A stretch of 64,000 bases of DNA. Origin: Clostridiales bacterium. GTDB taxonomy: Bacteria; Bacillota; Clostridia; Christensenellales; UBA3700. The DNA is taken from the NCBI GenBank assembly GCA_015055975.1, contig SVHF01000001.1, forward strand, positions 134,752 to 198,751, given 5' to 3'. The position numbers and the translations under genes are program-made. Below are positions 1-64,000 of the stretch, in pieces; within the stretch, counting starts at the first letter, position 1, and each line of letters opens with the position of its first letter. The notes beneath the pieces are model-generated. The model worked only from the letters and a program-made list of their open reading frames with translations, made no database searches and was not told the origin of the DNA.

Positions 1-1
1 A

Positions 2-598
2 TATTTGGTTTTTGATAAAGAAAATTTAGACAAAATTATTGCTCAATCTCAAGCGATTGCAATAGGTATGGGAATGGGCCCAAAATACGAAGAAAACAAA
101 AAGATTATAAAATATGTGATTGAGAATTTCAAAGGGCCAATTTTGATTGACGCAGATGGCCTAAATGCCTTTAAAGATGATATTTCTTATCTTTTAGATA
201 AGGAAAACGTTTTATTAACTCCTCATCCAAAAGAATTGGCAAGATTATGTGGTAAAGAAATCCAAGATGTTTTAGAAGATGAAATAACATATTTAGATGC
301 TTTATTAAAAGACAAAAAAGCAACTATTTTGTTGAAGGGCGCATCAAGTGTTATTGCAACATCAAAAGATAAATATATTGTGACAAATGGAACGCCAGCT
401 TTGGCAAAGGGAGGTTCTGGAGATACGTTATCTGGAGTTATCTTAGGGCTTTTGGCTCAAGGTATAGATATTCCACGCGCGGCTTATATGGGGGCGTACT
501 TATGCGCTAAAAGTGCTAGCGATTTACAAAAAGATTATTCAGTATATGGCGTTTTAGCCTCAGATGTCGCAAAAAATATTTCTAATTATGTGAAATAA
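2..598 (+). CDS. nnr: NAD(P)H-hydrate dehydratase domain (YjeF/Nnr C-terminal, carbohydrate-kinase fold); 5' end lies outside the window
   Basis: Frame is open to the window edge. LLTPHPKE, ILLKGA and C-terminal GGSGDTLSG motifs are typical of YjeF_C. Stop at 596-598. Confidence 0.75.
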   Translation, partial: YLVFDKENLDKIIAQSQAIAIGMGMGPKYEENKKIIKYVIENFKGPILIDADGLNAFKDDISYLLDKENVLLTPHPKELARLCGKEIQDVLEDEITYLDALLKDKKATILLKGASSVIATSKDKYIVTNGTPALAKGGSGDTLSGVILGLLAQGIDIPRAAYMGAYLCAKSASDLQKDYSVYGVLASDVAKNISNYVK

Positions 599-610
599 TT
601 TAATTCTTCA

Positions 611-639
611 TTGAACGCAATATTTATGTGTGTTATTAT
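611..639 (+). promoter_or_regulatory. Candidate sigma-A promoter TTGAAC-17-TATTAT for the symporter gene
   Basis: TTGAAC 611-616, 17 nt spacer, TATTAT 634-639, about 30 nt upstream of the AGAGGG RBS and ATG 671. Confidence 0.4.
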
Positions 640-670
640 ATTATTATAAATATAAATAAAGAGGGCAATT

Positions 671-2305
671 ATGACTGACACAACAAAACCAAAGTTTTTT
701 GACAAGATCCTTGGAGTTGATCCAACAGACAAAAATTCAATGCAATCTAAAGAAGTTATATCTTATTCAATTGCAGGCTTAGGCCAAAACATTATTTGCC
801 AATTAGTTACAACATTCTTCATGTATTATTTAACAACTGCATGTGGAATTAATGACGATGGCATTATGTATTTAGCTTACATGTTCTTATTCGCAAGATT
901 ATTTGACGCTTTCAACGATCCAATCATGGGTACAATCGTTGATAGAACAAAGTCTAGGTGGGGTAAGATGAGACCATATTTATTGTTCTCTCCAATTCCA
1001 ATTGCGATATTTACAGTATTGTTATTTACAACGCTTCCAGGAGAAGTATCTCAATCTGCTAAATTAGCATATTCAACAATTATTTATCTATTGTGGGGTA
1101 TTGCATATACATCTGTTGACGTTCCATATTGGGGACTTGCATCTTCAATGACATCAGATACAAATAAGAGAAATACAATGTTAACCGTAGCTCGTTTGTT
1201 CTGTACAATCGGTTCTGGATTAGTTTCGGTTGTAATTCCTATCATTACAGGAAATTTAGGAACGGATGCTAGTGTATTGAAAACTGCTTATTTAATTATT
1301 GCTATTGTTTCTGTATTAATTGCAGTTCCTCCATTCTTCCTAGGATTTAAGAATACAAAAGAAAGATACTTTGAAGCTAACAAAGAAAAAGAATCTCTAA
1401 AAGATAATATCAAGTTGTTATTCAAGAACAAGCCAATTCTATTAATGATTGCAATTGGTGTTGTTGGCTCTTTAAGAACTATTTATATGACAACTGCTTT
1501 ATACTATGCATCAGTTAACCTTGGAAATACAGCCTTAGCATCAGCTATGTTTATGTTAGTTGTTCCTGGTGGTTTAGTTGCAACACTTTTAACACCATAT
1601 CTTTCTAAGAAGTTTGGAAAGAGAAATGTATTCCTATGGTCTCACCTTGTCGGGGGTATTTTACTAATTGGTTTGTATTTCTTAGGATACAATTCAGAAG
1701 CAGGTGCATTTGATGGTACTACAAACTTAGCAATAATTATGTTCTATATTATTATCATTCTTGCTGGTATCCCAACAGGATTTAGTAACATCCTTACATA
1801 CTCAATGATTGGTGATAGTATTGACTATCTAGAAGATAAGACAGGAAAGAGAGCAGAAGGTATTTGCTACGCAATGCAAACACTTATCTCTAAAATTGGT
1901 ATGGCATTAACAGCTTTCGTTACATTATTGGTTTTAGGTAAAGCTGGTTATGCTACAGTTACAGCTGGCGGACAAATTTCAGCAGATTCACCTGAATTAG
2001 CTGCAGTTGTACTTACTGTAAAATCTAACATTTGGTTAGTAACAACTCTTGCTTGTGGTATTTCTATGGCCGCTTGTGCAATTCCTCTATTGTTCTATGA
2101 TTTCAATGAAAAAGAACAAGCTGAGGCTGTTGCTAGAGTCGCTGCTAGAAAGGCTGCAATGAATCAACAAGCTGAAATGGTTGAAGCTACAGTTACTGTC
2201 GATGAACAAAATGAAGCTAAGGGTTTAGAAGCTGGTGTATCTGAAATTATTGGAGATATCATTAGCGACGAACCTACAAGCACTGACGATACAAAAAAAG
2301 AGTAA
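671..2305 (+). CDS. Glycoside-pentoside-hexuronide (GPH/MelB-family) cation symporter
   Basis: 544 aa polytopic membrane protein. Loop DAFNDPIMGTIVDRTKSRWGKMRPY matches the GPH family signature. Acidic, non-membrane C-terminal tail. Confidence 0.75.
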   Translation: MTDTTKPKFFDKILGVDPTDKNSMQSKEVISYSIAGLGQNIICQLVTTFFMYYLTTACGINDDGIMYLAYMFLFARLFDAFNDPIMGTIVDRTKSRWGKMRPYLLFSPIPIAIFTVLLFTTLPGEVSQSAKLAYSTIIYLLWGIAYTSVDVPYWGLASSMTSDTNKRNTMLTVARLFCTIGSGLVSVVIPIITGNLGTDASVLKTAYLIIAIVSVLIAVPPFFLGFKNTKERYFEANKEKESLKDNIKLLFKNKPILLMIAIGVVGSLRTIYMTTALYYASVNLGNTALASAMFMLVVPGGLVATLLTPYLSKKFGKRNVFLWSHLVGGILLIGLYFLGYNSEAGAFDGTTNLAIIMFYIIIILAGIPTGFSNILTYSMIGDSIDYLEDKTGKRAEGICYAMQTLISKIGMALTAFVTLLVLGKAGYATVTAGGQISADSPELAAVVLTVKSNIWLVTTLACGISMAACAIPLLFYDFNEKEQAEAVARVAARKAAMNQQAEMVEATVTVDEQNEAKGLEAGVSEIIGDIISDEPTSTDDTKKE

Positions 2306-2368
2306 TATTAAAACTTAAAAGGAGAGTTCTGCCGCTCTTAAATTGAGCGGCAGACTTAACATATACAT

Positions 2369-3874
2369 ATGGCATATACATCACTTTATCGTAAATATAG
2401 ACCACAAACTTTTGATGCTATGATTGGACAACATCATATTCGTCAAACACTAAAGAATGTTGTTTTGACGGGTAATATTGCCCATGCATATCTATTTACA
2501 GGTTCTCGTGGTACAGGAAAAACTTCAACAGCTAAGGTTTTTGCTAAAGCAATTAACTGTTTACATCCAAAAGAGGATGGATCACCTTGCTGTGAATGTG
2601 CTGTATGTAAAACATTATCAAAAGAAAACAACTTAGATATCATTGAACTAGATGCTGCATCAAATAACAGCGTAGAGAATATTCGTTCGGTTGTAGAAAA
2701 AGTTAATTATGCGCCAACAGCTGGTAAGTATAAAGTATATATAATCGACGAAGTCCATATGTTATCTGCATCTGCATTCAATGCATTTTTGAAGACATTG
2801 GAAGAACCACCTGAACACGTTGTGTTCATTTTGGCTACAACTGATGTTCAAAAACTACCAGCTACAATTATTTCAAGATGTCTAAGATTCGATTTTAGAT
2901 TGATTCCAAACGATGAATTAATTGCTCATCTAAAATACATCTTCAATCAAGAAGGGAAAAGATATGAAGATGAAGCGCTAGCAGCTATAGCTGAAGCTGG
3001 AAATGGTAGCGCAAGAGACACATTATCTATCGCCGATATGGTTCTATCTTATTGCGGCGACAATATTATTGACTATAAATCTGTACTTGAAGTTTTAGGT
3101 GCTTCATCTCCAGAAAACATATATGAAATTTGCGATAACATCGTAATGGGAAGAGTAGATAAAGCTTTGGCTTTAACAAACAAGTTAATTAACCTTGGTA
3201 AAGATGTAAGAGTAATTGCATCAGATCTTGCCAAAATGTTAAATAACATTTTATATATCAAGAATTGCCAAGATGCTAAAGATGTATTATCTGTTCCAAG
3301 TGAGCTATATCTAAAGATGAAAGATACATCTATATCGGCAGATAACTCTAAGATTTATAGATCGGCCGAAATCTTCGCGTTAATTGATAATTCGTTGAGA
3401 TATTCATCTCAGCCAAAAGTTGTGCTAGAAGCGTCGGTAGCGAAGGCATGCGATATATCTACAAGTATAGATGATGCAACAATCTCTAGACGTGTAGCAG
3501 ATTTGGAGGCTTTCAAAAGAACATTCCAAGGAATGGATACAAAAGAAGGCACAACAGTTACTGCTAGAAAAATCTGGGGAGACTTGATGAACTTTATGAC
3601 AACAGATAAATCAACAGCTCACTATGAGAGAATGGTTTGCGAAGATGCTCATAAAGATGCGAACACAAAAATCGAACTTGTAAATAAGGAGATTTGGATT
3701 TCAACTAAAAACGATCAAATCTTAAACGAATTACTAAGATATAAGAGTGTAATTCTAAGAGAAATCCAAGCATTCTATCCAGAGATCCAAGTTTTAAAAA
3801 TTACAAAAGAAGTAGAAAAACTAGAAGAAACAATGAACGAAATTAATTCATTGTTTGATAAATCAACAAAATAA
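2369..3874 (+). CDS. dnaX: DNA polymerase III subunit gamma/tau
   Basis: YRPQTFDAMIGQ N-terminus, Walker A GSRGTGKTS, Cys module CLHPKEDGSPCCECAVC, Walker B IIDEVHML, sensor ISRC. Conserved dnaX-ybaB-recR order. Confidence 0.95.
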   Translation: MAYTSLYRKYRPQTFDAMIGQHHIRQTLKNVVLTGNIAHAYLFTGSRGTGKTSTAKVFAKAINCLHPKEDGSPCCECAVCKTLSKENNLDIIELDAASNNSVENIRSVVEKVNYAPTAGKYKVYIIDEVHMLSASAFNAFLKTLEEPPEHVVFILATTDVQKLPATIISRCLRFDFRLIPNDELIAHLKYIFNQEGKRYEDEALAAIAEAGNGSARDTLSIADMVLSYCGDNIIDYKSVLEVLGASSPENIYEICDNIVMGRVDKALALTNKLINLGKDVRVIASDLAKMLNNILYIKNCQDAKDVLSVPSELYLKMKDTSISADNSKIYRSAEIFALIDNSLRYSSQPKVVLEASVAKACDISTSIDDATISRRVADLEAFKRTFQGMDTKEGTTVTARKIWGDLMNFMTTDKSTAHYERMVCEDAHKDANTKIELVNKEIWISTKNDQILNELLRYKSVILREIQAFYPEIQVLKITKEVEKLEETMNEINSLFDKSTK

Positions 3875-3888
3875 CCGGAGGTATACAT

Positions 3889-4224
3889 ATGGGATTTGGT
3901 CCTTATAGAGGTGGCGGCGGTGGCATGGGTAACATGCAACAATTAATGAAGCAAGCCCAAAAGATGCAACAAGATTTGCAAAATGCACAAGAAGAATTAA
4001 AGGAACTTGAAGTTACAGGTAGTGCTTCAAATATGGTTGAAGTTACAATGACTTGTGATGGAAAGCTTACAGGTATTCATATTAAGCCTGAAGCTGTTGA
4101 TCCAGATGATGTAGAAATGTTAGAAGATTTAATTACGGCAGCATTTAACGATGCTATGGATCAAGTAGAAACAGAGAAGAACGAAAGACTTGGTCAATTC
4201 TCTAATATGGGATTAGGATTCTAA
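3889..4224 (+). CDS. ybaB: Nucleoid-associated protein YbaB/EbfC
   Basis: 111 aa. MQQLMKQAQKMQQDLQ...EL motif. Sits between dnaX and recR. Confidence 0.9.
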   Translation: MGFGPYRGGGGGMGNMQQLMKQAQKMQQDLQNAQEELKELEVTGSASNMVEVTMTCDGKLTGIHIKPEAVDPDDVEMLEDLITAAFNDAMDQVETEKNERLGQFSNMGLGF

Positions 4225-4225
4225 T

Positions 4226-4810
4226 ATGAACGAAATTGATTCACTAAATTCATTAGTAGCTCAATTTACAAAGCTTCCTGGTGTTGGCAAAAAGACAGCA
4301 CAACGCTATGCATATTCAATTATTAATATGTCTAAAGAAGATGCAAAATTATTTGCAGATTCAATTATGGACGTAAAAGATAAGGTTCATTATTGCTCAG
4401 TTTGTGGAAACTATACAGATGGAGATGTTTGTGAAATTTGCAAAACAAGAGATGCATCAACAATTTGTGTTGTTAAAGATCCAAAAGATATTGAAGCTTT
4501 CGAAAAGACAAAGGATTATAAGGGAGTTTACCATGTTTTACATGGTACGCTATCTCCATTGTCAGGAATTGGTCCTAATGATATTAGAATCAAAGAATTG
4601 CTTGCAAGACTTAACGATGTTAAAGAAGTTATACTAGCTACAAACCCAGATGTAGAAGGGGATGCAACAGCTATGTATATAGCAAGACTTATAAAGCCAA
4701 TGGGCATTAAAGTTACAAGAATTGCATCTGGCGTTTCTATGGGTTCAGATATCGAATATACAGATGAAGTAACGCTATCAAGAGCGCTTCAAGATAGAAA
4801 AGATATCTAA
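4226..4810 (+). CDS. recR: Recombination protein RecR
   Basis: LPGVGKKTAQR helix-hairpin-helix, Cys4 finger CSVCGNYTDGDVCEIC, Toprim segment ILATNPDVEGDATAMY. Confidence 0.95.
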   Translation: MNEIDSLNSLVAQFTKLPGVGKKTAQRYAYSIINMSKEDAKLFADSIMDVKDKVHYCSVCGNYTDGDVCEICKTRDASTICVVKDPKDIEAFEKTKDYKGVYHVLHGTLSPLSGIGPNDIRIKELLARLNDVKEVILATNPDVEGDATAMYIARLIKPMGIKVTRIASGVSMGSDIEYTDEVTLSRALQDRKDI

Positions 4811-4825
4811 AAATCTATGGCATAA

Positions 4826-6650
4826 AAAATGGGGCTGTTCGAAAACCTAAAAGTTTAGAACAGCTCTTTTTCTATGCTCATTTTTATGAAGATTTAGTAA
4901 CCGAACAATCTTAGATTGTTCGAAAACCTATTTAGCCTGATAATTCTCGATCATTTTTCTATTTATCTTTAACCCCTTTTTAGATAGACGTTTCCAACTT
5001 GGTTTTCTAAAGTGTTCTGGTTCAATGTAATCTGATGCTTCCCAGAATCTATTAGTTGTTCCTGTTTCATAGAATCTAAATAGTTTTGATATATTAATGC
5101 CAAGGTAGTTTAGCATAGATTCAGTAGACACTTTATTTAATCCTCTTCTTCTAAATCTTGTATATCCATAGTCTTGTTTTTCGATTCCGAATATACCTTC
5201 AACTTGTATACTACGATTCACTCTCATTTCTATTCCTTTAATAGAGCATAGATTATCTTGTGCTTGGTATTTAAATCTTTCCAATTCTTTTATTACTTCG
5301 AATATTTTAAAATCTTCATCTTGGCGAAACATATATTTTTTACAGAATGGACGCCAATGACAAGAATTACACCCATCGATTCTAAAGAAGACAGATTCTG
5401 CTTTTCTAGGATGTCTATTTGGTAGCAATACTTCATGGCCTACAAAACCATTTAAACAAGTTATTGTGCCATCTTCATTTAAATGATAACAATCCGGATT
5501 TCTTGCAGATTTGTTTCCTTCCCAAGACTGATGCTTTACGAAGTTTTCTATATTATGTTTGTTTAGATAGCGATAATTCTCTAAAGATCCATACCCAGCA
5601 TCGGCGCATATTCTTTTAGGGAATTGCTTATACATTTTAGAGAAAACATCGATAATTCCGATAAAATCTGTAATATCTGTTCTTGATTGAGATACATAAT
5701 ATGCAAAAACAATTCCTTTTATTACCAATATTTGCACATTATATGCGGCATGCATATTACTACCTAAACCAGAATAGTAATCTGCTTTAAGAGTCATAGC
5801 TGTAGCGTCATGATCGGTTTTGAAATATGATTTTCTATTTGGTCCAATAATATCTTCTTTTTCTTCGTATTCTAACACCTTTTGTAAAAGCCCAAATAAA
5901 GCTTTAATTGTATGGTCATATGTTATTTCAGTTAAAGTATTTCTTTTTGTTCTTAATCCATCTATTGCTAAGGTAAGAGTACTACTTCTAATAAATTCTT
6001 CTTCGCGATAATTGGGAATTAAAGAAAACTGTTTTATTATATTTGAAGATTTAACAGATAACCTCTTATGATGCTTAGTAGGTTTCCAGACAAAGTTATA
6101 TTTGTTTGCATTTGCTTCGAACTTACTTCCATCAATAAAGGCATCGTCAAATGATATATTTAATTCTTTAGCTATTTCTTGAGATATCTTAGCAAATATT
6201 TCTATTTCATTAGGGACTATTACTTTGTTGATAAAGTCGCAAAACTTTGTGTATATTGGTCGCTCTTGTTCCATGAGATAAATATATCTAAGATCGAATT
6301 GGCAAGCATCTGCTAATTCTCTTAGTGTGCATTTTGTAAACGCAAATCCATATACTATTGTTGCAAACAAATTGTAATAGTTATATCCTGGACGGCCACC
6401 TTTTTCTGTTTGGTTCTTTACGTAACGAGCTATTATTTCTCCGACTCCAGAATTCTCTAAAAGCAGTAAAAATCTATCCATTTTTGCCTGTTCCTTAACC
6501 TCTAGGTCGAAGGAAGGCAGCATGAACACTTTTCTTGTAGTAAAATATGCCATAAGTTTTTCTCCATATGGCATTATTTTAACAAAAATGGTTATTTCTG
6601 TATGAAAAAGGGACTGTTCTTAAATTTTAGGTTTTCGAACAGCCCCATTT
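4826..6650 (-). mobile_element. IS1182-family insertion sequence with about 28-33 bp imperfect terminal inverted repeats
   Basis: Left end AAAAATGGGGCTGTTCGAAAACCTAAAAGTTTAGAACAG (from 4826). Right end, reverse-complemented from 6650, is AAAAATGGGGCTGTTCGAAAACCTAAAATTTAAGAACAG. One 548 aa transposase ORF lies between them. Exact ends are uncertain by a few nt. Confidence 0.8.
4928..6574 (-). CDS. IS1182-family (IS5-like DDE) transposase
   Basis: N-terminal InsH/DUF772-like GGRPGYNYYNLFATIVYGF...LRELADAC. C-terminal VEGIFGIEKQDYGYTRFRRRGLNKV...LGINISKL is typical of IS5/IS1182 transposases. Size of about 550 aa fits IS1182. Confidence 0.75.
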   Translation of the reverse strand: MPYGEKLMAYFTTRKVFMLPSFDLEVKEQAKMDRFLLLLENSGVGEIIARYVKNQTEKGGRPGYNYYNLFATIVYGFAFTKCTLRELADACQFDLRYIYLMEQERPIYTKFCDFINKVIVPNEIEIFAKISQEIAKELNISFDDAFIDGSKFEANANKYNFVWKPTKHHKRLSVKSSNIIKQFSLIPNYREEEFIRSSTLTLAIDGLRTKRNTLTEITYDHTIKALFGLLQKVLEYEEKEDIIGPNRKSYFKTDHDATAMTLKADYYSGLGSNMHAAYNVQILVIKGIVFAYYVSQSRTDITDFIGIIDVFSKMYKQFPKRICADAGYGSLENYRYLNKHNIENFVKHQSWEGNKSARNPDCYHLNEDGTITCLNGFVGHEVLLPNRHPRKAESVFFRIDGCNSCHWRPFCKKYMFRQDEDFKIFEVIKELERFKYQAQDNLCSIKGIEMRVNRSIQVEGIFGIEKQDYGYTRFRRRGLNKVSTESMLNYLGINISKLFRFYETGTTNRFWEASDYIEPEHFRKPSWKRLSKKGLKINRKMIENYQAK

Positions 6651-6667
6651 TTGCATTTAATCAATTA

Positions 6668-8203
6668 TTAATCCTTTAAAGATAATCCTTCTTTTAAGAA
6701 CTTATCAAAGGCTGCTTGGCCAACTTCAGTATTTTTAAATACTGCAGTGCATTCCAAAATCTCTTCGCAAGCTGCGTTTACATACTTTGTAATAACGCCT
6801 TTTGCCTTAACTGAATTGCAAGATGTACCGTTATCATTAACTAGTTGTGCAATCATGCCAAAGTGCTTAGATAATGGGTTTTCTGGATTTGTTAATTCCT
6901 TTGGATCAAATGGAGTTTTTCCAGTTAGGATATCTTCGATTCCAGCAAATTCTTTTTGTAATCTTCCTGGAAGAATGAATAGACCCATAACTTCGATTAA
7001 GCCAATACCTTCTTTCTTAATGTTATGAAGATGTGGGGCAGCGTGGAAAATGCCATCTGGGAATTCTTTATTTGTTCTATTATTTCTTAGAATCATATCG
7101 ATGATATATTTGTTGCCTTCCTTTCTTACGATTGGAGTAATTGCGTTATGTGGTTCTTCTTCTTTAGCAATAATGCCAACAGATTCATCTGAATAATTGA
7201 ACCAGTTATCTAATACTTCTTTTGCTTGCTTTGTAATGTTTTCTTTGTTTTCAGATTCTAATCTTACAACAGAGTTGTACCAATTGATTGTATAGATTTG
7301 AACATCCTTATATTTTAGGTTTTCATATCTATGCTTATTCTTTGCTGCAAACATAGGTAGAACTTTAGCACCACCTTGGTAGTGGTCATGAGATAGAATT
7401 GATCCACCAACGATTGGTAAAGATGCATTTGATCCCAAGAAATAATGAGGGAATAAATCAACGAAATCTAACAATCTCTTAATTGTATCGATTGTAACGT
7501 TCATTGGTCTATGCTCATTGCAAAGAGCAATTAGGTGTTCTTCAAAATATTGATATGGGCTGTATTGTAATGACCAAGCTTCGTTATTTAGAGTCATTGG
7601 AATTGTACGTAGAGTTTGACGAGCAGGGTGTGAAATATGTCCTGCATATCCTACGTTTTCTAGGCATAATAAGCAAGCTGGGTATCCAGATTTTGGTCTA
7701 GATTTTTCAAGTGCAATTTGCTTTGGATCCTTTTCTGGCTTAGATAGATTGATAGTAATATCAATTTTCCCAAGTTTTCCATCGTGAGACCACTTGATAT
7801 TTTTTGCTATATCTTTAACTCTAATATAGTTAGAAGCTTTAGATACATTAAAGAACCAATCTGTTGCATCTTTAATTGTACCATTTGCTGCTATAGCATC
7901 GAATTTTTCAATAGTTTGAGATGGAAGAAGAGAAACCATACCCATAATTTTTGTTTCGAATAATAGTTTTTCGTTTTCTTCAATCATCTTGTTTTCTACA
8001 GCATATTGAACAATCTTATCTAATACTTCTTCTTGGAAGTTTTCTGGATATGATGTTGCTTTTTCAGCTGGAGAATCAAAATGGAACAAATCGATTAATT
8101 GGTTTGTGATGTAATTGACATCAGCATCTTTAATAGATAAGTTCTTTTGAGCGTATAATACTAATTCTTGTAACTTTTGTTTAACTTCTTGTTGTGAAAT
8201 CAT
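6668..8203 (-). CDS. galT: UDP-glucose--hexose-1-phosphate uridylyltransferase (Gram-positive type 2 GalT)
   Basis: About 510 aa with the SHDHYQGG active-site motif and CLLCLEN. Start is placed at ATG 8203 (GAGG 6 nt upstream), not the upstream TTG of the ORF track. Confidence 0.85.
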   Translation of the reverse strand: MISQQEVKQKLQELVLYAQKNLSIKDADVNYITNQLIDLFHFDSPAEKATSYPENFQEEVLDKIVQYAVENKMIEENEKLLFETKIMGMVSLLPSQTIEKFDAIAANGTIKDATDWFFNVSKASNYIRVKDIAKNIKWSHDGKLGKIDITINLSKPEKDPKQIALEKSRPKSGYPACLLCLENVGYAGHISHPARQTLRTIPMTLNNEAWSLQYSPYQYFEEHLIALCNEHRPMNVTIDTIKRLLDFVDLFPHYFLGSNASLPIVGGSILSHDHYQGGAKVLPMFAAKNKHRYENLKYKDVQIYTINWYNSVVRLESENKENITKQAKEVLDNWFNYSDESVGIIAKEEEPHNAITPIVRKEGNKYIIDMILRNNRTNKEFPDGIFHAAPHLHNIKKEGIGLIEVMGLFILPGRLQKEFAGIEDILTGKTPFDPKELTNPENPLSKHFGMIAQLVNDNGTSCNSVKAKGVITKYVNAACEEILECTAVFKNTEVGQAAFDKFLKEGLSLKD

Positions 8204-8340
8204 GTAGAACCTCAATAAATTTATTTAGTATTTTAATTATACAAAGTTAAAATATTAAAAGCAATGGGCACGCTTCTATTATATTGCGCGTGTAATATAT
8301 TTGTGCTAAAATCTAAACAGCACTATAAAGGAGTCTACTT

Positions 8341-9597
8341 ATGGGCATTACAGCAAAAGATCTACTTGAAAATAAGAAATTTTTAGCATCAACGAAGTTG
8401 CTTTATGGGGATAATAAAGAAGAATATCAAGCAAAAAGATATGAAAATCTTTATAACATTCACAAAAAGACTTATGGAGATAATTGCACATTTTTCTCAT
8501 CTTCAGGAAGAATAGAAGTTTGTGGAAACCATACAGATCACAACAACGGTAAGGTTTTATGTGCATCAATTTCTGTAGATACTATTGCTTGTGTTACTCC
8601 ACTTGAAGGAAAGATTATTATTGCTTCTATTGGATACCCAGTAGTTGAAGTAGATATAAGCGATTTGAATGTTCACAAAGAAGAATTTGGAAAGAGCGAA
8701 GGCCTTGTTCGCGGCGTTTTAGCATACTATAAGCAAAACGGATATAAAATCGGTGGCTTTGCTGCAACAACTACATCTGATGTTTTTAAAGGTGCAGGTG
8801 TTTCTTCATCAGCTTCTTTTGAACTTTTAGTTGCGGAAATTTTGAACGTAATGTTCAATGATGGAAAAATCGATGTAATAACAAAAGCAAAAGCTGCTCA
8901 TATGGGAGAAAGTGACTACTTCGGAAAGCCATGTGGTCTTTTAGATCAAAGCGCTATCTCAATTGGCGGAGTAAGCTATATTGATTTTAAATCAACTAAA
9001 GATCCTAAAGTTGAAAAAATCGATTGGCCATTCAATGATTTGGCTATCGTTATAACAAATACAGGTGGCGACCACTGTAATTTAACAGGTGAGTATGCGG
9101 CAATTAGGGAAGAAATGGAAGCTGTTGCTAAATTCTTCCACAAGAAAGTACTAAGAAAAGTAAAAGAAGAAGAATTCTATGAGAACATCTCGAAATTAAG
9201 AGAAGTTGTATCAGATAGAGCAATCGAAAGAGCAATACATTATTTCAACGAAAATAGACGTGTAGATATTGCTAAAAAAGCATTGCAAAAAGGACAAGAA
9301 AAGAAATTTATTGATATGATAAATCAATCTGGTATCAGTTCGTTAACAATGTTGCAAAACTGTTTCCCAAATGGTGCAGTTGCTCAACCAATTCCATTAG
9401 GAATTGCGCTATCTAAGCAAATAAAAGGCGTAAAGGCAGTTAGAGTTCACGGGGGTGGATTTGCTGGAACTATCATAGCTTATGTAGAAAAGAGTGAAGT
9501 TAAAAATTACGTTAAAGAGATGTCTAAAGTATTTGGAGATGAAAATGTGTTCCATATTGAAGTTAGAAATATTGGAGCATGTAAGGTAGAACTATAA
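8341..9597 (+). CDS. galK: Galactokinase-family GHMP kinase
   Basis: GRIEVCGNHTDHNNG (galactokinase signature variant), GHMP ATP loop GAGVSSSASF, C-terminal GGGFAGT. Divergent from galT. Confidence 0.75.
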   Translation: MGITAKDLLENKKFLASTKLLYGDNKEEYQAKRYENLYNIHKKTYGDNCTFFSSSGRIEVCGNHTDHNNGKVLCASISVDTIACVTPLEGKIIIASIGYPVVEVDISDLNVHKEEFGKSEGLVRGVLAYYKQNGYKIGGFAATTTSDVFKGAGVSSSASFELLVAEILNVMFNDGKIDVITKAKAAHMGESDYFGKPCGLLDQSAISIGGVSYIDFKSTKDPKVEKIDWPFNDLAIVITNTGGDHCNLTGEYAAIREEMEAVAKFFHKKVLRKVKEEEFYENISKLREVVSDRAIERAIHYFNENRRVDIAKKALQKGQEKKFIDMINQSGISSLTMLQNCFPNGAVAQPIPLGIALSKQIKGVKAVRVHGGGFAGTIIAYVEKSEVKNYVKEMSKVFGDENVFHIEVRNIGACKVEL

Positions 9598-10613
9598 TGA
9601 ACAGTATTTTAGGATTTGATCCTATAGCATTTTCAATCGGTAATATCGATGTCGCATGGTATGGGATTATTGTAACAACAGGTATTATTTGTGCCTTTTT
9701 AATGTTTTTACATATGGGAAAACAACAAGGCCTTATTATTGATTTCACGCTAGAAACTTTTATTTGGGTTCTAGTTTTAGCAGTTATATTCTGTAGAGTA
9801 TTTTATGTTGTCCCAAGAATAGGAACGGAGTACACCGACTTTATCGATATGATAAACATAAGAAATGGTGGCTTAACTATCGTTGGTGGTATTTTTGGCG
9901 GACTATTAGGCATTGCTATTTCTGTTCTTAAAAATAGACAATATCATTTTGTTAGAGTATCTGACGCAGCCGCTCTTCCAGTTTTAGTTGGACAAATCAT
10001 CGGTCGTTGGGGAAATTTCTTTAACCAAGAATTATTTGGATTACCAATTACAAATCCATCTTTCCAACATTTTCCATTTGCTGTATATATTGAAAACCCA
10101 GCAAGATTCTATCCAGGATATGAACCAGGTTGGTATAGTGCATTATTCTTCTACGAAGGTGTTATAAACCTTATAGGTTTAGTTGTTGGATATGTTCTAT
10201 ATAGAAAATTCAAAGATAAGATGAAGCCAGGTACTATTTCTCTATATTATCTTGGATGGTATGGATTAGTTAGAGGTTCATTAGAATTCTTAAAGATAGA
10301 TAATGCGAAAATTGGTAGTTCAAACGTAGGTATGATACAAGTTATAAGCTATGTAATGGCTGCTGTTTGTATCGTGCTTATGGTATTACTTTATACAAAC
10401 AAAATACATTTTGAATCAAAACGCTTTGATGATATAATCGTGGCGCACACAAAAAAGATGCAAGAAAAACTAGCAGCTAAAGGGAAGCTAGTAGTTGTTG
10501 AAGAAGCAGCAACGCAAGAAGTTATAAATGAAGATAAAACGGAAACTACGGTTTCTGAGGCCGAAGCGAATAATGTAGATGTGAATGCTGAGGATAAGGA
10601 TAAAAATAAATGA
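9597..10613 (+). CDS. lgt: Prolipoprotein diacylglyceryl transferase, with acidic C-terminal extension
   Basis: Polytopic. GRWGNFFNQELFG signature. VRGSLEFLK-type C-terminal motif. Confidence 0.9.
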   Translation: MNSILGFDPIAFSIGNIDVAWYGIIVTTGIICAFLMFLHMGKQQGLIIDFTLETFIWVLVLAVIFCRVFYVVPRIGTEYTDFIDMINIRNGGLTIVGGIFGGLLGIAISVLKNRQYHFVRVSDAAALPVLVGQIIGRWGNFFNQELFGLPITNPSFQHFPFAVYIENPARFYPGYEPGWYSALFFYEGVINLIGLVVGYVLYRKFKDKMKPGTISLYYLGWYGLVRGSLEFLKIDNAKIGSSNVGMIQVISYVMAAVCIVLMVLLYTNKIHFESKRFDDIIVAHTKKMQEKLAAKGKLVVVEEAATQEVINEDKTETTVSEAEANNVDVNAEDKDKNK

Positions 10614-12037
10614 GAGATTTAACTTTATTAACAGATTTGTATCAACTTACAATGATGTATGGCTATTCTAAAAATGGCCAAATGAACAAGCAAGCAGTAT
10701 TTGATGTTTTCTATAGAGGTATAGGGAATAATTACGCAATTGCTTGTGGTCTTGAACAAGTCGTTGACTACATCATGAATTTAAAATTTTCAGATGAAGA
10801 TATCGATTATCTAAGATCTAAGAATTTATTCGATGAAGAATTTTTGAGCTTGTTAAAAGATTTTAAATTTACTGGAGATATTTACGCAGTAAAAGAGGGA
10901 ACAGTAGTATTCCCACAAGAACCAATTCTAACAGTTAAAGCAAGACTATTTGAAGCACAATTGGTTGAAACAGCAATACTTTGTATTTTGAATCACCAAA
11001 CATTAATCGCTACAAAAGCTGCAAAGGTAATTTACGCCGCAAATGGCGCAAAAGTCGCAGAGTTTGGGCTAAGACGTGCGCAAGGTCCAGATGCCGGTAT
11101 TTATGGCGCTAGAGCAGCCGTAATCGCAGGATGCGCATCAACATCTAATGTTCTTGCTGGCAAAATGTTTGATGTTCCAATTTCAGGAACACATGCTCAC
11201 GCTTGGGTTATGAGCTTTAATAGTGAATATGACGCTTTCAAGGCATATGCAGATATGTATCCAGATTCTTGCTTATTATTAGTAGATACTTATGACACTC
11301 TAAGGAGTGGTGTTCCAAATGCAATTAAAGTATTTAAAGAATTAAGAGCGTCAGGTCATGAGCCAATTGGTATTAGATTAGATTCCGGAGACTTATCTTA
11401 TCTATCTCAACAAGCAAGAAAAATGCTAGATGAAGCAGGATTTGAAAAAGCTATTATTTGTGCATCTGGCGATATCGATGAAACCGTATTGATGTCTTTA
11501 AATGCTCAAGATGCAAAAATTGATACATATGGTATTGGTACAAAGCTTATAACATCTATGGATTGTCCATCATTAGGTGGTGTATACAAAATGGCAGCTA
11601 TTGAAGAAAATGGCAAACTTGTTCCAAAGCTTAAGATGTCAGATACACCAGGAAAGATTACAAACCCTGGATTTAAAAAGATTGTAAGAATTTATGATAA
11701 TAATTCTAAAAAGGCTCTTGCAGATTTGATTTGTTTGCAAGAAGAGAAGTTTGATGGACTAAACGAATTAGAAATCTTCGATCCAAACTTTACTTACAAG
11801 AGAAAGACAATTACAGACTTTTATACTAAAGAATTAACTACATTAATCATAAAAGGTGGTAAACTAGTATACGATTTGCCAAAGGTTAAGGAAATCGCAG
11901 CTTATCATAAAGAAGCTATAAATGAATTCTGGAATGAATATAAGAGACTTTTAAATCCACATATTTATAAGGTCGATTTATCTCAAAAGCTTTATGATAT
12001 GAAACAAAACTTGCTAAATCAATATTCTAAAAGATAG
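10610..12037 (+). CDS. pncB: Nicotinate phosphoribosyltransferase
   Basis: LLTDLYQLTMMYGY N-terminus, FGLRRAQG, GTHAHAW, about 475 aa. Confidence 0.9.
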   Translation: MRDLTLLTDLYQLTMMYGYSKNGQMNKQAVFDVFYRGIGNNYAIACGLEQVVDYIMNLKFSDEDIDYLRSKNLFDEEFLSLLKDFKFTGDIYAVKEGTVVFPQEPILTVKARLFEAQLVETAILCILNHQTLIATKAAKVIYAANGAKVAEFGLRRAQGPDAGIYGARAAVIAGCASTSNVLAGKMFDVPISGTHAHAWVMSFNSEYDAFKAYADMYPDSCLLLVDTYDTLRSGVPNAIKVFKELRASGHEPIGIRLDSGDLSYLSQQARKMLDEAGFEKAIICASGDIDETVLMSLNAQDAKIDTYGIGTKLITSMDCPSLGGVYKMAAIEENGKLVPKLKMSDTPGKITNPGFKKIVRIYDNNSKKALADLICLQEEKFDGLNELEIFDPNFTYKRKTITDFYTKELTTLIIKGGKLVYDLPKVKEIAAYHKEAINEFWNEYKRLLNPHIYKVDLSQKLYDMKQNLLNQYSKR

Positions 12038-12062
12038 GAAATAGTTTAGGTTTACAACGCCA

Positions 12063-12097
12063 GAAGCTGTTATGGAAACATAACGGCTTCATTTTTT
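12063..12097 (+). terminator. Rho-independent terminator after pncB
   Basis: GAAGCTGTTATG / CATAACGGCTTC 12 bp stem (one G-U), GAAA loop, then ATTTTTT. Confidence 0.8.
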
Positions 12098-12186
12098 ATT
12101 GTTTTTTTGGCAAAAAGAACAATGGGGCATATCTTTTTATATGATAAAATTTACTTGTTAGTAAAATTATTTTATTGGAGGTATAT

Positions 12187-12990
12187 ATGCCACTATTTGA
12201 CGGACTAGAAGAATTTGCAAATGTATCACCAGCATTACAATGGGCAATATTTATTGTTGGCGCTCTAATTATTGTTGTAGCTATGGTATCTGTTGTAATT
12301 TCAATTTGGTTAGCAATTAAATACATAAAATACAATATAAGAACAAACTCTAGTAATCTATGCGGTGGAGATGCTGCAAGAAAGGTTCTAGATGATAACG
12401 GATTACAAAATATTAAAGTATCTGTTGTAGGTTCTATGTTGTTCGGAAACAGTTATTCTCATTACTTTAAAAAGGTAAGAATTAGAAGAAGAACAAATAA
12501 AAAGCCAAGTATTACATCACTTGCAATCGGTGTAGAAAAAGCAGCTTTAGCGGTATTGGATAAAGAGGGCGATCCAGATATGAAGGCAAGAGTTCGATTG
12601 ACTCCACTTGTTTATCTTGGACCTTTTGCTTTCATTCCACTACTTATTATTGGTATAGCAATCGATGTAATATTGTTTAATTTCTCAGGCATCGCTACTG
12701 TTATATCGGTAGTTTTAGGTCTTTTGTTCTATGTTATTTCTTTCGTTTTGTCTATTATGACACTAAAGACAGAAGTTAAAGCTCAAAATAGAGCTTGTGA
12801 TATTATGGAACAAGAGGGAATGGCTACAAGTGAAGAAATCGAAATGATGAGAGAATTGTATAAACTATACAATATTCAATATATCAACGATATTATTTTA
12901 GAATTCTTACAATTACTTCTAAAGGTTCTAGAAATTGTAGCAAAGATTCAAAATGGATCTTCAGCAAGCGCAAGTAGTTCTAGCGATTAA
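12187..12990 (+). CDS. Membrane protein related to YugP/Zn_peptidase_2, apparently lacking the HExxH zinc site
   Basis: GGDAARKVLDDNGLQNIKV and SITSLAIGVEKAALAVLD align by eye with the YugP family, where the second block reads ...AAHExGHAxQ. TM helices at N-terminus and centre. ATG 12187 follows GGAGG. Confidence 0.5.
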   Translation: MPLFDGLEEFANVSPALQWAIFIVGALIIVVAMVSVVISIWLAIKYIKYNIRTNSSNLCGGDAARKVLDDNGLQNIKVSVVGSMLFGNSYSHYFKKVRIRRRTNKKPSITSLAIGVEKAALAVLDKEGDPDMKARVRLTPLVYLGPFAFIPLLIIGIAIDVILFNFSGIATVISVVLGLLFYVISFVLSIMTLKTEVKAQNRACDIMEQEGMATSEEIEMMRELYKLYNIQYINDIILEFLQLLLKVLEIVAKIQNGSSASASSSSD

Positions 12991-13005
12991 TTGATATTTG
13001 CATAA

Positions 13006-13049
13006 TTAAAATGAGGTTGCTAAGTTTTCTTAACAACCTCATATTTTTA
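13006..13049. terminator. Bidirectional terminator between convergent genes
   Basis: ATGAGGTTGCTAAG / CTTAACAACCTCAT stem, flanked by an A-run upstream and a T-run downstream. Confidence 0.75.
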
Positions 13050-13064
13050 TAGCATTAATCTAGA

Positions 13065-14992
<1,928 letters not shown>

Positions 14993-15011
14993 TTTTATGC
15001 CTCCTAATTTT

Positions 15012-15038
15012 TTAGCACTCGCACATTTCGATTGCTAA
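15012..15038 (-). promoter_or_regulatory. CIRCE (HrcA) operator upstream of groES
   Basis: TTAGCACTC-N9-GATTGCTAA against consensus TTAGCACTC-N9-GAGTGCTAA (one mismatch). A TATAAT lies just upstream on the minus strand (about 15048-15058). Confidence 0.9.
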
Positions 15039-15189
15039 TTTTCAAAAAGTATTATACTATATTGGTGTTGAGTTGTAAACATTAAATTTAATAAATTTAT
15101 ATTTATGGCAAAAATGCAGAAATATGCATAGCATATTATATAAAATATGGTATAATCAACACGTAACAAATTTGTGTGAGGTGAAAATT

Positions 15190-15642
15190 ATGAACAAATG
15201 GGACAATAGATTTATGGATATGACTAACTTAGTTTCTACATGGTCATCATGTATAAGAAGACAAGTTGGTGCAATTATCGTAAGAGATAAAAGAATATTG
15301 ACAACAGGATATAATGGAGCTCCAGCAGGTGTTAACTCTTGTAAAGATAAAGGACAATGTTTAAGAATTAATCAAAACATTCCATCGGGCACACGTCAAG
15401 AAATGTGTTATGCAGTGCATGCTGAACAAAATGCAATTTGCCAAGCAGCTAAACTTGGATTATCTTTAGATGGTGCAACATTATATTGTACTCATCAACC
15501 TTGCACAATTTGCGCTAGATTAATAATAAACGCAGGAATAAAGAAGGTAGTATACGATCAAGGATACCCAGATGATTTCTCTTTAGAGTTATTCAAAGAA
15601 GCTGGTGTAGAAATTGTTAAGTATGCGGATTTGGAAAAATGA
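15190..15642 (+). CDS. comEB: dCMP deaminase / ComEB-type zinc cytidine-deoxycytidylate deaminase
   Basis: HAEQNAI ... PCTICARLIINAGIKKVVY zinc motifs. ATG 15190 follows GAGGTG, and the ORF-track start 15124 lacks an RBS. Confidence 0.85.
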   Translation: MNKWDNRFMDMTNLVSTWSSCIRRQVGAIIVRDKRILTTGYNGAPAGVNSCKDKGQCLRINQNIPSGTRQEMCYAVHAEQNAICQAAKLGLSLDGATLYCTHQPCTICARLIINAGIKKVVYDQGYPDDFSLELFKEAGVEIVKYADLEK

Positions 15643-16424
15643 AAATAAAGAAAATACCAAAAGCTAATGAATTGATGTGGGTGCTAGGGGTCATTTTCGT
15701 GGCCCTTGGCGTTAGTATATGCTCAAAAGCAGACTTGGGCGTATCTATGATTGCAGCGCCTGCATTTATCATAAATGATGCAGTACATAGCCTTTGGGAT
15801 GGTTTTTCTGTAGGGATGCTAGAATACTTAGTCCAAGGAGTAATGCTTATTATTCTTTGCATAGTAGTTCGTAGATTCAATTGGAAATATCTACTAGCAT
15901 TTTTAGTTGCTATTATATATGGATACGTTCTTGATTTATGGTTATTAATATTTAAAGACGTATACTTTGAAGAAATCTATATGCAATGGATAATGCTAAT
16001 TGTAGGAGACGCAATAACAGCACTTGGGGTTGCATGCTTTTTTAGAACATATCTACCACTACAAGTTTATGAATTATGTGTTGCTGAAGTATCAGATAGA
16101 TATGGTTTTAAAATTAATAAAACAAAGTGGGCATTTGATGGATTATGCTTAACGGTATCAATTATTCTTGCTTTTTCGCTATCTCAAGATGCAAGCGAGT
16201 TCGATTGGTCTACAATATATAAGGCAAGTTTCCATCATCTAGGACTTGGAACAATTATAACAACTCTTATAAATGCTCCAATTATTGCAGGATGTGGATG
16301 GTTGTTAGATAAGTGCTTTACTTATGAACCATTATTGCCTATAGTAGAAAAATACGTTGGAAGAAATTCAAAAAAAGATATAGAAGTTATTGAAAGCGCG
16401 GAGGTAGAAAATGATCAAAATTGA
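15639..16424 (+). CDS. Polytopic membrane protein (YczE/YitT-like)
   Basis: About 6 TM helices. N-terminal VLGVIFVALGVSICSKADLGVS resembles YczE-type proteins. Start overlaps the comEB stop (ATGA). Confidence 0.4.
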   Translation: MKIKKIPKANELMWVLGVIFVALGVSICSKADLGVSMIAAPAFIINDAVHSLWDGFSVGMLEYLVQGVMLIILCIVVRRFNWKYLLAFLVAIIYGYVLDLWLLIFKDVYFEEIYMQWIMLIVGDAITALGVACFFRTYLPLQVYELCVAEVSDRYGFKINKTKWAFDGLCLTVSIILAFSLSQDASEFDWSTIYKASFHHLGLGTIITTLINAPIIAGCGWLLDKCFTYEPLLPIVEKYVGRNSKKDIEVIESAEVENDQN

Positions 16425-17592
16425 TGTTATATCAGGTTTTTTAGGCGCAGGCAAAACTACGTTAATTAAGAAGTTATTTGAATCTAAAAAGTTCAAAGAA
16501 GAAAAAATTGTTATTATTGAAAACGAATTTGGTGAAATCGGTATCGATGGAACTTTCTTAAAAGATTCAGGAGTTCAAATTAAAGAAATCAATGCTGGAT
16601 GTATTTGTTGTTCTTTAGTTGGCGATTTCGAATCATCAATAAAAGAATTAGTAGAGAAGTTTTCTCCAGATAGAATCATTATTGAGCCATCTGGTGTAGG
16701 TAAACTATCAGATATCATTGGAGCTATAAATAAGGTTCAAGGTCTTGACCTTGAGATTAATATTTTAGCAACAGTTGTAGATGCTGCAAAGACAAAGTTA
16801 TATTTAAAGAATTTTGGTGAATTTTTCAATAACCAAGTAAAAGCTGCAGATACAATCGTAGTTGGTAAAGTAGATAAGGTAAATGAAGAAAAATTACAAG
16901 ATGCAGTAAATGCAATTCGTCAAGTAAATGAAAATGCAAACATCATTACAACAGCTATTGCAGATTTAGATGGAGACAAGATTTTAGCGTTCTTAGAAGA
17001 AAAAGCTTCACTTCGTGAAGAATTGTTAGAAAAGCTACAAAAAGAACACGAAGAAGAATCAGAACACGAGCATCACCACCATCACCATCATTATGATGAA
17101 AACGGAGTATGTTCTTGTGGCCATCATCATGACGATGACGACGATGATGACGATGAAGATGAGCACGAACACCACCATCATCACGATGAAGACGAAGACG
17201 AAGATGAATGCTGCCACCATCACCACCACGATGATGACGACGATGGCGATGAAGATGAGCATGAACATCATCACCATCACCACCATCACCATGGACACGA
17301 TGCAGATGAAATCTTTGAATCTTGGGGCGTAGAGACAGCTCGTTCTTATTCTAAAGAAGAGTTAACAAAGATTTTGGATACTCTTTGTGATGAAAATGCA
17401 GGCTTGGGTATAATCTTAAGATCAAAGGGAATAATTAAAGCTTCAGATATGAATAAGTGGTATTATTTTGATTTAGTAGCTGGAGATTATGATATTAGAG
17501 AAGGTGAACCAGATTACACAGGAAGATTGGTAGTTATTGGTTCTAAGCTAAACGAAGAAAAGATTGAGAACTTGTTCTCGAAGAAGGTATAG
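16411..17592 (+). CDS. COG0523 (CobW/ZigA/YciC-type) G3E metallochaperone GTPase with a His/Asp-rich insert
   Basis: Walker A GFLGAGKTT, metal motif GCICCS, IIEPSGVG, VGKVD. About 90 aa His/Asp/Cys tract at residues 211-299. CobW_C-like tail. Confidence 0.85.
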   Translation: MIKIDVISGFLGAGKTTLIKKLFESKKFKEEKIVIIENEFGEIGIDGTFLKDSGVQIKEINAGCICCSLVGDFESSIKELVEKFSPDRIIIEPSGVGKLSDIIGAINKVQGLDLEINILATVVDAAKTKLYLKNFGEFFNNQVKAADTIVVGKVDKVNEEKLQDAVNAIRQVNENANIITTAIADLDGDKILAFLEEKASLREELLEKLQKEHEEESEHEHHHHHHHYDENGVCSCGHHHDDDDDDDDEDEHEHHHHHDEDEDEDECCHHHHHDDDDDGDEDEHEHHHHHHHHHGHDADEIFESWGVETARSYSKEELTKILDTLCDENAGLGIILRSKGIIKASDMNKWYYFDLVAGDYDIREGEPDYTGRLVVIGSKLNEEKIENLFSKKV

Positions 17593-17593
17593 T

Positions 17594-18550
17594 ATGGAAG
17601 AACAAAGACAAAGAATCCCCGTATTTTTTGTAGATGGATTCTTGGATTCAGGAAAAACGTCTTTTATTATTGATACAATCAAAAATGATTCAAAAGATTA
17701 CAATGTTAGATCTTTATTACTTTGTTGTGAACAAGGCGAAGTTGAATATGAAGAGCAATTCTTAAAAGACACTCTAACTACAGTTAAATATTTCGAATCA
17801 CAAGATGAATTCGATTATAGAAAGATTAGTGAATATATCAAAGAATCTAATCCAGATAGGGTAATTGTTGAATTAAATGGTATGTGGGATTTAACAAAAA
17901 TCCAATTGCCAAGAATTTTGCAAGTAGTACAATTCATGACATTGTTTGATGCACAAACATTCCCAGAATATTTCAACAATATGAGACAAATGGTCGTTGA
18001 TATGATTAAGCGTAGCAGTGTAGCTTGCTTTACTAAATCAACAAGTGATGACTTTATTAAGCCTTATGAGAGTGCTTTGAAGCTTGCTTCAAGTAAATGC
18101 ATGTACATGATAGCTGACAAGGATTTCCAAGGCCATCCAGCCTTTGAAGAAGCTATGCCATATGATTGGGAAGGTGATACTATCACACTTAAAGATGATG
18201 ACTATCCTCCTTTCTATATCGATACATTTGAGCACAAAGAAAGATACGAAGGAAAAGTGTTGGATTTTGATTGCGTAGCAGTAAAGAGCAAAATACTTGC
18301 AAAGAATCAATTTATTGCAGGTAGATTCATTATGAACTGTTGTGCAAATGATATTCAATTATACGGATTCTTGGTAGACGGAGATTTAGGTCTAAAGATT
18401 AAAGATAGAGCTACAATGCATGTAAAAGCAAAGATAGAATATGTTTGGTCAGATGAATACAAAGAAGAAGAATTGGTTTTGAAACCAATTGAACTTATAG
18501 AAGTTCGAGGAAAAGACCTATCTAAAGTATTAGACTTAACAGGGAATTAG
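17594..18550 (+). CDS. Divergent COG0523-like G-domain fused to a DUF1980/TIGR03943-like C-terminal domain
   Basis: GFLDSGKTS P-loop, LLCCEQG, VELNGMWD. C-terminal GRFIMNCCANDIQLYGFLV resembles the CCxxD motif of YcgQ/DUF1980 proteins. ATG 17594 lies directly after the upstream stop. Confidence 0.5.
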   Translation: MEEQRQRIPVFFVDGFLDSGKTSFIIDTIKNDSKDYNVRSLLLCCEQGEVEYEEQFLKDTLTTVKYFESQDEFDYRKISEYIKESNPDRVIVELNGMWDLTKIQLPRILQVVQFMTLFDAQTFPEYFNNMRQMVVDMIKRSSVACFTKSTSDDFIKPYESALKLASSKCMYMIADKDFQGHPAFEEAMPYDWEGDTITLKDDDYPPFYIDTFEHKERYEGKVLDFDCVAVKSKILAKNQFIAGRFIMNCCANDIQLYGFLVDGDLGLKIKDRATMHVKAKIEYVWSDEYKEEELVLKPIELIEVRGKDLSKVLDLTGN

Positions 18551-18551
18551 C

Positions 18552-18586
18552 AAAAAAATTGGACGCTCGAAAGCGTTCAATTTTTT
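18552..18586. terminator. Bidirectional terminator shared by the COG0523 operon (+) and the SRP RNA (-)
   Basis: A7 - ATTGGACGCT cgaa AGCGTTCAAT - T6. Confidence 0.8.
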
Positions 18587-18594
18587 AGTGCAAG

Positions 18595-18862
18595 ACTGTG
18601 CATCCTTTTTCGATAGTATATACCCAAGTGGTACAAAAGTAGTTAACTCCCTTAAAGCTACCTCGTGGCACATCGAACAATCTGCTTAATGCTGCTGCGA
18701 TCAAGCCCTGACATGGTTCACAGCGTTCAATTGCACAAGACCTTAATATCAACATCACTTGCTTAAGGCAAACCTTACATATATAAAACCTAGAAAGGCA
18801 TTCGGTCCTGCTAGAGCGGATTGCAGATACAGGGCACCGCTAACTCCCCACCTAGCACAGTA
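18595..18862 (-). ncRNA. ffs: Signal recognition particle RNA, long Bacillus type with Alu domain (scRNA/ffs); ends approximate
   Basis: The reverse complement reads GTGCTAGGTGGGGAGTTAGCGGTGCCCTGTATCTGCAATCCGCTCTAGCAGGACCGAATGCC and TGAACCATGTCAGGGC...GCAGCAGCATTAAG. As I recall it, this closely parallels B. subtilis scRNA. 5'/3' pairing ACTGTGC/GCACAGT. Confidence 0.85.
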
Positions 18863-18867
18863 TCCAT

Positions 18868-18897
18868 ATTATAGTGATTTTGACCTTTAAATGTCAA
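18868..18897 (-). promoter_or_regulatory. Promoter of the SRP RNA gene
   Basis: On the minus strand, TTGACA (18897-18892), 18 nt spacer, TATAAT (18873-18868). Confidence 0.7.
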
Positions 18898-18944
18898 TAA
18901 TGTTGCGTGTGAGACAATAAAATATTATTATATAAAAGCAACGT

Positions 18945-19020
18945 AGGGGTATCGCCAAGTTGATAAGGCATGGGATTCTGACTCCCACATTCGCAGGTTT
19001 GAGTCCTGCTACCCCTGCCA
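18945..19020 (+). tRNA. tRNA-Gln (anticodon CTG), CCA encoded
   Basis: Hand-folded cloverleaf. Acceptor AGGGGTA/TACCCCT, anticodon stem TGGGA/TCCCA with loop TTCTGAC (CTG at 18978-18980), T arm GCAGG-TTTGAGT-CCTGC, discriminator G + CCA. D arm GCCAAG..GGC is typical of tRNA-Gln. Confidence 0.85.
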
Positions 19021-19032
19021 AAATAATCTTCA

Positions 19033-19065
19033 AGAGTTGATGCAAAGTGTCAACTCTATTTTTTT
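19033..19065 (+). terminator. Rho-independent terminator after tRNA-Gln
   Basis: AGAGTTGA / TCAACTCT stem followed by ATTTTTTT. Confidence 0.8.
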
Positions 19066-19240
19066 ATAAATTATTTAATATCTTTAACTAAAATTTAAGT
19101 AGGGGCAAGAAAATATAGTTGCATCAAGCAAATAAAAGCGAGATTAAATAACCCCTCAACATTATTTTTTCAGAAAGTTTGGCTCATATTGGGCCAAATT
19201 TTTTTGCAATAAATAAGGGCTGATTTCTCAGCCCCGAATA

Positions 19241-19960
19241 TTAAGCTTCTTCAAGTTTTTCAATAGATTTGATATAAGGCGTATCGCTTACAATTTTATA
19301 TAATGCTTCTGGAGTCCAAGGTTCATATGAAATTGCTTCAAGTTGAGCAATAGTTGTACCTTGTTCATCTTTTGATGTTCTAAATCTTTCTATTCTTACA
19401 ATCTTCAATAAATCATGAAGAGCAGAGATGTTATTTTCTTCACCTGCGTCAATGGTAATTTTTAATAAACAAGATTCTCTACGTTTTACATATTTACCAA
19501 CTCTATGCAAAATTAGTTGCATAGCAACTAGTAGTATTGTTGCTATAATACCAGTGATTATCATGCCAGCACCTATTGCAAGACCAATTCCGGCTGTTGC
19601 CCAAACGCCAGCAGCTGTTGTCAAACCATGTAATAGATCACGTTTGTAGAAGATAATGCCTGCGCCTAAAAAACCAATACCAGATACAACTTGAGCTGCA
19701 ATACGAGCAGAGTCAGCACCTCTAACTCCTGTTTCTGTTGCACCTAGTGGTAAATCTGCAAATGCATATTTAGATACCATCATCATTAAAGCAGCAGCAA
19801 AACATACAATAGCGTGAGTACGCATGCCTGCTTCTTTAGAACGAGCCGTTCTTTCAACACCGATTGTTAATCCGCAAAGAGCAGCGATAAATAAACGCGC
19901 TAGCCAAATTAAAACGTCGGAATTCCAATCTAAAACAAATAAGTCAATTCCTAAAATCAT
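19241..19960 (-). CDS. mgtC: MgtC/SapB family membrane protein
   Basis: GLTIGVERTARSKEAGMRTH motif, 4-5 TM helices, soluble ACT-like C-terminal domain. Confidence 0.85.
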   Translation of the reverse strand: MILGIDLFVLDWNSDVLIWLARLFIAALCGLTIGVERTARSKEAGMRTHAIVCFAAALMMMVSKYAFADLPLGATETGVRGADSARIAAQVVSGIGFLGAGIIFYKRDLLHGLTTAAGVWATAGIGLAIGAGMIITGIIATILLVAMQLILHRVGKYVKRRESCLLKITIDAGEENNISALHDLLKIVRIERFRTSKDEQGTTIAQLEAISYEPWTPEALYKIVSDTPYIKSIEKLEEA

Positions 19961-20129
19961 ATGTCGCCTCGTAATTTAAGAATACATATATTTTATTTTT
20001 AATATATATTTTTGTCAATATGCGCTTTTTACAATAACCTATATATATAACTAATCAACAACAAATATTTTAAAATCTTGAATATATTACGCGCAATATG
20101 TTAAAATATTTTAAGAAATCGAGGAAGAT

Positions 20130-20849
20130 ATGGTTACTCTTGAAGAATTAGAAAAAAATATTAATACTTGTAAGGAAAAAATTGAAGCTGCATTAATTAG
20201 AGCCAATAGAAAAGATAAAGTTATTTTAGTTGGCGCTACAAAGACTCAACCTAAAGAATTAATTCAAATGATTCAAGAACACAAACTACTTGATGTCGTA
20301 GGCGAAAACCATGTGCAAGAAATCGTTGAGAAATACGAAACAGGTGATAAATTAACCTGGCATATGATTGGGCAACTACAATCTAACAAAGTTAAGTACA
20401 TCATAGATAAAGTAGCTCTTATTCATTCTTTAGATAGAGAATCACTAGCTCAAGAAATTCAAAAGCAAGCAACAAAACATAACAAAGTTATGGATTGTTT
20501 AATTGAAATTAACATGGGGAGCGAGATTACAAAGGGTGGTATAGACAAAACAGAATTGTTTAACTTTATGCAAATGCTTCAAAAATATCCTGCAATTAGG
20601 ATTAGAGGCCTTATGAGTGTGCTTCCAAATCTTCAAGATAGACAAGCTTTAAAGCAAATGTACATTGAATTAAATGCTTTGTATGAAGAATTGAAAATTA
20701 AAGCAGATAAAAATCATCAAATAGATATTTTGTCTTGTGGTATGACAAATGACTATGAAATGGCTATAGAATATGGCGGCTCAAACATGGTAAGACTAGG
20801 GAGAGTTTTGTTTGGGGAAAGAAATTATGGAGGAACAATAAATGGATAG
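20130..20849 (+). CDS. yggS: YggS/YlmE family pyridoxal-phosphate homeostasis protein
   Basis: LVGATKTQ (PLP lysine), HMIGQLQSNKVKY, SCGMTNDYE, VRLGRVLFG. Precedes sepF, as in ylmE-ylmF. Confidence 0.9.
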   Translation: MVTLEELEKNINTCKEKIEAALIRANRKDKVILVGATKTQPKELIQMIQEHKLLDVVGENHVQEIVEKYETGDKLTWHMIGQLQSNKVKYIIDKVALIHSLDRESLAQEIQKQATKHNKVMDCLIEINMGSEITKGGIDKTELFNFMQMLQKYPAIRIRGLMSVLPNLQDRQALKQMYIELNALYEELKIKADKNHQIDILSCGMTNDYEMAIEYGGSNMVRLGRVLFGERNYGGTING

Positions 20850-21546
20850 AATGGACGGTTTTAATAACAATAATAACGATGCTTTCGATAGAAACTTCGG
20901 AAGAATTAATCCATACGCAGAAAAATATGGAACTCAAAATCCACAAGAGCCTGGATTTAATCCTCAAATGCGTCCACAACAAGATCCTCGTGTTGCTCCA
21001 AGACCACAAATGCAAACTCCATATCCACAATATACTCCTTATCAACAACCACAAATGCCACCACAACAATCACAAATGCCACCACAATTTATCCAACAAC
21101 AAGGACAAATATCTCAACAAGATTTCGAGGATCAATTTGATTATCAAAGAGCTGGCATGCAACCAATAGGCATGCAAATGCCTCCTCAACAAATGATGCC
21201 TCCACAACAAATGGTTCCACCACAACAACCTAAAAAGCGTGGTTTCTTCTCATTTATGAGTAAAAAACAAGAACCAGTTGTTCAACAACCTATGTATGCT
21301 CAACAATTTGTAAATTTACAAACACCACAAACAATTAGCGATATAAAGGGAATTATTAATATGCTAAAGGCTGGGGATACAGTTTTGGTAGATTTTGCTA
21401 AGGCTGGCGATCAACAAAGCCAAAGAATGTTAGATTTCTTAGCAGGTGCTTCTTTTGCACTAGGTGGTTTGATGCAACAAATGGGAGAAAAGAAGTTTAT
21501 ATTAACACCTCCAGGAACAGGTATTAGAGGTCAACTAGATAAATAA
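20842..21546 (+). CDS. sepF: Cell division protein SepF with a long Q/P-rich N-terminal region
   Basis: C-terminal SepF core IINMLKAGDTVLVDF...SQRMLDFLAGASFALGG...FILTPPG. Residues 1-135 are low-complexity P/Q/M repeats. Confidence 0.85.
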   Translation: MDRMDGFNNNNNDAFDRNFGRINPYAEKYGTQNPQEPGFNPQMRPQQDPRVAPRPQMQTPYPQYTPYQQPQMPPQQSQMPPQFIQQQGQISQQDFEDQFDYQRAGMQPIGMQMPPQQMMPPQQMVPPQQPKKRGFFSFMSKKQEPVVQQPMYAQQFVNLQTPQTISDIKGIINMLKAGDTVLVDFAKAGDQQSQRMLDFLAGASFALGGLMQQMGEKKFILTPPGTGIRGQLDK

Positions 21547-22112
21547 TGAAGAAGTATTTAAGATATATCCTAGAAGTATTGTTTTTCGGCGCACTAATAG
21601 GCGTAGATTTAGGAACTAAAGCAATAGTTTTTGATTTGTTTGAAAACAAATCATCTTTTGTTGTTTTGGATAAAATCTTCGCAATAACTCTAGCTAGAAA
21701 CACTGGTGCATCTTTTAGTATTTTATCTGGCAAATTAACATTTTTAACAATCATGCCAATGATAGCAATCATTGCAATTATTGCTTTGTTGATTATCCGT
21801 CCTAATCTTCCAACAAATCTAAGATTGGGAGCGATTATGATTGCGGGCGGTGCTCTTGGAAATTTAATAGATAGATTAGCTTTTGGCTATGTTCGTGATT
21901 TTATAGATTACGTATTTTTAGATACATTCTTTGGTATTAACTTCGCAATTGGAAACGTTGCAGATCTGTTCTTATTGATGGGCGTTATAATGCTTATCGT
22001 TTATATAATCTTTGAATTTAAAGATGAAGATTTTTATTCTAAAAAGAAGTTAGCAAAACTTCATGCCGAAGAAGTTAGAGACGAATTATATTCAAACGAT
22101 AACGAGGCATAA
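21546..22112 (+). CDS. lspA: Lipoprotein signal peptidase II
   Basis: ARNTGASFS, GGALGNLIDR, GYVRDFIDY, FAIGNVADL motifs. Confidence 0.92.
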   Translation: MKKYLRYILEVLFFGALIGVDLGTKAIVFDLFENKSSFVVLDKIFAITLARNTGASFSILSGKLTFLTIMPMIAIIAIIALLIIRPNLPTNLRLGAIMIAGGALGNLIDRLAFGYVRDFIDYVFLDTFFGINFAIGNVADLFLLMGVIMLIVYIIFEFKDEDFYSKKKLAKLHAEEVRDELYSNDNEA

Positions 22113-22113
22113 C

Positions 22114-23028
22114 ATGGAGACAAGAACAATAGTTGTTTCTCCTGAAGATGCTAAAAAGAGAATAGATATCTTCTTGAATGAAGAATTAGATTTATCTCGT
22201 TCATATATTAAAACTCTAATTGAAAAACAAAACATTTTAGTTAATTCTCAGGAGATTAAAAAGGCTGGATATGTTGTCAAAGACAACGATGTTATTACAA
22301 TAACCATTCCAGAGGCCGAAATCCTTAATTTAGAGCCCGAAAATATAGATATCGACATAATTTACGAAGACGATGATTTTGCCGTTATAAATAAGCCTCA
22401 GGGGATGGTAGTTCATCCAGCGCCTGGTGCATATGAACACACGCTTGTTAATGCGCTTTTATATCATCTTAAAAACCTTAGTGATATAAATGGTGTTGTA
22501 AGGCCGGGAATCGTTCATAGATTAGATAAAGATACATCTGGTCTTATTGTCGTTGCAAAGAACAATGAAGCTCATTTGGATTTGCAAGAACAAATTGCTA
22601 CAAAAGCAGCAAAAAGATATTACAAGGCACTAGTTGATGGAATTGTTAAAAAAGATGAAGGCGTTATAAATACGCTTATAGATAGATCTAAAAAAGATAG
22701 AAAAATGATGGCGGTATCTAATGATACAGGTCGTATTGCTATAACACATTTTAAAGTACTAGAAAGATTTAGAAATTATACATTTATGGAATATGAATTA
22801 AAAACGGGTAGAACTCATCAAATAAGAGTACATTCAAAATTCATTGGACATCCAGTTGTTGGAGATCCAGTTTATGGTGGTTCTAACAAGTTTAATTTAA
22901 ATGGGCAATTGCTTCATGCATTCAAGCTTGAACTTACTCATCCAAGAACAAAAGAGCACATGGAATTTTTTGCGCCTCTTCCTAAATATTTTGAAGATGT
23001 GTTGGATAAATTAAGAGAAAAACAATAA
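22114..23028 (+). CDS. rluD: RluA-family 23S rRNA pseudouridine synthase (RluD-like)
   Basis: S4 domain (KRIDIFL), HRLDKDTSGLIVVAKN catalytic motif, TGRTHQIRVH. ATG 22114 follows the lspA stop. Confidence 0.9.
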   Translation: METRTIVVSPEDAKKRIDIFLNEELDLSRSYIKTLIEKQNILVNSQEIKKAGYVVKDNDVITITIPEAEILNLEPENIDIDIIYEDDDFAVINKPQGMVVHPAPGAYEHTLVNALLYHLKNLSDINGVVRPGIVHRLDKDTSGLIVVAKNNEAHLDLQEQIATKAAKRYYKALVDGIVKKDEGVINTLIDRSKKDRKMMAVSNDTGRIAITHFKVLERFRNYTFMEYELKTGRTHQIRVHSKFIGHPVVGDPVYGGSNKFNLNGQLLHAFKLELTHPRTKEHMEFFAPLPKYFEDVLDKLREKQ

Positions 23029-24750
23029 TTATTTTAAATACTCTTTGTGATCAAGAGGCATTACATTTGCAGTTTTGTATACTTCGTATAATACCATTCC
23101 AGGGTTCTTATTTGGGTGACGTTTTACGTTCTTTCTTTGAGTATAATCTACTTCAACTTTAGAATTGTTATCACAATCTGAATAATATGCACAAACTTCA
23201 GCTGCAAACTTTATAACATCGTCGTTTATTTCGTTTCCTTCTAAGCAGATAATTGTGTGGCTTCCATGGAAAGCTTTTGTGTGTAGCCAAATATCTCCAC
23301 CATTTGCGATTTTAAATGTTAATTTATCATTTTGAAGATTATTCTTTCCAACATATATATTGAATCCTTTATATAGATAGTGAATAGGTGGTGCTTCAAC
23401 AGGCTTTTTATTTCCTTTTTGACGATGCGCTTTAAGCGCTCCGATATTTTCGAGTTCGCGTTGTAGTTCTAAGATTTCTTGTGGAGTATTAGCACGTGAA
23501 ATATATGGTTCTATTGTAGATAGATAATCCATTGTTTCTGTTAATTCTTTAATTTGCTCAAGAGCTATTTCTTCTGTATGCTTTAATTTATTGTATTTTT
23601 TAAAGAACGCTTGTGCATTTTGTTGAGGAGATAAAGTTTCATCTAAAGATATTGTTACATCTGGCATAGATTCTTCATAATAATTTTGAAGTGTAACTTT
23701 TGAATCTCCCTTGTTTATTCTATATAAATTTGCAAGAATTAATTCTCCATATATTCTATATGTTTCTTTAGAAGAGCTTTCTGCTAATCTTTGATTAGAT
23801 TTTTCTAAACGCTTTTTGCATTTTGATAAGAATGCGTTATATGCTTTTTGGAGATATTTAGTCTTTTCTTGTTGACGCATAATATCGTCTTTTTGCATTA
23901 AGCAATTTTCTATAGCGTTATTTAATGTTTCGTATTTTCTATATTCAGATATTGTTGCATATTTTGTAACATAAAAATCTTGTGGATTTCCATTAACAAT
24001 AGATACACAAGGCATGAATAAAGATGATTGATAGATGTTATCAAAAGTTGCTATGGCATCTAATATTTTGTTTATATCTTCATTTGTTAAATCTTGTTTT
24101 GTATCATCAATTGAAGCTACATGTACAATTTCTTGAGCAGTAGATTTTGCAATACCAGAAATATTGTTCGCAAGACATGTAGATATAGATGTGCCTGAAT
24201 AGTTATTTAGCAAAGCTAAAATCTTATCTTTTTCAGAAAGTTTTATCTTTGGTTGTTCTGGAACAATATATTTTGCAGATGGAACTAGTGTTCTTTTAGT
24301 CATAACATCAAATGGCACTTGCTTTAGAGCATCGGTTATGATGTCTTTATCGTTTACCATAATAATGTTTGAATATCTTCCCATCATTTCTGTTATCAAT
24401 TTAAAAGAAACAGTATCTCGCATTTCGTTTTTAGATAGAACTTCAATAACAATAATTCTATCTTCATTTAATGTATAAATATCTTGAATGTTTCCGTTTT
24501 GAAGATATTTTCTTAAATGCATACAAAATGCAGGAGCTGTTATTGGGGAAATCTTCTTTTGGTGTGTCAAATGGATCTTTGGATTTGATGCATTACAAGA
24601 AATAGCAAGAGTGTAGTTCTTGTTATTTGCGCGAATCATTAGATTAACTTCATCTTTTTCAGGCATCGTAACTTTGTCGATTTTTCCGCCCTTTAAGAAG
24701 TTATCTAACTCTTTTGTTAATGCTTTTATAGTTATATAATCATTTGGCAT
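23029..24750 (-). CDS. rqcH: Ribosome quality control factor RqcH (NFACT / FbpA family)
   Basis: NFACT-N (LKGGKIDKV, MGRYSNIIMV), central coiled coil, NFACT-R (IWLHTKAFHGSHTII). Start at ATG 24750 (MPNDYI). Confidence 0.85.
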   Translation of the reverse strand: MPNDYITIKALTKELDNFLKGGKIDKVTMPEKDEVNLMIRANNKNYTLAISCNASNPKIHLTHQKKISPITAPAFCMHLRKYLQNGNIQDIYTLNEDRIIVIEVLSKNEMRDTVSFKLITEMMGRYSNIIMVNDKDIITDALKQVPFDVMTKRTLVPSAKYIVPEQPKIKLSEKDKILALLNNYSGTSISTCLANNISGIAKSTAQEIVHVASIDDTKQDLTNEDINKILDAIATFDNIYQSSLFMPCVSIVNGNPQDFYVTKYATISEYRKYETLNNAIENCLMQKDDIMRQQEKTKYLQKAYNAFLSKCKKRLEKSNQRLAESSSKETYRIYGELILANLYRINKGDSKVTLQNYYEESMPDVTISLDETLSPQQNAQAFFKKYNKLKHTEEIALEQIKELTETMDYLSTIEPYISRANTPQEILELQRELENIGALKAHRQKGNKKPVEAPPIHYLYKGFNIYVGKNNLQNDKLTFKIANGGDIWLHTKAFHGSHTIICLEGNEINDDVIKFAAEVCAYYSDCDNNSKVEVDYTQRKNVKRHPNKNPGMVLYEVYKTANVMPLDHKEYLK

Positions 24751-24795
24751 AGATTTATTATAACAAATTATAATAATATGTGCTAAAATATTGAT

Positions 24796-25947
24796 ATGCA
24801 TTTAGTAGATTATGTTTTATCTGTATCAACAAAGACCTTTTCACAATTACCATTCAACGAAGTTGATGCATTGGTATTTGCGCAAATTTCATATTATGAT
24901 TATTCAGTATTTGAAGATGGGATTTCATTTGAAGAAATAAGAGGACACAAGAATCTATTTAAAGCAACAGATTTGAAAAATCTTATTGGCAAAGAGGATG
25001 AAAAATTATTCAATGTAGTAATAGGATCTAGAAGATACGAAAAAACAATTGTTAAAAATCATAAACATATATTAGACCAATCTATACCAACTCAATTTTG
25101 TGCAACAACCTTTATTAATAAAAAGAAAGCAATTATTGCATATAGAGGAACAGATGGCACAGTTATTGGTTGGAATGAAGATATGAATATGACATATCAA
25201 TTTCCAATTGAAGGACAAGTTCTAGCTCAAAAATATATCAATAAAGTTTTGCCAGAATTAAAATCATACGATGTTAAAGTTGTTGGCCACTCAAAGGGTG
25301 GTAATCTTGCTATTTATGCATCAGTTATGGCTAATAAAAAATATCAAGATCTTATATCTGGTGTATACAATTTTGATGGTCCAGGATTTGTAGAAGCATT
25401 TTATGCTTTAGATGCTTTTAGTGCTATAAAGGATAGAATTCACAAATTCGTTCCTGTTCAATCAACTGTTGGAAAGATGATGTTAAACCAAGGCAACTAT
25501 AAAGTTGTTAAATCGGATAAAGCTCGAGCAATGCAGCACTGGGCGCATTCTTGGCTTATAGATGGAACACATTTTGATTATGCGGATGAAACTGACTTTT
25601 TCTCAGCATCAGCAGAAGCTGCAACAGATAATGTGCTTGTTAGTATGACTAAAGAAGAAAGAAGAGATGCCGTGACTGAAATGTTTAACATATTATATAG
25701 TACAGAATGTCATTACATGGACGATATTATTAAAAACATGGATGGCATATTGTATTGTTTAAAAGAATATATTGGCTTAAAAGAAAGAGGCGCTAATGTT
25801 AAAAAGCTATTTTTAGAACTTGTTAAGCCAATGGTTCAATCTTACTATCAAAAAGAAAAAGATATTGCTACTGCAAAATTTTCAGAGAAGAAAGATGAAT
25901 TGGTCGAAAAAGTTAAGAACTTTTTCAAAAAAGACGAAAACAACTAG
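24796..25947 (+). CDS. Mbeg1-like/DUF2974 alpha/beta-hydrolase-fold protein
   Basis: PFNEVDALVFAQISY N-terminus, AYRGTDGT, nucleophile elbow VVGHSKGGNLA. Confidence 0.7.
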   Translation: MHLVDYVLSVSTKTFSQLPFNEVDALVFAQISYYDYSVFEDGISFEEIRGHKNLFKATDLKNLIGKEDEKLFNVVIGSRRYEKTIVKNHKHILDQSIPTQFCATTFINKKKAIIAYRGTDGTVIGWNEDMNMTYQFPIEGQVLAQKYINKVLPELKSYDVKVVGHSKGGNLAIYASVMANKKYQDLISGVYNFDGPGFVEAFYALDAFSAIKDRIHKFVPVQSTVGKMMLNQGNYKVVKSDKARAMQHWAHSWLIDGTHFDYADETDFFSASAEAATDNVLVSMTKEERRDAVTEMFNILYSTECHYMDDIIKNMDGILYCLKEYIGLKERGANVKKLFLELVKPMVQSYYQKEKDIATAKFSEKKDELVEKVKNFFKKDENN

Positions 25948-25982
25948 AACACGCACAAAACTATCTATATTGGAGGGTTATT

Positions 25983-26912
25983 ATGGAATTAAACGGAAAG
26001 AAGATTCCAAATGTTATGGTTGGAACTTGGGCGTGGGGCTCAGGACTTGCTGGTTCAAGATTTATTTTTGGTAAAACTTACGATGCTCAAACACTAAAAG
26101 ATACTTTTAATGAAGCATACAATGCTGGATTAACATTTTTTGATACAGCTATGGTTTATGGTGCAGGAAGTTCAGAAAAGTTGTTAGGAGAGTGCATAAA
26201 AGGTAAAGATGTATTTGTTGCTACAAAGCACATGCCAAATATGACATATACATATGGTGAAGCAAAAGAAGGGCTTAGAAAATCACTTGAAAATTTGGGT
26301 AGAGATTATGTTGATTTATACTGGGTTCATAGACCAAAACAATTAGTAAAAACCCTTGAAGAATTAGCAGAATGCGTAAAGGAAGGAAAGGTTAAATCAA
26401 TAGGTGTTTCTAACGTTACTTTAGAGCAATTAATCGAAGCTCGTGAAACACTTAAAAAATATGATTTAGACGTTGCTGCAGTTCAAAATCACTATAGCTT
26501 ATTAACCTTCAAAGATGAGGCTGAAGTGCTTGAATATTGTAAAAAACACAATATTTTATATTGTGCATACATGGTTTTGGAACAAGGTGCGCTATCTGGA
26601 CACTACAACGAAAAGCATCATTTTAAGTTGTTTACAACACGTGGTTTTCAATTTAAGAAAAAGCAATTTAAACAAATTGGAGCACTACTTGGATATATAC
26701 AAATTTTGGCTCAAAAGTACGAAATTGATACATCTCAAGTTGCAATTGCTTGGGCTATAGCAAAGGGAGCAATTCCTATCGTTGGATTGACAAAGCCATC
26801 TCATGCAAAAGCGCTTGCAAAAGGCTGTACGGTAAAGCTTGAAGATATAGAAGTTGAAGAGCTTGAAAGATTAGCTGTTGAATCTGGTGTAGGTCCAATT
26901 ATTTATACTTAA
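25983..26912 (+). CDS. Aldo/keto reductase
   Basis: GTWAWG, FFDTAMVYG, VDLYWVHRP, IGVSN motifs. Confidence 0.88.
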   Translation: MELNGKKIPNVMVGTWAWGSGLAGSRFIFGKTYDAQTLKDTFNEAYNAGLTFFDTAMVYGAGSSEKLLGECIKGKDVFVATKHMPNMTYTYGEAKEGLRKSLENLGRDYVDLYWVHRPKQLVKTLEELAECVKEGKVKSIGVSNVTLEQLIEARETLKKYDLDVAAVQNHYSLLTFKDEAEVLEYCKKHNILYCAYMVLEQGALSGHYNEKHHFKLFTTRGFQFKKKQFKQIGALLGYIQILAQKYEIDTSQVAIAWAIAKGAIPIVGLTKPSHAKALAKGCTVKLEDIEVEELERLAVESGVGPIIYT

Positions 26913-27028
26913 TACCATACTAAAAATTATATTTTTAATAATTTGCATATTTCGTTTTGCAAATTGCTTGCTCTATGCTAAAATATTACACGTTAATTAT
27001 TTATATATAAAATCTAAGGAGATTAGAC

Positions 27029-28315
27029 ATGAGTTACACAAAAGAATTGTTAGAAAAAGATCAAGTTAAATTAACATTTGACGTTCCAGAAGCTGATTGG
27101 AAAGCAGCTCTAGATGAATCTTTTAACAAAAACAAGAACAAGTTTTCTGTAGAAGGTTTCCGTAAGGGTCACGTTCCAAGAAAGGTAGTAGAAAGAGTTT
27201 ATGGTATCGGAGTATTATTTGATGATGCTTTAGATATCGCTATGCAAAAAGAATATGAAGCTGCTTTAGAAGCAGAAAAAGATATTATTCCAGTAGATCA
27301 ACCAGAAGTTCAAATCACAGCAATTTCTGATGCTACTTTAAAGTTCACAGCTGTTATTCAAAACGAGCCAACAGTAAAGCTAGGTGCTTTCACAGGATTA
27401 GAATTCAAGAAAGACAAGGTTAAGGTTACAGCAACTGAAATCAAAGCTGAAGTAGACAAGGCTATTGAACAAGCTGGTGCTTGGGAAGATATTAAAGATA
27501 GAGCTTGCGAAAAGGGTGATAAGGTTATCATCGACTATTCAGGTTCAATCGATGGAGTTAAATTCGATGGTGGTACAGCTGAAAAGCAACCACTTGAGTT
27601 AGGTTCTAACACATTCATCCCAGGATTTGAAGATCAAGTTGTTGGTATGAACATCGGTGATGAGAAAGATATTACAGTTAAGTTCCCAGAAGATTATGGC
27701 GCTAAAGAACTTGCAGGAAAAGAAGCTGTATTTGCAATCAAATTACATGAAATTTCTCATAAGAACACTCCAGCATATGATGATGAATTCGTAAAGGATG
27801 TTTCAGAATTTAACACAGTTAAAGAATATGAAGCAGACATCAAGAAGCACATCACAGAAGAAAAGGAAAAGCAAGCTGAACAAAAGCTAGAAAATGATAT
27901 GATCGAAAAGATCGCATCTTTAGCTACAGTTGATGTTCCAGAATGCATGATTAAGAACCAAGCTGCTGATATGGTTAACGAATTCGAATATGGTTTAATG
28001 TACAGAGGTCTAAAGGCTGAAGATTACTACAAGTACATGAACACATCTAAAGAAAAGTTAATGGAACAATATCATGACACAGCTAAGAAGAACGTTTTAT
28101 ATAGATTAGTTTTAAAGGCTATAATGAAGCAAGTTGAAATCCCAGTTTCTGACGAAGATATCGACGAAGCAATCGCTAAGATGGCTGAAGATGCTAAGAT
28201 GCCAGTTGAAGACTTTAAGAAGAACGTTAACGAAGAGTATAAGAACTATATTCGTAACGATATCATCACAACAAAATTATTTGATTACTTAAAGAACAAC
28301 AACACAATTAACTAA
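27029..28315 (+). CDS. tig: Trigger factor
   Basis: 428 aa. EGFRKGHVPRKVVE ribosome-binding loop, FKBP domain (IDYSGSIDGVKFDGG). Precedes clpP-clpX. Confidence 0.95.
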   Translation: MSYTKELLEKDQVKLTFDVPEADWKAALDESFNKNKNKFSVEGFRKGHVPRKVVERVYGIGVLFDDALDIAMQKEYEAALEAEKDIIPVDQPEVQITAISDATLKFTAVIQNEPTVKLGAFTGLEFKKDKVKVTATEIKAEVDKAIEQAGAWEDIKDRACEKGDKVIIDYSGSIDGVKFDGGTAEKQPLELGSNTFIPGFEDQVVGMNIGDEKDITVKFPEDYGAKELAGKEAVFAIKLHEISHKNTPAYDDEFVKDVSEFNTVKEYEADIKKHITEEKEKQAEQKLENDMIEKIASLATVDVPECMIKNQAADMVNEFEYGLMYRGLKAEDYYKYMNTSKEKLMEQYHDTAKKNVLYRLVLKAIMKQVEIPVSDEDIDEAIAKMAEDAKMPVEDFKKNVNEEYKNYIRNDIITTKLFDYLKNNNTIN

Positions 28316-28340
28316 TCAATATTTGTCTAAGTGTGACAAA

Positions 28341-28385
28341 AGCGCCTTCTTATTTTATAAAATATTTAGGCGCTATTTTATTTTT
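28341..28385 (+). terminator. Probable terminator after tig
   Basis: AGCGCCT / AGGCGCT 7 bp stem with a 20 nt loop, followed by a T-rich run. Confidence 0.5.
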
Positions 28386-28432
28386 AATATAAAAAGTGTA
28401 TAATAATTGAACAATGCAAGGAGGATATTAAA

Positions 28433-29029
28433 ATGAACGAGAAAAATAGTGCATTAATTCCATACGTTGTCGAGAAGACTAGCGCAGGCGAAAGATCATA
28501 CGATCTTTATTCAAGATTATTAGAGGACAGAATCATCTTTTTATCTGGAGAAATTGATGATGCTTTAGCAAACACAGTTGTTGCTGAATTATTATTCCTA
28601 GAAAGCAAAGATTCAGATAAGGATATCGTATTATATATTAACTCACCAGGCGGAAGTGTAACTGCTGGTATGGCAATCTACGATACAATGAACTTCATTA
28701 AGTGTGATGTATCAACAGTTTGTATCGGTATGGCTGCATCAATGGCTGCATTCTTATTATCATCTGGTAAGAAGGGTAAGAGATATTGCTTACCAAATTC
28801 TGAAGTTATGATTCACCAACCATTAGGTGGAGCTCAAGGACAAGCTTCAGATATTATGATTACAGCAAATCATATCCAAAAGATTAAAGAAAAGATGACA
28901 AAGATATTAGCTGAAAATACAAATCAACCATATGAAAAAGTATTAGCTGATACAGATAGAGATAATTACCTATCTGCTCAAGAAGCTTTAGAATATGGAA
29001 TTATTGATAAAGTATACGACAAGAGGTAG
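28433..29029 (+). CDS. clpP: ATP-dependent Clp protease proteolytic subunit
   Basis: [19 protein letters not shown] (catalytic Ser), MIHQPLGG (His). Confidence 0.97.
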
Positions 29030-29032
29030 TAA

Positions 29033-30271
29033 GTGGATTTATTAAAAAAGTGTTCTTTCTGCGGAAAGGGAGAAGATCAAGTTTCTAAAATGTTTGTTAG
29101 TAATTTAACTGGCAATTGTATTTGCAGTGACTGTGTTAAAAATTGCGGTGAAGAACTAAAGAACTTGGAAGAAATTGAGGGAGTAGAAGAAACCAAAAAA
29201 CATAACAAATTAACTTTGTTAAAACCAAAGGAATTAAAGGCCAAATTAGACGAATATATAGTTGGGCAAGATGAAGCAAAGAAAGTGCTTTCTGTTGCTG
29301 TTTATAACCACTATAAGAGAGTAAATTCAATCGATGATAAAGATGATGTAACTTTAGATAAGTCTAACATTTTGCTTTTAGGGCCAACAGGTTGCGGTAA
29401 AACATTACTTGCTAAAACATTGGCAAAGATTTTAAACGTACCATTTGCAATAGCTGATGCTACTACAATTACAGAAGCAGGCTATGTAGGTGATGACGTT
29501 GAAAATGTTTTATTAAAGTTAATTCAAGCAGCTAAGGGAGATATCTCTAGAGCTGAGCTTGGTATTGTTTATATCGATGAAATCGATAAGATTTCAAGAA
29601 AAGGCGAAAATACATCTATAACAAGAGATGTAGGCGGCGAAGGTGTTCAACAAGCTTTATTAAAGATTATTGAAAGCACAACAGCATCTGTTCCTCCTCA
29701 AGGAGGAAGAAAGCATCCTCAACAAGAATGCATACAAATCAATACAACAAACATTTTGTTTATTTGCGGCGGTGCATTTGTAGGATTGGATCAAATTATT
29801 GATAATAGACTTCATGGCCACAGAATGGGCTTTGGCGCAAGCTTAAAATCTAACGAATTACAAAGCTATTCTAAATTGATTTCATCAATTGGACCAGAGG
29901 ACTTAATAAGCTATGGATTAATCCCAGAATTCGTTGGAAGATTGCCAATCGTTGTAGGTGTTGATGCTTTAGATGAAGAAGCTTTAATAAAGATTCTTAC
30001 AGAGCCAAAGAATGCTACGGTTAAGCAATACAAAAAGTTATTCAAGCTTGACGGTGTAGACGTTGAATTTGAAGACGATGCTTTACGTGCAGTTGCGCAA
30101 AAAGCAATTAAGCTAAATACAGGCGCTAGAGGACTACGTTCAATTCTTGAGGGAATCATGCTTGATTTGATGTATGAGATTCCATCAGATAACACAATCG
30201 AAAAGATAGTTGTCACAAAAGATGCAATCAATAAGATTGCAAAGCCTACAATTATTAAGAAGGCTGCTTAA
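29033..30271 (+). CDS. clpX: ATP-dependent Clp protease ATP-binding subunit ClpX (GTG start)
   Basis: Zinc finger CSFCGK...CICSDC, Walker [26 protein letters not shown]. Confidence 0.97.
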
Positions 30272-30291
30272 TTTTTGAAGAATTATAAGTG

Positions 30292-30325
30292 GGTGTGACA
30301 GCAATTCGTCACACCTATTTTTTTT
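30292..30325 (+). terminator. Rho-independent terminator after clpX
   Basis: GGTGTGAC / GTCACACC stem followed by TATTTTTTTT. Confidence 0.85.
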
Positions 30326-30381
30326 GTTCAAAAATTCGCCATATAGTTGAATAAAATTTAAATATTTATTATTATAAATGT

Positions 30382-30966
30382 ATGCGTATAATTAATGCGA
30401 AATTCGTAACATCAGTAGCTGATCCAAAACAAATCAAAGATTTTGGTATTAAAGAAATTGCTATTGCCGGAAGATCTAATGTCGGCAAATCGTCTTTCAT
30501 TAACTTTTTGACAAATAACAAGAATCTAGCCAAAACCTCATCTACGCCTGGACGTACGCGCTTGCTTAATTATTTTAATATCAACAACGAACTTATCCTT
30601 GTAGATTTACCAGGATACGGTTATGCAAAAGTTGGCGGAGATGATAAAGATAATTGGGATAAGTTGATTGGTGGGTATCTTCAAAACTCACAAAATTTAG
30701 TTGCTGTTGCTATATTAGTTGATATAAGACATGAACCAACTCCATTAGATTTACAAATGGTAGCTTTTGCGCATCATTATCAAATTCCGTTCTTTATTGT
30801 AGCTACAAAAGCAGATAAATTATCTAAGGCACAAATTCAAAAGCAAAAACAAGTTTTAGCTACAGGGCTTAAATTGGGAGTAGAGAATATCGTTGTAACA
30901 TCAGCTTTAAAGAAGATGGGGCTTTCTGAAGTTCTTCAACAATTTGACAAGTTTTTAGCCAATTAA
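30382..30966 (+). CDS. engB: Ribosome biogenesis GTPase YihA/YsxC (EngB)
   Basis: EIAIAGRSNVGKSSFIN, DLPGYGYAK, ATKADK. Confidence 0.92.
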   Translation: MRIINAKFVTSVADPKQIKDFGIKEIAIAGRSNVGKSSFINFLTNNKNLAKTSSTPGRTRLLNYFNINNELILVDLPGYGYAKVGGDDKDNWDKLIGGYLQNSQNLVAVAILVDIRHEPTPLDLQMVAFAHHYQIPFFIVATKADKLSKAQIQKQKQVLATGLKLGVENIVVTSALKKMGLSEVLQQFDKFLAN

Positions 30967-31028
30967 TTGAATACATATATTCATTTAAGCACGAAATAGT
31001 TTAAAAATTATAATAATTATTTTGCCCA

Positions 31029-31275
31029 ATGGCGCGCGTAATGCGCGTTTTATTTGTATCTTATTTTATGTGCACAAAGGTTTTGCGTACATACATACAT
31101 CAGGTGTACGTGCGATTTATTTGTTTCTTATTACTATATTGCGAATTTTCGCAATATTTATGCCTTCGCAGGCGTACGGGCACTCAATTTGATACTTATT
31201 ACTATTATGCAAAAAATCTATGGCGAATTCGCTCTTGCGCGCGTAATGCGTATGTAATTTGTTTCTAATGCAATT
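31029..31275 (+). repeat. Four degenerate tandem units (67-70 bp period), each a GC-rich GCGTA(A/C)-type segment followed by ATTTG(T/A)(T/A)(T/A)CT(T/A)AT(T/G)
   Basis: 14-mers at 31052-31065, 31119-31132, 31187-31200 and 31257-31270. GCGCGCGTAATGCG occurs at both 31032 and 31237. Palindromes ATTGCGAATTTTCGCAAT (31139-31156) and GCGAATTCGC (31223-31232). Confidence 0.6.
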
Positions 31276-31309
31276 GCGCATTAAATATTTCTTTGATAAT
31301 ATTATACAC

Positions 31310-32005
31310 ATGAACGTATATGCAATTAGTGATCCGCATCTATCTACAGTAGTAAATAAGCCAATGACTATTTTTGGAGAACATTGGAATAATTATTGGG
31401 ATATTATTACTAAAGATTGGAAAGAAAAAGTTAAAGAAGATGATATTGTTATTGTCTCTGGAGATATTTCATGGGGAATTTCTCTAGAAGAAGCTAAACC
31501 AGATATCGATCTAATTGCTGCGCTTCCAGGAAAGATAGTTATTGGGAAAGGTAACCATGACTATTGGTGGCCAAGTATGAATAAACTAAAGAATTGGTTG
31601 CCATCTAATATTTATCCTCAATTCAATAACTGTTTAAGATTTGATAATATTTTAATCTGCGGTTCAAGACTTTGGAATATCGGGCCAAACACTACTGCAG
31701 AAGATAAAAAGATTTTAGAGGGTCATGAGATTCCAAGACTTCAAAGATCTTTAGATTTAATGCAAGCAGAAAGAAAAGAAGGTGACATAGTAATAGCTAT
31801 GACACATTTTCCACCATTCGATTTACAAAAAAATCCATCTCAATTTACTAAGATGTTCGAGGACTATAATGTCGACAAGGTAGTGTATGGACACTTGCAC
31901 GGTGACATTTTTATCCCTAAAGATACTCATTGTGTAATTAACGGGATAGACTATTATTTGACAGCTTGCGATCAGGTTAACCATCATTTGGTTAAAATCA
32001 TTTAA
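31310..32005 (+). CDS. Calcineurin-like metallophosphoesterase
   Basis: ISDPHLS, SGDISWG, GNHDYWW, HFPP, GHLHG motifs. ATG 31310 is preferred over the ORF-track start 31259. Confidence 0.8.
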   Translation: MNVYAISDPHLSTVVNKPMTIFGEHWNNYWDIITKDWKEKVKEDDIVIVSGDISWGISLEEAKPDIDLIAALPGKIVIGKGNHDYWWPSMNKLKNWLPSNIYPQFNNCLRFDNILICGSRLWNIGPNTTAEDKKILEGHEIPRLQRSLDLMQAERKEGDIVIAMTHFPPFDLQKNPSQFTKMFEDYNVDKVVYGHLHGDIFIPKDTHCVINGIDYYLTACDQVNHHLVKII

Positions 32006-32027
32006 GAAAAATATCTAAAAATATGCG

Positions 32028-32057
32028 AATTTGCAGTTCACGCTGCAAATTTTTTTT
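32028..32057 (+). terminator. Rho-independent terminator
   Basis: AATTTGCAG / CTGCAAATT stem followed by a T run. Confidence 0.85.
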
Positions 32058-32218
32058 GCTACAATATAGGAAATCCCACTTTTTACCACGAACCCCAAAA
32101 TTTAGGTGTGAATAAGTGGATAACTTTGTGGATAACTCGACATTTAGACCAATTTAGGCTAGACACTTTTTATCTAAATCGACACATAACACATAAAATT
32201 CGAAAAAATAGGGCGATT

Positions 32219-32243
32219 TGGAAAAAAGTGGAAAAAAATGGAA
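32219..32243 (+). promoter_or_regulatory. Candidate MraZ operator: three direct TGGAAAAAA repeats at exact 10 nt spacing
   Basis: TGG at 32219, 32229 and 32239. A further GTGGATAACT x2 lies at 32115-32138. Lies just upstream of the dcw promoter. Confidence 0.65.
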
Positions 32244-32261
32244 AAAATTTTAGCAAAACTC

Positions 32262-32290
32262 TTGATTTTGACCTCGATGTATTATATAAT
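32262..32290 (+). promoter_or_regulatory. dcw (mraZ) promoter TTGATT-17-TATAAT
   Basis: TTGATT 32262-32267, TATAAT 32285-32290. Confidence 0.65.
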
Positions 32291-32322
32291 GTATGTGAAA
32301 TCTCGTGGAAGGAGGGCGCATT

Positions 32323-32820
32323 ATGAGTTATTTATTCTCTGGTTCAGTTGAAGTTACTGCTGATGACAAGAACCGTTTTAGATTCCCAGTAAAGTATAAA
32401 GATGCTTATGCTGTAGCTGATGATGCCGCTACTTCTGAAGTTTATGTTTTGAAGACAATAAACGCTAAGTACTTAACAATCCTACCAAAGTCAGTTGGGG
32501 AAGATTTTGTAGCTCAATTAAATTCTATGTCTACATTACACTCATCTAGAGATTCTCAAATCGCTGATTGGTATTTGCAAAACCTAGAACTTTGCAAAGT
32601 AGATGGACAAGGTAGATTTATTGTTCCTCAAAAGCAAGCTAACCAAATTGGATTAACAAAAGATGCTGTTATTTCTGGTGCTGGTGCAAAATTAAGAATT
32701 TGGAATAAGGCTGACTTCATTGCAAATGAAAATGCTAAAGAAGCTGAACTTGAAAAATTACTAGCAGCTACAGATATGGAAAGAACAGATCTAGACAACT
32801 TAGTATTTGGTGTAAATTAA
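32323..32820 (+). CDS. mraZ: Transcriptional regulator MraZ
   Basis: Two DxxxR repeats ([18 protein letters not shown]). GGAGGG RBS before ATG 32323. Followed by rsmH. Confidence 0.9.
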
Positions 32821-33752
32821 TGGAATTCAAACATGTCCCTGTAATGCTAAATGAATGTATTGAGGGGCTAAATATAAAGCCAACTGGAATTTATCTAGAC
32901 GGCACACTTGGAGGCGCTGGCCACTCAAGTGAAATAGTAAAAAGATTAACAACTGGAAAATTAATAGCAATAGATAAAGATGAAGAAGCTTTAGCCGTTG
33001 CTAAAGAAAGATTAAAAGAATATAGCGATAAGATTATCTTTATACATGATGATTTTAAAAATGCTATAGAGAACCTTGACAAACTTGGTATAGGAAAGAT
33101 TGATGGAGTATTACTAGATTTAGGAGTTTCTTCTTATCAATTGGATAACGCAGAAAGAGGTTTTTCATATAACTCAGATGCGCCACTTGATATGAGAATG
33201 GATCAATCTCAAAGTATGAATGCTTATGAAGTAGTAAATAACTACTCAGAAAAAGAACTAGCAGATGTGCTTTGGAAGTATGGTGAAGAAAAGCTATCTA
33301 GAAAAATTGCATTTAACATCGTTAAGGCAAGACAAAAGGCTCCTATTAAAACAACACTTGAGCTTGCTCAAATCGTGTTAGATTCATATCCAGCTAAATT
33401 GAGATGGAAAGGCGGGAATCCTTGTAAAAGAACATTCCAAGCAATAAGAATCGAAGTAAACGGTGAGCTAAGAGGATTAAGTGAAGCAATTGAAGCATTA
33501 ACCTTAAGGTTAAATGAGGGCGGAAGGATATGTGTTATAACATTCCATTCTTTAGAAGATAGGATAGCGAAACAAATATTCGTGTACTTAGAAAAGGATT
33601 GTATATGTCCACCTGAACAATTGATATGTACCTGTAACAAGCGTAGGGATATAAAAATAATAACAAAACATCCGATTCTACCAACAGAAGAGGAACTTGA
33701 CATAAATACAAGATCGCAAAGCGCTAAGCTAAGAATTGCGGAAAGAATATAA
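32820..33752 (+). CDS. rsmH: 16S rRNA (cytosine1402-N4)-methyltransferase
   Basis: [35 protein letters not shown]. Confidence 0.95.
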
Positions 33753-33764
33753 AAGGAGGTAATT

Positions 33765-34496
33765 ATGAACGCATCAGTATTAGACAGAGAACAAGCAAAT
33801 ACACAATCTCGTATGCCAAATCCTGGATATACAAGTTTGTATTCGCAAAGAGTGCAACCTATCTCTAGACCTGTTCAAGATATGACACCTAATCGTATGC
33901 CAAGTTATCAACCACAAAACGATTATTATACAAATGTTCAAAGCGATAATATTGATATGGGTGTTAGCGCATATGACATGCAAAACATGATCCAACATAA
34001 TGCTGCTCAATTCGCTCAAACTTATAGTTACAATCCTTATTACTATGAACAACAATACTATAACAATGTTAGTGCAAACGTAGAAACTCATCCAACGAAC
34101 TTCTACCAACCTGTACAAACAAATGATTATATGTATTACCAAGCTCCACAAATGGGACAAATCAATCAAGAATACGAATATGAAAAGACAATCCCACAAA
34201 AGAGCAAGGCTAAAAATAAGACAACTAAGGCTCTAATTGCTGTTTATTTCTTGATCGTTGCTATAGCAGCTGCATTAATAATTGTTAATGTTGTTGCTGC
34301 TGCAAGTGCTGCTACAGTTACTGCTGCAACAGTTGAAACAGCTGCTGCTTCTGAAGATGCTGTATATTATACAGTTGATGATAATGGTTCAATTTCAGAA
34401 ATGGCTAAGTCAGAGCAAGTAGTTGATTATGTATATGATACATCTACTAACTGGTTTGATAGATTGTGCGATAAGATAGGCAATATCTTAGGCTAA
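33765..34496 (+). CDS. Single-pass membrane protein with an N/Q/Y-rich cytoplasmic region, in the position normally held by ftsL
   Basis: Residues 1-145 are low-complexity (Y, Q, N, P). One TM (ALIAVYFLIVAIAAALIIVNVVAAA). About 60 aa external tail. No recognisable family. Confidence 0.4.
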   Translation: MNASVLDREQANTQSRMPNPGYTSLYSQRVQPISRPVQDMTPNRMPSYQPQNDYYTNVQSDNIDMGVSAYDMQNMIQHNAAQFAQTYSYNPYYYEQQYYNNVSANVETHPTNFYQPVQTNDYMYYQAPQMGQINQEYEYEKTIPQKSKAKNKTTKALIAVYFLIVAIAAALIIVNVVAAASAATVTAATVETAAASEDAVYYTVDDNGSISEMAKSEQVVDYVYDTSTNWFDRLCDKIGNILG

Positions 34497-34588
34497 AGAA
34501 AAAAGAAATTAAATGTGTTGTAAGCTATCAAAAAGTTATTAGTTGAGAAGGCTAGTAACTTTTTGTTGAATAAGGAAGGGTATATATA

Positions 34589-35350
34589 ATGAACAAAAAG
34601 CTTATAGGCGTTATTATCGGCGTTTCTGCACTAGTAGTTTTGATTATAGTGCTTGCTGTTACGTTTACTATTAGAAATGTAGTTATCGATACCACTTCAA
34701 CATTATCTCTAACATCAGAACAACAACAAGAATTAATTTCAGATAGTGGAATTAAGATGAAATCTAGTATTTTTAGCGTTGATGAATCAATTGTCGTTAG
34801 AAATATTGAACTAGCTCATCCTTCATATAAAGTTATATCTGTTGAACGTAAATTTCCGAACACGGTTTGCGTTAATTTAACAAATCGTACACCTGTTTAC
34901 TCAATGAATATATATGATGGCACACATGCGCTAGTAGATAGAGAGCTAAAAATTGTTGATATAGTTGAAAGCGATGAAAACGTGAATTATATCACAAGAA
35001 TTAGCGGTTATGAATTGAAGAACACTGTACAAAAAGGTGGTTTTCTAAACATTAACTTTTTACGTGAGATTACGGCTGAAGCAGAGAAGCTTTCTTTTGT
35101 AAATCAAAGAATGTCTAGCTTCATCCCATCTATTGAATATTCAAATGTGGATAATAATGTTAACAATATTTTGTTAAAAACAAATACTGGTGTAATTCTA
35201 GTTATAAAAGAAGTACAAGGATCTATGGGTACATATTTTAACTATGCTTACACAAAGTATTACACTGAACTAACTGAACACCAAAAAACAACAGGATATG
35301 TTTACCTAACAGATGAAAACATCTGGACTTGGTCAAATACGTTAGATTAG
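34589..35350 (+). CDS. ftsQ: Cell division protein FtsQ/DivIB-like (POTRA domain)
   Basis: N-terminal TM. POTRA-like IVVRNIELAHPSYKVISVERKFPNTVCVNLTNRTPVY. Lies immediately before ftsA. Confidence 0.65.
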   Translation: MNKKLIGVIIGVSALVVLIIVLAVTFTIRNVVIDTTSTLSLTSEQQQELISDSGIKMKSSIFSVDESIVVRNIELAHPSYKVISVERKFPNTVCVNLTNRTPVYSMNIYDGTHALVDRELKIVDIVESDENVNYITRISGYELKNTVQKGGFLNINFLREITAEAEKLSFVNQRMSSFIPSIEYSNVDNNVNNILLKTNTGVILVIKEVQGSMGTYFNYAYTKYYTELTEHQKTTGYVYLTDENIWTWSNTLD

Positions 35351-35405
35351 TAAAATTTTTAAAAAAGTTGTTGACTTTCATTATAATATTAATTATAATG
35401 AAAAT

Positions 35406-36545
35406 ATGGGTAAAGATGTTGCGATTTTAGATATCGGATCATGCAAATTAGTATTTGCGACTGGCCATAAGAACTCAATAGGTTCTTGTGACATTACTTC
35501 TTTTTCCTGGATTCCTTATGATGGATATTATGATGGCGAATTTTTAAACTTAGATGGTTTATTAGATGATGTTACAAAAGTCTTTAAACAAGCTAATGTC
35601 CAAAAATTGCCAAAATGTCTATATGTTGGTGTTCCAGCAGAGTTTTCTAGAGTCGAAACAAAAGCATACGCCTTAAATTTTGGTAGAGAAAGATTGATTT
35701 CTTCATCAATTGTAGATGAATTACATTCAAAGGGAGATCAATATTCTGCTATTGAAGGATGGCAAGTATTCTCAAGTTCAGCTATAAGCTATTTGCTTGA
35801 TGAAGAAAGAAGTGTAGTTGACCCATATGGAGAAAGAGCAAAAACAGTTAAAGCTATTCTCTCATACATTTATGTCAAGAATATCTTCGTAGAATTGTTT
35901 GACATAATTACAAGAGAGTTTGGCTTTGAAGAAGTTAAATATATATCTGCACCTTGGGCGGTTGGTACAAGATTTGTCGATGAAGATGCAAGATTATATG
36001 GAGCTTTGAGTTTAGATATTGGCTTTGGAAGTACTTCTATATGTTACATGAAGGGAAACGGAATAGCCAAAATGGCTACAGCGCCTTTAGGCAAAGGTAG
36101 CATATATGGAAAATTAGCACAACAACTAAATGTTTCATTTGAAGAAGCATTAAGTATAGAGAAATCTATCAATTTAGATTTCGAAGCATTAGAAGGAGCT
36201 TTATATACGATATTTGCAGAAAAGCAAGTAAAGACATATAGAGCTAAGGATGTTAACAACGCTATAAGTGCAAGAATTAAAGAAATTGCAGACTTTGTAA
36301 ATGCGTTTGCATCTGAAGATAAAGGATTAATTGCTGATACAACTACTTTATATCTAACAGGTGGCGGTATCGCAGGAATAAAAGGCGGACTTATAACTTT
36401 AGAGAAGAATCTAAAGAGAAAAGTAAGGGGTAGAGCCCCAGGAATAAACAACTATGATAAACCATACTTCGCATCAATGTATGCATTACTAGATGTGGCG
36501 TGTGAGATATACGAAAATCAAAACATTTGGAAAAAGCTATTCTAA
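35406..36545 (+). CDS. ftsA: Cell division protein FtsA (divergent)
   Basis: Actin-fold phosphate loops ILDIGSCKL, LDIGFGSTS, LYLTGGGIAGIKG. C-terminal amphipathic NIWKKLF. Precedes ftsZ. Confidence 0.8.
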   Translation: MGKDVAILDIGSCKLVFATGHKNSIGSCDITSFSWIPYDGYYDGEFLNLDGLLDDVTKVFKQANVQKLPKCLYVGVPAEFSRVETKAYALNFGRERLISSSIVDELHSKGDQYSAIEGWQVFSSSAISYLLDEERSVVDPYGERAKTVKAILSYIYVKNIFVELFDIITREFGFEEVKYISAPWAVGTRFVDEDARLYGALSLDIGFGSTSICYMKGNGIAKMATAPLGKGSIYGKLAQQLNVSFEEALSIEKSINLDFEALEGALYTIFAEKQVKTYRAKDVNNAISARIKEIADFVNAFASEDKGLIADTTTLYLTGGGIAGIKGGLITLEKNLKRKVRGRAPGINNYDKPYFASMYALLDVACEIYENQNIWKKLF

Positions 36546-36569
36546 TAGAATAGATAAACGGAGGGTAAT

Positions 36570-37856
36570 ATGTCGGAGATTCAACCAAGAAATGCTAGAA
36601 TTCTAGTAATGGGCGTAGGCGGCGGTGGCTGCAACGCAGTAAACAGTATGATCGCATCAGGAGTAAACAGCGCAGAATTCGTTGCTGTTAATACAGATGC
36701 ACAAGCTTTAAATATGTCTAAAGCAGACATCAAAATTCCAATCGGAACATCTATAACAAGAGGTTTAGGTGCAGGATCAAGACCAGAAGTTGGTAAGCAA
36801 GCTGCAGATGAATCTCGTAATGAATTGGATAAGGCATTAGATAATGTTGATATGCTATTTGTAACTGCTGGTATGGGCGGCGGTACAGGAACAGGTGCTG
36901 CTCCAGTAATCGCTCAAATCGCAAGAGAAAAGGGCATAGTAACAGTTGGTGTCGTAACAAAGCCATTCGCTTTCGAAGGAAAGATCAGAGGTAAGAATGC
37001 TGAAGAAGGTATTTCAAATCTTAAGAAGGCTTGCGATACAGTAATTGTTATTCCAAATGATAACTTACTAAAAGTATTGGGACCAAAAGCAACAATGTTA
37101 GAAGCATTTAAGCATGCAGACTCAGTTTTAAGAGATGCAATTAAGGGCTTATCTGATTTGATTGCTGTTCCATCTATGATTAACGTTGACTTTGCTGACG
37201 TTAAGACAATTATGAAAGATAAAGGTATGGCTCACTTAGCTGTTGGCGTAGCAGAAGGCCCAGATAAGATTAAGTTAGCTGTTGATAGAGCTATCATGAG
37301 CGACCTATGCAATACAAATATTTCAGGTGCTACAGGTATCTTATTAAATGTAGTTGGTGGCCCATCATTAGGTATGATGGAAGCTATTCAAGCTTCAGAT
37401 CTTGTAAGACAATGCGTAGCTCCAGATGCATTAATCATCTTCGGTTTCGGTATTGAAGAAGATTATGGTGACAAGGTTCAAGTATTACTTGTTGCTACTG
37501 GATTTGAAGAAAATGCACAAATGGGAAGATTCGGTGCTACTAAGTACACAGGTGGTGTACCTCTAGATAACCAAGCATTTAAGTCTAAATATGGTTTACA
37601 ATCAGAACCACAAGTTCAACCAAGACAAGAAATGGTAGCTGATGCTAATCAATATGTTGCTCAACCAAATCAACAAATGCAACAAGCACAACCAGCTCAA
37701 CCACAAATGCAACCAACTCAACCACGTCCTCAATATTCATATGCATCAATATTCGGGACTCAACCACAACCACAACAAGCTCAACCAGCACAACCACAAC
37801 AATCTGGTAAAAAATTACCACCATGGTTTGCTAGATTAAGCAACAGAAACGTTTAA
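36570..37856 (+). CDS. ftsZ: Cell division protein FtsZ with a Q/P-rich C-terminal linker
   Basis: GVGGGGCNAVN, GGGTGTGAAPVIA tubulin signature, NVDFADV. Tail of QPQ repeats ending KKLPPWFARL. Confidence 0.97.
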   Translation: MSEIQPRNARILVMGVGGGGCNAVNSMIASGVNSAEFVAVNTDAQALNMSKADIKIPIGTSITRGLGAGSRPEVGKQAADESRNELDKALDNVDMLFVTAGMGGGTGTGAAPVIAQIAREKGIVTVGVVTKPFAFEGKIRGKNAEEGISNLKKACDTVIVIPNDNLLKVLGPKATMLEAFKHADSVLRDAIKGLSDLIAVPSMINVDFADVKTIMKDKGMAHLAVGVAEGPDKIKLAVDRAIMSDLCNTNISGATGILLNVVGGPSLGMMEAIQASDLVRQCVAPDALIIFGFGIEEDYGDKVQVLLVATGFEENAQMGRFGATKYTGGVPLDNQAFKSKYGLQSEPQVQPRQEMVADANQYVAQPNQQMQQAQPAQPQMQPTQPRPQYSYASIFGTQPQPQQAQPAQPQQSGKKLPPWFARLSNRNV

Positions 37857-37888
37857 TACAAGTTTACAACAACATATATACCCAAAAA

Positions 37889-37930
37889 GGAAGGAAGTGT
37901 CTTTCTAGATGCTTCTTTTCTTTTTTTTTT
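37889..37930 (+). terminator. Rho-independent terminator after ftsZ
   Basis: GGAAGGAAG / CTTCTTTTC 9 bp stem (two G-U pairs) followed by T10. Confidence 0.7.
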
Positions 37931-37946
37931 GCGAAAAAATCCAATA

Positions 37947-37975
37947 TTGACTATAAATATTAATAATATTATAAT
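37947..37975 (+). promoter_or_regulatory. Promoter TTGACT-17-TATAAT for the seven-gene operon
   Basis: TTGACT 37947-37952, 17 nt spacer, TATAAT 37970-37975, 36 nt before ATG 38012. Confidence 0.65.
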
Positions 37976-38011
37976 TTTTATAGTGGCAATATGTATTATT
38001 GACCACAATAT

Positions 38012-38785
38012 ATGGTGGTTATGATAGATAAAAGAACTAAAGTTATCGGATTAAAGGAATTAGAACTTACTAATGACGATTTGTTTGTTAGAAAATCTAT
38101 CACGGGCATTTCAGAAGATTCAAAAGTAATAGTGGATGAAACTCATGTAGCAATATTGTTAAAAGATGGTATTGCGCTTGAAACATTAAGACCTGGTATT
38201 TATCCAATTTATTCAAAAAATACTTTATTTTCTAAATCAACAAAACTAGATACAACAAGACTTGAATTGTTCTTCATTTCGAAAACTGCAAAAGTTAGGA
38301 TTTTATGGGGTACTCCAGCACTTTTTGATATACATGATCCAATTTCTGGTATTGCAGCAAAGATGGGAGCTAGTGGAGAAATCGAAATTAGAATCAAAAA
38401 TCCAAGACAATTCTATATTGAAGTTGTAGGGTCAAATGCAAAGTTTACTGTTGAAGATTTAAAAGAAAGATTAAAGGGTGTAATTTTATCTAGAATTGAG
38501 CCAACAATTTCATCATATATTGAAGTTGATGAAGTACCTTTAGATAGAATCGGAGAAGAAAAACTATCTATTGCAAGATACTTACAACAAGATTTAAAGC
38601 GTGAACTTAGTCTAAATTATGGGCTTGAAGTTAGCAATGTTATAGTTAGCAATGTAAATATTGCGGATAAATACAAAGAAGAAGCAGCTACAAAACTAAG
38701 AGGCGAGATGGCATGTCCTCATTGTGGCGTAAAACTTGTTCCAGGAAGCAAGTTCTGTAATAACTGTGGTATGAAGGTGAGATAA
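38012..38785 (+). CDS. SPFH/Band-7 (COG4260, YdjI-like) protein with a C-terminal zinc ribbon
   Basis: Beta-rich N-terminal half and SPFH-like core (GASGEIEIRIKNPRQF..., LNYGLEVSNVIVSNVNI). C-terminal CPHCGVKLVPGSKFCNNCG. No TM helix. Confidence 0.65.
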   Translation: MVVMIDKRTKVIGLKELELTNDDLFVRKSITGISEDSKVIVDETHVAILLKDGIALETLRPGIYPIYSKNTLFSKSTKLDTTRLELFFISKTAKVRILWGTPALFDIHDPISGIAAKMGASGEIEIRIKNPRQFYIEVVGSNAKFTVEDLKERLKGVILSRIEPTISSYIEVDEVPLDRIGEEKLSIARYLQQDLKRELSLNYGLEVSNVIVSNVNIADKYKEEAATKLRGEMACPHCGVKLVPGSKFCNNCGMKVR

Positions 38786-39129
38786 TGGGTTTATTTTCAA
38801 AGAAAGGAATCAGTATAGATTTATCTAATGCTCATATCGCAAAGGTATTAGAGGTAAGACAAACGCTTGAAGCAAATGCTAATAAATTAAAGGCTATAAT
38901 GTTCCAAGCATCAGATAGCGAGAAAAAGATATTGGCTCAAGCTTATATAGATATCAAATATGCAAATCCATTAGTTGATGAAAAAATCGCACAAATAGAT
39001 GACGAAATATCAAAAACTTTAGATGATTTAAAGTTAAACTATGCTAGACGTGTTAAAAGTGAATTAACTATTGCGAATAAAATTAATAGTTTATTGGAAT
39101 TAATACAACAACGACAAGCGTTGGAGTAG
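38785..39129 (+). CDS. Small (114 aa) coiled-coil protein starting MGLFSKK
   Basis: All-helical heptad-like sequence. Shares the MGL(F/L) N-terminus with the next two genes. ATG overlaps the upstream stop (TAATG). Confidence 0.4.
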   Translation: MGLFSKKGISIDLSNAHIAKVLEVRQTLEANANKLKAIMFQASDSEKKILAQAYIDIKYANPLVDEKIAQIDDEISKTLDDLKLNYARRVKSELTIANKINSLLELIQQRQALE

Positions 39130-39140
39130 TAGGAGGATAA

Positions 39141-39767
39141 ATGGGATTATTATCATTTTTTAGATTTAGAAAACTAAAGAGAGAAGATGTTGTTGAATCA
39201 ATCGTAAAACTTGAAAAGCAACAACAAGAAATCGAAGATGGCATCGTAGACAAAGAGGCTCATATTCAAGAACTTTTAGCAAAAGGTAAGAAAGAAAAGT
39301 CTCAAGAAATACGTTTAATGTATGCTAAACAAATTAATTATCTAAAAGAACAAAAAACTAGAGATGCAAAACGTGGCATGTATTTAACATATAACATCAA
39401 CATGATGAACAAGTTAAAAGATGCTATGGAAGATAAAGAATTCTTTACTACATCTAGCAAGATCCAATTAAACAAGTTGCTTGCTGATCAAAAGGGCTTA
39501 GCTAGATACCTAAATAAGGCATTGAAGGTAAGAATTAAAGAAGAAGATGTATTAACTAATGCAGATGAAACATTCAACGAAGTTGCATCTATGTATGAAG
39601 ATAATGACACAATTTATGGAGCAGGCAAGACAGATGACCAATTATTGGCTATGTTTGAAGAAGGCGATGCTGCAGATGAATTAGAAACAATACAAAATAT
39701 AGATGAAAAGGGCGAAGCTGCCTTATTATCAAAAACATTTGAGGAGACAGACAATGGGACTATTTAA
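39141..39767 (+). CDS. ESCRT-III (Snf7/CHMP4-like) superfamily protein
   Basis: 208 aa. MGLLSFFRFRK N-terminus. Basic helical hairpin (ESIVKLEKQQQEIEDGIV...ELLAKGKKEKSQEIRLMYAKQINYLKEQ) parallels Snf7 alpha1-alpha2. Acidic C-terminal third. Confidence 0.6.
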   Translation: MGLLSFFRFRKLKREDVVESIVKLEKQQQEIEDGIVDKEAHIQELLAKGKKEKSQEIRLMYAKQINYLKEQKTRDAKRGMYLTYNINMMNKLKDAMEDKEFFTTSSKIQLNKLLADQKGLARYLNKALKVRIKEEDVLTNADETFNEVASMYEDNDTIYGAGKTDDQLLAMFEEGDAADELETIQNIDEKGEAALLSKTFEETDNGTI

Positions 39768-40341
39768 GAGCAAAGAAGAAAAACAAATCGAAGCAAAAAT
39801 GAAGGTCAAACAAACAATTAATAAGTTTAACAAGCAAATTTCTAAATTTGAAGAGCAAAAGAAGGTATATCTTGATGCTGCAAAGCGTGCTAAAAGACTT
39901 GGCCTTCCAGATGAAGTTAGATTAGCAATTACTGGATACCTATTGACAACAAATCAACAAAAGAGAGCACAAAAGATGCTTCTAAACTTTGAGATTGCTG
40001 CTCAAATGAAAGATATGGAAGTTATGAATGCTGAATTCTTGAAGAGCTTAGGCGATGTATCTAAGGATATGATAAAGCTTACAAACAATAAGGATTTTGC
40101 AAAAGTTCAAGCTCAATTTGAAAAGGCTATGGCTTTATCTCAAACAAGAGCAGAACAAATGGATATGTATCTTGAGTCTTCTCAAACAGAATTTGCAGCT
40201 CAAACAGGCGATGCAAGTTCAATTTCTGATGACGAAATCGATTCACTTGTTACAGAACTTGCTTCTCAAGACGAAATCAATGAATCTACAATTGATGCTC
40301 AATTAGAAAAGATTCACCAAAAAATGTCTCAAACATCATAA
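39754..40341 (+). CDS. ESCRT-III (CHMP3/Vps24- or Vps2-like) superfamily protein with a MIM-like C-terminus
   Basis: MGLFKSKEEK (compare human CHMP3 MGLFGKTQEK). KFEEQKKVYLDAAKRAKRLG...QQKRAQKMLLNF...MKDM...LGDVSKDM follows the CHMP helix pattern. Acidic tail ends IDAQLEKIHQKM. GAGGAG RBS. Starts 14 nt inside the previous gene. Confidence 0.65.
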   Translation: MGLFKSKEEKQIEAKMKVKQTINKFNKQISKFEEQKKVYLDAAKRAKRLGLPDEVRLAITGYLLTTNQQKRAQKMLLNFEIAAQMKDMEVMNAEFLKSLGDVSKDMIKLTNNKDFAKVQAQFEKAMALSQTRAEQMDMYLESSQTEFAAQTGDASSISDDEIDSLVTELASQDEINESTIDAQLEKIHQKMSQTS

Positions 40342-40348
40342 GAGGATT

Positions 40349-41785
40349 ATGGAAGATATAACAATTTTAAGAGATAAATATGACATTCTTTTAAAGAAAG
40401 CCGAAACAGCTGATGCTATGGGCAATTATTCTATTGCGTATAGAAATTATATGTTAGCTGCAGAAACTATGCTTAAAATTGCAAAAACATCTACGCCAGA
40501 ACTAAAGAAAGTTCAAATTAAGCGTGCAAATGATTTAGTTGCAAGAGCAGAACTTCTAGGCAATCCACCACAAACTCCAAAAAGATCTGCATCTCAACCT
40601 CAAGCTAAAGGTCAAGAAACTCAAAGAAATGAGGAAGAAGATACAGGAAAAGAGTGGGTAGGAGCTGAGATTCCAAATATCAAGTTCAAAGATGTAGCAG
40701 GATTGGATGAAGTTAAAAAGACTGTCATGACTAGAATGATAAATCCAGTTTTGTATCCAGATAAGTATGCAAAATATGGTAAAAAGGTAGGCGGTGGCGT
40801 TTTACTATATGGGCCTCCAGGAACAGGTAAGACATTTATCGCAAAAGCAATCGCCGGTGAAGTAGGCGCAACATTCTATGCAATTAAAGGCTCAGATATT
40901 ATGAGCAAATATGTAGGCGAATCAGAAAAGAACATTTCTTCTTTATTTGAAGCTGCTAAAGAACAAAAGTTATCTATCATCTTTATTGATGAAATGGATT
41001 CATTATTTGGAGAAAGAGGAAAAGATACACATAACGATAAGCGTGTTAATGAATTCCTACAACAAATCGATGGATTTGCTTCAAAGACGGATAACTTATT
41101 AATCTTGGGTGCTACAAATAGGCCATGGGATGTAGATTCAGCTGCAGTTAGATCTGGAAGATTTTCAGAAAAGATCTATGTTCCACTTCCTGATGAAAAG
41201 GCAAGAGAGTTTATGTTCAAGCATAACCTTGAAAATGTGCCACTAGGAAACGATGTAGATTTTGATAAATTAGTAGGCTTAACAGATGGCTATTCTGGTG
41301 CAGATATTGCCGAAATTTGCGATAGAGCAAAAGAAGATCCACTAAACATCTATATTAAAACAGATGTTGAAGAACCAGTATCTATGAAATACATAGAAGC
41401 TGCAATAAAGAAAGTAAAACCAACAGTTAGCAAGCTAGAAATCAGAAGATTTGAAGAATATGCAGGCATTAATAGAGATGAGGAAAAACCACAAGCTCCA
41501 ACTAAAGAGAAATGTGATGTTAAATTTGCAAGTACTCAAATTCAACTTTTACCAAATCAAAAGCCAGTATTAGAATTCACGCTATCTCGCGATTTTGATA
41601 AGGTGTATTTAGCTATTGATGGTTCTAACTATATTTGTAATAAAAAATTAGCATCATGGGAAAGCGAGCCTCTTAATATCAAAGATGCTGGCACTTATGA
41701 TGTAGAAATCACGTCGAATAACTTTAAAGCCGTAGGGAGAATTTCATTTATTAAAGGACTAGAAGAAGACGATCTAGGCCTATAA
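40349..41785 (+). CDS. Vps4/CdvC-like AAA ATPase: N-terminal MIT domain, one AAA cassette, extra C-terminal beta-rich domain
   Basis: MIT: KAETADAMGNYSIAYRNYMLAAETMLKIAK...IKRANDLVARAELL (compare Vps4 KAGNYEEAL..Y..A......K...I..K...YLDRAEKL). Walker A GPPGTGKT, Walker B IIFIDEMD, SRH GATNRPWDVDSAAVRSGRF. Confidence 0.8.
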   Translation: MEDITILRDKYDILLKKAETADAMGNYSIAYRNYMLAAETMLKIAKTSTPELKKVQIKRANDLVARAELLGNPPQTPKRSASQPQAKGQETQRNEEEDTGKEWVGAEIPNIKFKDVAGLDEVKKTVMTRMINPVLYPDKYAKYGKKVGGGVLLYGPPGTGKTFIAKAIAGEVGATFYAIKGSDIMSKYVGESEKNISSLFEAAKEQKLSIIFIDEMDSLFGERGKDTHNDKRVNEFLQQIDGFASKTDNLLILGATNRPWDVDSAAVRSGRFSEKIYVPLPDEKAREFMFKHNLENVPLGNDVDFDKLVGLTDGYSGADIAEICDRAKEDPLNIYIKTDVEEPVSMKYIEAAIKKVKPTVSKLEIRRFEEYAGINRDEEKPQAPTKEKCDVKFASTQIQLLPNQKPVLEFTLSRDFDKVYLAIDGSNYICNKKLASWESEPLNIKDAGTYDVEITSNNFKAVGRISFIKGLEEDDLGL

Positions 41786-41793
41786 GGTGAGTT

Positions 41794-43233
41794 ATGGCAG
41801 AAGTAGTAGCAAAATTAAAAGAATCATTTGATGGGATGATTGTTAAAAAGTCATCTTTGCAAGGTGTATTTTCATCATTGAATTTACCTGCGTTTATTAG
41901 AGATTGGTTCTTAAAAAGGTACGCAGATAAAGATGGTAGCGTTAATGTTAATTTTGTACTTGAAAAGATTAAAGACGTAATGCCAAGAAAGGATGAATGG
42001 AATTCTTATCTTGATAGACTCCTAAATGGAGAAAGGGTAAAGTTTCTAGCAAAGATTATTATTGATATCGATATAAAGACTGAAATAATAACTTTTGCGC
42101 TTCCAGATTTTGGCGTTTCATTTAAACAAACACACATTCCAAAATCTGTTTGGGATAAGCACAAAAAAGAATTGCTTGTAACAGACGGCGAGTTTTGGGG
42201 CATTTTGGATCTTGAATATAAGCAAATTCAAAATGGTAAAAAGCAAGAAGGAAAGATATCTTTAGTAGATTTTAAAGACTTTAGGCCATACAAGGTTGAT
42301 TTGGGATTCTTTAAAGAAGCAAGAAAGAACTTTGAAATTGACGAATGGATTGATGTTCTTCTTGGCGCAATTGATTACAACGCAAATGGATTTAAAGATG
42401 AAAATCAAAAAATAACAATGCTTACAAGATTGTTGCCATTTGTAGAAGAAAGATTGAATTTGATGGAACTTGCGCCAAAGGGAACAGGAAAGAGCTATAT
42501 CTTTTCTCAAATATCTAAAAAAGGATGGCTAGTTTCTGGTGGCGTTATGACTAGAGCCAAGATGTTCTATGATATGAATAAACATCAAGATGGCTTAGTA
42601 TCTTTTTATGATTATGTAGCGCTAGATGAAATATCTACAATTAAGTTCCCAGATATCGATGAGATGCGTGGAGCTATGAAAGGATATTTAGAAGCTGGAA
42701 CATATAACGTTGGAAATAAAGCAGGTTCTGGAAAAGCAGGTGTTGTTTTGCTAGGTAATATCCGTGAAGAGAAGATGGATGTTAACAACAACATGCTAGA
42801 AGAATTGCCACCACTTTTTGAAGATTCTGCATTAATTGATAGATTCCATGGATTTATCAAAGGCTGGGATGTTCCAAGAATGAACGAAGACATGAAAGTT
42901 AACGATTGGGCATTAAATACAGAATATTTCTCTGAGATAATGCATGCATTAAGAGAAGATGTTATAGAAAAAGCAATCGTTGATGAATTGGTCGAAGTTC
43001 CAAAGGATGCAGATACAAGAGACACAAAAGCAATTAAGAGAATTGCAACAGCATATGTAAAACTATTCTTCCCACACTGGACAAGTGTAGATGATGTAAA
43101 TAAGGAAGAATTTAAAAAATACTGTCTAGATAGAGCAGTAGAAATGAGAAAAATAATTAAAACTCAATTAGGAATCATGGATAGCGAATATAAAAAGCAT
43201 CCAGTTCAAGAGTTTAAGATAAAGGGAGAGTAA
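41794..43233 (+). CDS. BrxL-type (TIGR02688/PF13337-like) AAA+ ATPase lacking the Lon-protease domain
   Basis: Blocks EWIDVLLGAI, RLLPFVEERLNLMELAPKGTGKSYIF, LVSGGVMTRAKMFYDM, YDYVALDEIS and IDRFHGFIKGWDVPRM match BrxL as I recall it. 479 aa, ending before where the Lon domain would begin. Confidence 0.8.
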   Translation: MAEVVAKLKESFDGMIVKKSSLQGVFSSLNLPAFIRDWFLKRYADKDGSVNVNFVLEKIKDVMPRKDEWNSYLDRLLNGERVKFLAKIIIDIDIKTEIITFALPDFGVSFKQTHIPKSVWDKHKKELLVTDGEFWGILDLEYKQIQNGKKQEGKISLVDFKDFRPYKVDLGFFKEARKNFEIDEWIDVLLGAIDYNANGFKDENQKITMLTRLLPFVEERLNLMELAPKGTGKSYIFSQISKKGWLVSGGVMTRAKMFYDMNKHQDGLVSFYDYVALDEISTIKFPDIDEMRGAMKGYLEAGTYNVGNKAGSGKAGVVLLGNIREEKMDVNNNMLEELPPLFEDSALIDRFHGFIKGWDVPRMNEDMKVNDWALNTEYFSEIMHALREDVIEKAIVDELVEVPKDADTRDTKAIKRIATAYVKLFFPHWTSVDDVNKEEFKKYCLDRAVEMRKIIKTQLGIMDSEYKKHPVQEFKIKGE

Positions 43234-45377
43234 TGAAGTTAACAGCGTTTCAATGCCCAATATGTATGAGTACGCATTTTAGAAAAGAGCAAGATGCTTA
43301 TGTTTGCGAATCATGCGGTAATACTTATACAGAAAAACAAGCAGATAGCCAAATGTTTATCGATCTTAGAATCGCAAATAGACATAGACAATTTGCTGAG
43401 TTTTCTAAAGCAAAAGAAATATATACAGAAATCATCGCAAAATACAAAGATGAAGAAGATGTTTCTTCTGCTTATTGGGGTTTATTGCTATGCGATCAAT
43501 CAGTAATGCTTGAAGTTGACAATCAAGGCCAACTATTCCCATCGTTTTATAGAGTTAAATCTATGCCAATTGAAGAAACTGATGCTTATAAAAAGTTGAT
43601 GAAATACGTCAAAAAGCATGCTGAAGAAAAGTTGGACGATTATCAAGAGAGAATAAATATCATCGAATCAGCTAGAGATAAGGCCAATGTTATAGCAAAT
43701 TCTTCAAAACCATATGATGTATTCATTTGTTTTAAGAAAACTCAACTTGATTCAGATATGGTAACTCCAGATTATGATGTAGCAAATGAAATCTATAATG
43801 AGCTATCTACAAAATATAAAGTATTCTATTCTGAAAAGTCTTTAAGAAATATTAGAGTTAGAGATTTTGAGCCAAATATCTATTATGGACTTTATACTGC
43901 AAAAGTAATGCTTATCATTTGCTCAAAGCGTGAATTTTTGGAATCTCATTGGATGAAAAATGAGTGGAAGAGATTCATGGAATTAAATAAATCTAGAGAT
44001 CAAGATTATAAGAGCATTATTCCTATCTTTATAGACAACTTTACTGAAGAAGATTTGCCAGATGAACTTGCACATAAGCAAGCTCTAAAATATGGTATAT
44101 CTTTAATTTCAGATATCGATAAAACTCTACAAAAGATTATTAACCCAATCGATAAAGATGAAGAGCAACAAAAGCAAATTGAAATGCTTATGGCTAATCA
44201 AAAGAAAATCTTAGAGGAGTGGTCAAAGCGTGAAAGCCAAACAATTGAGTTTAGCCAAGAGCAAGGAAAACCAAGATTGACTCCACAAGAAGAAAAAATT
44301 AGATCAATTTTAAAGCTAGCAAAAGTTAACATCGAAGATTTGGGTAATTTCGACGAAGCAGAAGGACAAGTTAGAAAAGCACAAGAAATTGATGCTGAAA
44401 ATTATGTAACTTGGTTCTACAAATTGATGATAGATTTCAAGGCTCAATCAATTGATGAGCTTATTATGCATGATAACTTCAGAGATAGCGTAAATTATAG
44501 ACTATTTGTTAAATATGCAAATAAAGCAGGAAAAGGCGATGATGTTCAAAAGCTTGAAGGAGCTAGAGAAGATTTCTTAAGAGCCTCAGCTCAAAAAGTA
44601 AATGATTTATTGCAAGCTTTAAAAGATAATCCAAATCCACTTGAAGAAGATGTCGGAAAGATAAAACTAGTTTACGAATCACTTCCTAAAGAAGCTCAAC
44701 AATATGTCGTTGATTTGAAAGAAACAATTTTAAACGCAAGAAAACAAATGCGTGAAAACAAAATTGGCAACTTTAAAACAAGACTAACTATGGTTAGCAA
44801 TAAAGAGCATCCAAATTACGACGATATTTTGAAGATTGAGGAAGAATATGAGAATTTGTCCGAAGATGAGCGAGATTTGGCTGGAGATGGCTATAAACAA
44901 GTCATAACGGATGCATCTAATAAGATGAAGGATGCAAAAGTTCAAAAAGTTCAACAAGCTTTGATAACAATTGATAATCAAGAGAATCCTTCTCGTGATG
45001 ATTTGATTCATATAGAGAAGATGTATAACGAATTAGAAGACAAGTCTAAAGCTTCTGTTCATGACTATAAAGAGATAATGCTAAGAGCATACGATAAAAA
45101 GTATATTAACGATGCTAAATTGTTATCTAAATACTTAACAAAATTGCCAACAGAAAAAGTTCCAAATAGAGATATCTATACGAAACTTGAAAATAGATAT
45201 AAAGCACTTCCAAAGAAATACAGATTAATGGTAGAGCATATTGAATATTTGGACGATTATTACGATAAGTTAATAGCATCTGAAGGCGGAAAAGTAACAA
45301 CTGTTGAAAAACAACAAGAAAATATAAAGACAACAAAGGGAGAGCCAGCGAAAAAGAAAAAACACTGGTTGTGGTAG
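43233..45377 (+). CDS. Zinc-ribbon / TIR-domain / TPR-like and four-repeat helical protein
   Basis: CPICMS...CESCG ribbon (residues 8-29). TIR core from YDVFICF (residue 161) to SHWMKNEWKRF with candidate catalytic Glu244 (43962-43964). Four 58-60 aa repeats at residues 466-680. Confidence 0.8.
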   Translation: MKLTAFQCPICMSTHFRKEQDAYVCESCGNTYTEKQADSQMFIDLRIANRHRQFAEFSKAKEIYTEIIAKYKDEEDVSSAYWGLLLCDQSVMLEVDNQGQLFPSFYRVKSMPIEETDAYKKLMKYVKKHAEEKLDDYQERINIIESARDKANVIANSSKPYDVFICFKKTQLDSDMVTPDYDVANEIYNELSTKYKVFYSEKSLRNIRVRDFEPNIYYGLYTAKVMLIICSKREFLESHWMKNEWKRFMELNKSRDQDYKSIIPIFIDNFTEEDLPDELAHKQALKYGISLISDIDKTLQKIINPIDKDEEQQKQIEMLMANQKKILEEWSKRESQTIEFSQEQGKPRLTPQEEKIRSILKLAKVNIEDLGNFDEAEGQVRKAQEIDAENYVTWFYKLMIDFKAQSIDELIMHDNFRDSVNYRLFVKYANKAGKGDDVQKLEGAREDFLRASAQKVNDLLQALKDNPNPLEEDVGKIKLVYESLPKEAQQYVVDLKETILNARKQMRENKIGNFKTRLTMVSNKEHPNYDDILKIEEEYENLSEDERDLAGDGYKQVITDASNKMKDAKVQKVQQALITIDNQENPSRDDLIHIEKMYNELEDKSKASVHDYKEIMLRAYDKKYINDAKLLSKYLTKLPTEKVPNRDIYTKLENRYKALPKKYRLMVEHIEYLDDYYDKLIASEGGKVTTVEKQQENIKTTKGEPAKKKKHWLW

Positions 45378-45379
45378 AT

Positions 45380-45838
45380 ATGAAGTGTATATTTTGTGGA
45401 TCAATTGAAGATAAGGTTATTGATAGTAGATTAAATGAAGATGGTACATCAATAAGACGTAGACGTGAATGCTGTTCATGTGGCAGACGTTTTACAACTT
45501 ATGAAACAATTGAATTAACTCCAATCATGGTAGTTAAGAAAAACGGAGAAAGACAAGAATATTCAAGAAACAAATTAAAACAAGGTATTGTTAATGCTTG
45601 CGCAAAGCGTCCTGTTTCTATGGAAACTATAGATAAGCTAGTTGCTGAAGTAGAAAAGAAGATAAATAATTCTTTGGAACAAGAAATCAAATCATCTGTA
45701 ATTGGTGAATATGTAATGGAAGGTTTAAAGGATATAGACGATGTTGCATATATTAGATTTGCGGCTGTATATAGAGAATTTAAAGATATTAATAGCTGGT
45801 TAAGCGAAATTAAAGACCTTGTAAAAGAGAAGAAATAA
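45380..45838 (+). CDS. nrdR: Transcriptional repressor NrdR
   Basis: MKCIFCG...CCSCGRRFTTYE zinc ribbon plus ATP-cone. ATG lies 2 nt after the TIR gene stop. Confidence 0.95.
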   Translation: MKCIFCGSIEDKVIDSRLNEDGTSIRRRRECCSCGRRFTTYETIELTPIMVVKKNGERQEYSRNKLKQGIVNACAKRPVSMETIDKLVAEVEKKINNSLEQEIKSSVIGEYVMEGLKDIDDVAYIRFAAVYREFKDINSWLSEIKDLVKEKK

Positions 45839-46836
45839 TGAAAAAAAGATTGGTTCTAATTTTATCAATATTGCTTTTGTCAATATCTTTGATATTGCCT
45901 CTTGTTTCATGCAAGAAAAATACTGATGTAGAACCAGAGAAAAAAGAAGTTATTCCATATACATTTGTAGATGGATCTTCTATATATATAAAAATGGGAA
46001 CTTATCCTCAAACTATAGCATCAGTTTCTGCTGATACGATTAAAGCAAATGGAACATATGATGAACAAACTGGATATTATACATATGAGGGAAGTTTATA
46101 TAAATTAGTTATTGCGCACCCATGCACGCAAGAGATGAGCGCTGTATTTTCAGATGGTCAAAGTGTTGTAGAAGGAAAAGAGTATGCATTTAAAGTTGAA
46201 GATATAATTTGGAAACTTATAAATAAACAACTTGAAGAAGAAGACTATTTTGCATATTCAAATAAAGTATTAGATACGGCAATCTACCAACAACAAGCAA
46301 AAATTGGAAAAGCATCAAATAATGTTTATTATCTATACGATAGTAATAATAGATTGCAAATAGAAGAAGAAATATATGCAAACAACTGGGAATATTCAGT
46401 ACTAAGATCTGCGCTTGCTCAATTCTATAACATAGCATTCAATGAAGATAATAAAACTGCAATAAAACAAGTAGATAATGTTAATTCATCTCAAGATAGT
46501 GGAGGGGATTATTTCCCATCACATCAAAACAATACAAAAGACTATGTCTTTTGCTTATCAAAAGCGCAAGCTTCAAATTCTCGTTATGGATTTACCGATG
46601 AAGATAAGGAAAGAAGATTGAGAGAAGTTACTGATTATGCGATTGCAAAGGGAGCTTTTTATATAGAAACAACAGATGGAGCAAAGTTCGGTTGGATTTG
46701 GACAAGAACTGCTGCTCAAACATCTAATTCTGTGTATAAAATTACTACAACAGGTGATATAACTGCATCTTTTATCAATAATGATGACGATTTAAAGATT
46801 GGTTATGTGCCTGCAATGCGTATAACTAAAATCTAA
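45838..46836 (+). CDS. Lipoprotein (DUF6273-like, G-x-YPQT motif)
   Basis: Signal peptide with lipobox LPLVSC. IKMGTYPQT motif shared with the 52761-53588 protein. Confidence 0.55.
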   Translation: MKKRLVLILSILLLSISLILPLVSCKKNTDVEPEKKEVIPYTFVDGSSIYIKMGTYPQTIASVSADTIKANGTYDEQTGYYTYEGSLYKLVIAHPCTQEMSAVFSDGQSVVEGKEYAFKVEDIIWKLINKQLEEEDYFAYSNKVLDTAIYQQQAKIGKASNNVYYLYDSNNRLQIEEEIYANNWEYSVLRSALAQFYNIAFNEDNKTAIKQVDNVNSSQDSGGDYFPSHQNNTKDYVFCLSKAQASNSRYGFTDEDKERRLREVTDYAIAKGAFYIETTDGAKFGWIWTRTAAQTSNSVYKITTTGDITASFINNDDDLKIGYVPAMRITKI

Positions 46837-46839
46837 GAT

Positions 46840-46869
46840 TTGACATATTTATTTATACAATGATATATT
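46840..46869 (+). promoter_or_regulatory. Candidate rnpB promoter
   Basis: TTGACA 46840-46845, then an extended -10-like TGATATATT at 46861-46869. Confidence 0.45.
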
Positions 46870-46876
46870 TACTTAG

Positions 46877-47199
46877 CAAGATGGCCAGATGATCGCAGGC
46901 CCGCAAGGGAATGAGGAAAGTCCGAGCACCACAAGGCAGAGTGCTGGTTAACGACCAGTCAAGGTGACTTGAAGGAAAGTGCAACAGAAAATAACCGCCA
47001 ACTTAGTTGGTAAGGATGAAAAGGCGAGGTAAGAGCTCACCGTCCTTAAGGTGACTTAGGGAGCCGTGTAAACCCCACTTGGTGCAAGAGAAAGCGACAA
47101 TTAGTAGCCTGCTAGTCGCGAAATCGCTTGAGCGTATTGGCAACAATGCGCCTAGACAGATGATCATCCAATACAGAACTCGGCTTATAGACCATCTTG
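46877..47199 (+). ncRNA. rnpB: RNase P RNA (compact, about 323 nt)
   Basis: GAGGAAAGTCCG at 46913-46924, ACAGAACTCGGCTTAT at 47173-47188, P1 pairing CAAGATGG.../...CCATCTTG, followed by a T run. Confidence 0.9.
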
Positions 47200-47265
47200 T
47201 TTTTTTATGCAATTATGCGTGAATATGCGTATAAATATACATTTAAGATTTTTACTAAACAATTG

Positions 47266-47294
47266 TTGACTATAATATATAATCTTTATAAAAT
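47266..47294 (+). promoter_or_regulatory. arg operon promoter TTGACT-17-TAAAAT
   Basis: TTGACT 47266-47271, TAAAAT 47289-47294. Confidence 0.6.
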
Positions 47295-47369
47295 GGGCTC
47301 AAGATAAGTATTTGAGTTCATATTTTTTAATTTGAATATTTAAGTATTTATGCAAAACGAAAAAGGACG

Positions 47370-48305
47370 ATGAAAATGACTAAAGTATTTGTAGATGGAT
47401 CTTCTGGAACAACAGGTTTAAAAATAGTTGATAGACTATCTAAAAGAAGTGATATTGAGTTAATCAAGTTATCTGATGAATTAAGAAAAGACGTAAATGC
47501 TAAAAAAGACGCCATAAATTCAGCTGATGTTGTATTTTTATGCTTGCCAGATGCTGCAGCTATTGAATCAGTATCTTTAGTTGAGAATAAGAACGTTTGC
47601 GTTATAGATACATCAACAGCTCATAGAACAAATGATAAATTTGCTTATGGCTTTGCTGAAGTAAACGATTTGCGTTCAAAGATTCAATCATCAAACCTTA
47701 TTGCAAATCCTGGATGTCATGCAAGTGGATTTATATCATTAGTTGCTCCACTTGTTAGAGCAGGACTTATAAATACAGATATTAAATTATCTTGTTTTTC
47801 TTTAACTGGTTATACTGGTGGCGGAAAGAAGATGATAGCTCAATATGAAGAAGGTTGCAATGTAGATTTAGAGGCACCTCGTCAATATGGACTTACTCAA
47901 ATGCATAAACATCTTCCAGAAATGACAAAGGTTTGCGGTATAGATAATGCGCCAATCTTCTGTCCAATTGTTGCTCCATTTGCACAAGGCATGGAAGTAA
48001 CAGTTCCTCTATTTAAGAGCGATTTAAGAGGTAATATCAAAGATATTATTGAATTATATAAGAGCGTTTATACAACAAAACTTGTACATTTTGATGAAGC
48101 AAATGAAGAAGGATTCTTAACTTCAAACAAATATGCAAATTATGATGATATGGGCGTATCTGTTTATGGAAACGATGATAGAATAATACTTGTTTCTAGA
48201 TTTGATAATCTAGGAAAGGGCGCTTCAGGCGCAGCTATACAAAATATGAATATACATTTAGGACTAAAAGAAGAAGAGTCACTAAATATTAAAGGAGCTA
48301 ACTAA
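47370..48305 (+). CDS. argC: N-acetyl-gamma-glutamyl-phosphate reductase (short form)
   Basis: VDGSSGTTG NAD loop, catalytic IANPGCHASG, about 310 aa. Confidence 0.9.
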   Translation: MKMTKVFVDGSSGTTGLKIVDRLSKRSDIELIKLSDELRKDVNAKKDAINSADVVFLCLPDAAAIESVSLVENKNVCVIDTSTAHRTNDKFAYGFAEVNDLRSKIQSSNLIANPGCHASGFISLVAPLVRAGLINTDIKLSCFSLTGYTGGGKKMIAQYEEGCNVDLEAPRQYGLTQMHKHLPEMTKVCGIDNAPIFCPIVAPFAQGMEVTVPLFKSDLRGNIKDIIELYKSVYTTKLVHFDEANEEGFLTSNKYANYDDMGVSVYGNDDRIILVSRFDNLGKGASGAAIQNMNIHLGLKEEESLNIKGAN

Positions 48306-48307
48306 AT

Positions 48308-49522
48308 ATGAAACTAATCAAAGGTGGCGTTTGCGCAGCTCAAGGATTTAGCGCATCAGGAATTCATTGTGGAATTAGAAAGAGCCGTACTAAAAGAGAT
48401 CTAGGCTTAGTGTATAGTTCTGTTCCAGCTTCTGCTGCAGCTGTTTATACAACAAACCTTGTAAAGGGTGCACCTCTATATGTTACAAAAGAACATTTAA
48501 AAGATGGTGTTGCTCAAGCTATTATTTGCAATTCAGGCAACGCAAATACTTGTAACGCAAATGGTATTGAAATCGCAAACGAAATGGCTAAAGAATTATC
48601 TAAAAAGCTTAATGTTAAGGAAAACGACGTAGTTGTAGCATCAACTGGTGTTATAGGTCTTCCTTTATCTATAGAGCCAATCGCTCAAGGTATTCCTACA
48701 TTAGTTAGCGAATTATCTACAACAGGAAATGACAATGCATCTGAAGCAATCATGACAACAGATACAATTTCAAAGCAAGTTGCTGTTGAGTTTGAAATCG
48801 GTGGAAAGACATGTAAGCTTGGTGGTATGGCAAAAGGAAGCGGTATGATCCATCCAAACATGGCTACAATGCTTGTTTTCATTACATCAGATGTTAATAT
48901 TTCATCTCAAATGTTACAAAAAGCTCTAAAGAGTGATATCCAAGATACATTTAACATGTTAAGTATTGATGGAGATACATCTACAAACGATATGGTAGTA
49001 GTTTTAGCAAATGGCTTAGCTGGAAATGAATGTATTGATAAAGATAATGATGACTTCAAGACATTTATGAAAGCTCTAAATACAGTTACAGTTCAATTAT
49101 GTAGAGAAATTGCAGGTGATGGCGAAGGCGCAACAAAGCTTTTGGAATGCAAGGTATACAATGCTTACAATATTCCAACAGCAAAGATAGTTGCAAAATC
49201 TGTTATTTGTTCATCACTTCTAAAAGCTGCTATGTTTGGTGCAGATGCTAACTGGGGAAGAGTTTTGTGCGCTATTGGATATTCAGGCGCAAATGTAGAT
49301 ATAAATAAAATTGATGTTTCATTTAAGTCTAAAAAAGGCGAGATTCAAGTTTGCAAAAACGGTGCAGGTGTTGCATTTGATGAAGATATTGCAAAGCAAA
49401 TCTTATTAGAAGACGAAATTGAAATACTTGTAGATTTGAATGATGGCGATGCATTCTCAACGGCTTGGGGATGCGATTTAACTTACGATTACGTAAAGAT
49501 TAACGGGGACTACCGTACATAA
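48308..49522 (+). CDS. argJ: Bifunctional ornithine acetyltransferase / N-acetylglutamate synthase
   Basis: Autoprocessing site HPNMATMLVFITSD, C-terminal NGDYRT. Confidence 0.93.
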   Translation: MKLIKGGVCAAQGFSASGIHCGIRKSRTKRDLGLVYSSVPASAAAVYTTNLVKGAPLYVTKEHLKDGVAQAIICNSGNANTCNANGIEIANEMAKELSKKLNVKENDVVVASTGVIGLPLSIEPIAQGIPTLVSELSTTGNDNASEAIMTTDTISKQVAVEFEIGGKTCKLGGMAKGSGMIHPNMATMLVFITSDVNISSQMLQKALKSDIQDTFNMLSIDGDTSTNDMVVVLANGLAGNECIDKDNDDFKTFMKALNTVTVQLCREIAGDGEGATKLLECKVYNAYNIPTAKIVAKSVICSSLLKAAMFGADANWGRVLCAIGYSGANVDINKIDVSFKSKKGEIQVCKNGAGVAFDEDIAKQILLEDEIEILVDLNDGDAFSTAWGCDLTYDYVKINGDYRT

Positions 49523-49536
49523 TAAGGAGATAAGAT

Positions 49537-50412
49537 ATGTTAGATAAGAATTTTACTAACGCTCAACGTGCAGAAGTATTAACACAAGCTTTACCAAACA
49601 TCAAAAAGTATAGCGGTAAAATCGTTGTTATCAAATATGGTGGCAATGCTATGGTTAATGAAACACTTAAAGAACAAGTTATGGAAGATATCGTTCTTCT
49701 ATCTTTGATAGGTGTTAAAGTTGTTCTTGTTCACGGTGGTGGCCCAGAAATTTCAGAGATGATGAACAAGCTTGGCAAAAAAGCTGAATTTGTAGATGGT
49801 CTTCGTGTAACAGATAAAGAAACCGTAGATATCGTACAAATGGTTCTTGCTGGAAAGATTAACAAGTCTTTAGTTAATTTCATCAACGTAAAGGGCGGCA
49901 AGGCTATGGGTATTTCTGGTATGGATGGAAAACTTATCGAAGCTAAGATGAAAAATGAAAAGCTTGGATATGTTGGAGAAATTACAAATATCAATATAAA
50001 GCCAGTAGAAGATTTACTTGCTAAAGGTTATATTCCAATTATTTCAACAATTGGTTGTGATGATAAAGGAAATGCATATAACATTAACGGCGATACAGCA
50101 GCAGCTCATATCGCAGGAGCTCTTCGTGCTGAAAGATTAATTATGATGACAGACGTTGCTGGTATTTTAAAGGATAAAGATGATCCATCAACATTAATTC
50201 CAGAAATATCAATTCATGAAGCTGAAGAATTATCTCAAGAAGGAATTATTTCTGGAGGTATGATTCCAAAACTTGAATGTTGTATTACAGGTATCCGTAA
50301 GGGTGTTGAAAACGTAATTATCATGGATGGTCGTGTTCCTCACGCAATATTGATGGAGCTATTGACAGACGAAGGTGCTGGTACAATGGTTAAAGGGGAT
50401 AAAAATGTCTGA
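49537..50412 (+). CDS. argB: Acetylglutamate kinase
   Basis: VVIKYGGNAM, VLVHGGGP, NINGDTAA. Confidence 0.93.
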   Translation: MLDKNFTNAQRAEVLTQALPNIKKYSGKIVVIKYGGNAMVNETLKEQVMEDIVLLSLIGVKVVLVHGGGPEISEMMNKLGKKAEFVDGLRVTDKETVDIVQMVLAGKINKSLVNFINVKGGKAMGISGMDGKLIEAKMKNEKLGYVGEITNINIKPVEDLLAKGYIPIISTIGCDDKGNAYNINGDTAAAHIAGALRAERLIMMTDVAGILKDKDDPSTLIPEISIHEAEELSQEGIISGGMIPKLECCITGIRKGVENVIIMDGRVPHAILMELLTDEGAGTMVKGDKNV

Positions 50413-51568
50413 TATTTTCGAAATAGATAAACAATATGTCGCAAATACTTACAACCGTTTTCCTGTAGATTTAGTCTACGGGAAAGGTTCTTTAATAAAG
50501 GATTCAAACGGAAAAGAGTATATTGATTTAGGTTCAGGAATTGGTGTTACAGCTTTTGGTATTCAAGATGAAGAATGGAAAAAGGCTGTAATTGAACAAT
50601 TGAATAAAATTCAACACGCTTCAAATTTGTACTATACAGAGCCATGTGCAAATCTTGCTAAATTACTTTGTGAAAAGACAGGTTTTAAGAAAGTGTTCTT
50701 TGGAAACTCTGGAGCTGAAGCAAACGAATGTGCAATTAAAGTTGCAAGAAAATATGCCGAAGATAAAGGAATCAAAGATTCTTCAATAATTACTTTAAAG
50801 AATTCATTCCACGGAAGAACAATAGCAACACTAGCAGCTACTGGTCAAGATGTATTCCATCAAGATTTCTTGCCTATAGCTCAAGGCTTTTTATACGCTG
50901 AAGCTAATAACATTAATTCTATTAAAGAATTAGTAGCAAACAATAAAGTGTCTGCAATCATGATGGAATGTGTTCAAGGTGAAGGCGGCGTTATAGCCCT
51001 AAATAAGGACTTTGTTGAAGATGTATATAAGATTTGTCAAGAAAAGGACATTTTGCTTATAATTGACGAAGTACAAACTGGAAACGGTAGAACAGGCAAG
51101 TTATATGCATATATGAACTATGATATAACTCCAGATGTTGTAACAACAGCAAAAGGCTTAGCTGGTGGTCTTCCAATGGGAGCATGCTTGCTTGGTGAAA
51201 AGGTTCAAAATACACTTGGCCCTTCTAAGCACGGTTCAACTTTTGGCGGAAACCCAATTGCAGCAGCTGGTGCTATTTCTATTATTTCAAGAATAGATGA
51301 AGCTTTATTGAATGATGTTAAGAAAAAGTCAGAATTTATTATAAATAAGCTTCAAGGAAAAGAGGGAATTTTATCTATATCTGGAATGGGATTAATGCTT
51401 GGCATTGAAACTAAAAAAGATGTTAAAGATGTGCTAAAATATTTGATGGACAATGGAGTGCTTGCTTTGAGCGCAAAAACAAAGCTAAGATTGCTTCCAG
51501 CGTTAACAATAACAATTGATGAATTAGACAAGGCTTGCGATGTTATTATTGCAGCTTGCAAGGAGTAA
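50405..51568 (+). CDS. argD: Acetylornithine aminotransferase
   Basis: Class III aminotransferase. [32 protein letters not shown] (PLP Lys). ATG 50405 overlaps the argB end by 8 nt. Confidence 0.9.
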
Positions 51569-51576
51569 AAGTAAAA

Positions 51577-52566
51577 ATGAACTTTAAAGGTAAGAGCTTT
51601 TTAAAACTATTAGACTTTACACCAGAAGAAATCGATTATTTAATCGATCTTGCTCAAGATTTAAAGAACAAAAAGAAGAATAATATCCCTCATAAATATT
51701 GTGAAGGTAAAAATGTTGCTTTAATTTTTGAAAAGACATCTACAAGAACTAGATGTTCTTTTGAAGTTGCAGCAGCAGATCTTGGAATGCATCCTGTATA
51801 TTTAGATCCTAAGAGTTCTCAAATTGGTAAAAAGGAAAGTATTGCAGATACTGCAAGAGTTTTAGGAAGAATGTTCGATGGTATTGAATATAGAGGATAT
51901 GGTCAAGAAATCGTTGAAGAGCTAGATAAATACGCTGGAGTCCCAGTATGGAATGGTTTAACAAATGAATTCCACCCAACTCAAATCCTTGCAGACTTTA
52001 TGACAATAAAAGAACAATTTGGCAAATTGAAGGGAATTAAACTTGTGTATATGGGCGATGCTAGATATAACATGGGTAATTCTTTGATGGTTGGCGCAGC
52101 AAAGATGGGAATGCATTTTGTTTCTTGCGCTCCAAAGAAATATTTCCAAAACGACGAATTAGTTGCAAAATGTCAAAAGATTGCAAAAGAAACAGGTGCA
52201 ATTTTAGAGTTTGAAGAAGACCCAATGGTTGCAACAAAAGGCGCCGATGTAATCTATACAGATGTATGGGTATCTATGGGCGAACCAGACGAAGTATGGG
52301 CTGAGAGAATTCATGATCTTTTACCATATCAAGTAAATACTAAGATTATGCATAATGCAGGGGATCAATGTAAGTTCATGCATTGCCTTCCAGCATTCCA
52401 TGATTTAAAGACAACAATAGGGGAAGAAATCCATAAAAAATATGGTTTAGATGCTATGGAAGTAACAGATGAAGTGTTCGAATCTCCAGCTTCAATTGTA
52501 TTTGATGAAGCAGAAAACCGTATGCATACAATCAAAGCTGTCATGGCAGCAACATTGATGGATTAG
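51577..52566 (+). CDS. argF: Ornithine carbamoyltransferase
   Basis: [22 protein letters not shown] motifs. ATG 51577. Confidence 0.93.
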
Positions 52567-52610
52567 TCCTATTTTATCCATAAAATTTAAACAAAAATAC
52601 ATGTATTTAA

Positions 52611-52642
52611 GGCACTTCAAAAATTAAGAAGTGCCAGTTTTT
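52611..52642 (+). terminator. Rho-independent terminator after argF
   Basis: GGCACTTC / GAAGTGCC stem followed by AGTTTTTATT. Confidence 0.8.
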
Positions 52643-52760
52643 ATTGAAAATATTTCATTTTACATTAAATTTACTTTATTTATTCATAAATCTTACAAAA
52701 AGCCTATTTTGTGCATTATTTTTAAGGTGATTTTATGTTTGAGTTAGTAGATTTAAAAAC

Positions 52761-53588
52761 ATGAAGATGATAAATCTAAAAAAATATAAACTAACTATAT
52801 CTATTTGTATTGTTTTACTTTTATCTGTATTCACGGCTTGTTCATCGAATAGTGTAAACGTACCCGATACTGTTGAATCTCCTGGGGACGTTGAGGAAAC
52901 AAAATTAGAAATAACCTCAATTTCAATTTTAAGTGCTCTCGAACCAATATTATTTGGAAAATTTCCTCAAACTATCGATGAAGAAGCGCAAGTTACTATA
53001 AATAAGAATTCAAACGGTTATTATGCAGGAAGCAACATGCAATACTATGCACAAGTCAATGGCAAGTATTACAAAGTTGAAGATGTTTTGTGGGATGCAT
53101 TCCAATTAGAAAGCGGCGATATTTTATTAGTTTCTCGAAATATATTATTCAGCGCAAGATATGATGATTATCATGATTATTTTGAAGGAGAAAGACAAAT
53201 TTTCCAAAACGATGGTTTCGTATTTACGGATGAAGAAGAAGCAAGAATTAAGAGCACTAATGTTAAATATGAACATAGAATACAATCTTCAATTTATTAT
53301 TGTGTTCAAAGATTCTTATTGAATTTTGATCAATTAAATGAATTATATCCAACAACAAATAAAGTATTGAAAAAACCAACAGATTACGCAGCAATTAAAC
53401 TAGATGTAAATGAATATGGTTATTCTTCTTGGTGGTTAGCTCCAAATAAGGGGAAGAGCCTTTATGTTTCAGATGCCGGCGTAATTAGTAATAAGGGCAA
53501 TACTTATATTGATGTAACAGAAAGTTTTGCTTATATTAGATATGCTCAACGTGGCATGGTTCCATGTATGATAATTTCAGCTGATTAA
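52761..53588 (+). CDS. Lipoprotein, paralogue of the 45838-46836 product
   Basis: Lipobox SVFTACSS. ILFGKFPQT motif and general layout shared with the other lipoprotein. Confidence 0.5.
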   Translation: MKMINLKKYKLTISICIVLLLSVFTACSSNSVNVPDTVESPGDVEETKLEITSISILSALEPILFGKFPQTIDEEAQVTINKNSNGYYAGSNMQYYAQVNGKYYKVEDVLWDAFQLESGDILLVSRNILFSARYDDYHDYFEGERQIFQNDGFVFTDEEEARIKSTNVKYEHRIQSSIYYCVQRFLLNFDQLNELYPTTNKVLKKPTDYAAIKLDVNEYGYSSWWLAPNKGKSLYVSDAGVISNKGNTYIDVTESFAYIRYAQRGMVPCMIISAD

Positions 53589-53649
53589 TCAGTATTTCGC
53601 ATATTATTTATTGAATATTAATAATTATTAAATATATTGCATTTTTTAT

Positions 53650-53686
53650 TTGACTTTATCAAAGTAAAGTGCTAAATTGATAAAGT
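53650..53686 (+). promoter_or_regulatory. his operon promoter (TTGACT-17-TAAATT) bracketed by a perfect 10 bp inverted repeat (candidate operator)
   Basis: TTGACT 53650-53655, TAAATT 53673-53678. ACTTTATCAA (53653-53662)-N14-TTGATAAAGT (53677-53686). Confidence 0.55.
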
Positions 53687-53709
53687 AATAAATTGAAAGT
53701 GAGGCAAAT

Positions 53710-53997
53710 ATGGTAGATATTCGTTCAGAATCAATTGATAGATTGTTTGAAACAATACTAAAGTTAGATAGCGTTGATGAATGCTATAAGTTCTTTGAAG
53801 ATTTATGCACAATTAAAGAAATTCAAGACATGTCACAAAGACTTGATGCTGCTATTTTATTAGACAGTGGAGAGAATTATCAAAATGTTTCTAAAAAAAT
53901 TGGTATTTCTTCTGCTACTATTTCTCGTGTTTCTAAGTGCTTAAATTATTCAAATGGATACAAGCTTGCAATTCAAAAGATAAAGGAGGGTAAATAA
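53710..53997 (+). CDS. yerC: TrpR-family YerC/YecD-like DNA-binding protein (HisR-like)
   Basis: 95 aa. LCTIKEIQDMSQRL...GENYQNVSKKIGISSATISRVSK helix-turn-helix is typical of YerC/YecD. Stop overlaps the hisZ start. Confidence 0.75.
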   Translation: MVDIRSESIDRLFETILKLDSVDECYKFFEDLCTIKEIQDMSQRLDAAILLDSGENYQNVSKKIGISSATISRVSKCLNYSNGYKLAIQKIKEGK

Positions 53998-54932
53998 TGG
54001 AAATTAATGATTCAGTACTAAATTTTGATGAAAAGATTATTTTCAACCTTCGTTCTATCTATGCAAAGGCTGGCTATTCTCAATTCAAGATGTCAAAGTT
54101 TGAAGAATACGATATGTATGTAGCAAATAAAGATTTCTTGATTTCAGATAATATCATCACATTTACTGATACAAATGGTAAATTAATGGCCCTAAAGCCA
54201 GACGTAACATTATCTATCATTAAAAACTTCAAAGAAAAAGAAGGTTTTGTTCAAAAGTTATACTATAACGAAAACGTATATAGAGTATCTAAAGGAACAA
54301 ATGCTTTTAAAGAAATTATGCAAGTAGGACTTGAATGTATTGGGGATTTAAAATCTCAAGATATTTCTGAAGTTATTTTACTTGCTGCAAAATCTTTAAA
54401 GAGCATATCAGCAAAATCAGTACTAGATATTTCAAATGTCTCACTTATATCTGAAGTATTAGATAATGTTGATGCTTCAATAAAAGGATCATTAATTAAG
54501 TGCATTTCTGAAAAGAATGCATTTGAATTACAAAAGATTTGTAAAGAAAACGATGTAGATCAAAATACAGTAGATTTATTGAAATCTTTGATTTCGTTAT
54601 ATGGAAAACCAGCTAAGGTTATTCCTGAACTAAAAAAACTATTTATATCTGATATGGCTATCGAGGCAATATCTCAATTTGAAGATATAGCAAAGCTATT
54701 TGAAAAAGAAGGATTAATTGATATGTTAAATATCGATTTTTCAGTAGTAAATACAACTAAATACTATAATGGTATGGTATTCAAAGGATTCATCGAATCT
54801 ATCCCAAATAGAGTATTATCTGGTGGTCAATACGGAAAGCTTTTAAAGAAGCTTGGCAAGAGTGCAAAGGCAATTGGATTTGCTGTATATCTTGATCAAC
54901 TAGAAGATTTAGACAATGGAGGTGAACTATAA
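53997..54932 (+). CDS. hisZ: ATP phosphoribosyltransferase regulatory subunit
   Basis: HisRS-like catalytic core without an anticodon domain (311 aa). Immediately upstream of short-form hisG. Confidence 0.85.
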   Translation: MEINDSVLNFDEKIIFNLRSIYAKAGYSQFKMSKFEEYDMYVANKDFLISDNIITFTDTNGKLMALKPDVTLSIIKNFKEKEGFVQKLYYNENVYRVSKGTNAFKEIMQVGLECIGDLKSQDISEVILLAAKSLKSISAKSVLDISNVSLISEVLDNVDASIKGSLIKCISEKNAFELQKICKENDVDQNTVDLLKSLISLYGKPAKVIPELKKLFISDMAIEAISQFEDIAKLFEKEGLIDMLNIDFSVVNTTKYYNGMVFKGFIESIPNRVLSGGQYGKLLKKLGKSAKAIGFAVYLDQLEDLDNGGEL

Positions 54933-55570
54933 TGGAATTTCTAAATGTTGCGCTTCCAAAGGGAAGATTAGGCGAAAAAGTATATGCCATGTTTGAAAAA
55001 GCTGGCTTTGAATGTCCATCTATTAAAGAAAATAATAGAAAGCTTATATTTGAAAATGAAAAAGTAGGAGTTAGATACTTTTGGGTTAAACCATCAGATG
55101 TAGCAATTTATGTAGAAAGAGGAGCTGCAGATATTGGTGTTGCGGGAAAAGATATTCTTTTAGAATATGAACCAGAAGTTTATGAACTTTTAGATTTAAA
55201 TATTGGTAAATGCAGAATGGCTGTAGCTGCTCCAAAAGGATTTAAAGATAATAAGAATAAGACTTTAAAGGTTGCTACAAAGTTTGCAAATATTGCAAGA
55301 GACTACTACACAAAGATGGGTAGAGATATAGATATTATTCACCTAAATGGTTCAATTGAGATTGCTCCAATTTTGGGTCTTTCTGACGTTATCGTAGATA
55401 TCGTAGAAACAGGAACAACTCTAAAAGAAAATAATCTTGAAGTTATTGAAACAATCGTTCCAATTTCAGCAAGATTTATAGCAAATAAGACAAGCTTTAA
55501 GTTTAAGGGTGAACAAATCGAAAAGTTAATGAAAGAATTATCAAATCAAATCGAGGTTGAAAATGATTAA
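54932..55570 (+). CDS. hisG: ATP phosphoribosyltransferase (short form)
   Basis: LNVALPKGRL, DVAIYVERGAADIGVAGKD, DIVETGTTLKEN. Confidence 0.93.
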   Translation: MEFLNVALPKGRLGEKVYAMFEKAGFECPSIKENNRKLIFENEKVGVRYFWVKPSDVAIYVERGAADIGVAGKDILLEYEPEVYELLDLNIGKCRMAVAAPKGFKDNKNKTLKVATKFANIARDYYTKMGRDIDIIHLNGSIEIAPILGLSDVIVDIVETGTTLKENNLEVIETIVPISARFIANKTSFKFKGEQIEKLMKELSNQIEVEND

Positions 55571-56837
55571 GATATTAAAATATGGTCAAGTTAAAAATGA
55601 TGAAATATTCTCTAGATGCGAAGGCCTAACAAAAGTTGACACAATTGTTTCTGACATTATTGATAATGTTAAGAAAAATGGCGACAAGGCACTATTAGAA
55701 TATGAAGAGAAGTTTGATAAAGTTAAACTAAATAGTTTAGCTGTTTCAAAACAAGAGATTGATGAAGCATTGAAATTAGTTGATGCTAAATTTATCAAGG
55801 TATTAGAACTTGCTGCTAAAAATATCAGAGAATATCACGAAAAACAACTAAGAAAAGGATTTGAAATTAAAAAGGAAAACGGAGTAGTAATTGGTCAAAA
55901 GATAACACCTATTGCAAAAGCTGGTCTATATGTTCCAGGTGGCAAGGCTGCTTATCCATCTACAGTTTTAATGGATTCTATTCCAGCAAAGATTGCAGGA
56001 TGTAAATCAGTTACTATGGTTACCCCTCCAAATAAAGAGGGTAAAATTTCTCCAGTTATCTTGGCGGCTGCATATGTAGCAGGCGTAGATAAAATATATA
56101 AAGTCGGCGGGGCACAAGCAATTGCGGCTCTAGCATACGGCACAGAATCAATCGAAAAGGTTGATAAAATCGTTGGACCAGGAAATGCTTTTGTTGCGGA
56201 AGCTAAAAAGCAAGTCTTTGGTAAAGTATCTATAGATATGATTGCAGGTCCTAGCGAAATACTTGTTGTTTCTGATTCTAAATCTAATCCAAAATATGTG
56301 GCTGCAGATTTACTATCTCAAGCAGAGCACGACCAAATGGCCAGTGCAGTATTAGTTACGGATTCTATGGAACTTGCGTTATCGGTACAAAAAGAAATTG
56401 AGGATCAATTAGGCAAGTTAGATAGAGAAGATATCGCACGCGTATCTATAGATACGAATGGTAAAATTATCGTAGCTGATGATATAAAGACAGTTATTGA
56501 TATAGCAAATGAAATAGCACCTGAGCACTTAGAATTATGTGTTGATGATCCATTTGAATATCTAGATAAGATTGACAACGCTGGTTCTATCTTTATGGGT
56601 AGAAATTGTCCAGAAGCATTAGGGGATTATCTAGCAGGACCAAACCACACACTTCCAACATCAGGTACAGCAAAATTCTCAAGCCCATTATCTTGTGATG
56701 ATTTTGTTAAAAAGACACAATATACATATTACACAAAAGAAGCACTAGGGAAAGTTAAGGACGATATAGCATACTTTGCAACACTAGAAGGCCTAACAGG
56801 TCACGCAAAGAGCGCAACAATAAGATTTGAGGACTAA
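55563..56837 (+). CDS. hisD: Histidinol dehydrogenase
   Basis: GLYVPGGKAAYPSTVLM, IAGPSEILV, SQAEHD, GDYLAGPNHTLPT. ATG 55563 lies 6 nt after GAGG. Confidence 0.93.
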   Translation: MIKILKYGQVKNDEIFSRCEGLTKVDTIVSDIIDNVKKNGDKALLEYEEKFDKVKLNSLAVSKQEIDEALKLVDAKFIKVLELAAKNIREYHEKQLRKGFEIKKENGVVIGQKITPIAKAGLYVPGGKAAYPSTVLMDSIPAKIAGCKSVTMVTPPNKEGKISPVILAAAYVAGVDKIYKVGGAQAIAALAYGTESIEKVDKIVGPGNAFVAEAKKQVFGKVSIDMIAGPSEILVVSDSKSNPKYVAADLLSQAEHDQMASAVLVTDSMELALSVQKEIEDQLGKLDREDIARVSIDTNGKIIVADDIKTVIDIANEIAPEHLELCVDDPFEYLDKIDNAGSIFMGRNCPEALGDYLAGPNHTLPTSGTAKFSSPLSCDDFVKKTQYTYYTKEALGKVKDDIAYFATLEGLTGHAKSATIRFED

Positions 56838-56840
56838 TAT

Positions 56841-57905
56841 ATGAGCAAATATTTTAGTGAAAAATATAACGATTTAATACCTTATGTTCCAGGTGAACAA
56901 CCAAAGGACATGAAGTATGTTAAATTGAATACGAATGAATCACCATTCCCACCATCTAAAAAAGCTCAAGAATATGCATCGGATGCTGCAAAGCTTTTAG
57001 CTTTATATCCAGATCCAGATTGCACAATTCTTCGTGAAAAGATGGCTGCTTTATATAATCTTGATAAAGATGAAATAGTTATAGTTAATGGTTCAGATGA
57101 AATTCTAAATTTTGCATTTATGGCATATTGCGATGATAAAACACCAGCTGCTTTTGCAGATATAACATATGGATTTTATCCAGTATTTGCAAAGATAAAT
57201 AAAGTGCCATATGTAGAGATTCCATTAAATGATAATTATGAAATAAACGTTGATGACTATATTGGAATCAATAAAACAATATTTATTGCTAATCCAAACG
57301 CACCAACAGGCATTGCTTTATCTTTAGATAACATTGAAAAAATCATTGCTTCAAATCCAAATAATATAGTAGTTATTGATGAAGCATATGTAGATTTTGG
57401 AGCACAAAGCGCAGTTAATTTAATTAGAAAATATGATAATCTTTTGGTTACTCAAACATTCTCAAAATCTCGTTCAATGGCAGGTGCTAGACTTGGAATG
57501 GGATTTGCAAACAAAAAATTAATTCAAGATATCAATACAATTAGATATTCTACAAATCCATATAATGTTAATCGAATGACAATGGCAGCCGGTATTGGTA
57601 CAATTGAAGACAACGATTATATGGTTAATAATTGCAAGACAATTATTCAAAATAGAGAATACACAATAAATAAACTAAACGAACTAGGATTTGTTACATT
57701 ACCATCAAAGACAAATTTTGTATTTACTAAAAATGAAAAATTCTCTGGAGAATATCTATACAAAAAGTTGAAGGAAAACGGGGTTTTAGTTAGATATTTT
57801 AATAAAGCTAGATTGGATAAATACTTGCGTATTACAATCGGAAGCAAACAAGATATGGATGTACTTATTGAAAAATTAATAAAAATCATGGAGGAATCAA
57901 AATGA
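56841..57905 (+). CDS. hisC: Histidinol-phosphate aminotransferase
   Basis: LNTNESP, IANPNAPTG, TFSKSRSMAGARLG (PLP Lys). Confidence 0.9.
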   Translation: MSKYFSEKYNDLIPYVPGEQPKDMKYVKLNTNESPFPPSKKAQEYASDAAKLLALYPDPDCTILREKMAALYNLDKDEIVIVNGSDEILNFAFMAYCDDKTPAAFADITYGFYPVFAKINKVPYVEIPLNDNYEINVDDYIGINKTIFIANPNAPTGIALSLDNIEKIIASNPNNIVVIDEAYVDFGAQSAVNLIRKYDNLLVTQTFSKSRSMAGARLGMGFANKKLIQDINTIRYSTNPYNVNRMTMAAGIGTIEDNDYMVNNCKTIIQNREYTINKLNELGFVTLPSKTNFVFTKNEKFSGEYLYKKLKENGVLVRYFNKARLDKYLRITIGSKQDMDVLIEKLIKIMEESK

Positions 57906-58489
57906 GAAACGCTGAAATTATAAGAAAAACAAAAGAAACAGATATTAAGTTATCACTTGAGTTAGACGGCAAGGGTGTATCAAACATTGATACAGGATGT
58001 GGCTTTTTAGATCACATGCTAACACTTTTAGCTAAACATGCTCGTTTTGATTTAGATGTATATTGCAAAGGCGATACAAATGTTGATTATCACCACACAG
58101 TTGAAGATATCGGCATAGCACTAGGTGAAGCTTTCAATAAGGCAATCGGAGATAAAAAGGGTATTACTCGTTATGGCGATACAACTCTTCCTATGGATGA
58201 AGCACTAATTTTAACTGCAGTAGATATCTCAGGTAGAGGGTGCTTAGGCTTTGATTTGCCACTTCGTGCTAAAAAGGTTGGAGATTTCGATACAGAACTT
58301 GTTGAAGAATTCTGGCTTGGCTTTGTAAGAAAGGCAAATATCGCTTTGCACATCAAAAAATTTGCAGGAACAAATACACACCATATCATTGAAGGTGCAT
58401 ATAAATCAGTTGGCCAATCTTTAAGAAAAGCTGTAAAGATTGATGAAGATTTTAAAGATGAAATCCCATCAACAAAGGGAGTGTTGTAA
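57902..58489 (+). CDS. hisB: Imidazoleglycerol-phosphate dehydratase
   Basis: TKETDI, GFLDHML, HHTVEDIGIALG, NTHHIIEG. Confidence 0.95.
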   Translation: MRNAEIIRKTKETDIKLSLELDGKGVSNIDTGCGFLDHMLTLLAKHARFDLDVYCKGDTNVDYHHTVEDIGIALGEAFNKAIGDKKGITRYGDTTLPMDEALILTAVDISGRGCLGFDLPLRAKKVGDFDTELVEEFWLGFVRKANIALHIKKFAGTNTHHIIEGAYKSVGQSLRKAVKIDEDFKDEIPSTKGVL

Positions 58490-59097
58490 TGGTTACAATT
58501 ATTGACTACGGCGTTGGTAATCTATTTTCTTTAAAAAGTTCATTTGCAGCACTAGGTGTTGATGTTCAAGTAACATCAGAAAATAGCGCAATATTGAACG
58601 CTTCTAAAATAATTTTACCTGGCGTTGGAGCATTTGAAGATGCATCTAAAAAATTGCATGATTCAGGCCTTGATGAAGTCTTAAAGACTTGTGCTAAAAA
58701 AGGCACTCCAATTATGGGTATTTGTCTTGGCATGCAAATGCTATTTGATAAAAGTTATGAAAATGGATGCTTTGAAGGACTAGGTCTTATAAAAGGTGAG
58801 GTTAGAGCAATATCTGAAGTTATTCCAAAAGATTTGAAGATTCCTCAAATTGGATGGAACGCTCTTGATATAAAAAAGGAAAGTCCAATTTTTAAATATA
58901 TTAAAGATGGGGACTATGTATATTTTGTTCACTCATACTATGCAACAAATTGTGACGAAAGCGTCATAGCAACAACTTCTTATGGAGCACCATTAACTGC
59001 AGCTGTTCAATATAAGAATGTATATGGATGCCAATTCCACCCAGAAAAAAGTGGCGATGTAGGATTAAAAATCCTAAAGGCTTTTGTGGAGGTCTAA
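58489..59097 (+). CDS. hisH: Imidazole glycerol phosphate synthase, glutaminase subunit
   Basis: ILPGVGAF, GICLGMQ (catalytic Cys), QFHPEKS. Confidence 0.95.
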   Translation: MVTIIDYGVGNLFSLKSSFAALGVDVQVTSENSAILNASKIILPGVGAFEDASKKLHDSGLDEVLKTCAKKGTPIMGICLGMQMLFDKSYENGCFEGLGLIKGEVRAISEVIPKDLKIPQIGWNALDIKKESPIFKYIKDGDYVYFVHSYYATNCDESVIATTSYGAPLTAAVQYKNVYGCQFHPEKSGDVGLKILKAFVEV

Positions 59098-59811
59098 ATG
59101 AAGATATTTCCAGCTATAGATTTATTTGATAAGAAAGCCGTTCGTCTATTTAAGGGCGATTATAACCAAATGACTGTATATTCAGAAAATCCTCTTGATG
59201 TTGCTAAGACTTTTAAAGCACTTGGAGCTACACAAATCCACCTTGTAGATTTAGAAGGTGCAAAAGATGGAACAACTCCAAATATTGAAGTTATAAAGGC
59301 TATCAAAAAAGAAACAGGACTTTTCTGCGAAGTCGGTGGTGGTATTAGATCTCTAGAGACTATAAAGACATATATTGATGCAGGAATCGATAGAGTAATA
59401 CTTGGAACGGCAGCTGTAGAAAACAGAAGTTTTTTATTAGATGCAATTGCAAAATATGGTGAAAAGATTGCTGTTGGCGTAGACATTAAAGATGGATACG
59501 TTGCCGTTAAAGGATGGGTAGAAAAATCTCAAGAAACAGCGCTAGATTTTTGCAAATTATTAGATGATATAAAAGTAAGAACAATAATTTGCACAGATAT
59601 ATCTAAAGACGGCGCCATGAAGGGCCCAAATTTGGAAATGTACAGAAATCTTGATAAATTATTCAAGTTTGATATTATCGCCTCTGGCGGTGTATCAAAT
59701 ATCGAAGATATTATTGCTCTAAATTCGCTTAATCTATATGGAGCAATTGTAGGTAAAGCATATTATGTTGGAGCTATAGATTTGAAAAAAGCAATAGAGG
59801 TAACAAGATGA
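59098..59811 (+). CDS. hisA: ProFAR isomerase
   Basis: IFPAIDL, HLVDLEGA, ASGGVS. Confidence 0.93.
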   Translation: MKIFPAIDLFDKKAVRLFKGDYNQMTVYSENPLDVAKTFKALGATQIHLVDLEGAKDGTTPNIEVIKAIKKETGLFCEVGGGIRSLETIKTYIDAGIDRVILGTAAVENRSFLLDAIAKYGEKIAVGVDIKDGYVAVKGWVEKSQETALDFCKLLDDIKVRTIICTDISKDGAMKGPNLEMYRNLDKLFKFDIIASGGVSNIEDIIALNSLNLYGAIVGKAYYVGAIDLKKAIEVTR

Positions 59812-60566
59812 TAACGAAAAGAATTATACCATGCTTGGATGTAAAACATGGAAGAGTAGTAAAAGGTGTTAACTTTAAAAACATTAATGATGTTTCATCG
59901 CCTGTTGAGCTTGCAAAATTCTATAGTGATTGTGGCGCTGATGAATTAGTATTTTACGATATTTCAGCATCATATGAAGAAAGATCTTTATTTACAGACA
60001 TCCTTTGCGAAACTGCAAAATCTGTATTTATCCCGCTTACAGTTGGTGGTGGTATTAATACTGTTCAAGATTTTGATAGAGTTTTAAAATGTGGTGCAGA
60101 TAAAGTATCTGTGAACTCAGGTGCTATTAAAAATCCAAACCTTGTATATGAAGCTGCAAAACTATATGGTAATCAATGTGTAGTTATTTCAGCCGATGTA
60201 AAAAGAGTAAATGGAGTATTTAAAGTATTTGCAAAAGGCGGTAGAGAAGAAACAGATTTAGAGGCCATTTCTTGGATCAAAAGATGTGTAGATAATGGAG
60301 CAGGAGAAGTTGTTTTAAACTCTATTGATACAGATGGTGTAAAGAAAGGTTTTGACCTTGAAATGTTAGACGCTGTTTGTAACGCTGTATCTGTTCCAGT
60401 TATTGCATCTGGCGGTGCTGGAAAGATAGATGATTTTGTTGAATTATTTAAGAAACTACCAAAGGTAGATGCTGGTCTTGCTGCTTCTATATTCCACTTT
60501 AAAGAAGTAGAAATTAAAACATTAAAAGAGGAATTAAGAAAGAACGGAATATCTGTTCGTTTGTGA
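59808..60566 (+). CDS. hisF: Imidazole glycerol phosphate synthase, cyclase subunit
   Basis: [28 protein letters not shown]. Confidence 0.95.
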
Positions 60567-60573
60567 GGTAAAT

Positions 60574-61227
60574 ATGATTAATATTGATGAATTAAAATTT
60601 GATGAAAAAGGATTAATTCCAGCTATTGTTGTAGATGCAAAATCTAAGAAGGTTTTAACACTTGCATATATGAACAAAGAAAGCTTGAAAATTTCTATGG
60701 AAAAGGGACTTACATGTTTTTGGTCACGTTCTCGTCAAGAACTATGGCTAAAGGGCGAAACAAGTGGAAATTACCAACACATCGTTTCAATTACTGCAGA
60801 TTGTGATAAAGATGCCCTAGAAATTTTAGTTGAAAAAGATGGACCTGCTTGCCACCTTGGAAATGAATCTTGCTTTGCAAACAATTTAGTTTATCAATCA
60901 GAAGATTTACATGAATTTTCTCTACAAGGTTTACTAAAACTTATTGAGGGAAGAAAAATTGAAAAGAAAGAAGGATCTTACACAACATATTTATTCGAAA
61001 AGGGATTAGATAAGATTTTGAAGAAAGTTGGTGAAGAATCTACTGAAGTTATCGTTGCTGCAAAGAATAACGACAAAGCAGAAACAATATATGAAATATC
61101 TGATTTGACATACCATGTTTTAGTTTTAATGATCCAAATGGGTATCTCAATTGAAGATATTCATGATGAACTTGCATCTCGTCATGTTATCGACCACAAG
61201 GTTAAACAAGAAAAGATGACAAAATAA
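60574..61227 (+). CDS. hisI: Bifunctional phosphoribosyl-AMP cyclohydrolase / phosphoribosyl-ATP pyrophosphatase
   Basis: [35 protein letters not shown] (HisI), then [10 protein letters not shown] MazG-like HisE half. Confidence 0.92.
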
Positions 61228-61252
61228 TTTTATTTTAATATTGGTCATTAAA

Positions 61253-61286
61253 AAGGCGCTCTAAATCGAATTAGGGTGCCTTTTTT
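61253..61286 (+). terminator. Terminator after the his operon
   Basis: AAGGCGC / GTGCCTT stem (one G-U pair) followed by TTTTTT. Confidence 0.65.
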
Positions 61287-61338
61287 GTCGCAGGCGCGCA
61301 TTGAAAATATATGTGTGTATGTGTTAATATATATAGCG

Positions 61339-62652
61339 ATGGACACATTATTTGATTTTGCAACGAAGAATATGGCACCACTTGCCGATAGAATGAGACC
61401 AACTACTTTAGATGAGTTTGTTGGACAAGAACATATTGTTGGTGAAAACATGCTACTTCGTCGTGCTATTAAAGCGGGCACACTAGGCAGCTGTATTTTT
61501 TATGGCGGTCCTGGTTGTGGTAAAACAACTCTTGCAAATATTATTGCAAATACTACTAAATCAGATTTTATAAAATTAAATGCCGTATCTTCTGGCGTTC
61601 AAGATGCTAAAAAGGCAATTGATGATGCAACTCGTAATCTTCAATTATATGGAAGAAAAACATATCTATTGCTTGATGAATGCCATAGATGGAATAAAGC
61701 ACAATCTGATTGCGTGCTAGAGGCAATCGAAAAAGGGAATATTATATTCATTGGTTCAACAACAGAAAACCCATTTGCTTCTATGACAAAAGCTATAGTT
61801 TCTCGTTGTAGAGTTTTTGAATTCAAGAAAATTGAAGATAAAGATATCATAAAACTTTTAAAAAGAGCATTACAAGATAAGACAAAAGGCCTTGGAAATT
61901 ATGATGTAGAAATTGAAGAAGATGCGCTAAAGCATATTGCTTTTGCCGCAGCTGGCGATGCAAGAAATGCACTTAATTCTTTAGAGCTTGCCGTTTTATC
62001 TACAGATCCATCAAAAGATGGAAAGATTCACATAACACTTGAAGTTGCTCAACAATCTTCTCAAAAACAAGTTTTATCTATAGATGAATCAGAATATTAC
62101 GATATGATTTCAGCATTTATTAAATCTATGCGTGGCTCTGATGCAGATGCGGCTGTATATTGGGCAGAAAGATTGATAGATTCAGGATGCGATCCATTAC
62201 TTGTTGCAAGAAGAATTATAATTCATTCAGTAGAAGATGTTGGCTTAGCAGACCCAAGAGCTTTAGTTGTGGCAACATCAGCTATGACTGCATTCCAAAA
62301 CATTGGTCTTCCTGAGGGAAAGAAAATATTACTTGAAGCTGCAATCTATGTAGCGGAAGCCCCAAAGTCTCCATCTGTTGAATTTGCAGAAGCTAAGGCT
62401 GAAGATTTAGTTAGAAATCATCCAAATGGACCTGTTCCTATTTATTTGCAAGACCCAAATTATAAATTAGAGAAAGTATCTGGGTATAAATATCCACACT
62501 CGTTTGGTGGTTGGGTAGAACAACAATATCTTCCAGATAATATTAAAGACGAAGTAATTTATGAGCCATCGCAAAATGGCGAAGAAAAATATTTGCTTAG
62601 AGCAAAAATAATGAAGAAAAATAAGGTAGAAAACAAAAAAAGAGAGGACTAA
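61339..62652 (+). CDS. rarA: Replication-associated recombination protein A (MgsA/RarA)
   Basis: PLADRMRPTTLDEFVGQ, Walker A GGPGCGKTT, LLDECHRWNKAQSD, ISAFIKSMRGSD, DPLLVARR. Confidence 0.92.
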   Translation: MDTLFDFATKNMAPLADRMRPTTLDEFVGQEHIVGENMLLRRAIKAGTLGSCIFYGGPGCGKTTLANIIANTTKSDFIKLNAVSSGVQDAKKAIDDATRNLQLYGRKTYLLLDECHRWNKAQSDCVLEAIEKGNIIFIGSTTENPFASMTKAIVSRCRVFEFKKIEDKDIIKLLKRALQDKTKGLGNYDVEIEEDALKHIAFAAAGDARNALNSLELAVLSTDPSKDGKIHITLEVAQQSSQKQVLSIDESEYYDMISAFIKSMRGSDADAAVYWAERLIDSGCDPLLVARRIIIHSVEDVGLADPRALVVATSAMTAFQNIGLPEGKKILLEAAIYVAEAPKSPSVEFAEAKAEDLVRNHPNGPVPIYLQDPNYKLEKVSGYKYPHSFGGWVEQQYLPDNIKDEVIYEPSQNGEEKYLLRAKIMKKNKVENKKRED

Positions 62653-62655
62653 ATT

Positions 62656-63453
62656 ATGGCATTAATGCAAATTTCTCACTTATCTAAAAGATATAAGAAT
62701 TCTCAAAAACTAGCAGTAGATGATATATCTTTTGAAGTAAATGAAGGGGAAGTATTCGGATTTTTAGGACCAAATGGTGCCGGAAAATCTACAACAATTA
62801 AGTGTATTACTGGTATTTTACCAATAACAGAAGGTCAAATATCAATTTGTGGTCATTCAATTATAGATGATCCAATTCAAGCAAAATTAAATCTTGGTTT
62901 TGTTCCAGATAATCACCAAATGTATGAACAACTAACAGCTCGTGAATACATTAACTTTATGGCAGATATTTACCACGTAGGAAAAGAAGATAGAAAAATT
63001 AGAGCAGATAAGATGCTTGAACTTTTCGATTTATCTTCAGTTGTAGATAATCAAATCTCAACATTTTCTCATGGTATGAAACAAAAGATATGTGTTATTG
63101 GTGCTTTAGTTCACAATCCAAAGCTATGGATTTTGGACGAACCTTTAACAGGACTTGATCCTAAATCTTCATATGAATTAAAAGAACTTATGAAAGAGCA
63201 TGTAAAAGAGGGAAATTCAGTATTCTTCTCATCTCACATGCTAGAAGTTGTTGAAAAAGTTTGCGACAGAATCTCAATCATAAATGGTGGAAAGCTAGTT
63301 ATGACAGGTGATTTAGACGAAATTAAATCTAAATCTTCAGATTCATCACTTGAAGAAATCTTCTTATCTATTACTGGTGTTAAAGAAGAAGGCTCAAATT
63401 CTGAAACAAAAGAGGAAGTAAAGGACGTATTTGCAAATGACACAAACAAGTAA
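62656..63453 (+). CDS. ABC transporter ATP-binding protein
   Basis: Walker A GPNGAGKST, signature FSHGMKQK, Walker B LWILDEP. Confidence 0.9.
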   Translation: MALMQISHLSKRYKNSQKLAVDDISFEVNEGEVFGFLGPNGAGKSTTIKCITGILPITEGQISICGHSIIDDPIQAKLNLGFVPDNHQMYEQLTAREYINFMADIYHVGKEDRKIRADKMLELFDLSSVVDNQISTFSHGMKQKICVIGALVHNPKLWILDEPLTGLDPKSSYELKELMKEHVKEGNSVFFSSHMLEVVEKVCDRISIINGGKLVMTGDLDEIKSKSSDSSLEEIFLSITGVKEEGSNSETKEEVKDVFANDTNK

Positions 63454-64000
63454 TTTAGCAACTTTAATAAAGTTCAATTTTAAATACTATCTAAAACCTA
63501 GATTCGAAACTAAGAAAGATAAGCGTAGATATTATATTTTAATGGGCATCATTGCAGCTTGCTTATTAGTACCACTTGTTTCGTTAATTGTAGGGATTTA
63601 TGCTTTGATAGTATCTTCACAAAATATAGAAGCAACAAAGGGCTTATTGTCATCGTTGTTTTCTGCATCTCAAATAGCAACATTAATATTTGGATTAACT
63701 ACATATCTTCAAGTTATGTATTTATCTAAAGATAAAGAGATTTTAGCAACGCTACCAGTAAGACCATCTGAAATCTTTATTTCTAAATTGTTGACAGTAA
63801 CTGTCATGGAAGGATTAATTTCAACAGTTTTGGTTATTCCATCAACTATAGTTATTGCTATAGCTCTAGGATCAATCGGGGCTCCAGTTGGAATTGCATA
63901 CTATTTATTAATTCCTGTAGCAGTTATTACATTGCCACTATTAGTTATATTGTTGATTTCAATCATAGCGTTCCCAGCAATGAAGTTCTATTCATTCTTA
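63437..64000 (+). CDS. ABC exporter permease, 3' end outside the window (not in the supplied ORF track)
   Basis: Hand translation from ATG 63437 (MTQTSNLATLIKFNF...) stays open for 188 codons to the window end. Several hydrophobic helices. Overlaps the ATPase gene end by 17 nt. Confidence 0.6.
   Translation, partial: MTQTSNLATLIKFNFKYYLKPRFETKKDKRRYYILMGIIAACLLVPLVSLIVGIYALIVSSQNIEATKGLLSSLFSASQIATLIFGLTTYLQVMYLSKDKEILATLPVRPSEIFISKLLTVTVMEGLISTVLVIPSTIVIAIALGSIGAPVGIAYYLLIPVAVITLPLLVILLISIIAFPAMKFYSFL

Follow-up and report, generated by a model that had tools for sequence, protein, structure and literature searches.

A gut Clostridia operon that may encode an ESCRT-III/Vps4-type membrane-remodelling machine with a TIR-bearing adaptor

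Downstream of ftsZ in a gut Clostridia bacterium lies a row of genes in which ESCRT-III-like and Vps4-like proteins stand beside a BrxL-type ATPase and a TIR protein. Do these genes form one system, and does it serve membrane remodelling, defence or both? The locus was analysed within a window of 64,000 nucleotides, and the following features were identified.

37884..37935, + strand: terminator-like hairpin with T run that ends the ftsZ unit (19-pair stem, 37884-37925)
37947..37975, + strand: sigma-70-type promoter candidate, TTGACT-17-TATAAT (consensus match only)
38012..38785, + strand: g1, SPFH (Band_7_1) protein with a C-terminal CxxC...CxxC zinc ribbon (Pfam profiles)
38785..39129, + strand: g2, 114-aa helical protein starting MGLF
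39141..39767, + strand: g3, 208-aa obligate partner of g4, starting MGLL
39754..40341, + strand: g4, 195-aa Snf7-family ESCRT-III protein (family profile searches)
40349..41785, + strand: g5, MIT-AAA ATPase with Vps4_C helix (Pfam and NCBIfam profiles)
41794..43233, + strand: g6, Lon-less BrxL-type AAA+ ATPase, BrxL_N plus BrxL_ATPase (profiles)
43233..45377, + strand: g7, protein with zinc ribbon, TPR-like hairpin, TIR and helical C-terminal region (profiles)
45380..46836, + strand: nrdR and DUF6273 lipoprotein gene, the nrdR ATG lying 3 nt past the g7 stop

All seven + strand open reading frames of the original prediction were present, tightly packed behind the ftsZ terminator and a strong candidate promoter, which matches the consensus at 11 of 12 positions and had the top score across 37500-46200. 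The junction spacings were likewise as described: 1-nt overlaps at g1/g2 (38785) and g6/g7 (43233), an overlap of 14 nt at g3/g4 (39754/39767), and gaps of 11 nt at g2/g3 (39129/39141), 7 nt at g4/g5 (40341/40349) and 8 nt at g5/g6 (41785/41794). However, the unit does not appear to end at 45377 as had been proposed. The g7 stop codon (45375-45377) is directly followed by nrdR (ATG at 45380), and no + strand terminator was seen between this stop and 46836, the end of the next gene; rnpB comes after it, at 46877. The operon is probably co-transcribed with nrdR and the DUF6273 lipoprotein gene, both of which come after the system in every class A locus. The flanking genes are housekeeping genes. 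Another DUF6273-like lipoprotein is encoded elsewhere in the window. No TM helix was found in any of the seven proteins, g1 being soluble, which is consistent with peripheral membrane binding.

The proteins encoded by g2, g3 and g4 begin with MGLF, MGLL and MGLF, as had been noted, and the two larger ones had been predicted to be Snf7/CHMP-like. This was borne out for g4, while g3 proved to be a marginal case. The g4 protein opens with MGLFK, which is invariant, and carries an acidic linker and, in its C-terminal part, a MIM1-like amphipathic helix; its start at 39754 (MGLFKSK) is supported by the fact that all 38 aligned homologues begin there. A family search gave 521 clusters. With specificity controls included in these searches, Pfam Snf7 was matched by 48 of 104 diverse g4 relatives (best E 1.4e-9), PspA_IM30 being absent among the families listed, and the family HMM matched CHMP2A (E 1e-6), followed by CHMP3, CHMP1B, Vps24 and CdvB. 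The g4 protein of the window itself reached only E 0.87 against Pfam Snf7, so its assignment runs by transitive homology through its family. The AF2 models were of low confidence (pLDDT 59 and 65) and all their Foldseek matches had E >= 0.01, those at the top for g4 being CHMP1B and CHMP2A-CHMP3. At the level of sequence evidence g4 is a true Snf7-family ESCRT-III protein; structural support is weak.

For g3, no match was found in Pfam or in PDB sequence searches. Its alignment with the broad ESCRT-III family by hhalign was collinear over 166 columns (E 6.8e-4, probability 27%), its AF2 model contains a confident helical hairpin at aa 14-97 (pLDDT 80-96), and CdvB2 and CHMP3 were matched by Foldseek at E ~0.7-1 only. 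It is probably a divergent ESCRT-III-like subunit, its similarity to ESCRT-III being marginal. The g2 protein had no match in Pfam, NCBIfam or PADLOC, and is weakly homologous (E 9e-6) to x2, a class B protein of 135 aa that carries an N-terminal TM helix.

The g5 protein consists of a MIT domain (aa ~4-75), a linker, a single AAA cassette, a Vps4_C helix (aa 340-371) and a C-terminal domain of ~90 aa, which ends in EEDDLGL and had no match in domain searches. Walker A (155), the pore loop KYVGE (187), Walker B (210) and RSGR (268) are all intact. The AAA match had an E of 2e-42 and that of Vps4_C scored 24.8 bits (cut-off 21.3). MIT scored 24.6 bits, under the cut-off of 30, and solved MIT domains were matched by the N-terminal profile. 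A haloarchaeal MIT-AAA protein aligned end to end (31% identity, E 2e-50). With MIT, a single AAA cassette and a helix at the C-terminal side, g5 has the architecture of Vps4, but the originally proposed membership of the Vps4 clade was not upheld beyond this architecture: the ATPase core and the small subdomain both scored higher against p97/CDC48 D2 than against Vps4 (for the core, Vps4/CdvC), the CdvC equivalog cut-off was missed (215 vs 650 bits), and, unlike in archaeal Vps4/CdvC, there is no room for a beta-domain insertion. Because of the nearer CDC48 D2 core and the failed cut-off, g5 may be a convergent MIT-CDC48-like ATPase.

The predicted SPFH/Band-7 identity of g1 and its C-terminal ribbon were confirmed (PF13421, Band_7_1, E 4e-19; Zn_Ribbon_1, E 5.5e-7). 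The SPFH gene is present in 59 of the 60 assessable loci, and we propose its product as a membrane scaffold or recruiter.

In g6, the BrxL domain matched at E 1.7e-116 and the Lon domain is absent, with BrxL_N and BrxL_ATPase alone present, in agreement with the earlier description. It passed TIGR02688, the Lon-less BrxL of BREX type 4, with 440 bits (cut-off 329), matched the PADLOC BrxL model PDLC02505 over its full length (681 bits), and is 43% identical to a BREX-4 brxL product on a Methanosphaera plasmid. These matches identify g6 as a BREX-4-type BrxL that lacks Lon. In BREX, BrxL is a DNA-binding AAA+ ring. Unlike in BREX type 4, g6 follows a MIT-AAA ATPase with an extra C-terminal domain, and no pglZ, brxC or PAPS-reductase gene was found, either in the part of the window that was read or, in relatives, within 10 kb.

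The g7 zinc ribbon is formed by C8, C11, C25 and C28 (CPIC at residue 8, CESC at 25), and the TIR lies at aa ~160-290 (TIR_2, E 8e-11). These two parts of the prediction stood; the C-terminal repeats were seen by eye and were not detected by self-BLAST. The proposed catalytic residue E244 was located at 43962-43964, within WMKNEW. The best solved matches of the g7 family profile were the NADase TIRs RUN1 (E 3.8e-7), RPV1, Roq1 and L6, and the family's Glu, invariant in four architecture types, aligns with the catalytic Glu of RUN1, the position changed to Ala in the mutant structure 7s2z. The g7 TIR is therefore predicted to be catalytically intact and is a putative NADase. It shares the TIR signature and the catalytic Glu in S.W...E with TIR NADase modules such as Thoeris ThsB and plant TNLs. 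However, it is fused to a zinc ribbon and TPR inside an ESCRT-like operon, with no ThsA, SLOG, STING or other known signal-receptor partner beside it, and no PADLOC TIR model matched.

Relatives were found in gut Clostridia MAGs only, representing at least 116 species genomes. The co-occurrence asked about in the original prediction is real: among the 60 assessable loci, the core of SPFH-zinc-ribbon protein (g1 type), g3, g4 ESCRT-III, g5 MIT-AAA and zinc-ribbon-TIR protein was complete in 59, and distant variants retain a Band_7_1, ESCRT-III, AAA and TIR-X core. The idea of a captured two-gene defence module fails for TIR, because every architecture class, distant variants included, has the TIR gene in its core. 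BrxL is an accessory (10/60 loci), yet it occurred only with the C-terminal extension of the ATPase (10/10 vs 0/50 loci); owing to this strict co-variation it is therefore integrated, beyond mere adjacency. The profile identities of ESCRT-III, MIT-AAA, BrxL and TIR all held, and the composition matched no named defence system or known abortive-infection family, PADLOC giving BrxL and generic AAA matches only. No description of the operon was found in the literature searched.

Several known systems resemble it in part. As in archaeal ESCRT/Cdv, especially the euryarchaeal Meth_adaptin loci (Makarova et al. 2024, PMC10936438), Snf7-family genes lie directly upstream of MIT-AAA, and both have SPFH-zinc-ribbon and zinc-ribbon accessory proteins. 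One bacterial variant, locus L093, carries FHA, PP2C and Ser/Thr kinase, as do the FHA and main clades of the archaeal systems. In contrast to the archaeal systems, the Clostridia operon is bacterial, has a TIR protein in its core and BrxL as an accessory, and no wH/ESCRT-II, CdvA or adaptin-appendage protein was detected with it. The pspA-ydjGHI operon of B. subtilis also combines an ESCRT-III-superfamily polymer with a soluble Band_7_1-type SPFH protein, YdjI, which is required for recruiting PspA to the membrane, and with a partner that starts with a zinc ribbon, YdjG (MIISYKCPNC per cloning primer; PMC8581546). However, the g4 polymer belongs to the Snf7 branch and not to PspA_IM30; MIT-AAA, TIR and BrxL have no counterpart in Psp, and a TPM-domain YdjH equivalent is missing here. 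Bacterial MIT-type AAA+ proteins resembling archaeal Vps4 occur with TPR-6TM and were inferred to act near the membrane (Ravi et al. 2024, PMC11237479). In those operons, of Cyanobacteria, Bacteroidetes, Verrucomicrobia and others, an unrelated TPR-6TM gene replaces snf7, whereas the Clostridia operon retains it.

We consider, with a probability of roughly 0.6, that the operon encodes a bacterial ESCRT-III/Vps4-type membrane-remodelling machine with a TIR-bearing adaptor, acting in membrane-centred stress or defence. The g4 protein would bind the cytoplasmic membrane from the inside, by way of the amphipathic MGLF motif at its N-terminus, and g3 would probably co-polymerise with it, while g1 may concentrate or recruit the polymer in the way that YdjI acts on PspA. 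Through its MIT domain g5 would engage the C-terminal helices of the subunits, and its AAA ring would pull them out, so that ATP hydrolysis would drive turnover of the polymer and, with it, the constriction, sealing or shedding of membrane. Upstream, g7 may choose the site or signal as an adaptor whose C-terminal module differs among variants (helical repeats, TM plus extracellular domain, FHA, or DUF6273, the last in locus L089), its TIR adding an NAD+-cleaving output as a signal or as NAD+ depletion. The g5 extension is the probable docking site of BrxL, which would connect the machine with DNA, plausibly of foreign origin. The YdjI/PspA and Meth_adaptin SPFH precedents and the conflict-like modularity of the relatives were counted for this reading. 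Housekeeping flanks, class B synteny and Glu loss, the absence of relatives in phage collections including IMG/VR and the missing PADLOC TIR match speak against a defence role.

An alternative is a vertically inherited, lineage-specific envelope machine for membrane maintenance, vesicles or late septum closure, in which the TIR-fold protein is only an oligomerising adaptor and BrxL a lineage add-on without immune role. Class B, the commonest variant (43/60 loci), is syntenic in 43 species between housekeeping genes (bPH, SDR and MscL upstream, ABC exporters downstream), and its TIR protein is kept although the catalytic Glu is lost, no Pfam TIR match remains and the domain is catalytically degenerate; class A keeps its place between ftsZ and nrdR across at least four species, and PspA-YdjI is an envelope-stress system. 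However, classes A, C and D, which share the motif S.W(V/M)(K/R)NEW, have the catalytic Glu without exception, as do the distant variants; accessories include the conflict-type BrxL, NERD and trypsin-like protease, besides FtsK-like and RuvB-like ATPases and FHA with kinase and phosphatase; and TIR-protein modules, like the flanks outside classes A and B, vary. Only 4/60 loci adjoin ftsZ, which also leaves the division role once suggested by this position weak. We regard such a housekeeping function as rather unlikely; the most likely role is in membrane-centred stress or defence rather than in cell division.

Still more doubtful is abortive infection, with phage sensed via BrxL or TIR, the ESCRT-III polymer as lethal membrane disruptor and TIR draining NAD+. 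An intact TIR, a BREX-type BrxL and conflict-like modularity would fit it, but the conserved recycling ATPase and SPFH scaffold are a better fit for remodelling of a dynamic, constructive kind than for a suicide effector that fires once, and class B keeps ESCRT-III, AAA and SPFH despite its altered TIR. Chance juxtaposition of a five-gene ESCRT-like set with an unrelated BrxL-TIR pair, suggested by the 50/60 loci without BrxL and by annotated BrxL records belonging to BREX, is hardly credible and largely refuted by the co-occurrence counts of TIR protein with core and of BrxL with the ATPase extension, and the junctions, with overlaps of 1 nt or a gap of 8 nt, contain no internal terminator.

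Recent literature describes bacteria as being without the pair of a Snf7-type ESCRT-III protein and a Vps4-style MIT-AAA ATPase. The Clostridia operon, with its probable role in membrane remodelling, holds such a pair.

Our analysis showed a conserved operon in which a Snf7-family gene and the gene for its obligate helical partner stand together with genes for an SPFH protein, a MIT-AAA ATPase and a TIR protein; genes g1 to g7 are its form in the window. A pattern scan that took a single genome for each species found relatives of g4, the Snf7-family gene, in 116 genomes. All 116 are MAGs of Clostridia from the gut or rumen (Caccovivens, Coproplasma, or labelled Christensenella, Catabacter or Lachnospiraceae). 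We compared 80 loci at the ORF level and counted the 60 with enough flanking DNA. The core, made up of the SPFH-zinc ribbon protein, g3, g4, the MIT-AAA ATPase and the zinc ribbon-TIR-family protein, was complete in 59 of these 60 loci, so the genes predicted to form an operon do co-occur in other genomes. BrxL was present in 10/60. The ATPase gene, g5 in the window, follows g4 in every locus long enough to judge, and likewise in the distant variants L089, L092 and L093. No g4 relative was found in 50,697 phage GenBank records or in IMG/VR. The ftsA-ftsZ neighbourhood had originally been taken as an argument for a division role; ftsZ is adjacent in only 4 of the 60 loci, and this argument was set aside.

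Features of the operon and its surroundings in the window
37884-37925: 19-pair hairpin with a T run, closing ftsZ
37947-37975: promoter-like TTGACT-17-TATAAT, the best such site across 37.5-46.2 kb
38012-45377, + strand: g1-g7, seven ORFs, placed as predicted
Start 3 nt past the g7 stop: nrdR
45838-46836: DUF6273 lipoprotein gene, next after nrdR and overlapping its stop
46877-47203: rnpB, bacterial RNase P class A RNA (286 bits), directly after the DUF6273 gene
52761-53588: second DUF6273-type lipoprotein gene, elsewhere in the window

The predicted order of an ftsZ terminator followed by a promoter was borne out, and at the junctions of g1-g7, as described before, the largest overlap is 14 nt and the widest gap 11 nt. 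No + strand terminator was found within the g1-g7 unit or past g7. The tight junctions and the lack of an internal terminator support the seven genes as one unit, but not its predicted end. Because no + strand terminator follows g7, nrdR lies 3 nt downstream and the DUF6273 gene overlaps the nrdR stop, the transcription unit probably comprises nine genes, g1-g7 with nrdR and the DUF6273 lipoprotein gene. rnpB has its own promoter, TTGACA-18-TATATT at 46840. In L089, a DUF6273 domain is joined to the C-terminus of the TIR protein. This hints at a link between the operon and DUF6273 and favours a functional tie, whereas the second DUF6273-like lipoprotein in the window weakens it, and the tie was set aside.

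The rest of the window is ordinary chromosome, with dnaX, recR, groEL, tig, clpPX, mraZ-rsmH-ftsQ-like-ftsA-ftsZ, and arg and his operons. The short division cluster at 32820-37856 consists of rsmH, a Q/N/Y-rich TM protein, a POTRA (FtsQ-like) protein, ftsA and ftsZ; rsmH and the FtsQ-like gene are not separated by any mur, pbp or ftsW gene, and FtsZ has a long Q/P-rich tail. A SepF-like protein whose N-terminal half is long, Q/P/M-rich and of low complexity is encoded at 20842-21546, between a YggS-like gene and lspA. At 16411-17592 lies a CobW/G3E-family GTPase-like protein with an unusually long His/Asp/Glu-rich insert, followed by a second G3E-like gene. The sole obvious mobile-element gene in the window is a 548-aa transposase-like ORF (4928-6574, - strand), far from the operon.

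Judged from its sequence, g4 is a Snf7-branch ESCRT-III protein, because 48 of 104 diverse representatives of its family match Pfam Snf7 (best E 1.4e-9), the broad family HMM matches CHMP2A, and the top Foldseek matches of its model are CHMPs. The runner-up Pfam family was matched by only 7 of the 104, and PspA_IM30 was not among the 25 Pfam families listed for these representatives. The exhaustive profile search with the g4 family returned 521 clusters. Against PDB sequences the broad HMM gave CHMP2A (E 1e-6), then CHMP3, CHMP1B, Vps24 and CdvB, and ESCRT-III proteins made up 9 of the 25 matches listed. The CHMP proteins were reached in PDB only with A3, the broadened g4-family alignment; no ESCRT-III protein emerged when PDB sequences were searched with single-sequence and narrow-family (A1) HMMs of g3 and g4. 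For seeding a scan of loci, A3 proved too diverse. Alone, g4 matched Pfam Snf7 (PF03357) below threshold, at E 0.87, with an alignment spanning Snf7 positions 1-158 of 171. The low-confidence AF2 model of g4 (pLDDT 59) has helices at 7-49, 52-109, 113-150, 159-171 and 177-194, and their order in this weak model fits the pattern of an alpha1-alpha2 hairpin, alpha3-alpha5 and a C-terminal helix. Its top Foldseek matches, CHMP1B and CHMP2A-CHMP3, had a probability of 0.99-1.0 at E of only 0.03-0.06. PspA and Vipp1 structures ranked far under the CHMPs, both in Foldseek of the model and with the family HMM against PDB. The N-terminal MGLFK is invariant in the g4 family, and the shorter g4 start at 39754 is correct because MGLFK begins every homologue. 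At the C-terminus an acidic linker precedes an amphipathic helix with the consensus IDKEMEELKKKI, which appears to resemble the MIM1 motif, though the match is inexact.

The original prediction placed both larger coiled-coil proteins, g3 and g4, on the Snf7/CHMP pattern. This holds for g4 and is only probable for g3, which lies beside g4 in every locus. Comparison of g3 with the g4 superfamily by hhalign gave a collinear alignment with E 6.8e-4, at a probability of only 27%, and g3 is probably a divergent paralogue. Its modelled hairpin is confident (pLDDT 80-96). The g3 profile found nothing relevant in Pfam or PDB sequences, and Foldseek returned CdvB2 and CHMP3 only at E ~0.7-1, mixed with unrelated helical proteins. 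The g2 protein has no family assignment. For g2 with its class B counterpart x2, and for the protein x3, hhalign found no relationship to g3 or g4. In the class B homologue of g2 a TM helix replaces the MGLF start; no TM helix was predicted in any of g1-g7.

The g1 protein is a Band_7_1 protein (E 4e-19) with a zinc ribbon. In g5, Pfam AAA (E 2e-42) and Vps4_C (24.8 bits, cut-off 21.3) were found, and Pfam MIT scored 24.6 bits, under its cut-off of 30. PF04212 (MIT) is recorded for many close g5 relatives, and a profile built on the first 90 residues of 24 relatives matched solved MIT domains, namely chitin synthase MIT (E 5e-4), VPS4A, VPS4B, SKD1 and the Sulfolobus entry 2w2u. Walker A, Walker B, the pore loop KYVGE and the arginine motif RSGR are all intact. 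Over residues 4-371 g5 shares 31% identity with a haloarchaeal MIT-AAA-Vps4_C ATPase (E 2e-50). The 225-aa gene that precedes that ATPase gave no convincing match to the g4 family and none to Pfam Snf7, and was unusable as an archaeal ESCRT-III reference.

The MIT domain and AAA cassette described before were both recovered, with a Vps4_C helix besides; the assignment to the Vps4 clade was not. The NCBIfam CdvC equivalog scored 215 bits against a cut-off of 650. By PDB ranking of the small subdomain and C-helix, p97 D2 (a single-domain construct) came top with 60 bits, then katanin with 48 and CdvC (4lcb) with 39. When the AAA core was ranked against PDB to establish Vps4-clade membership, p97/CDC48 D2 likewise came first, contrary to what had been expected. 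We take the motifs of g5 to be intermediate, PWDVDSA and GESEK being like the meiotic clade and RSGRF like the classical clade. By its domains g5 is an ATPase of Vps4 architecture; orthology with Vps4 is not claimed, because the CdvC score is far under its cut-off and p97/CDC48 D2 outranks katanin, which outranks CdvC. Some g5 relatives of ~700-760 aa (L064 2364-4553; P0135-P0141) have two AAA cassettes and two Vps4_C matches, resembling a tandem duplication.

The C-terminal domain of g5 (window 41513-41782, aa ~389-478) is a beta-rich stretch of ~90 aa ending EEDDLGL, with no Pfam or PDB sequence match. Across the loci, this extension consists of a linker and a ~90-aa domain ending KGxxE(D/N)D(L/M)(G/D)(L/I), and BrxL occurs only beside ATPases that carry it (10/10 versus 0/50).

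As predicted, g6 is a complete Lon-less BrxL, with BrxL_N and BrxL_ATPase, a full-length match to the PADLOC BrxL model, and 440 bits against TIGR02688 (cut-off 329). Its closest annotated relative is a BREX-4 brxL beside pglZ on a Methanosphaera plasmid (43% identity). No other BREX genes (PglZ, BrxC, methyltransferase/PAPS reductase) were found among the neighbours of g6 in the window, or within 10 kb in the related loci L002 and L003. The zinc-ribbon/TIR description of g7 was also upheld: the protein carries a CxxC...CxxC motif at its N-terminus, together with a TPR-like hairpin and TIR_2 (E 8e-11). Its family profile matches the NADase TIRs of RUN1, RPV1, Roq1 and L6, and in the alignment the invariant Glu (E244) falls on the position occupied by Ala in 7s2z, a RUN1 mutant entry. 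The PADLOC TIR-family models did not match g7 at E up to 0.1.

Architecture classes of the loci
Class A (window type): g1-g7, always in the order ftsZ, system, nrdR
Class B (43 loci): TM version of g2, an extra 119-aa TPR-like gene, short ATPase, without BrxL; TIR-family protein of ~1250 aa with TM helices and a Gly-rich C-terminus
Class C: long ATPase, BrxL and TIR proteins of 1300-1450 aa
Class D: two tandem TIR proteins ahead of a short ATPase

The TIR motif S.W(V/M)(K/R)NEW is kept in classes A, C and D. Class B has (I/V)KN(L/I)(Y/F)DRY in its place and no Pfam TIR match. Synteny is conserved among the class B loci: bPH_2, SDR and MscL lie upstream, and two ABC exporters lie downstream; the exporters are inseparable from this general synteny and were set aside as members of the system. 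In classes C and D and in the other loci the flanks are mostly unique.

The distant variants retain the core and exchange accessories. L089 encodes an ESCRT-III-RuvB-NERD fusion, a ZnR-Sel1-trypsin protease and a ZnR-TPR-TIR-DUF6273 fusion. L093 (GCA_964563725.1, 7175-15163) encodes Band_7_1, a 237-aa gene, ESCRT-III, AAA, a TIR_2+FHA protein, a PP2C phosphatase and a Ser/Thr kinase, an FHA/kinase/phosphatase set that echoes the association reported for archaeal ESCRT loci. A trypsin-like protease is carried by L092 and class D. In other metagenomic bacteria a g4-like domain is N-terminal to a RuvB-like AAA+ (WHD_RuvB, NERD) or to an FtsK_alpha/FtsK_SpoIIIE ATPase (fusion proteins P0282 and P0341, L089 8001-10403; P0300 and P0308, L088 245-2089), and a trypsin-like protease gene is often next after both kinds of fusion.

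The nearest known system is the archaeal ESCRT/Cdv operon, which shares the conserved operonic pairing of ESCRT-III with a MIT-AAA, and the nearest bacterial analogue is pspA-ydjGHI. As in Psp, the window has an associated Band_7_1 SPFH protein, g1, but a PspA_IM30-type subunit was not found here. BREX shares BrxL, whereas the PglZ, BrxC and methyltransferase/PAPS reductase of the annotated BREX-4 locus are absent. Thoeris and other TIR defences share a TIR with the catalytic Glu; PADLOC found for g7 neither a partner effector or sensor such as ThsA nor a curated defence TIR match. On the whole locus PADLOC recovered only BrxL and generic AAA models, in agreement with the view that no named defence system has this composition. 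Ravi et al. (PMC11237479) described Vps4-like ATPases in other bacterial phyla, with a TPR-6TM gene replacing snf7, and scattered Snf7 homologues in bacteria, none with the composition of the window operon. A 2025 review considered a Vps4-like ATPase seemingly missing from bacteria (PMC7619361). No description of this system was found in the literature searched, an incomplete search that makes an earlier description elsewhere possible. What seems new here is an ESCRT-III and MIT-AAA system, in Bacteria, with SPFH, TIR and BrxL partners.

ESCRT-III subunits polymerise on membranes; their C-terminal helices are bound by MIT domains, and the subunits are extracted by the AAA ring. BrxL in BREX is a DNA-binding ring. 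In the mechanism that we propose, g1 would scaffold a g3/g4 polymer, which g5 would remodel in an ATP-driven manner. The g7 protein, whose C-terminal module differs by lineage, may act as an upstream adaptor or sensor, and wherever the Glu is preserved its TIR domain could add cleavage of NAD+ as an output. BrxL might dock on the C-terminal extension of g5. PspA, of the ESCRT-III superfamily, is recruited to the membrane by the Band_7_1 protein YdjI with Zn-ribbon/TM partners (PMC8581546), and an SPFH-zinc-ribbon protein is also found in archaeal Meth_adaptin ESCRT loci (PMC10936438).

We favour an ESCRT-like machine that serves in stress or defence, at a probability of roughly 0.6. The evidence points both ways: the synteny and housekeeping flanks, the loss of the Glu in class B and the lack of any link to mobile elements speak for envelope maintenance, and the intact TIR, the BrxL, NERD and protease accessories and the variable sensor-like domains speak for defence. 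We consider pure housekeeping unlikely, though still a serious competitor. An abortive-infection effector is improbable: a recycling ATPase is present in every locus, and dynamic repair, sealing or shedding is therefore favoured over a one-shot lethal effector. Chance juxtaposition of genes that recur together in this way is hardly credible.

In more than 100 bacterial species a gene of the Snf7 branch of ESCRT-III is paired with one for a MIT-AAA ATPase. This pairing offers a bacterial setting for studying how ESCRT-III polymers are recruited and recycled, and is relevant to where ESCRT arose and how it spread horizontally. Together, the obligate TIR subunit and the accessory BrxL suggest that membrane remodelling has an unrecognised link to NAD+- or DNA-based immunity. 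It is possible, if doubtful in this full form, that gut Clostridia of the Christensenellales type have their own vertically maintained ESCRT-III/Vps4-like machine, with an NADase-competent TIR as its obligate fifth subunit, coupling scission or repair to NAD+ signalling, with BrxL in some lineages; such a machine may have passed between these bacteria and methanogenic archaea that share their habitat. If true, ATP-driven membrane scission or repair would be tied directly to NAD+-based immune signalling, in some lineages also to a DNA-binding BrxL ring, as a prokaryotic counterpart of the eukaryotic link between ESCRT membrane repair and cell death or immunity. The hosts are abundant, uncultured gut Clostridia, of whose cell biology little is known.

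Follow-up and report, generated by a model that had tools for sequence, protein, structure and literature searches.

A predicted Snf7-type ESCRT-III/Vps4 operon in gut Clostridia

Recent reviews confine the Snf7-type ESCRT-III/Vps4 membrane-cutting and repair machine to archaea and eukaryotes, and, according to a 2025 review (PMC7619361), a Vps4-like ATPase 'appears absent in bacteria'. The archaeal Main clade of ESCRT systems, found in Thermococcales, Methanococcales and others (PMC10936438), comprises the three Snf7 paralogs arCOG07402, arCOG09747 and arCOG09749 together with Vps4; for these archaeal genes arCOG07402 has been assigned to ESCRT-III/Snf7 (Makarova 2024, Table S2, PMC10936438). 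Crenarchaeal Cdv likewise combines ESCRT-III paralogs with an AAA ATPase bearing a MIT domain. PspA and Vipp1 belong to the same superfamily, and in B. subtilis (pspA-ydjGHI) the SPFH protein YdjI is the partner of PspA and localises it (PMC11237479, PMC10936438). Here we describe a bacterial locus in which the genes for Snf7-type proteins, a Vps4-like ATPase and a YdjI-like protein stand together.

The window, by which we mean the whole 64-kb stretch of DNA that was analysed, contains a class A rnpB and a large bacterial SRP RNA and thus represents bacterial chromosome. Directly downstream of ftsQ-ftsA-ftsZ, a terminator-like hairpin and the best sigma-70-like promoter of the region mark the start of an operon (Table 1), and the next terminator-like site on the plus strand downstream of this promoter is found only at 47293. 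The genes for the SPFH–zinc-ribbon protein, for three small proteins here called P1, P2 and P3, and for the Vps4-like ATPase form one operon, those of P1, P2 and P3 being adjacent and translationally coupled. The mechanically called ORF of P3 begins at 39703; its true start is the ATG given in Table 1, as judged from the GAGGAG preceding it and from an MGLFK start in 36/36 aligned orthologs, where M1, G2, L3, F4 and K5 are invariant.

Table 1. Features of the operon and its upstream region (positions are those of the window)
Feature	Position (nt)	Strand	Remarks
Terminator-like hairpin	37884-37925	+	3' of ftsZ
Sigma-70-like promoter	37947-37975	+	TTGACT-17-TATAAT; 11/12 promoter matches
SPFH–zinc-ribbon protein gene	38012-38785	+	Band_7_1 and Zn_Ribbon_1
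P1 gene	38785-39129	+	114 aa; ATG overlaps TAA of upstream gene
Internal MIM1-consensus motif of P1	38998-39033		aa 72-83
P2 gene	39141-39767	+	208 aa; AGGAGG 5 nt upstream
P3 gene	39754-40341	+	195 aa; GAGGAG 8 nt upstream of ATG
C-terminal amphipathic MIM1-like helix of P3	40282-40332		aa 177-193; AF2-predicted
Vps4/CdvC-like AAA+ ATPase gene	40349-41785	+
Short BrxL-like AAA+ ATPase gene	41794-43233	+	without Lon protease domain
Zinc-ribbon–TPR-like–TIR protein gene	43233-45377	+	long helical C-terminal region

A first-pass annotation, made from the letters of the DNA, had singled out P1, P2 and P3 as three consecutive MGL-initiated coiled-coil proteins, two of them resembling ESCRT-III subunits. 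The N-termini that it listed (MGLFSKKG, MGLLSFFRFRK and MGLFKSKEEK, respectively) and the C-terminal sequence that it quoted for P3 are exact in the translations. The window holds 65 ORFs that begin with Met and reach 100 aa or more; of these only P1 and P2 start with MGL, joined by P3 when it is read from its true start. An N-terminal motif of this type is kept in orthologs and archaeal homologs. The proposed division into a basic N-terminal and an acidic C-terminal part agrees with the pI of the two halves of P2 (9.25 and 4.20) and of P3 (9.86 and 4.21), but the asymmetry of P1 is weak (net +2 / -1).

By profile comparison P3 belongs to the Snf7 family of ESCRT-III proteins and is an ortholog of archaeal arCOG07402. 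A profile of 115 representatives of the P3 family, when compared with the PDB, matched CHMP2A (E=2.8e-6), CHMP1B (E=0.008) and CHMP3 (E=0.01), of the Vps2/24/46 group of eukaryotic ESCRT-III, with CdvB2 and Vps24 also among the matches. The CHMP2A alignment is in register (positions 9-143 vs 6-143); identity to the eukaryotic proteins is only ~15-20%. As a single sequence P3 reached only E=0.87 against Pfam Snf7, and 23 of its 115 relatives match this family (PF03357, best 1.4e-9). None of the 115 matches PspA_IM30 (PF04012), nor did P1, P2 or P3 in the Pfam search. The suggestion of a Snf7/CHMP-type rather than a PspA-type relationship is borne out strongly for P3 and moderately for P2. When aligned with 33 archaeal homologs (arCOG07402) using hhalign, the P3 family scored 98.6% (E=5.9e-16 over 185 columns). 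A tblastn search of 7.3 Gb of plasmids gave a single plasmid match, to an archaeal (Thermococcus) protein (2e-7); pairwise BLASTP of the Thermococcus ESCRT-III with P3 gave 1e-15, and the gene of this homolog sits in a kinase–Vps4–PP2C–ESCRT-III locus. Several archaeal homologs carry a precomputed PF03357 annotation, and the archaeal orthologs have in common with P3 the N-terminal MGLFKSKEEKEIE and C-terminal motifs, including the amphipathic helix.

The AF2 model of P3 is moderately confident (pLDDT 68). Its helices (aa 7-48, 52-110, 113-149 and 159-170) fit, as a prediction, the arrangement of an alpha1-alpha2 hairpin plus alpha3-alpha5 that the first-pass annotation had asked of an ESCRT-III subunit. 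Foldseek searches with this model placed CHMP1B and CHMP2A-CHMP3 on top, though at non-significant E-values (E >=0.12, within 0.1-0.5), and Vipp1 only at rank 27. As in eukaryotic ESCRT-III, a hydrophobic/basic N-terminal H0 (MGLFKSKEEK in P3) and a basic N-terminal hairpin are found together with an acidic C-terminus. In bacteria N-myristoylation is not expected. The conserved C-terminal helix had been read as a MIM1-type element; its hydrophobic spacing is MIM1-like, as in the eukaryotic proteins, but the conserved Arg is absent, and a loose regular expression finds the motif in 14/36 orthologs whereas the strict consensus finds it in 0/36. A motif inside P1 fits the consensus better.

P2 is probably a second, divergent Snf7-family paralog, with weaker evidence than that for P3. 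It has no significant match in Pfam or among PDB sequences. Its N-terminus is replaced by MWPFK in orthologs, and its acidic tail carries a conserved DDxLLAMFE. Using hhalign, the P2 family matched the P3 family over 166 columns (E=7e-4, probability 26%, with reversed controls at 0.22-0.27) and archaeal arCOG09747/9-like proteins in the hairpin region only (E=5e-5, probability 68-77%); taken together, the reversed-profile controls gave E=0.12-0.27 over short stretches, and the alignment with arCOG07402 was out of register. BLASTP against a 199-aa Palaeococcus protein gave E=9e-5. These archaeal proteins, arCOG09747 and arCOG09749, which resemble P2 in their MGLL/MGIL..RFF N-termini and in the hairpin region, appear to be its closest counterparts. 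The AF2 model (pLDDT 77) has a hairpin of aa 14-51 and 55-96 at pLDDT >90, followed by short helices, and in Foldseek the crenarchaeal CdvB2 and CdvB lead the matches (TM 0.46-0.51, non-significant E of 0.1-0.5).

P1, which the first-pass annotation had included in a possible heteropolymeric filament set of nucleator, polymer and Vps4 recruiter, is predicted to be a small helical, membrane-anchored protein that is not detectably ESCRT-III. Hhalign gave E=0.11 over only 13 columns against the P3 family and E=0.54-0.65 against the archaeal P2-like set, a PDB profile search returned no match, and its ~90 helical residues are too short for the full ESCRT-III fold. The alignment of orthologs has a transmembrane helix in the place of the N-terminal MGLF+KK of P1. 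The conserved internal motif (Table 1) follows the MIM1 consensus in 11/20 members by the strict and in 17/20 by the loose regular expression, the background being 0.0028 per 100 aa.

The ATPase encoded after P3 has the predicted architecture of Vps4, that is a MIT domain, one AAA cassette and a Vps4_C helix, as in eukaryotic VPS4. Pfam recognises one AAA domain (PF00004, 145 bits) and Vps4_C (PF09336, aa 340-371; 24.8 bits vs a cut-off of 21.3), while the MIT domain (aa ~5-78) scores 24.6 bits as a single sequence, under the Pfam cut-off of 30. The MIT domain attributed to this protein by the first-pass annotation was confirmed by profile search: a profile of 17 orthologous N-termini matched the MIT domains of chitin synthase (1.4e-4), VPS4A/B (0.02-0.05), calpain-7 and Sulfolobus CdvC, and hhalign with archaeal Vps4 N-termini gave 91% (9e-7). 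Walker A (GPPGTGKT, aa 155-162), Walker B (IIFIDEMD, aa 210-217) and an aromatic pore loop (SKYVGESEK, aa 186-194) are present, and an extra beta-rich domain with an EEDDLGL tail occupies aa ~388-478. The Vps4 pore loop carries Trp; the window protein has Tyr, and its orthologs have Trp (KWVGDSEK in locus L005). The NCBIfam CdvC model aligns with nearly the whole protein (aa 17-371) at 215 bits vs an equivalog cut-off of 650, and the core scores alike against the CdvC, CDC48, FtsH and PAN models (215-229 bits). Identity to archaeal Vps4-like ATPases is 35-39%, the closest archaeal relatives found being MIT-AAA proteins of ESCRT loci (39%). As in the archaeal Main clade, a MIT–AAA–Vps4_C gene lies alongside, and in some archaeal loci (L088) it directly follows the arCOG07402-type gene.

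Could all this be a resemblance of composition, between generic coiled-coil or PspA/IM30-type proteins that happen to lie beside an unrelated AAA ATPase? Helical charged sequences do draw spurious matches, designed helical repeats being among those found here, and the weak single-sequence searches and non-significant Foldseek values would fit. We nevertheless regard this as very improbable, given full-length, in-register matches to human CHMPs, archaeal CdvB and arCOG07402, the drop to E=0.1-0.3 and short stretches with reversed profiles, the lack of PspA_IM30 matches among P3-family members, the motifs kept in archaeal orthologs (MGLFKSKEEKEIE among them) and the linkage of the P3-type gene to MIT–AAA ATPases in bacteria and archaea alike. 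For P3 it is largely refuted.

The window system also differs from each of the described ones. Unlike the archaeal Main clade it is bacterial, has two recognisable Snf7 paralogs where the archaeal system has three, and carries SPFH–zinc-ribbon, P1, zinc-ribbon–TPR–TIR and BrxL-like proteins instead of the archaeal partners; tblastn with Palaeococcus proteins as queries found no match (E<=1e-3) to arCOG09748 (winged helix), arCOG08177 (Cas2-like/TBP), the Ser/Thr kinase or PP2C in the window and 80 related loci. Unlike eukaryotic ESCRT, it comes without ESCRT-0/I/II components or a ubiquitin link. It shares with pspA-ydjGHI a probable site of action at the cytoplasmic face of the membrane and, as partner, a Band_7_1 SPFH protein with a C-terminal zinc ribbon (PF13421, 69.5 bits, cut-off 24; Zn_Ribbon_1, 29.6 bits, cut-off 25), whereas its ESCRT-III proteins are of the Snf7 and not of the IM30 type and are paired with a Vps4-like MIT ATPase. 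The gene of the SPFH protein, which is a probable membrane scaffold or recruiter, is present in 74/80 related loci.

Unlike crenarchaeal Cdv, the window system has no CdvA and no winged-helix extension on its ESCRT-III proteins, and the host has FtsQ, FtsA and FtsZ. The position of the operon just after the ftsQ-ftsA-ftsZ genes, in the window and in four or five close relatives, would suit a division accessory in which ESCRT-III/Vps4 aids the final membrane scission once FtsZ has constricted the cell, a part that Cdv plays in Crenarchaeota. Such a role seems improbable, since the operon has its own promoter behind a terminator and the ftsZ linkage is confined to 5/80 loci, all from close relatives, the remaining loci lying in unrelated neighbourhoods. 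In prokaryotes having both systems it is FtsZ that directs division (reviews; PMC7619361).

The SPFH–P1–P2–P3–Vps4 core was found in no fewer than 116 species genomes, which all belong to gut Clostridia/Christensenellales, with conserved synteny and in ~75/80 of the fetched loci; the accessory genes differ between locus types. The BrxL-like ATPase (TIGR02688, 439.9 bits, cut-off 329; PADLOC BrxL PDLC02505, 680.8 bits over its full length) is an accessory of the locus subtype in the window and co-occurs with a long form of Vps4, which is at least 481 aa in 10/11 BrxL-containing loci. The scan of the window with BREX models covered the BrxL-like ORF; no ORF of the 64-kb window exceeds 714 aa, and no BREX partners were seen beside BrxL in related loci. 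The TIR protein (Pfam TIR_2, 42.9 bits, cut-off 28) has a catalytic-like motif, SHWMKNEW (aa 238-245, S.W...E-like), and its zinc-ribbon–TPR family (Cluster 0) is represented in 75, nearly all, of the related loci. In 14 loci a gene for a zinc-ribbon–trypsin-like protease follows that of Vps4. Snf7 domains of P3 relatives are also found fused to a RuvB-like AAA and a NERD nuclease, or to FtsK/HerA-like ATPases.

A role in conflict, and not simple repair, is suggested by TIR, BrxL, the zinc-ribbon protease and the Snf7 fusions to NERD, RuvB-like and FtsK-like modules. Perhaps the main function of the system is anti-phage defence or conflict. Infection would be sensed by the TIR protein, the BrxL-like ATPase and/or the zinc-ribbon protease, with ESCRT-III/Vps4 as the effector or self-protection arm; membrane might be pinched off or resealed at sites of phage entry or lysis, or disrupted in abortive infection. 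The variable accessory gene content between locus types points the same way. We consider this reading possible, although rather unlikely: the syntenic core belongs to a single lineage and went undetected among the phage records and viral contigs of the phage collections, the only plasmid match is archaeal, the catalytic-like TIR motif is kept in only 15/79 loci and BrxL occurs in only 11, the SPFH, P1, P2, P3 and TIR proteins match no PADLOC model, and the window holds no other BREX-sized gene.

It is very likely that the molecular identity of the encoded apparatus is that of an ESCRT-III/Vps4 machine. As a whole, we think it likely that the operon specifies a bacterial counterpart of the membrane-remodelling machine of archaea and eukaryotes. 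Of the possible roles, the leading one would be to repair or remodel the cytoplasmic membrane under envelope damage, which we consider about as likely as not. In the most likely mechanism the SPFH–zinc-ribbon oligomer would mark a patch of cytoplasmic membrane, to which P2 and P3 may bind by means of the amphipathic/basic H0 at their N-termini (MGLL.., MGLF..) and of their basic hairpins, and there co-polymerise. P1, anchored by a transmembrane helix or, in the window, by MGLF+KK, would present its MIM1-type helix, which jointly with the amphipathic helix at the C-terminus of P3 might recruit the MIT domains of a Vps4 hexamer. Threading of subunits through the pore (SKYVGESEK) would then lead to filament turnover and to scission or resealing of the membrane. 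Coupling of repair to sensing or to an immune-type response could be the task of the zinc-ribbon–TPR–TIR protein and, in this subtype, of the BrxL-like ATPase.

We found no paper in the literature that describes a Snf7-type ESCRT-III/Vps4 operon in Clostridia. That over 100 bacterial species conserve a Snf7-type and MIT-Vps4 operon revises the accepted distribution of ESCRT, ties the Snf7 branch to an SPFH partner earlier known for PspA, and bears on scenarios of ESCRT origin and horizontal spread. The operon also offers a bacterial setting for the study of ESCRT-III/Vps4 mechanics and raises the testable question whether bacterial stress or immune responses involve membrane repair of the ESCRT type. 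More speculatively, and with considerable doubt on our part, this gut-bacterial lineage may possess an entire ESCRT-III/Vps4 machine of archaeal type that is passed on vertically, was obtained by an ancient archaea-to-bacteria transfer and is linked to TIR, BrxL-like and protease modules in an immune or damage response. If so, ESCRT-mediated scission or resealing would be the executing arm of that response, in parallel with the ESCRT-III repair of pore-damaged membranes in the cell-death pathways of eukaryotes.

The table lists the genes and other features. Behind the terminator-like hairpin after ftsZ lies the best promoter-like site of the region, and from there no terminator-like site was found on the plus strand before 47293; the genes from SPFH to TIR therefore constitute one operon, with nrdR as the next gene. 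The first-pass annotation had reported three consecutive genes whose products, here P1, P2 and P3, begin with MGLFSKKG, MGLLSFFRFRK and MGLFKSKEEK, respectively, and translation of the plus strand confirmed them. In the window, 65 Met-initiated ORFs reach 100 amino acids or more, and the MGL start is unique to these three. The mechanical ORF of P3 opens at 39703, but since the ATG at 39754 is preceded by GAGGAG 8 nt upstream, and MGLFK is the N-terminus of 36/36 aligned orthologs, this ATG is the true start. The P1 ATG overlaps the upstream stop codon and P3 begins before P2 has ended, which indicates that the genes are translationally coupled. A basic N-terminal and an acidic C-terminal part had been claimed for all three proteins; this holds for P2 and P3 (N-terminal half pI 9.3 and 9.9, respectively, C-terminal half 4.2 each) and is weak in P1.

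Features of the window and of related loci fetched for comparison (L numbers)
Feature	Coordinates	Strand	Remarks
Large bacterial SRP RNA	18596-18860		177 bits
N/Q/Y-rich low-complexity protein	33765-34496		TM segment; upstream of ftsQ
FtsZ	36570-37856		Long Q/P-rich C-terminal linker
Terminator-like hairpin	37884-37925		After ftsZ
Promoter-like site	37947-37975		After the hairpin
SPFH (Band_7_1) + zinc ribbon	38012-38785	+	
P1	38785-39129	+	114 aa
P2	39141-39767	+	208 aa
P3	39754-40341	+	195 aa
AAA ATPase (Vps4-like)	40349-41785	+	
Extra C-terminal domain of the ATPase	41510-41782		Beta-rich, about 90-100 aa
Short BrxL-like ATPase	41794-43233	+	
Zinc-ribbon–TPR–TIR protein	43233-45377	+	
nrdR			Next after the TIR gene
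Class A RNase P RNA	46877-47203		286 bits; just 3' of the operon
L004, zinc-ribbon–trypsin-like protease	11060-11848		Also in 13 other loci
L081, ATPase, Snf7 protein, two kinases	2334-6686		70%-GC contig
L082, Snf7-domain fusion	8001-9668		Others: P0162, P0169, P0172, P0180, P0203, P0222
L088, second MIT-AAA locus	8304-12614		
L089, three Snf7-like genes, Vps4	9001-11915		Archaeal contig
L090, second MIT-AAA locus	16251-17327		

P3 is homologous to ESCRT-III. An exhaustive profile search yielded 520 cluster representatives, 115 of which were used to build a broad family profile. Against the PDB this profile matched human CHMP2A (E=2.8e-6) in register (residues 9-143 versus 6-143), followed by CHMP1B (0.008), CHMP3 (0.01) and, at lower ranks, CdvB2 and Vps24. 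Scanned singly, 23 of the 115 members matched the Snf7 family PF03357 (best 1.4e-9) and none matched PspA_IM30, in agreement with the earlier view of two of the three proteins as Snf7/CHMP-like rather than PspA-like. The Pfam Snf7 match of P3 alone is faint (E=0.87), yet full-length and in register; its single sequence gave nothing useful with phmmer against the PDB, and a narrow profile of its orthologs was negative there, the CHMPs being reached by the broad profile only.

TBLASTN of P3 against 72,556 plasmids returned a single match (E=2e-7), in a Thermococcus peptonophilus plasmid, where the gene is part of a Ser/Thr kinase–Vps4–PP2C–ESCRT-III locus. BLASTP aligned the two proteins over 171 residues with two gaps (E=1e-15, 29% identity), and their N-termini are almost identical (LWKSKEEKEIERK versus LFKSKEEKQIEAK). 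In a profile-profile comparison, the P3 family matched 33 archaeal homologs with 98.6% probability (E=5.9e-16, 185 columns); MGLFKSK opens some of these and an amphipathic helix, LDxxIEKRLKxVEEMMKK, closes most. The Palaeococcus member is assigned to arCOG07402, "ESCRT-III/Snf7 family", of the "Main clade" ESCRT system (Makarova et al. 2024, PMC10936438). The AF2 model of P3 (pLDDT 68) predicts helices at residues 7-48, 52-110, 113-149, 159-170 and 177-193, and Foldseek placed CHMP1B and CHMP2A-CHMP3 filaments on top, non-significantly (E at least 0.12). Judged from its sequence, the identification of P3 as a Snf7-type ESCRT-III protein is well supported.

P2 is probably a second ESCRT-III paralog. 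No sequence match was found in Pfam or the PDB (phmmer against the latter gave nothing useful), and a widened P2 profile search returned close relatives only. Its AF2 model (pLDDT 77) shows a confident hairpin (14-51 and 55-96) and then short helices; Foldseek ranked CdvB2 and CdvB on top at non-significant values (TM 0.46-0.51, probability at most 0.97, E 0.1-0.5). We treat the Foldseek rankings of both predicted models as supporting evidence only. With hhalign, the P2 orthologs matched the P3 family at E=7e-4 over 166 co-linear columns, while reversed-profile controls gave 0.22-0.27 over 13-25 columns. Archaeal Main-clade loci encode two more proteins of ~198 amino acids, starting MGILDRFRK and MGLLPRFFGKK, both listed as "Snf7 family protein" (arCOG09747 and arCOG09749) by Makarova et al. 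2024. Nine proteins of these types matched the P2 profile in the N-terminal hairpin (E=5e-5, probability 68-77%; reversed control 0.12), and BLASTP of P2 against a 199-amino-acid Palaeococcus protein gave E=9e-5 with 34% identity starting at residue 1. The nine-protein set itself reaches arCOG07402 at E=3e-4 only, so the archaeal paralogs differ among themselves about as much as P2 differs from them. The joint P2 and archaeal profile found nothing significant in the PDB (CdvB at 0.2), and an alignment of P2 to arCOG07402 was rejected as out of register. The hairpin model and the hhalign values favour the proposed Snf7/CHMP likeness, the missing Pfam and PDB sequence matches count against it, and the molecular identity of P2 is moderately supported.

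The gene after P3 encodes a Vps4 homolog. It contains one AAA cassette (145 bits), AAA_lid_3 and Vps4_C (24.8, cut-off 21.3), with Walker A, Walker B and the pore loop SKYVGESEK all intact. The NCBIfam CdvC model covers residues 17-371, with CDC48, FtsH and PAN models scoring comparably. The MIT domain predicted earlier scores 24.6 bits in the single sequence, just under the cut-off of 30, and was borne out by a profile of 17 orthologous N-termini, which matched the MIT of chitin synthase (1.4e-4), VPS4A/B, calpain-7 and Sulfolobus CdvC, as well as archaeal Vps4 N-termini (91%, E=9e-7). Identity to Thermococcales Vps4 is 35-36%. The closest archaeal relative found (39%, full length with MIT) is a second MIT-AAA, which in L088 and L090, two archaeal-looking loci from uncultured sources, comes after an arCOG07402-type gene. 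These comparisons make the identification as a Vps4 homolog well supported.

The ATPase carries an extra C-terminal domain, which has no Pfam match and may be a docking module, and then a conserved acidic tail, KG[LIM]EE[DN]D[LF]G[LI]. Both are confined to loci with the short BrxL-like ATPase (10/11). In L088 the second MIT-AAA is followed by a HEAT and zinc-ribbon protein and a 536-amino-acid coiled-coil and zinc-ribbon protein. By eye the latter is like the SPFH–CC–ZnR protein known from Meth_adaptin systems; the SPFH assignment was rejected, as neither Pfam nor hhalign supports it and the zinc ribbon alone aligns with the SPFH protein of the window.

P1 had been counted as a possible member of the ESCRT-III set. 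Profile comparisons and a PDB search found no similarity to ESCRT-III or any solved structure, and this part of the proposal is not supported. The N-terminus of P1 is a transmembrane helix in most orthologs; in BrxL-type loci, the window included, MGLF, MCFW or MLFS stands in its place, with lysines after it. This replacement suggests that the MGLF segment is a membrane anchor. Conserved inside the proteins of the P1 family is the motif D-x-K-I-x-x-[KR]-L-[DG]-D-[LI]-K, which fits the MIM1 consensus in 11/20 members (strict) or 17/20 (loose); the background of the strict pattern is 0.0028 matches per 100 residues in 1,157 proteins. That consensus is reportedly (D/E)xxLxxRLxxL(K/R) in 2007 work ascribed to Obita and to Stuchell-Brereton. 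The C-terminal helix of P3, earlier read as MIM1-type, keeps the hydrophobic spacing (loose, 14/36) and fails the strict consensus (0/36).

The window has low GC (about 33%), and its class A RNase P and large SRP RNAs confirm a bacterial chromosomal context. When a single genome was scanned for each species, 116 genomes had a P3 relative. All of them are MAGs of Clostridia/Christensenellales (Caccovivens, Coproplasma and their relatives) recovered from the guts of animals and humans. Phage records and viral contigs gave no matches, and a phage or viral origin was rejected. In the 80 fetched loci, SPFH, P1, P2, P3 and Vps4 are rarely missing, and nearly every locus has one or more zinc-ribbon–TPR proteins. 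Cell division is an improbable role: ftsQ-ftsA-ftsZ lies in the window, but ftsZ adjacency occurs in only 5 of the 80 loci and was rejected as a conserved feature.

Accessory genes define three locus subtypes. That of the window has the BrxL-like ATPase and the long Vps4. The Caccovivens subtype has a TM-anchored P1, a 119-amino-acid TPR protein and a ~1250-amino-acid zinc-ribbon–TPR–TM–GLUG protein, and the Coproplasma subtype two zinc-ribbon–TPR–TIR–TM proteins together with a trypsin-like serine protease that carries a zinc ribbon. This protease (GNSGGP motif), encoded directly after Vps4, is absent from the window. Unlike the archaeal Main clade, neither the window nor the 80 loci have counterparts of arCOG09748, arCOG08177, the kinase or PP2C. 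Of the more distant relatives, L081 has the gene of a P3-like Snf7 protein in one row with those of an AAA ATPase and two Ser/Thr kinases, echoing the archaeal kinase linkage. L089 has three consecutive Snf7-like genes (196, 186 and 201 amino acids) with Vps4 directly after, a compact layout like that of the window.

Distant relatives in other Bacillota carry a P3-type Snf7 domain as an N-terminal fusion to RuvB-like AAA+ ATPases, in some cases with a NERD nuclease as well, or to ATPases of the FtsK/HerA kind, architectures typical of conflict systems. TIR, BrxL, the protease and the fusions with a nuclease point to a conflict or damage response. A dedicated anti-phage role comes second among the candidate roles and seems a rather unlikely one. 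Matches to the PADLOC defence models were limited to BrxL and the generic AAA part (IetA/TRIP13 models).

According to a 2025 review (PMC7619361), the Vps4-like ATPase appears absent in bacteria. Ravi 2024 described occasional bacterial Snf7 homologs and Vps4-like ATPases transferred to bacteria, snf7 being displaced there by a TPR-6TM gene. Full-text literature searches, of incomplete coverage, found no published description of the operon, and earlier notice elsewhere is possible. The locus is a real, new bacterial variant of the known ESCRT-III/Vps4 machine, and the overall interpretation of the first-pass annotation stands. The molecular identity is well supported in the case of P3 and the ATPase and moderately in that of P2; for P1 it is not supported. 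The SPFH–zinc ribbon protein could, as YdjI and PspA suggest by analogy, serve as a membrane scaffold. P2 and P3 would copolymerise through H0 and their basic hairpins, the motif in P1 and the tail of P3 would recruit the MIT domain of the ATPase, and Vps4-driven turnover of the filaments would lead to scission or resealing. That synteny is conserved and the distribution broad speaks for an entrenched function. As the cellular role we favour, at roughly even chances, repair or remodelling of the membrane in response to sensed damage.

What the first reader, a model, noticed from the sequence alone, without database searches (positions are those of the whole stretch)
40349..41785. Bacterial MIT-domain Vps4/CdvC-like AAA ATPase with an additional C-terminal beta-rich domain
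Seen in the sequence:
- Residues 1-70 form a three-helix MIT-like segment (GNYSIAYRNYMLAAETMLKIAK...IKRANDLVARAELL).
- A P/Q-rich linker follows.
- There is a single AAA cassette: GPPGTGKT at 40811-40834, IIFIDEMD, and GATNRPWDVDSAAVRSGRF. The last is very close to the Vps4 block GATNIPWVLDSAIRRRF as I recall it.
- An extra roughly 90 aa domain (41501-41758; VKFASTQIQLLPNQ...TYDVEITSNNFKAVGRISF) looks like an Ig/beta-sandwich and is not part of canonical Vps4.

Inference: this is the disassembly or remodelling motor for the adjacent ESCRT-III-like proteins. The extra domain could couple it to the BrxL-like or TIR proteins, or to a phage or cell-envelope cue.
Basis: partly seen in the sequence, partly recalled or inferred. 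Interest (0 to 1): 0.75.

Follow-up and report, generated by a model that had tools for sequence, protein, structure and literature searches.

The report
Bacterial Vps4-like ATPase in ESCRT-III operon
An uncultured gut Clostridia bacterium carries an operon pairing ESCRT-III-type membrane-remodelling proteins with a Vps4-like ATPase, a pairing that recent reviews say bacteria lack, and here it is linked to immune-type genes (BrxL, TIR).

Summary
ORF 40349-41785 (478 aa) has four parts:
- an N-terminal MIT three-helix bundle;
- a disordered P/Q-rich linker;
- one catalytically intact AAA cassette with a C-terminal helix;
- an extra Ig-like beta-sandwich ending in a conserved acidic tail (EEDDLGL).

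The AAA domain is not a member of the Vps4/CdvC family. It belongs to a distinct bacterial MIT-AAA clade that branches as sister to the Vps4/katanin/spastin ("meiotic") clade. It keeps the longer, Cdc48-type second region of homology (R-S-G-R-F).

The gene closes a conserved five-gene module: SPFH+Zn-ribbon, a small coiled-coil protein, two ~200-aa coiled-coil proteins, and the MIT-AAA. The last coiled-coil family is a true ESCRT-III/Snf7 relative: its profile hits CHMP2A at E 2.5e-6, and 25 of 74 members hit Pfam Snf7.

The module sits in unrelated neighbourhoods in many Clostridia, so its position next to ftsZ looks incidental. The Ig-like domain co-occurs perfectly with a short BrxL gene (7 loci with both, 7 with neither). 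TIR proteins and trypsin-like proteases are frequent neighbours.

The most likely role is an ATP-driven motor that disassembles ESCRT-III-like polymers in a membrane-associated, defence-linked system. I found no published description of it.

The parts
38012..38785 (+). SPFH/Band-7 (Band_7_1) protein with a C-terminal zinc ribbon; first gene of the conserved module
   Evidence: Pfam Band_7_1 4e-19 and Zn_Ribbon_1 5.5e-7. The same gene heads the module in L001-L005, L019, L085-L088, L090, L092 and L093.
38785..39129 (+). Small coiled-coil protein CC1 (114 aa), N-terminus MGLF; conserved position, fold and family not established
   Evidence: A protein of about 110-160 aa occupies this position in every module locus. 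The alignment is weak, 13-28% identity. No Pfam hit.
39141..39767 (+). Coiled-coil protein CC2 (208 aa), N-terminus MGLL; possible divergent ESCRT-III paralogue with a conserved C-terminal IYG..DD(E/Q)LLAMFE motif
   Evidence: Six-locus alignment at 38-48% identity. hhalign against the CC3 family is colinear over 162 columns, E 8e-4, but probability is only 24%. No PDB or Pfam hit.
39754..40341 (+). CC3 (195 aa from the internal ATG): ESCRT-III/Snf7-superfamily protein with invariant N-terminal MGLFK and a conserved acidic C-terminal amphipathic helix. Its start overlaps the end of CC2 by 14 nt.
   Evidence: The family profile hits CHMP2A at E 2.5e-6 (positions 7-143 of 195), plus CHMP3, CHMP1B and CdvB. 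25 of 74 family representatives hit Pfam Snf7, best E 9.6e-7. 522 representative clusters. MGLFK is invariant.
40349..41785 (+). MIT-AAA-Ig ATPase (478 aa), the finding itself
40358..40561 (+). MIT three-helix bundle (residues 4-71)
   Evidence: AF2 helices 4-24, 27-47 and 50-71, pLDDT above 90. Pfam MIT 29.1 bits, E 1e-6; 14 of 32 family N-termini hit MIT. The profile hits solved MIT domains over their full length: 2mpk at 3.5e-6, plus 2w2u, calpain-7 and VPS4B.
40568..40645 (+). Disordered P/Q-rich linker (residues 74-99)
   Evidence: pLDDT below 50. Variable in length and sequence across homologues.
40661..41473 (+). Single AAA cassette with lid and C-terminal helix (residues 105-375)
   Evidence: Pfam AAA 2e-42, AAA_lid_3 and Vps4_C. 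Motifs are invariant. Phylogeny and HMM competition.
41519..41755 (+). Ig-like beta-sandwich domain (residues 391-469)
   Evidence: AF2 pLDDT 90.9, eight strands. Foldseek finds only Ig-like domains, TM 0.5-0.6. Present only in homologues whose locus also encodes the short BrxL (against 14, 21, 52, 53, 88, 89).
41756..41782 (+). Conserved acidic-hydrophobic C-terminal tail (FIKGLEEDDLGL; family consensus KG-x-E-E/N-D-hydrophobic-G/D-hydrophobic)
   Evidence: Alignment A7: G85 and E88 are nearly invariant, and the tail is present in 31 of 32 sequences. pLDDT is low, so it is probably a docking peptide.
41794..43233 (+). Short BrxL-like AAA+ protein (479 aa: BrxL_N plus BrxL ATPase, no Lon-protease domain)
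   Evidence: PADLOC BrxL PDLC02505, 680.8 bits, full length. NCBIfam TIGR02688, 439.9 bits against a cut-off of 329. Pfam BrxL_ATPase 1.7e-116.
43233..45377 (+). Zn-ribbon - TIR - long helical-repeat protein (714 aa)
   Evidence: Pfam TIR_2 8e-11, residues 164-287. TIR proteins flank the module in L001, L004, L005, L085, L088 and L090.

Best explanation
The gene encodes the ATP-driven motor of a bacterial ESCRT-like module.

**Shown**
- It combines an MIT domain, a flexible linker, one complete AAA translocase cassette and a C-terminal oligomerisation helix. That is the Vps4 architecture.
- It is the last gene of a conserved operon. The operon encodes a cytosolic SPFH/Band-7 protein with a zinc ribbon, a small coiled-coil protein, and two ~200-aa coiled-coil proteins. 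At least one of these is an ESCRT-III/Snf7 homologue.

**Inferred**
- The ESCRT-III-like proteins polymerise on the inner face of the membrane. This would use their invariant N-terminal MGLF-plus-basic motif and the SPFH scaffold, much as B. subtilis YdjI/SamI recruits PspA.
- The MIT domain captures their acidic C-terminal amphipathic helices.
- The hexameric AAA ring threads subunits through its pore (K-Y-V-G loop). This remodels or disassembles the polymer.

**Specific to this locus**
- The ATPase carries an extra Ig-like domain and an acidic tail that occur only when a short BrxL-like AAA+ gene follows. I infer that this appendage docks BrxL, or the BrxL/TIR pair, to the motor.
- TIR proteins, BrxL and trypsin-like proteases recur next to the module. 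The module is patchily distributed in unrelated genomic neighbourhoods. For these reasons the whole island (38012-45377) is most likely a membrane-associated anti-phage or abortive-infection system, or a damage-response system with an immune output.

Evolutionarily, the ATPase belongs to a separate bacterial MIT-AAA lineage, sister to the Vps4/katanin/spastin clade. It is not an archaeal Vps4 that was recently transferred.
For: **Architecture**
- Searches support the MIT domain.
- Searches show the intact catalytic and pore residues.
- One search gives Vps4_C above its cut-off.
- NCBIfam CdvC aligns residues 17-371 to positions 17-364 of its 370-position model, colinear end to end.

**ESCRT-III neighbour**
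- The CC3 profile hits CHMP2A at 2.5e-6, CHMP3 at 8e-4, and CHMP1B and CdvB more weakly.
- 25 of 74 family members hit Pfam Snf7.
- An archaeal CC3 homologue lies beside a Vps4-like ATPase on a Thermococcus plasmid.

**Operon conservation**
- The same order, SPFH / CC / CC / CC / AAA, occurs in L001-L005, L019, L085-L088, L090, L092 and L093, each with different flanking genes.

**Phylogeny**
- Bacterial MIT-AAA are monophyletic (99% and 96.5%).
- They group with the meiotic clade at 67.5% and 99%, and with Cdc48 D2 at 0.5%.
- They share N-x-P-W and SK[YW]xGE[SA]EK with that clade.

**Coupling to BrxL**
- The Ig-like domain and BrxL are both present in the window, L001/L002, L005, L085, L086, L090 and L091.
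- Both are absent in L003, L093, L004, L019, L087, L088 and L092.
- The long and short forms interleave in the tree.

**Defence flavour**
- BrxL.
- TIR proteins at seven loci.
- Trypsin-like proteases at four loci.
- Recombinases beside L091.
- CC3-domain fusions to RuvB-like ATPase plus NERD nuclease, or to FtsK/HerA-like ATPases.
Against: - No physical evidence shows that the MIT domain binds the neighbours' C-termini. Multimer modelling was not available.
- CC1 has no detectable family, and CC2 is only weakly linked to ESCRT-III (hhalign probability 24%).
- The AAA domain is as similar to Cdc48 D2 as to Vps4 by HMM score. Its best solved-structure matches are p97 D2. It could therefore be a general unfoldase.
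- No model in PADLOC v2 covers the SPFH or coiled-coil genes, so no defence phenotype is on record.
- Core-only loci exist (L087). The module therefore has a function independent of BrxL and TIR.
- The trees are distance-based only, and one of the two analyses gives moderate support (67.5%).
- The Ig/BrxL correlation rests on 14 loci that are not phylogenetically independent.
Confidence: 0.55

Rival explanations
1. Housekeeping membrane-stress system. The SPFH / ESCRT-III-like / MIT-AAA module would be a Psp-like envelope repair machine, a Clostridial analogue of pspA-ydjGHI. BrxL and TIR would be unrelated defence genes that merely sit next to it in a variable island.
For: - Core-only locus L087 has no BrxL, TIR or protease.
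- The SPFH protein is of the Band_7_1 type. This is the type that recruits PspA in B. subtilis (Scholz 2021, cited in PMC10936438; bioRxiv 10.64898/2026.02.06.704340).
- Membrane repair is thought to be the ancestral ESCRT-III role (PMC7619361).
Against: - BrxL and TIR are not random neighbours. The ATPase has a dedicated extra domain that appears only with BrxL (7 of 7 against 0 of 7).
- In L004 and L088 the TIR genes are inserted inside the operon, between CC3 and the ATPase.
- The module is patchy and lies in a different neighbourhood in each genome. That is typical of accessory islands rather than housekeeping genes.
Confidence: 0.2
2. Immune reset or activation switch. The MIT-AAA would act mainly on the TIR and/or BrxL assemblies, not on ESCRT-III polymers. 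It would keep the effector off or recycle it, as Trip13 does for HORMA in CBASS. The coiled-coil proteins would serve only as a scaffold or sensor.
For: - PADLOC finds similarity to the defence AAA proteins IetA and TRIP13.
- The AAA domain is Cdc48-D2-like in score, consistent with a general unfoldase.
- TIR genes are interleaved with the ATPase gene in L004 and L088.
- Tandem-AAA variants exist (L004, L019).
Against: - The ATPase is equally conserved in loci without any TIR or BrxL (L087; L003, L092 and L093 carry a 1255-1276 aa unknown protein instead).
- Every characterised MIT domain binds ESCRT-III tails (established knowledge; PMC9477494).
- The PADLOC hits cover only the generic AAA core.
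Confidence: 0.15
3. Cell-division accessory. Because it lies directly downstream of ftsA-ftsZ, the module would be a Cdv-like division or abscission system working with FtsZ.
For: It sits at the 3' end of the dcw cluster, between ftsZ (36570-37856) and nrdR (45371-45838). CdvB and CdvC divide Crenarchaeota (PMC10936438).
Against: None of the 13 other loci examined lies in a dcw cluster. Their flanks include PFK, DapB, ABC transporters, glycosyltransferases and recombinases. The distribution is patchy, and the module associates with TIR and BrxL.
Confidence: 0.03

Closest known systems
Vps4 / CdvC (ESCRT-IV; meiotic clade of classical AAA ATPases)
   Same: - N-terminal MIT domain, flexible linker, single AAA cassette and C-terminal helix (Vps4_C).
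- The SK-aromatic-x-GE-S/A-EK pore-loop context and the N-x-P-W motif.
- Encoded next to ESCRT-III genes.
- The AAA domain branches next to this clade.
   Different: - It keeps the two extra SRH residues (R-S-G-R-F) that all Vps4, CdvC, katanin and spastin sequences compared lack.
- It has no beta-domain insertion in the lid.
- NCBIfam CdvC scores 215 bits against a cut-off of 650, whereas true thaumarchaeal CdvC scores about 500 bits.
- It carries an extra Ig-like domain and an acidic tail.
- The host is bacterial, and the operon partners are SPFH, BrxL and TIR.
Cdc48/p97/VAT D2 domain
   Same: - Best solved-structure match: 38-40% identity, 213 bits for D2 alone.
- Same SRH length (RxGRF).
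- Same C-terminal helix.
- p97 also ends in an acidic-hydrophobic docking tail (DDDLYG, from my own knowledge).
- Tandem-AAA variants of this family exist (L004, L019).
   Different: - A single AAA domain.
- An MIT domain in place of the double-psi-barrel N domain.
- It groups with Cdc48 D2 in only 0.5% of bootstrap replicates.
B. subtilis pspA-ydjGHI (samGHI) and PspA/Vipp1 systems
   Same: A cytosolic Band_7_1-type SPFH protein is encoded with an ESCRT-III-superfamily protein. The function is probably at the membrane (PMC10936438; bioRxiv 10.64898/2026.02.06.704340).
   Different: - The ESCRT-III proteins here are Snf7/CHMP-like, not PspA_IM30. There is no PspA Pfam hit, and the profile's best hits are CHMP2A and CHMP3.
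- A dedicated MIT-AAA ATPase is present. Psp systems lack one.
Archaeal non-Asgard ESCRT variants (Makarova et al. 2024, e.g. 'Meth_adaptin', with an SPFH + coiled-coil + Zn-ribbon protein) and the Thermococcus plasmid module
   Same: An SPFH protein with a zinc ribbon sits beside ESCRT-III and a Vps4-like ATPase (PMC10936438). A CC3 homologue at 32% identity lies next to a Vps4-like ATPase on plasmid NZ_CP014751.
   Different: - The archaeal ATPase there has the meiotic-type SRH deletion.
- Its partners are a Ser/Thr kinase and a PP2C phosphatase, or adaptin-like proteins, rather than BrxL and TIR.
- That paper states that such systems are not found in bacteria.
BREX BrxL and TIR-based defence systems (Thoeris-like NADase effectors)
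   Same: A BrxL_N plus BrxL ATPase protein scores above the curated cut-offs. The TIR_2 domain carries the W-x-x-x-E motif in the sequence ESHWMKNEW. I read this from the sequence; its catalytic meaning comes from my own knowledge.
   Different: - No other BREX gene (PglX, PglZ, BrxA/B/C) is present in the island.
- BrxL lacks the Lon-protease domain.
- No ThsA-like partner is present.
- PADLOC has no system containing these partners.

Membership tests
Vps4/CdvC (ESCRT-IV) | N-terminal MIT three-helix bundle | tested here: met
   AF2 gives three helices at pLDDT above 90. Pfam MIT scores 29.1 bits, E 1e-6, just under the cut-off of 30; 14 of 32 family N-termini hit MIT. The profile hits solved MIT domains.
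Vps4/CdvC (ESCRT-IV) | Single AAA cassette with intact Walker A/B, sensor 1, arginine fingers and an aromatic pore loop 1 | tested here: met
   The motifs are invariant across 69 homologues. Alignment.
Vps4/CdvC (ESCRT-IV) | C-terminal helix after the lid (Vps4_C) | tested here: met
   Pfam Vps4_C scores 24.8 bits against a cut-off of 21.3. AF2 places a helix at 362-372. The feature is also present in Cdc48 D2, so it is not exclusive to Vps4.
Vps4/CdvC (ESCRT-IV) | Meiotic-clade SRH with the two-residue deletion (..RR-RF.. rather than ..RPGRF..) | tested here: not met
   The window has AAVRSGRF. ScVps4, three crenarchaeal and two thaumarchaeal CdvC, katanin and spastin all have the gap.
Vps4/CdvC (ESCRT-IV) | Beta-domain insertion in the small AAA subdomain (the Vta1-binding site in eukaryotic Vps4) | tested here: not met
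   No insertion lies between the lid and the C-terminal helix (AF2 elements). The ScVps4 envelope is interrupted relative to the family HMM, whereas the window's is not.
Vps4/CdvC (ESCRT-IV) | Scores as a family member with the curated model, and falls inside the clade in a tree | tested here: not met
   NCBIfam CdvC scores 215 bits against a cut-off of 650. In the NJ trees the family is sister to, not inside, the Vps4/CdvC/katanin/spastin group. HMM competition ties with Cdc48 D2.
Vps4/CdvC (ESCRT-IV) | Genomic linkage to ESCRT-III genes | tested here: met
   CC3 is a Snf7-superfamily protein. The linkage is conserved in at least 13 loci.
Vps4/CdvC (ESCRT-IV) | The MIT domain binds MIM motifs of ESCRT-III tails, and the ATPase disassembles ESCRT-III polymers | not testable with these tools
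   This needs multimer modelling or biochemistry. Only conserved acidic amphipathic C-termini were seen.
Meiotic clade of classical AAA (Vps4, katanin, spastin, fidgetin) | The AAA domain groups with the clade rather than with Cdc48 D1/D2, PAN or FtsH | tested here: inconclusive
   It groups as sister to the clade at 67.5% and 99% NJ bootstrap. HMM scores tie with D2, and the clade's SRH deletion is absent. A stem or sister position fits best.
Cdc48/p97 family | Tandem D1-D2 AAA domains with an N-terminal double-psi barrel | tested here: not met
   The window has one AAA domain and an MIT N-terminus. NCBIfam CDC48 scores 229 bits against a cut-off of 802.
ESCRT-III / Snf7 superfamily (for neighbour CC3, 39754-40341) | Profile-level homology to Snf7/CHMP proteins across helices alpha1-alpha4 | tested here: met
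   The family profile hits CHMP2A at E 2.5e-6 (7-143 against 4-143), and also CHMP3, CHMP1B and CdvB. 25 of 74 members hit Pfam Snf7, best E 9.6e-7. The window protein alone is below threshold, E 0.87.
ESCRT-III / Snf7 superfamily (for neighbour CC3, 39754-40341) | Polymerisation on membranes | not testable with these tools
   Only the invariant N-terminal MGLFK motif hints at membrane insertion.
BREX system | BrxL together with PglX methyltransferase, PglZ and BrxA/B/C | tested here: not met
   Only a BrxL-like gene is present. The other island genes have no BREX hits in PADLOC.

The most novel reading that the evidence does not exclude
Bacteria possess their own ESCRT-like machine: Snf7-type ESCRT-III paralogues, an SPFH scaffold and an MIT-AAA motor. 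Its ATPase would represent the stem lineage from which the Vps4/katanin/spastin clade arose, before the SRH deletion. In Clostridia this machine would have been recruited as an immune organelle. On phage attack, ESCRT-III-like polymers at the membrane would work with BrxL (DNA-engaging AAA+) and a TIR NADase. They would either pinch off or seal the injured membrane or entry site, or trigger abortive infection. The Ig-like domain and acidic tail of the motor would be the physical link to BrxL.
Probability: 0.25. Interest if true: 0.9.

Novelty: new variant of a known kind. Interest (0 to 1): 0.8.

Why it matters
Current reviews state that a Vps4-like ATPase is absent from bacteria. They also state that the ESCRT-III plus Vps4 pairing is confined to archaea and eukaryotes (PMC7619361; PMC10936438). 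The one comparative study that mentions bacterial Vps4-like genes describes rare transfers in which Snf7 has been displaced (PMC11237479).

This is instead a large bacterial family. The ESCRT-III-like partner alone has 522 representative clusters. In it, Snf7-type proteins, an SPFH scaffold and an MIT-AAA motor are inherited together.

If the mechanism holds, three things follow:
- It offers a bacterial model for ATP-driven ESCRT-III remodelling, although the hosts seen here are uncultured.
- The ATPase is an intermediate form between Cdc48 D2 and Vps4, which bears on how the meiotic AAA clade arose.
- It links ESCRT-type membrane remodelling to TIR and BrxL immunity, a combination not present in current defence-system catalogues.

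Tried and rejected
- **Single-sequence searches of CC2 and CC3 against solved structures** found nothing relevant. A narrow CC3 profile also failed. Only the diverse profile built from the exhaustive representative search reached CHMP proteins.
- **Whole-model Foldseek of the ATPase** returned only p97 D2 hits. It said nothing about the MIT or Ig-like domains, so the Ig-like domain was remodelled alone.
- **Ranking against PDB by whole-sequence score is misleading.** Two-domain p97 chains sum two hits, and the same happens for a genuine CdvC query. I therefore did not take "best hit p97" as clade membership, and built trees and clade HMMs instead.
- **The genome-contig scan** was dominated by archaeal Cdc48, because one search pattern was the generic Walker A. 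It was still useful as a source of reference sequences.
- **The Cdv-like division role** suggested by the ftsZ adjacency was rejected on context (see rival explanations).
- **Phage or plasmid carriage** was not seen: no CC3 homologue in 50,697 phage records, and only one archaeal plasmid hit.
- **CC1 could not be assigned to any family.** The L003 protein at 8377-8736, first aligned with CC1, is probably not its homologue.
- **Literature searches** for a prior description of this bacterial system found none in the held library. Papers outside that library cannot be excluded.
Full report
**1. The observation**

ORF 40349-41785 (+) encodes 478 aa.
- Walker A GPPGTGKT is residues 155-162, i.e. 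40811-40834.
- Walker B is IIFIDEMD.
- The SRH block is GATNRPWDVDSAAVRSGRF.
- All catalytic residues are invariant in an alignment of 69 homologues: K161/T162, D214/E215, sensor N257, and arginine fingers R268 and R271. So are pore-loop residues K187, V189 and G190.

Pfam finds AAA (2e-42), AAA_lid_3, Vps4_C (24.8 bits, above its 21.3 cut-off) and MIT (24.6 bits in the full protein).

AlphaFold2 on the 69-sequence alignment gives the following:
- a three-helix bundle, helices 4-24, 27-47 and 50-71, pLDDT above 90;
- a disordered linker, 74-99;
- an AAA fold with a terminal helix at 362-372;
- a beta-rich domain, 391-469, pLDDT above 90.

**2. The MIT domain**

- The isolated N-terminus scores 29.1 bits (E 1e-6) against Pfam MIT, a hair under the cut-off of 30.
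- 14 of 32 diverse family N-termini hit MIT, best E 1.4e-7.
- A profile of these N-termini matches solved MIT domains over their whole length: Saprolegnia chitin synthase MIT 2mpk (3.5e-6), Sulfolobus Vps4 MIT 2w2u/2v6y, calpain-7 MIT, and VPS4B/SKD1 MIT.
- Designed TPR proteins match only a 23-residue stretch, as expected for the TPR-like MIT fold.

The first refutation criterion, that the N-terminus would not model as MIT, is therefore not met.

**3. The C-terminal domain**

Modelled alone with 32 homologous segments, it reaches pLDDT 90.9 with eight strands. Foldseek against the PDB returns only Ig-like domains, with modest scores: CD147, titin M4/M10, MLCK and twitchin Ig, at TM 0.5-0.6 and E about 1e-3. 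It is a generic Ig-like sandwich with no specific family.

The alignment also shows a conserved tail after the last strand. It is KGLEEDDLGL in the window, and the consensus is KG-x-E-(E/N)-D-hydrophobic-(G/D)-hydrophobic. The tail is modelled with low confidence, which is typical of a docking peptide.

**4. Which AAA clade?**

Raw similarity points to Cdc48/p97 D2: 213 bits for D2 alone, and 38-40% identity by Foldseek. NCBIfam gives CDC48 229, CdvC 215, FtsH 211 and PAN 204 bits, all far below their cut-offs. Whole-sequence ranking is biased by two-domain chains, and even a true CdvC ranks p97 ahead of eukaryotic Vps4. I therefore assembled reference AAA domains:
- crenarchaeal CdvC, taken from PDB alignments;
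- thaumarchaeal CdvC, PAN, FtsH and many Cdc48 proteins from fetched loci, checked with NCBIfam;

Results:
- Neighbour-joining with 200 bootstraps makes the bacterial MIT-AAA proteins monophyletic at 99%. These come from Clostridia, Borkfalkia, Chloroflexota and Phycisphaerae.
- It places them next to the Vps4/CdvC/katanin/spastin clade at 67.5%.
- A second analysis removed long branches and used G-INS-i alignment and BLOSUM-based distances. It gives 96.5% for bacterial monophyly and 99% for the bacterial-plus-meiotic split, against 0.5% for a grouping with Cdc48 D2.
- Clade HMMs built without the bacterial sequences tie: meiotic 264, D2 260, D1 193 and FtsH/PAN 198 bits.

The alignment explains the ambiguity.
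- The family shares N-x-P-W and the SK-[YW]-x-GE-[SA]-EK pore-loop context with the meiotic clade.
- It keeps the two SRH residues (R-S/P-G-R-F) that every meiotic-clade sequence compared has lost.
- It has no Vps4 beta-domain insertion.

The AAA domain is thus Vps4-like in architecture and nearest to the meiotic clade, but it is a separate lineage, sister or stem to that clade, and not a Vps4/CdvC orthologue. The second refutation criterion, grouping with FtsH/ClpX, is not met either.

**5. The neighbours**

Upstream lie:
- a Band_7_1 SPFH protein with a zinc ribbon (38012-38785);
- a 114-aa coiled-coil protein, CC1;
- a 208-aa coiled-coil protein, CC2;
- a 195-aa protein, CC3, read from the internal ATG at 39754.

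All three coiled-coil proteins start MGL(F/L). MGLFK is invariant in the CC3 family.

Alone, CC3 gives nothing significant. An exhaustive profile search found 522 representative clusters. A diverse 74-sequence profile hits human CHMP2A (E 2.5e-6, nearly full length), CHMP3, CHMP1B and archaeal CdvB. 25 of the 74 members hit Pfam Snf7, best E 9.6e-7. CC3 is therefore a bona fide ESCRT-III/Snf7-superfamily protein of the Vps2/Vps24/Did2 type, not a PspA.

CC2 aligns colinearly with the CC3 family by hhalign, but weakly (E 8e-4, probability 24%). CC1 remains unassigned.

**6. Conservation and context**

The order SPFH-Znr / CC1 / CC2 / CC3 / MIT-AAA recurs in Clostridia and Christensenellales contigs, with completely different flanking genes. 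The loci are L001-L005, L019, L085-L088, L090, L092 and L093. None of these is in a dcw cluster. The window's position between ftsZ and nrdR therefore looks like an island insertion.

Accessory genes vary:
- **Short BrxL:** window, L001/L002, L005, L085, L086, L090, L091.
- **TIR proteins:** window, L001, L004, L005 (a 1590-aa protein), L085, L088, L090.
- **Trypsin-like proteases:** L085, L088, L090, L091.
- **A 1255-1276 aa unknown protein:** L003, L092, L093.
- **Nothing extra:** L087.

In L004 and L088 the TIR genes sit between CC3 and the ATPase.

The Ig-like domain plus tail is present in all seven loci that encode BrxL. It is absent from all seven that do not. The long and short ATPases also interleave in the tree, which argues for repeated joint gain or loss.

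**7. Relatives elsewhere**

- MIT-AAA proteins of about 375 aa occur in Chloroflexota (L006, L007), a Phycisphaerae MAG (L008) and Borkfalkia (L009).
- L007 encodes a Snf7-like protein (Pfam E 2e-4) and two MIT-AAA paralogues. One of them has the meiotic-type SRH deletion.
- A Thermococcus plasmid encodes a CC3 homologue (32% identity; Snf7 E 4e-4) beside a Vps4-like ATPase with the meiotic SRH, a Ser/Thr kinase and a PP2C phosphatase. This resembles the archaeal ESCRT variants of Makarova et al. (PMC10936438).
- Some CC3-family domains are fused to RuvB-like AAA+ modules, with or without a NERD nuclease, or to FtsK/HerA-like ATPases. This is a defence-like theme.

**8. Mechanism**

Shown:
- the domain architecture;
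- intact catalytic and pore residues;
- ESCRT-III homology of CC3;
- operon conservation;
- the Ig-BrxL co-occurrence.

Inferred:
- ESCRT-III-like polymers form at the membrane with the SPFH scaffold, by analogy with YdjI/SamI and PspA in B. subtilis.
- The MIT domain binds their acidic amphipathic C-termini.
- The hexameric AAA ring extracts subunits.
- The Ig-like domain and tail recruit BrxL.
- TIR provides an NAD-directed output.

The balance of evidence favours a defence-linked membrane system (confidence 0.55) over three alternatives: a purely housekeeping Psp-like system (0.2), a Trip13-like reset switch acting on TIR or BrxL (0.15), and a division role (0.03).

**9. Novelty**

- PADLOC v2 has no model for the SPFH or coiled-coil genes.
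- A 2025 review says a Vps4-like ATPase "appears absent in bacteria" (PMC7619361).
- The PSP survey reports only sporadic Vps4-like transfers in which Snf7 is displaced (and supplement).
- Seven literature searches found no description of this system.

I rate it a new variant of a known kind: an ESCRT-III plus MIT-AAA machine, in bacteria, with a distinct ATPase lineage and immune-type partners. Interest is high. The main caveat is that everything functional is inferred from sequence and context.

Noticed in passing
L007:2244-3440 and L007:4146-5288 (Chloroflexota MAG JBAXBF010000128.1): One bacterial locus carries two MIT-AAA paralogues flanking a Snf7-like protein (L007:3465-4124, Pfam Snf7 E 2e-4). 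The 398-aa paralogue has the meiotic-type two-residue SRH deletion and clusters with spastin and CdvC. The 380-aa one is of the bacterial type. So genuine Vps4-type ATPases also exist in bacteria.
   Followed up: partly
Proteins P0282, P0290, P0293-P0296, P0301, P0308, P0325, P0342: The ESCRT-III-like CC3 domain occurs as an N-terminal fusion to other modules. These are RuvB-like AAA+ with a winged helix, sometimes plus a NERD nuclease, or FtsK/HerA-like ATPases. The pairing suggests membrane-polymer-tethered DNA translocases or nucleases.
   Followed up: partly
L089 (Thermococcus peptonophilus plasmid NZ_CP014751.1, 11010-25471): An archaeal plasmid module contains three hypothetical proteins, a Ser/Thr kinase, a Vps4-like ATPase (Vps4_C 7.7e-9), a PP2C phosphatase and a Snf7-like protein. 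The Snf7-like protein is 32% identical to the window's CC3.
   Followed up: partly
L085:9550-10449, L088:9273-10091, L090:9496-10257, L091:1706-2431: A trypsin-like serine protease gene often follows the MIT-AAA gene, usually just before the short BrxL. Canonical BrxL carries a Lon-protease domain that the short form lacks. The separate protease may replace it. The window has no such gene.
   Followed up: no
window 43233-45377: The TIR protein has an N-terminal CxxC...CxxC zinc ribbon. Its TIR domain has the motif ESHWMKNEW (W-x-x-x-E, the usual place of the catalytic Glu). It then carries about four ~40-aa helical repeats (...P(N/S)xDD(I/L)xxIExxYxxL...) and a basic C-terminal tail, KKKKHWLW.
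   Followed up: no
L003:11167-14997, L092:9120-12887, L093:6858-10688: In loci with the short ATPase and no BrxL or TIR, a 1255-1276 aa protein directly follows the ATPase gene. It has no Pfam domain apart from a faint TPR. It is an alternative, uncharacterised accessory partner.
   Followed up: no
L004:10001-12142 and L019:7275-9362: Variants of the ATPase with about 700 aa exist. L004 has two AAA cassettes. L019 has an MIT domain, a region not recognised by the family HMM, and one AAA cassette. They look like intermediate forms toward a Cdc48-like tandem arrangement.
   Followed up: partly
L009:320-9976 (Candidatus Borkfalkia MAG): A 3218-aa protein with an N-terminal zinc ribbon lies immediately upstream of a 373-aa MIT-AAA gene. 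No SPFH or ESCRT-III-like genes were noted nearby.
   Followed up: no
window 33765-34496: Within the dcw cluster, between rsmH and the FtsQ-like gene, lies a 243-aa protein with a long Q/N/Y-rich N-terminal region and one predicted transmembrane segment. This is where FtsL or a PBP would normally be expected.
   Followed up: no
window 37560-37856 (C-terminal part of FtsZ): FtsZ carries an unusually long Q/P-rich C-terminal linker (QPQ repeats) before the conserved terminal peptide.
   Followed up: no
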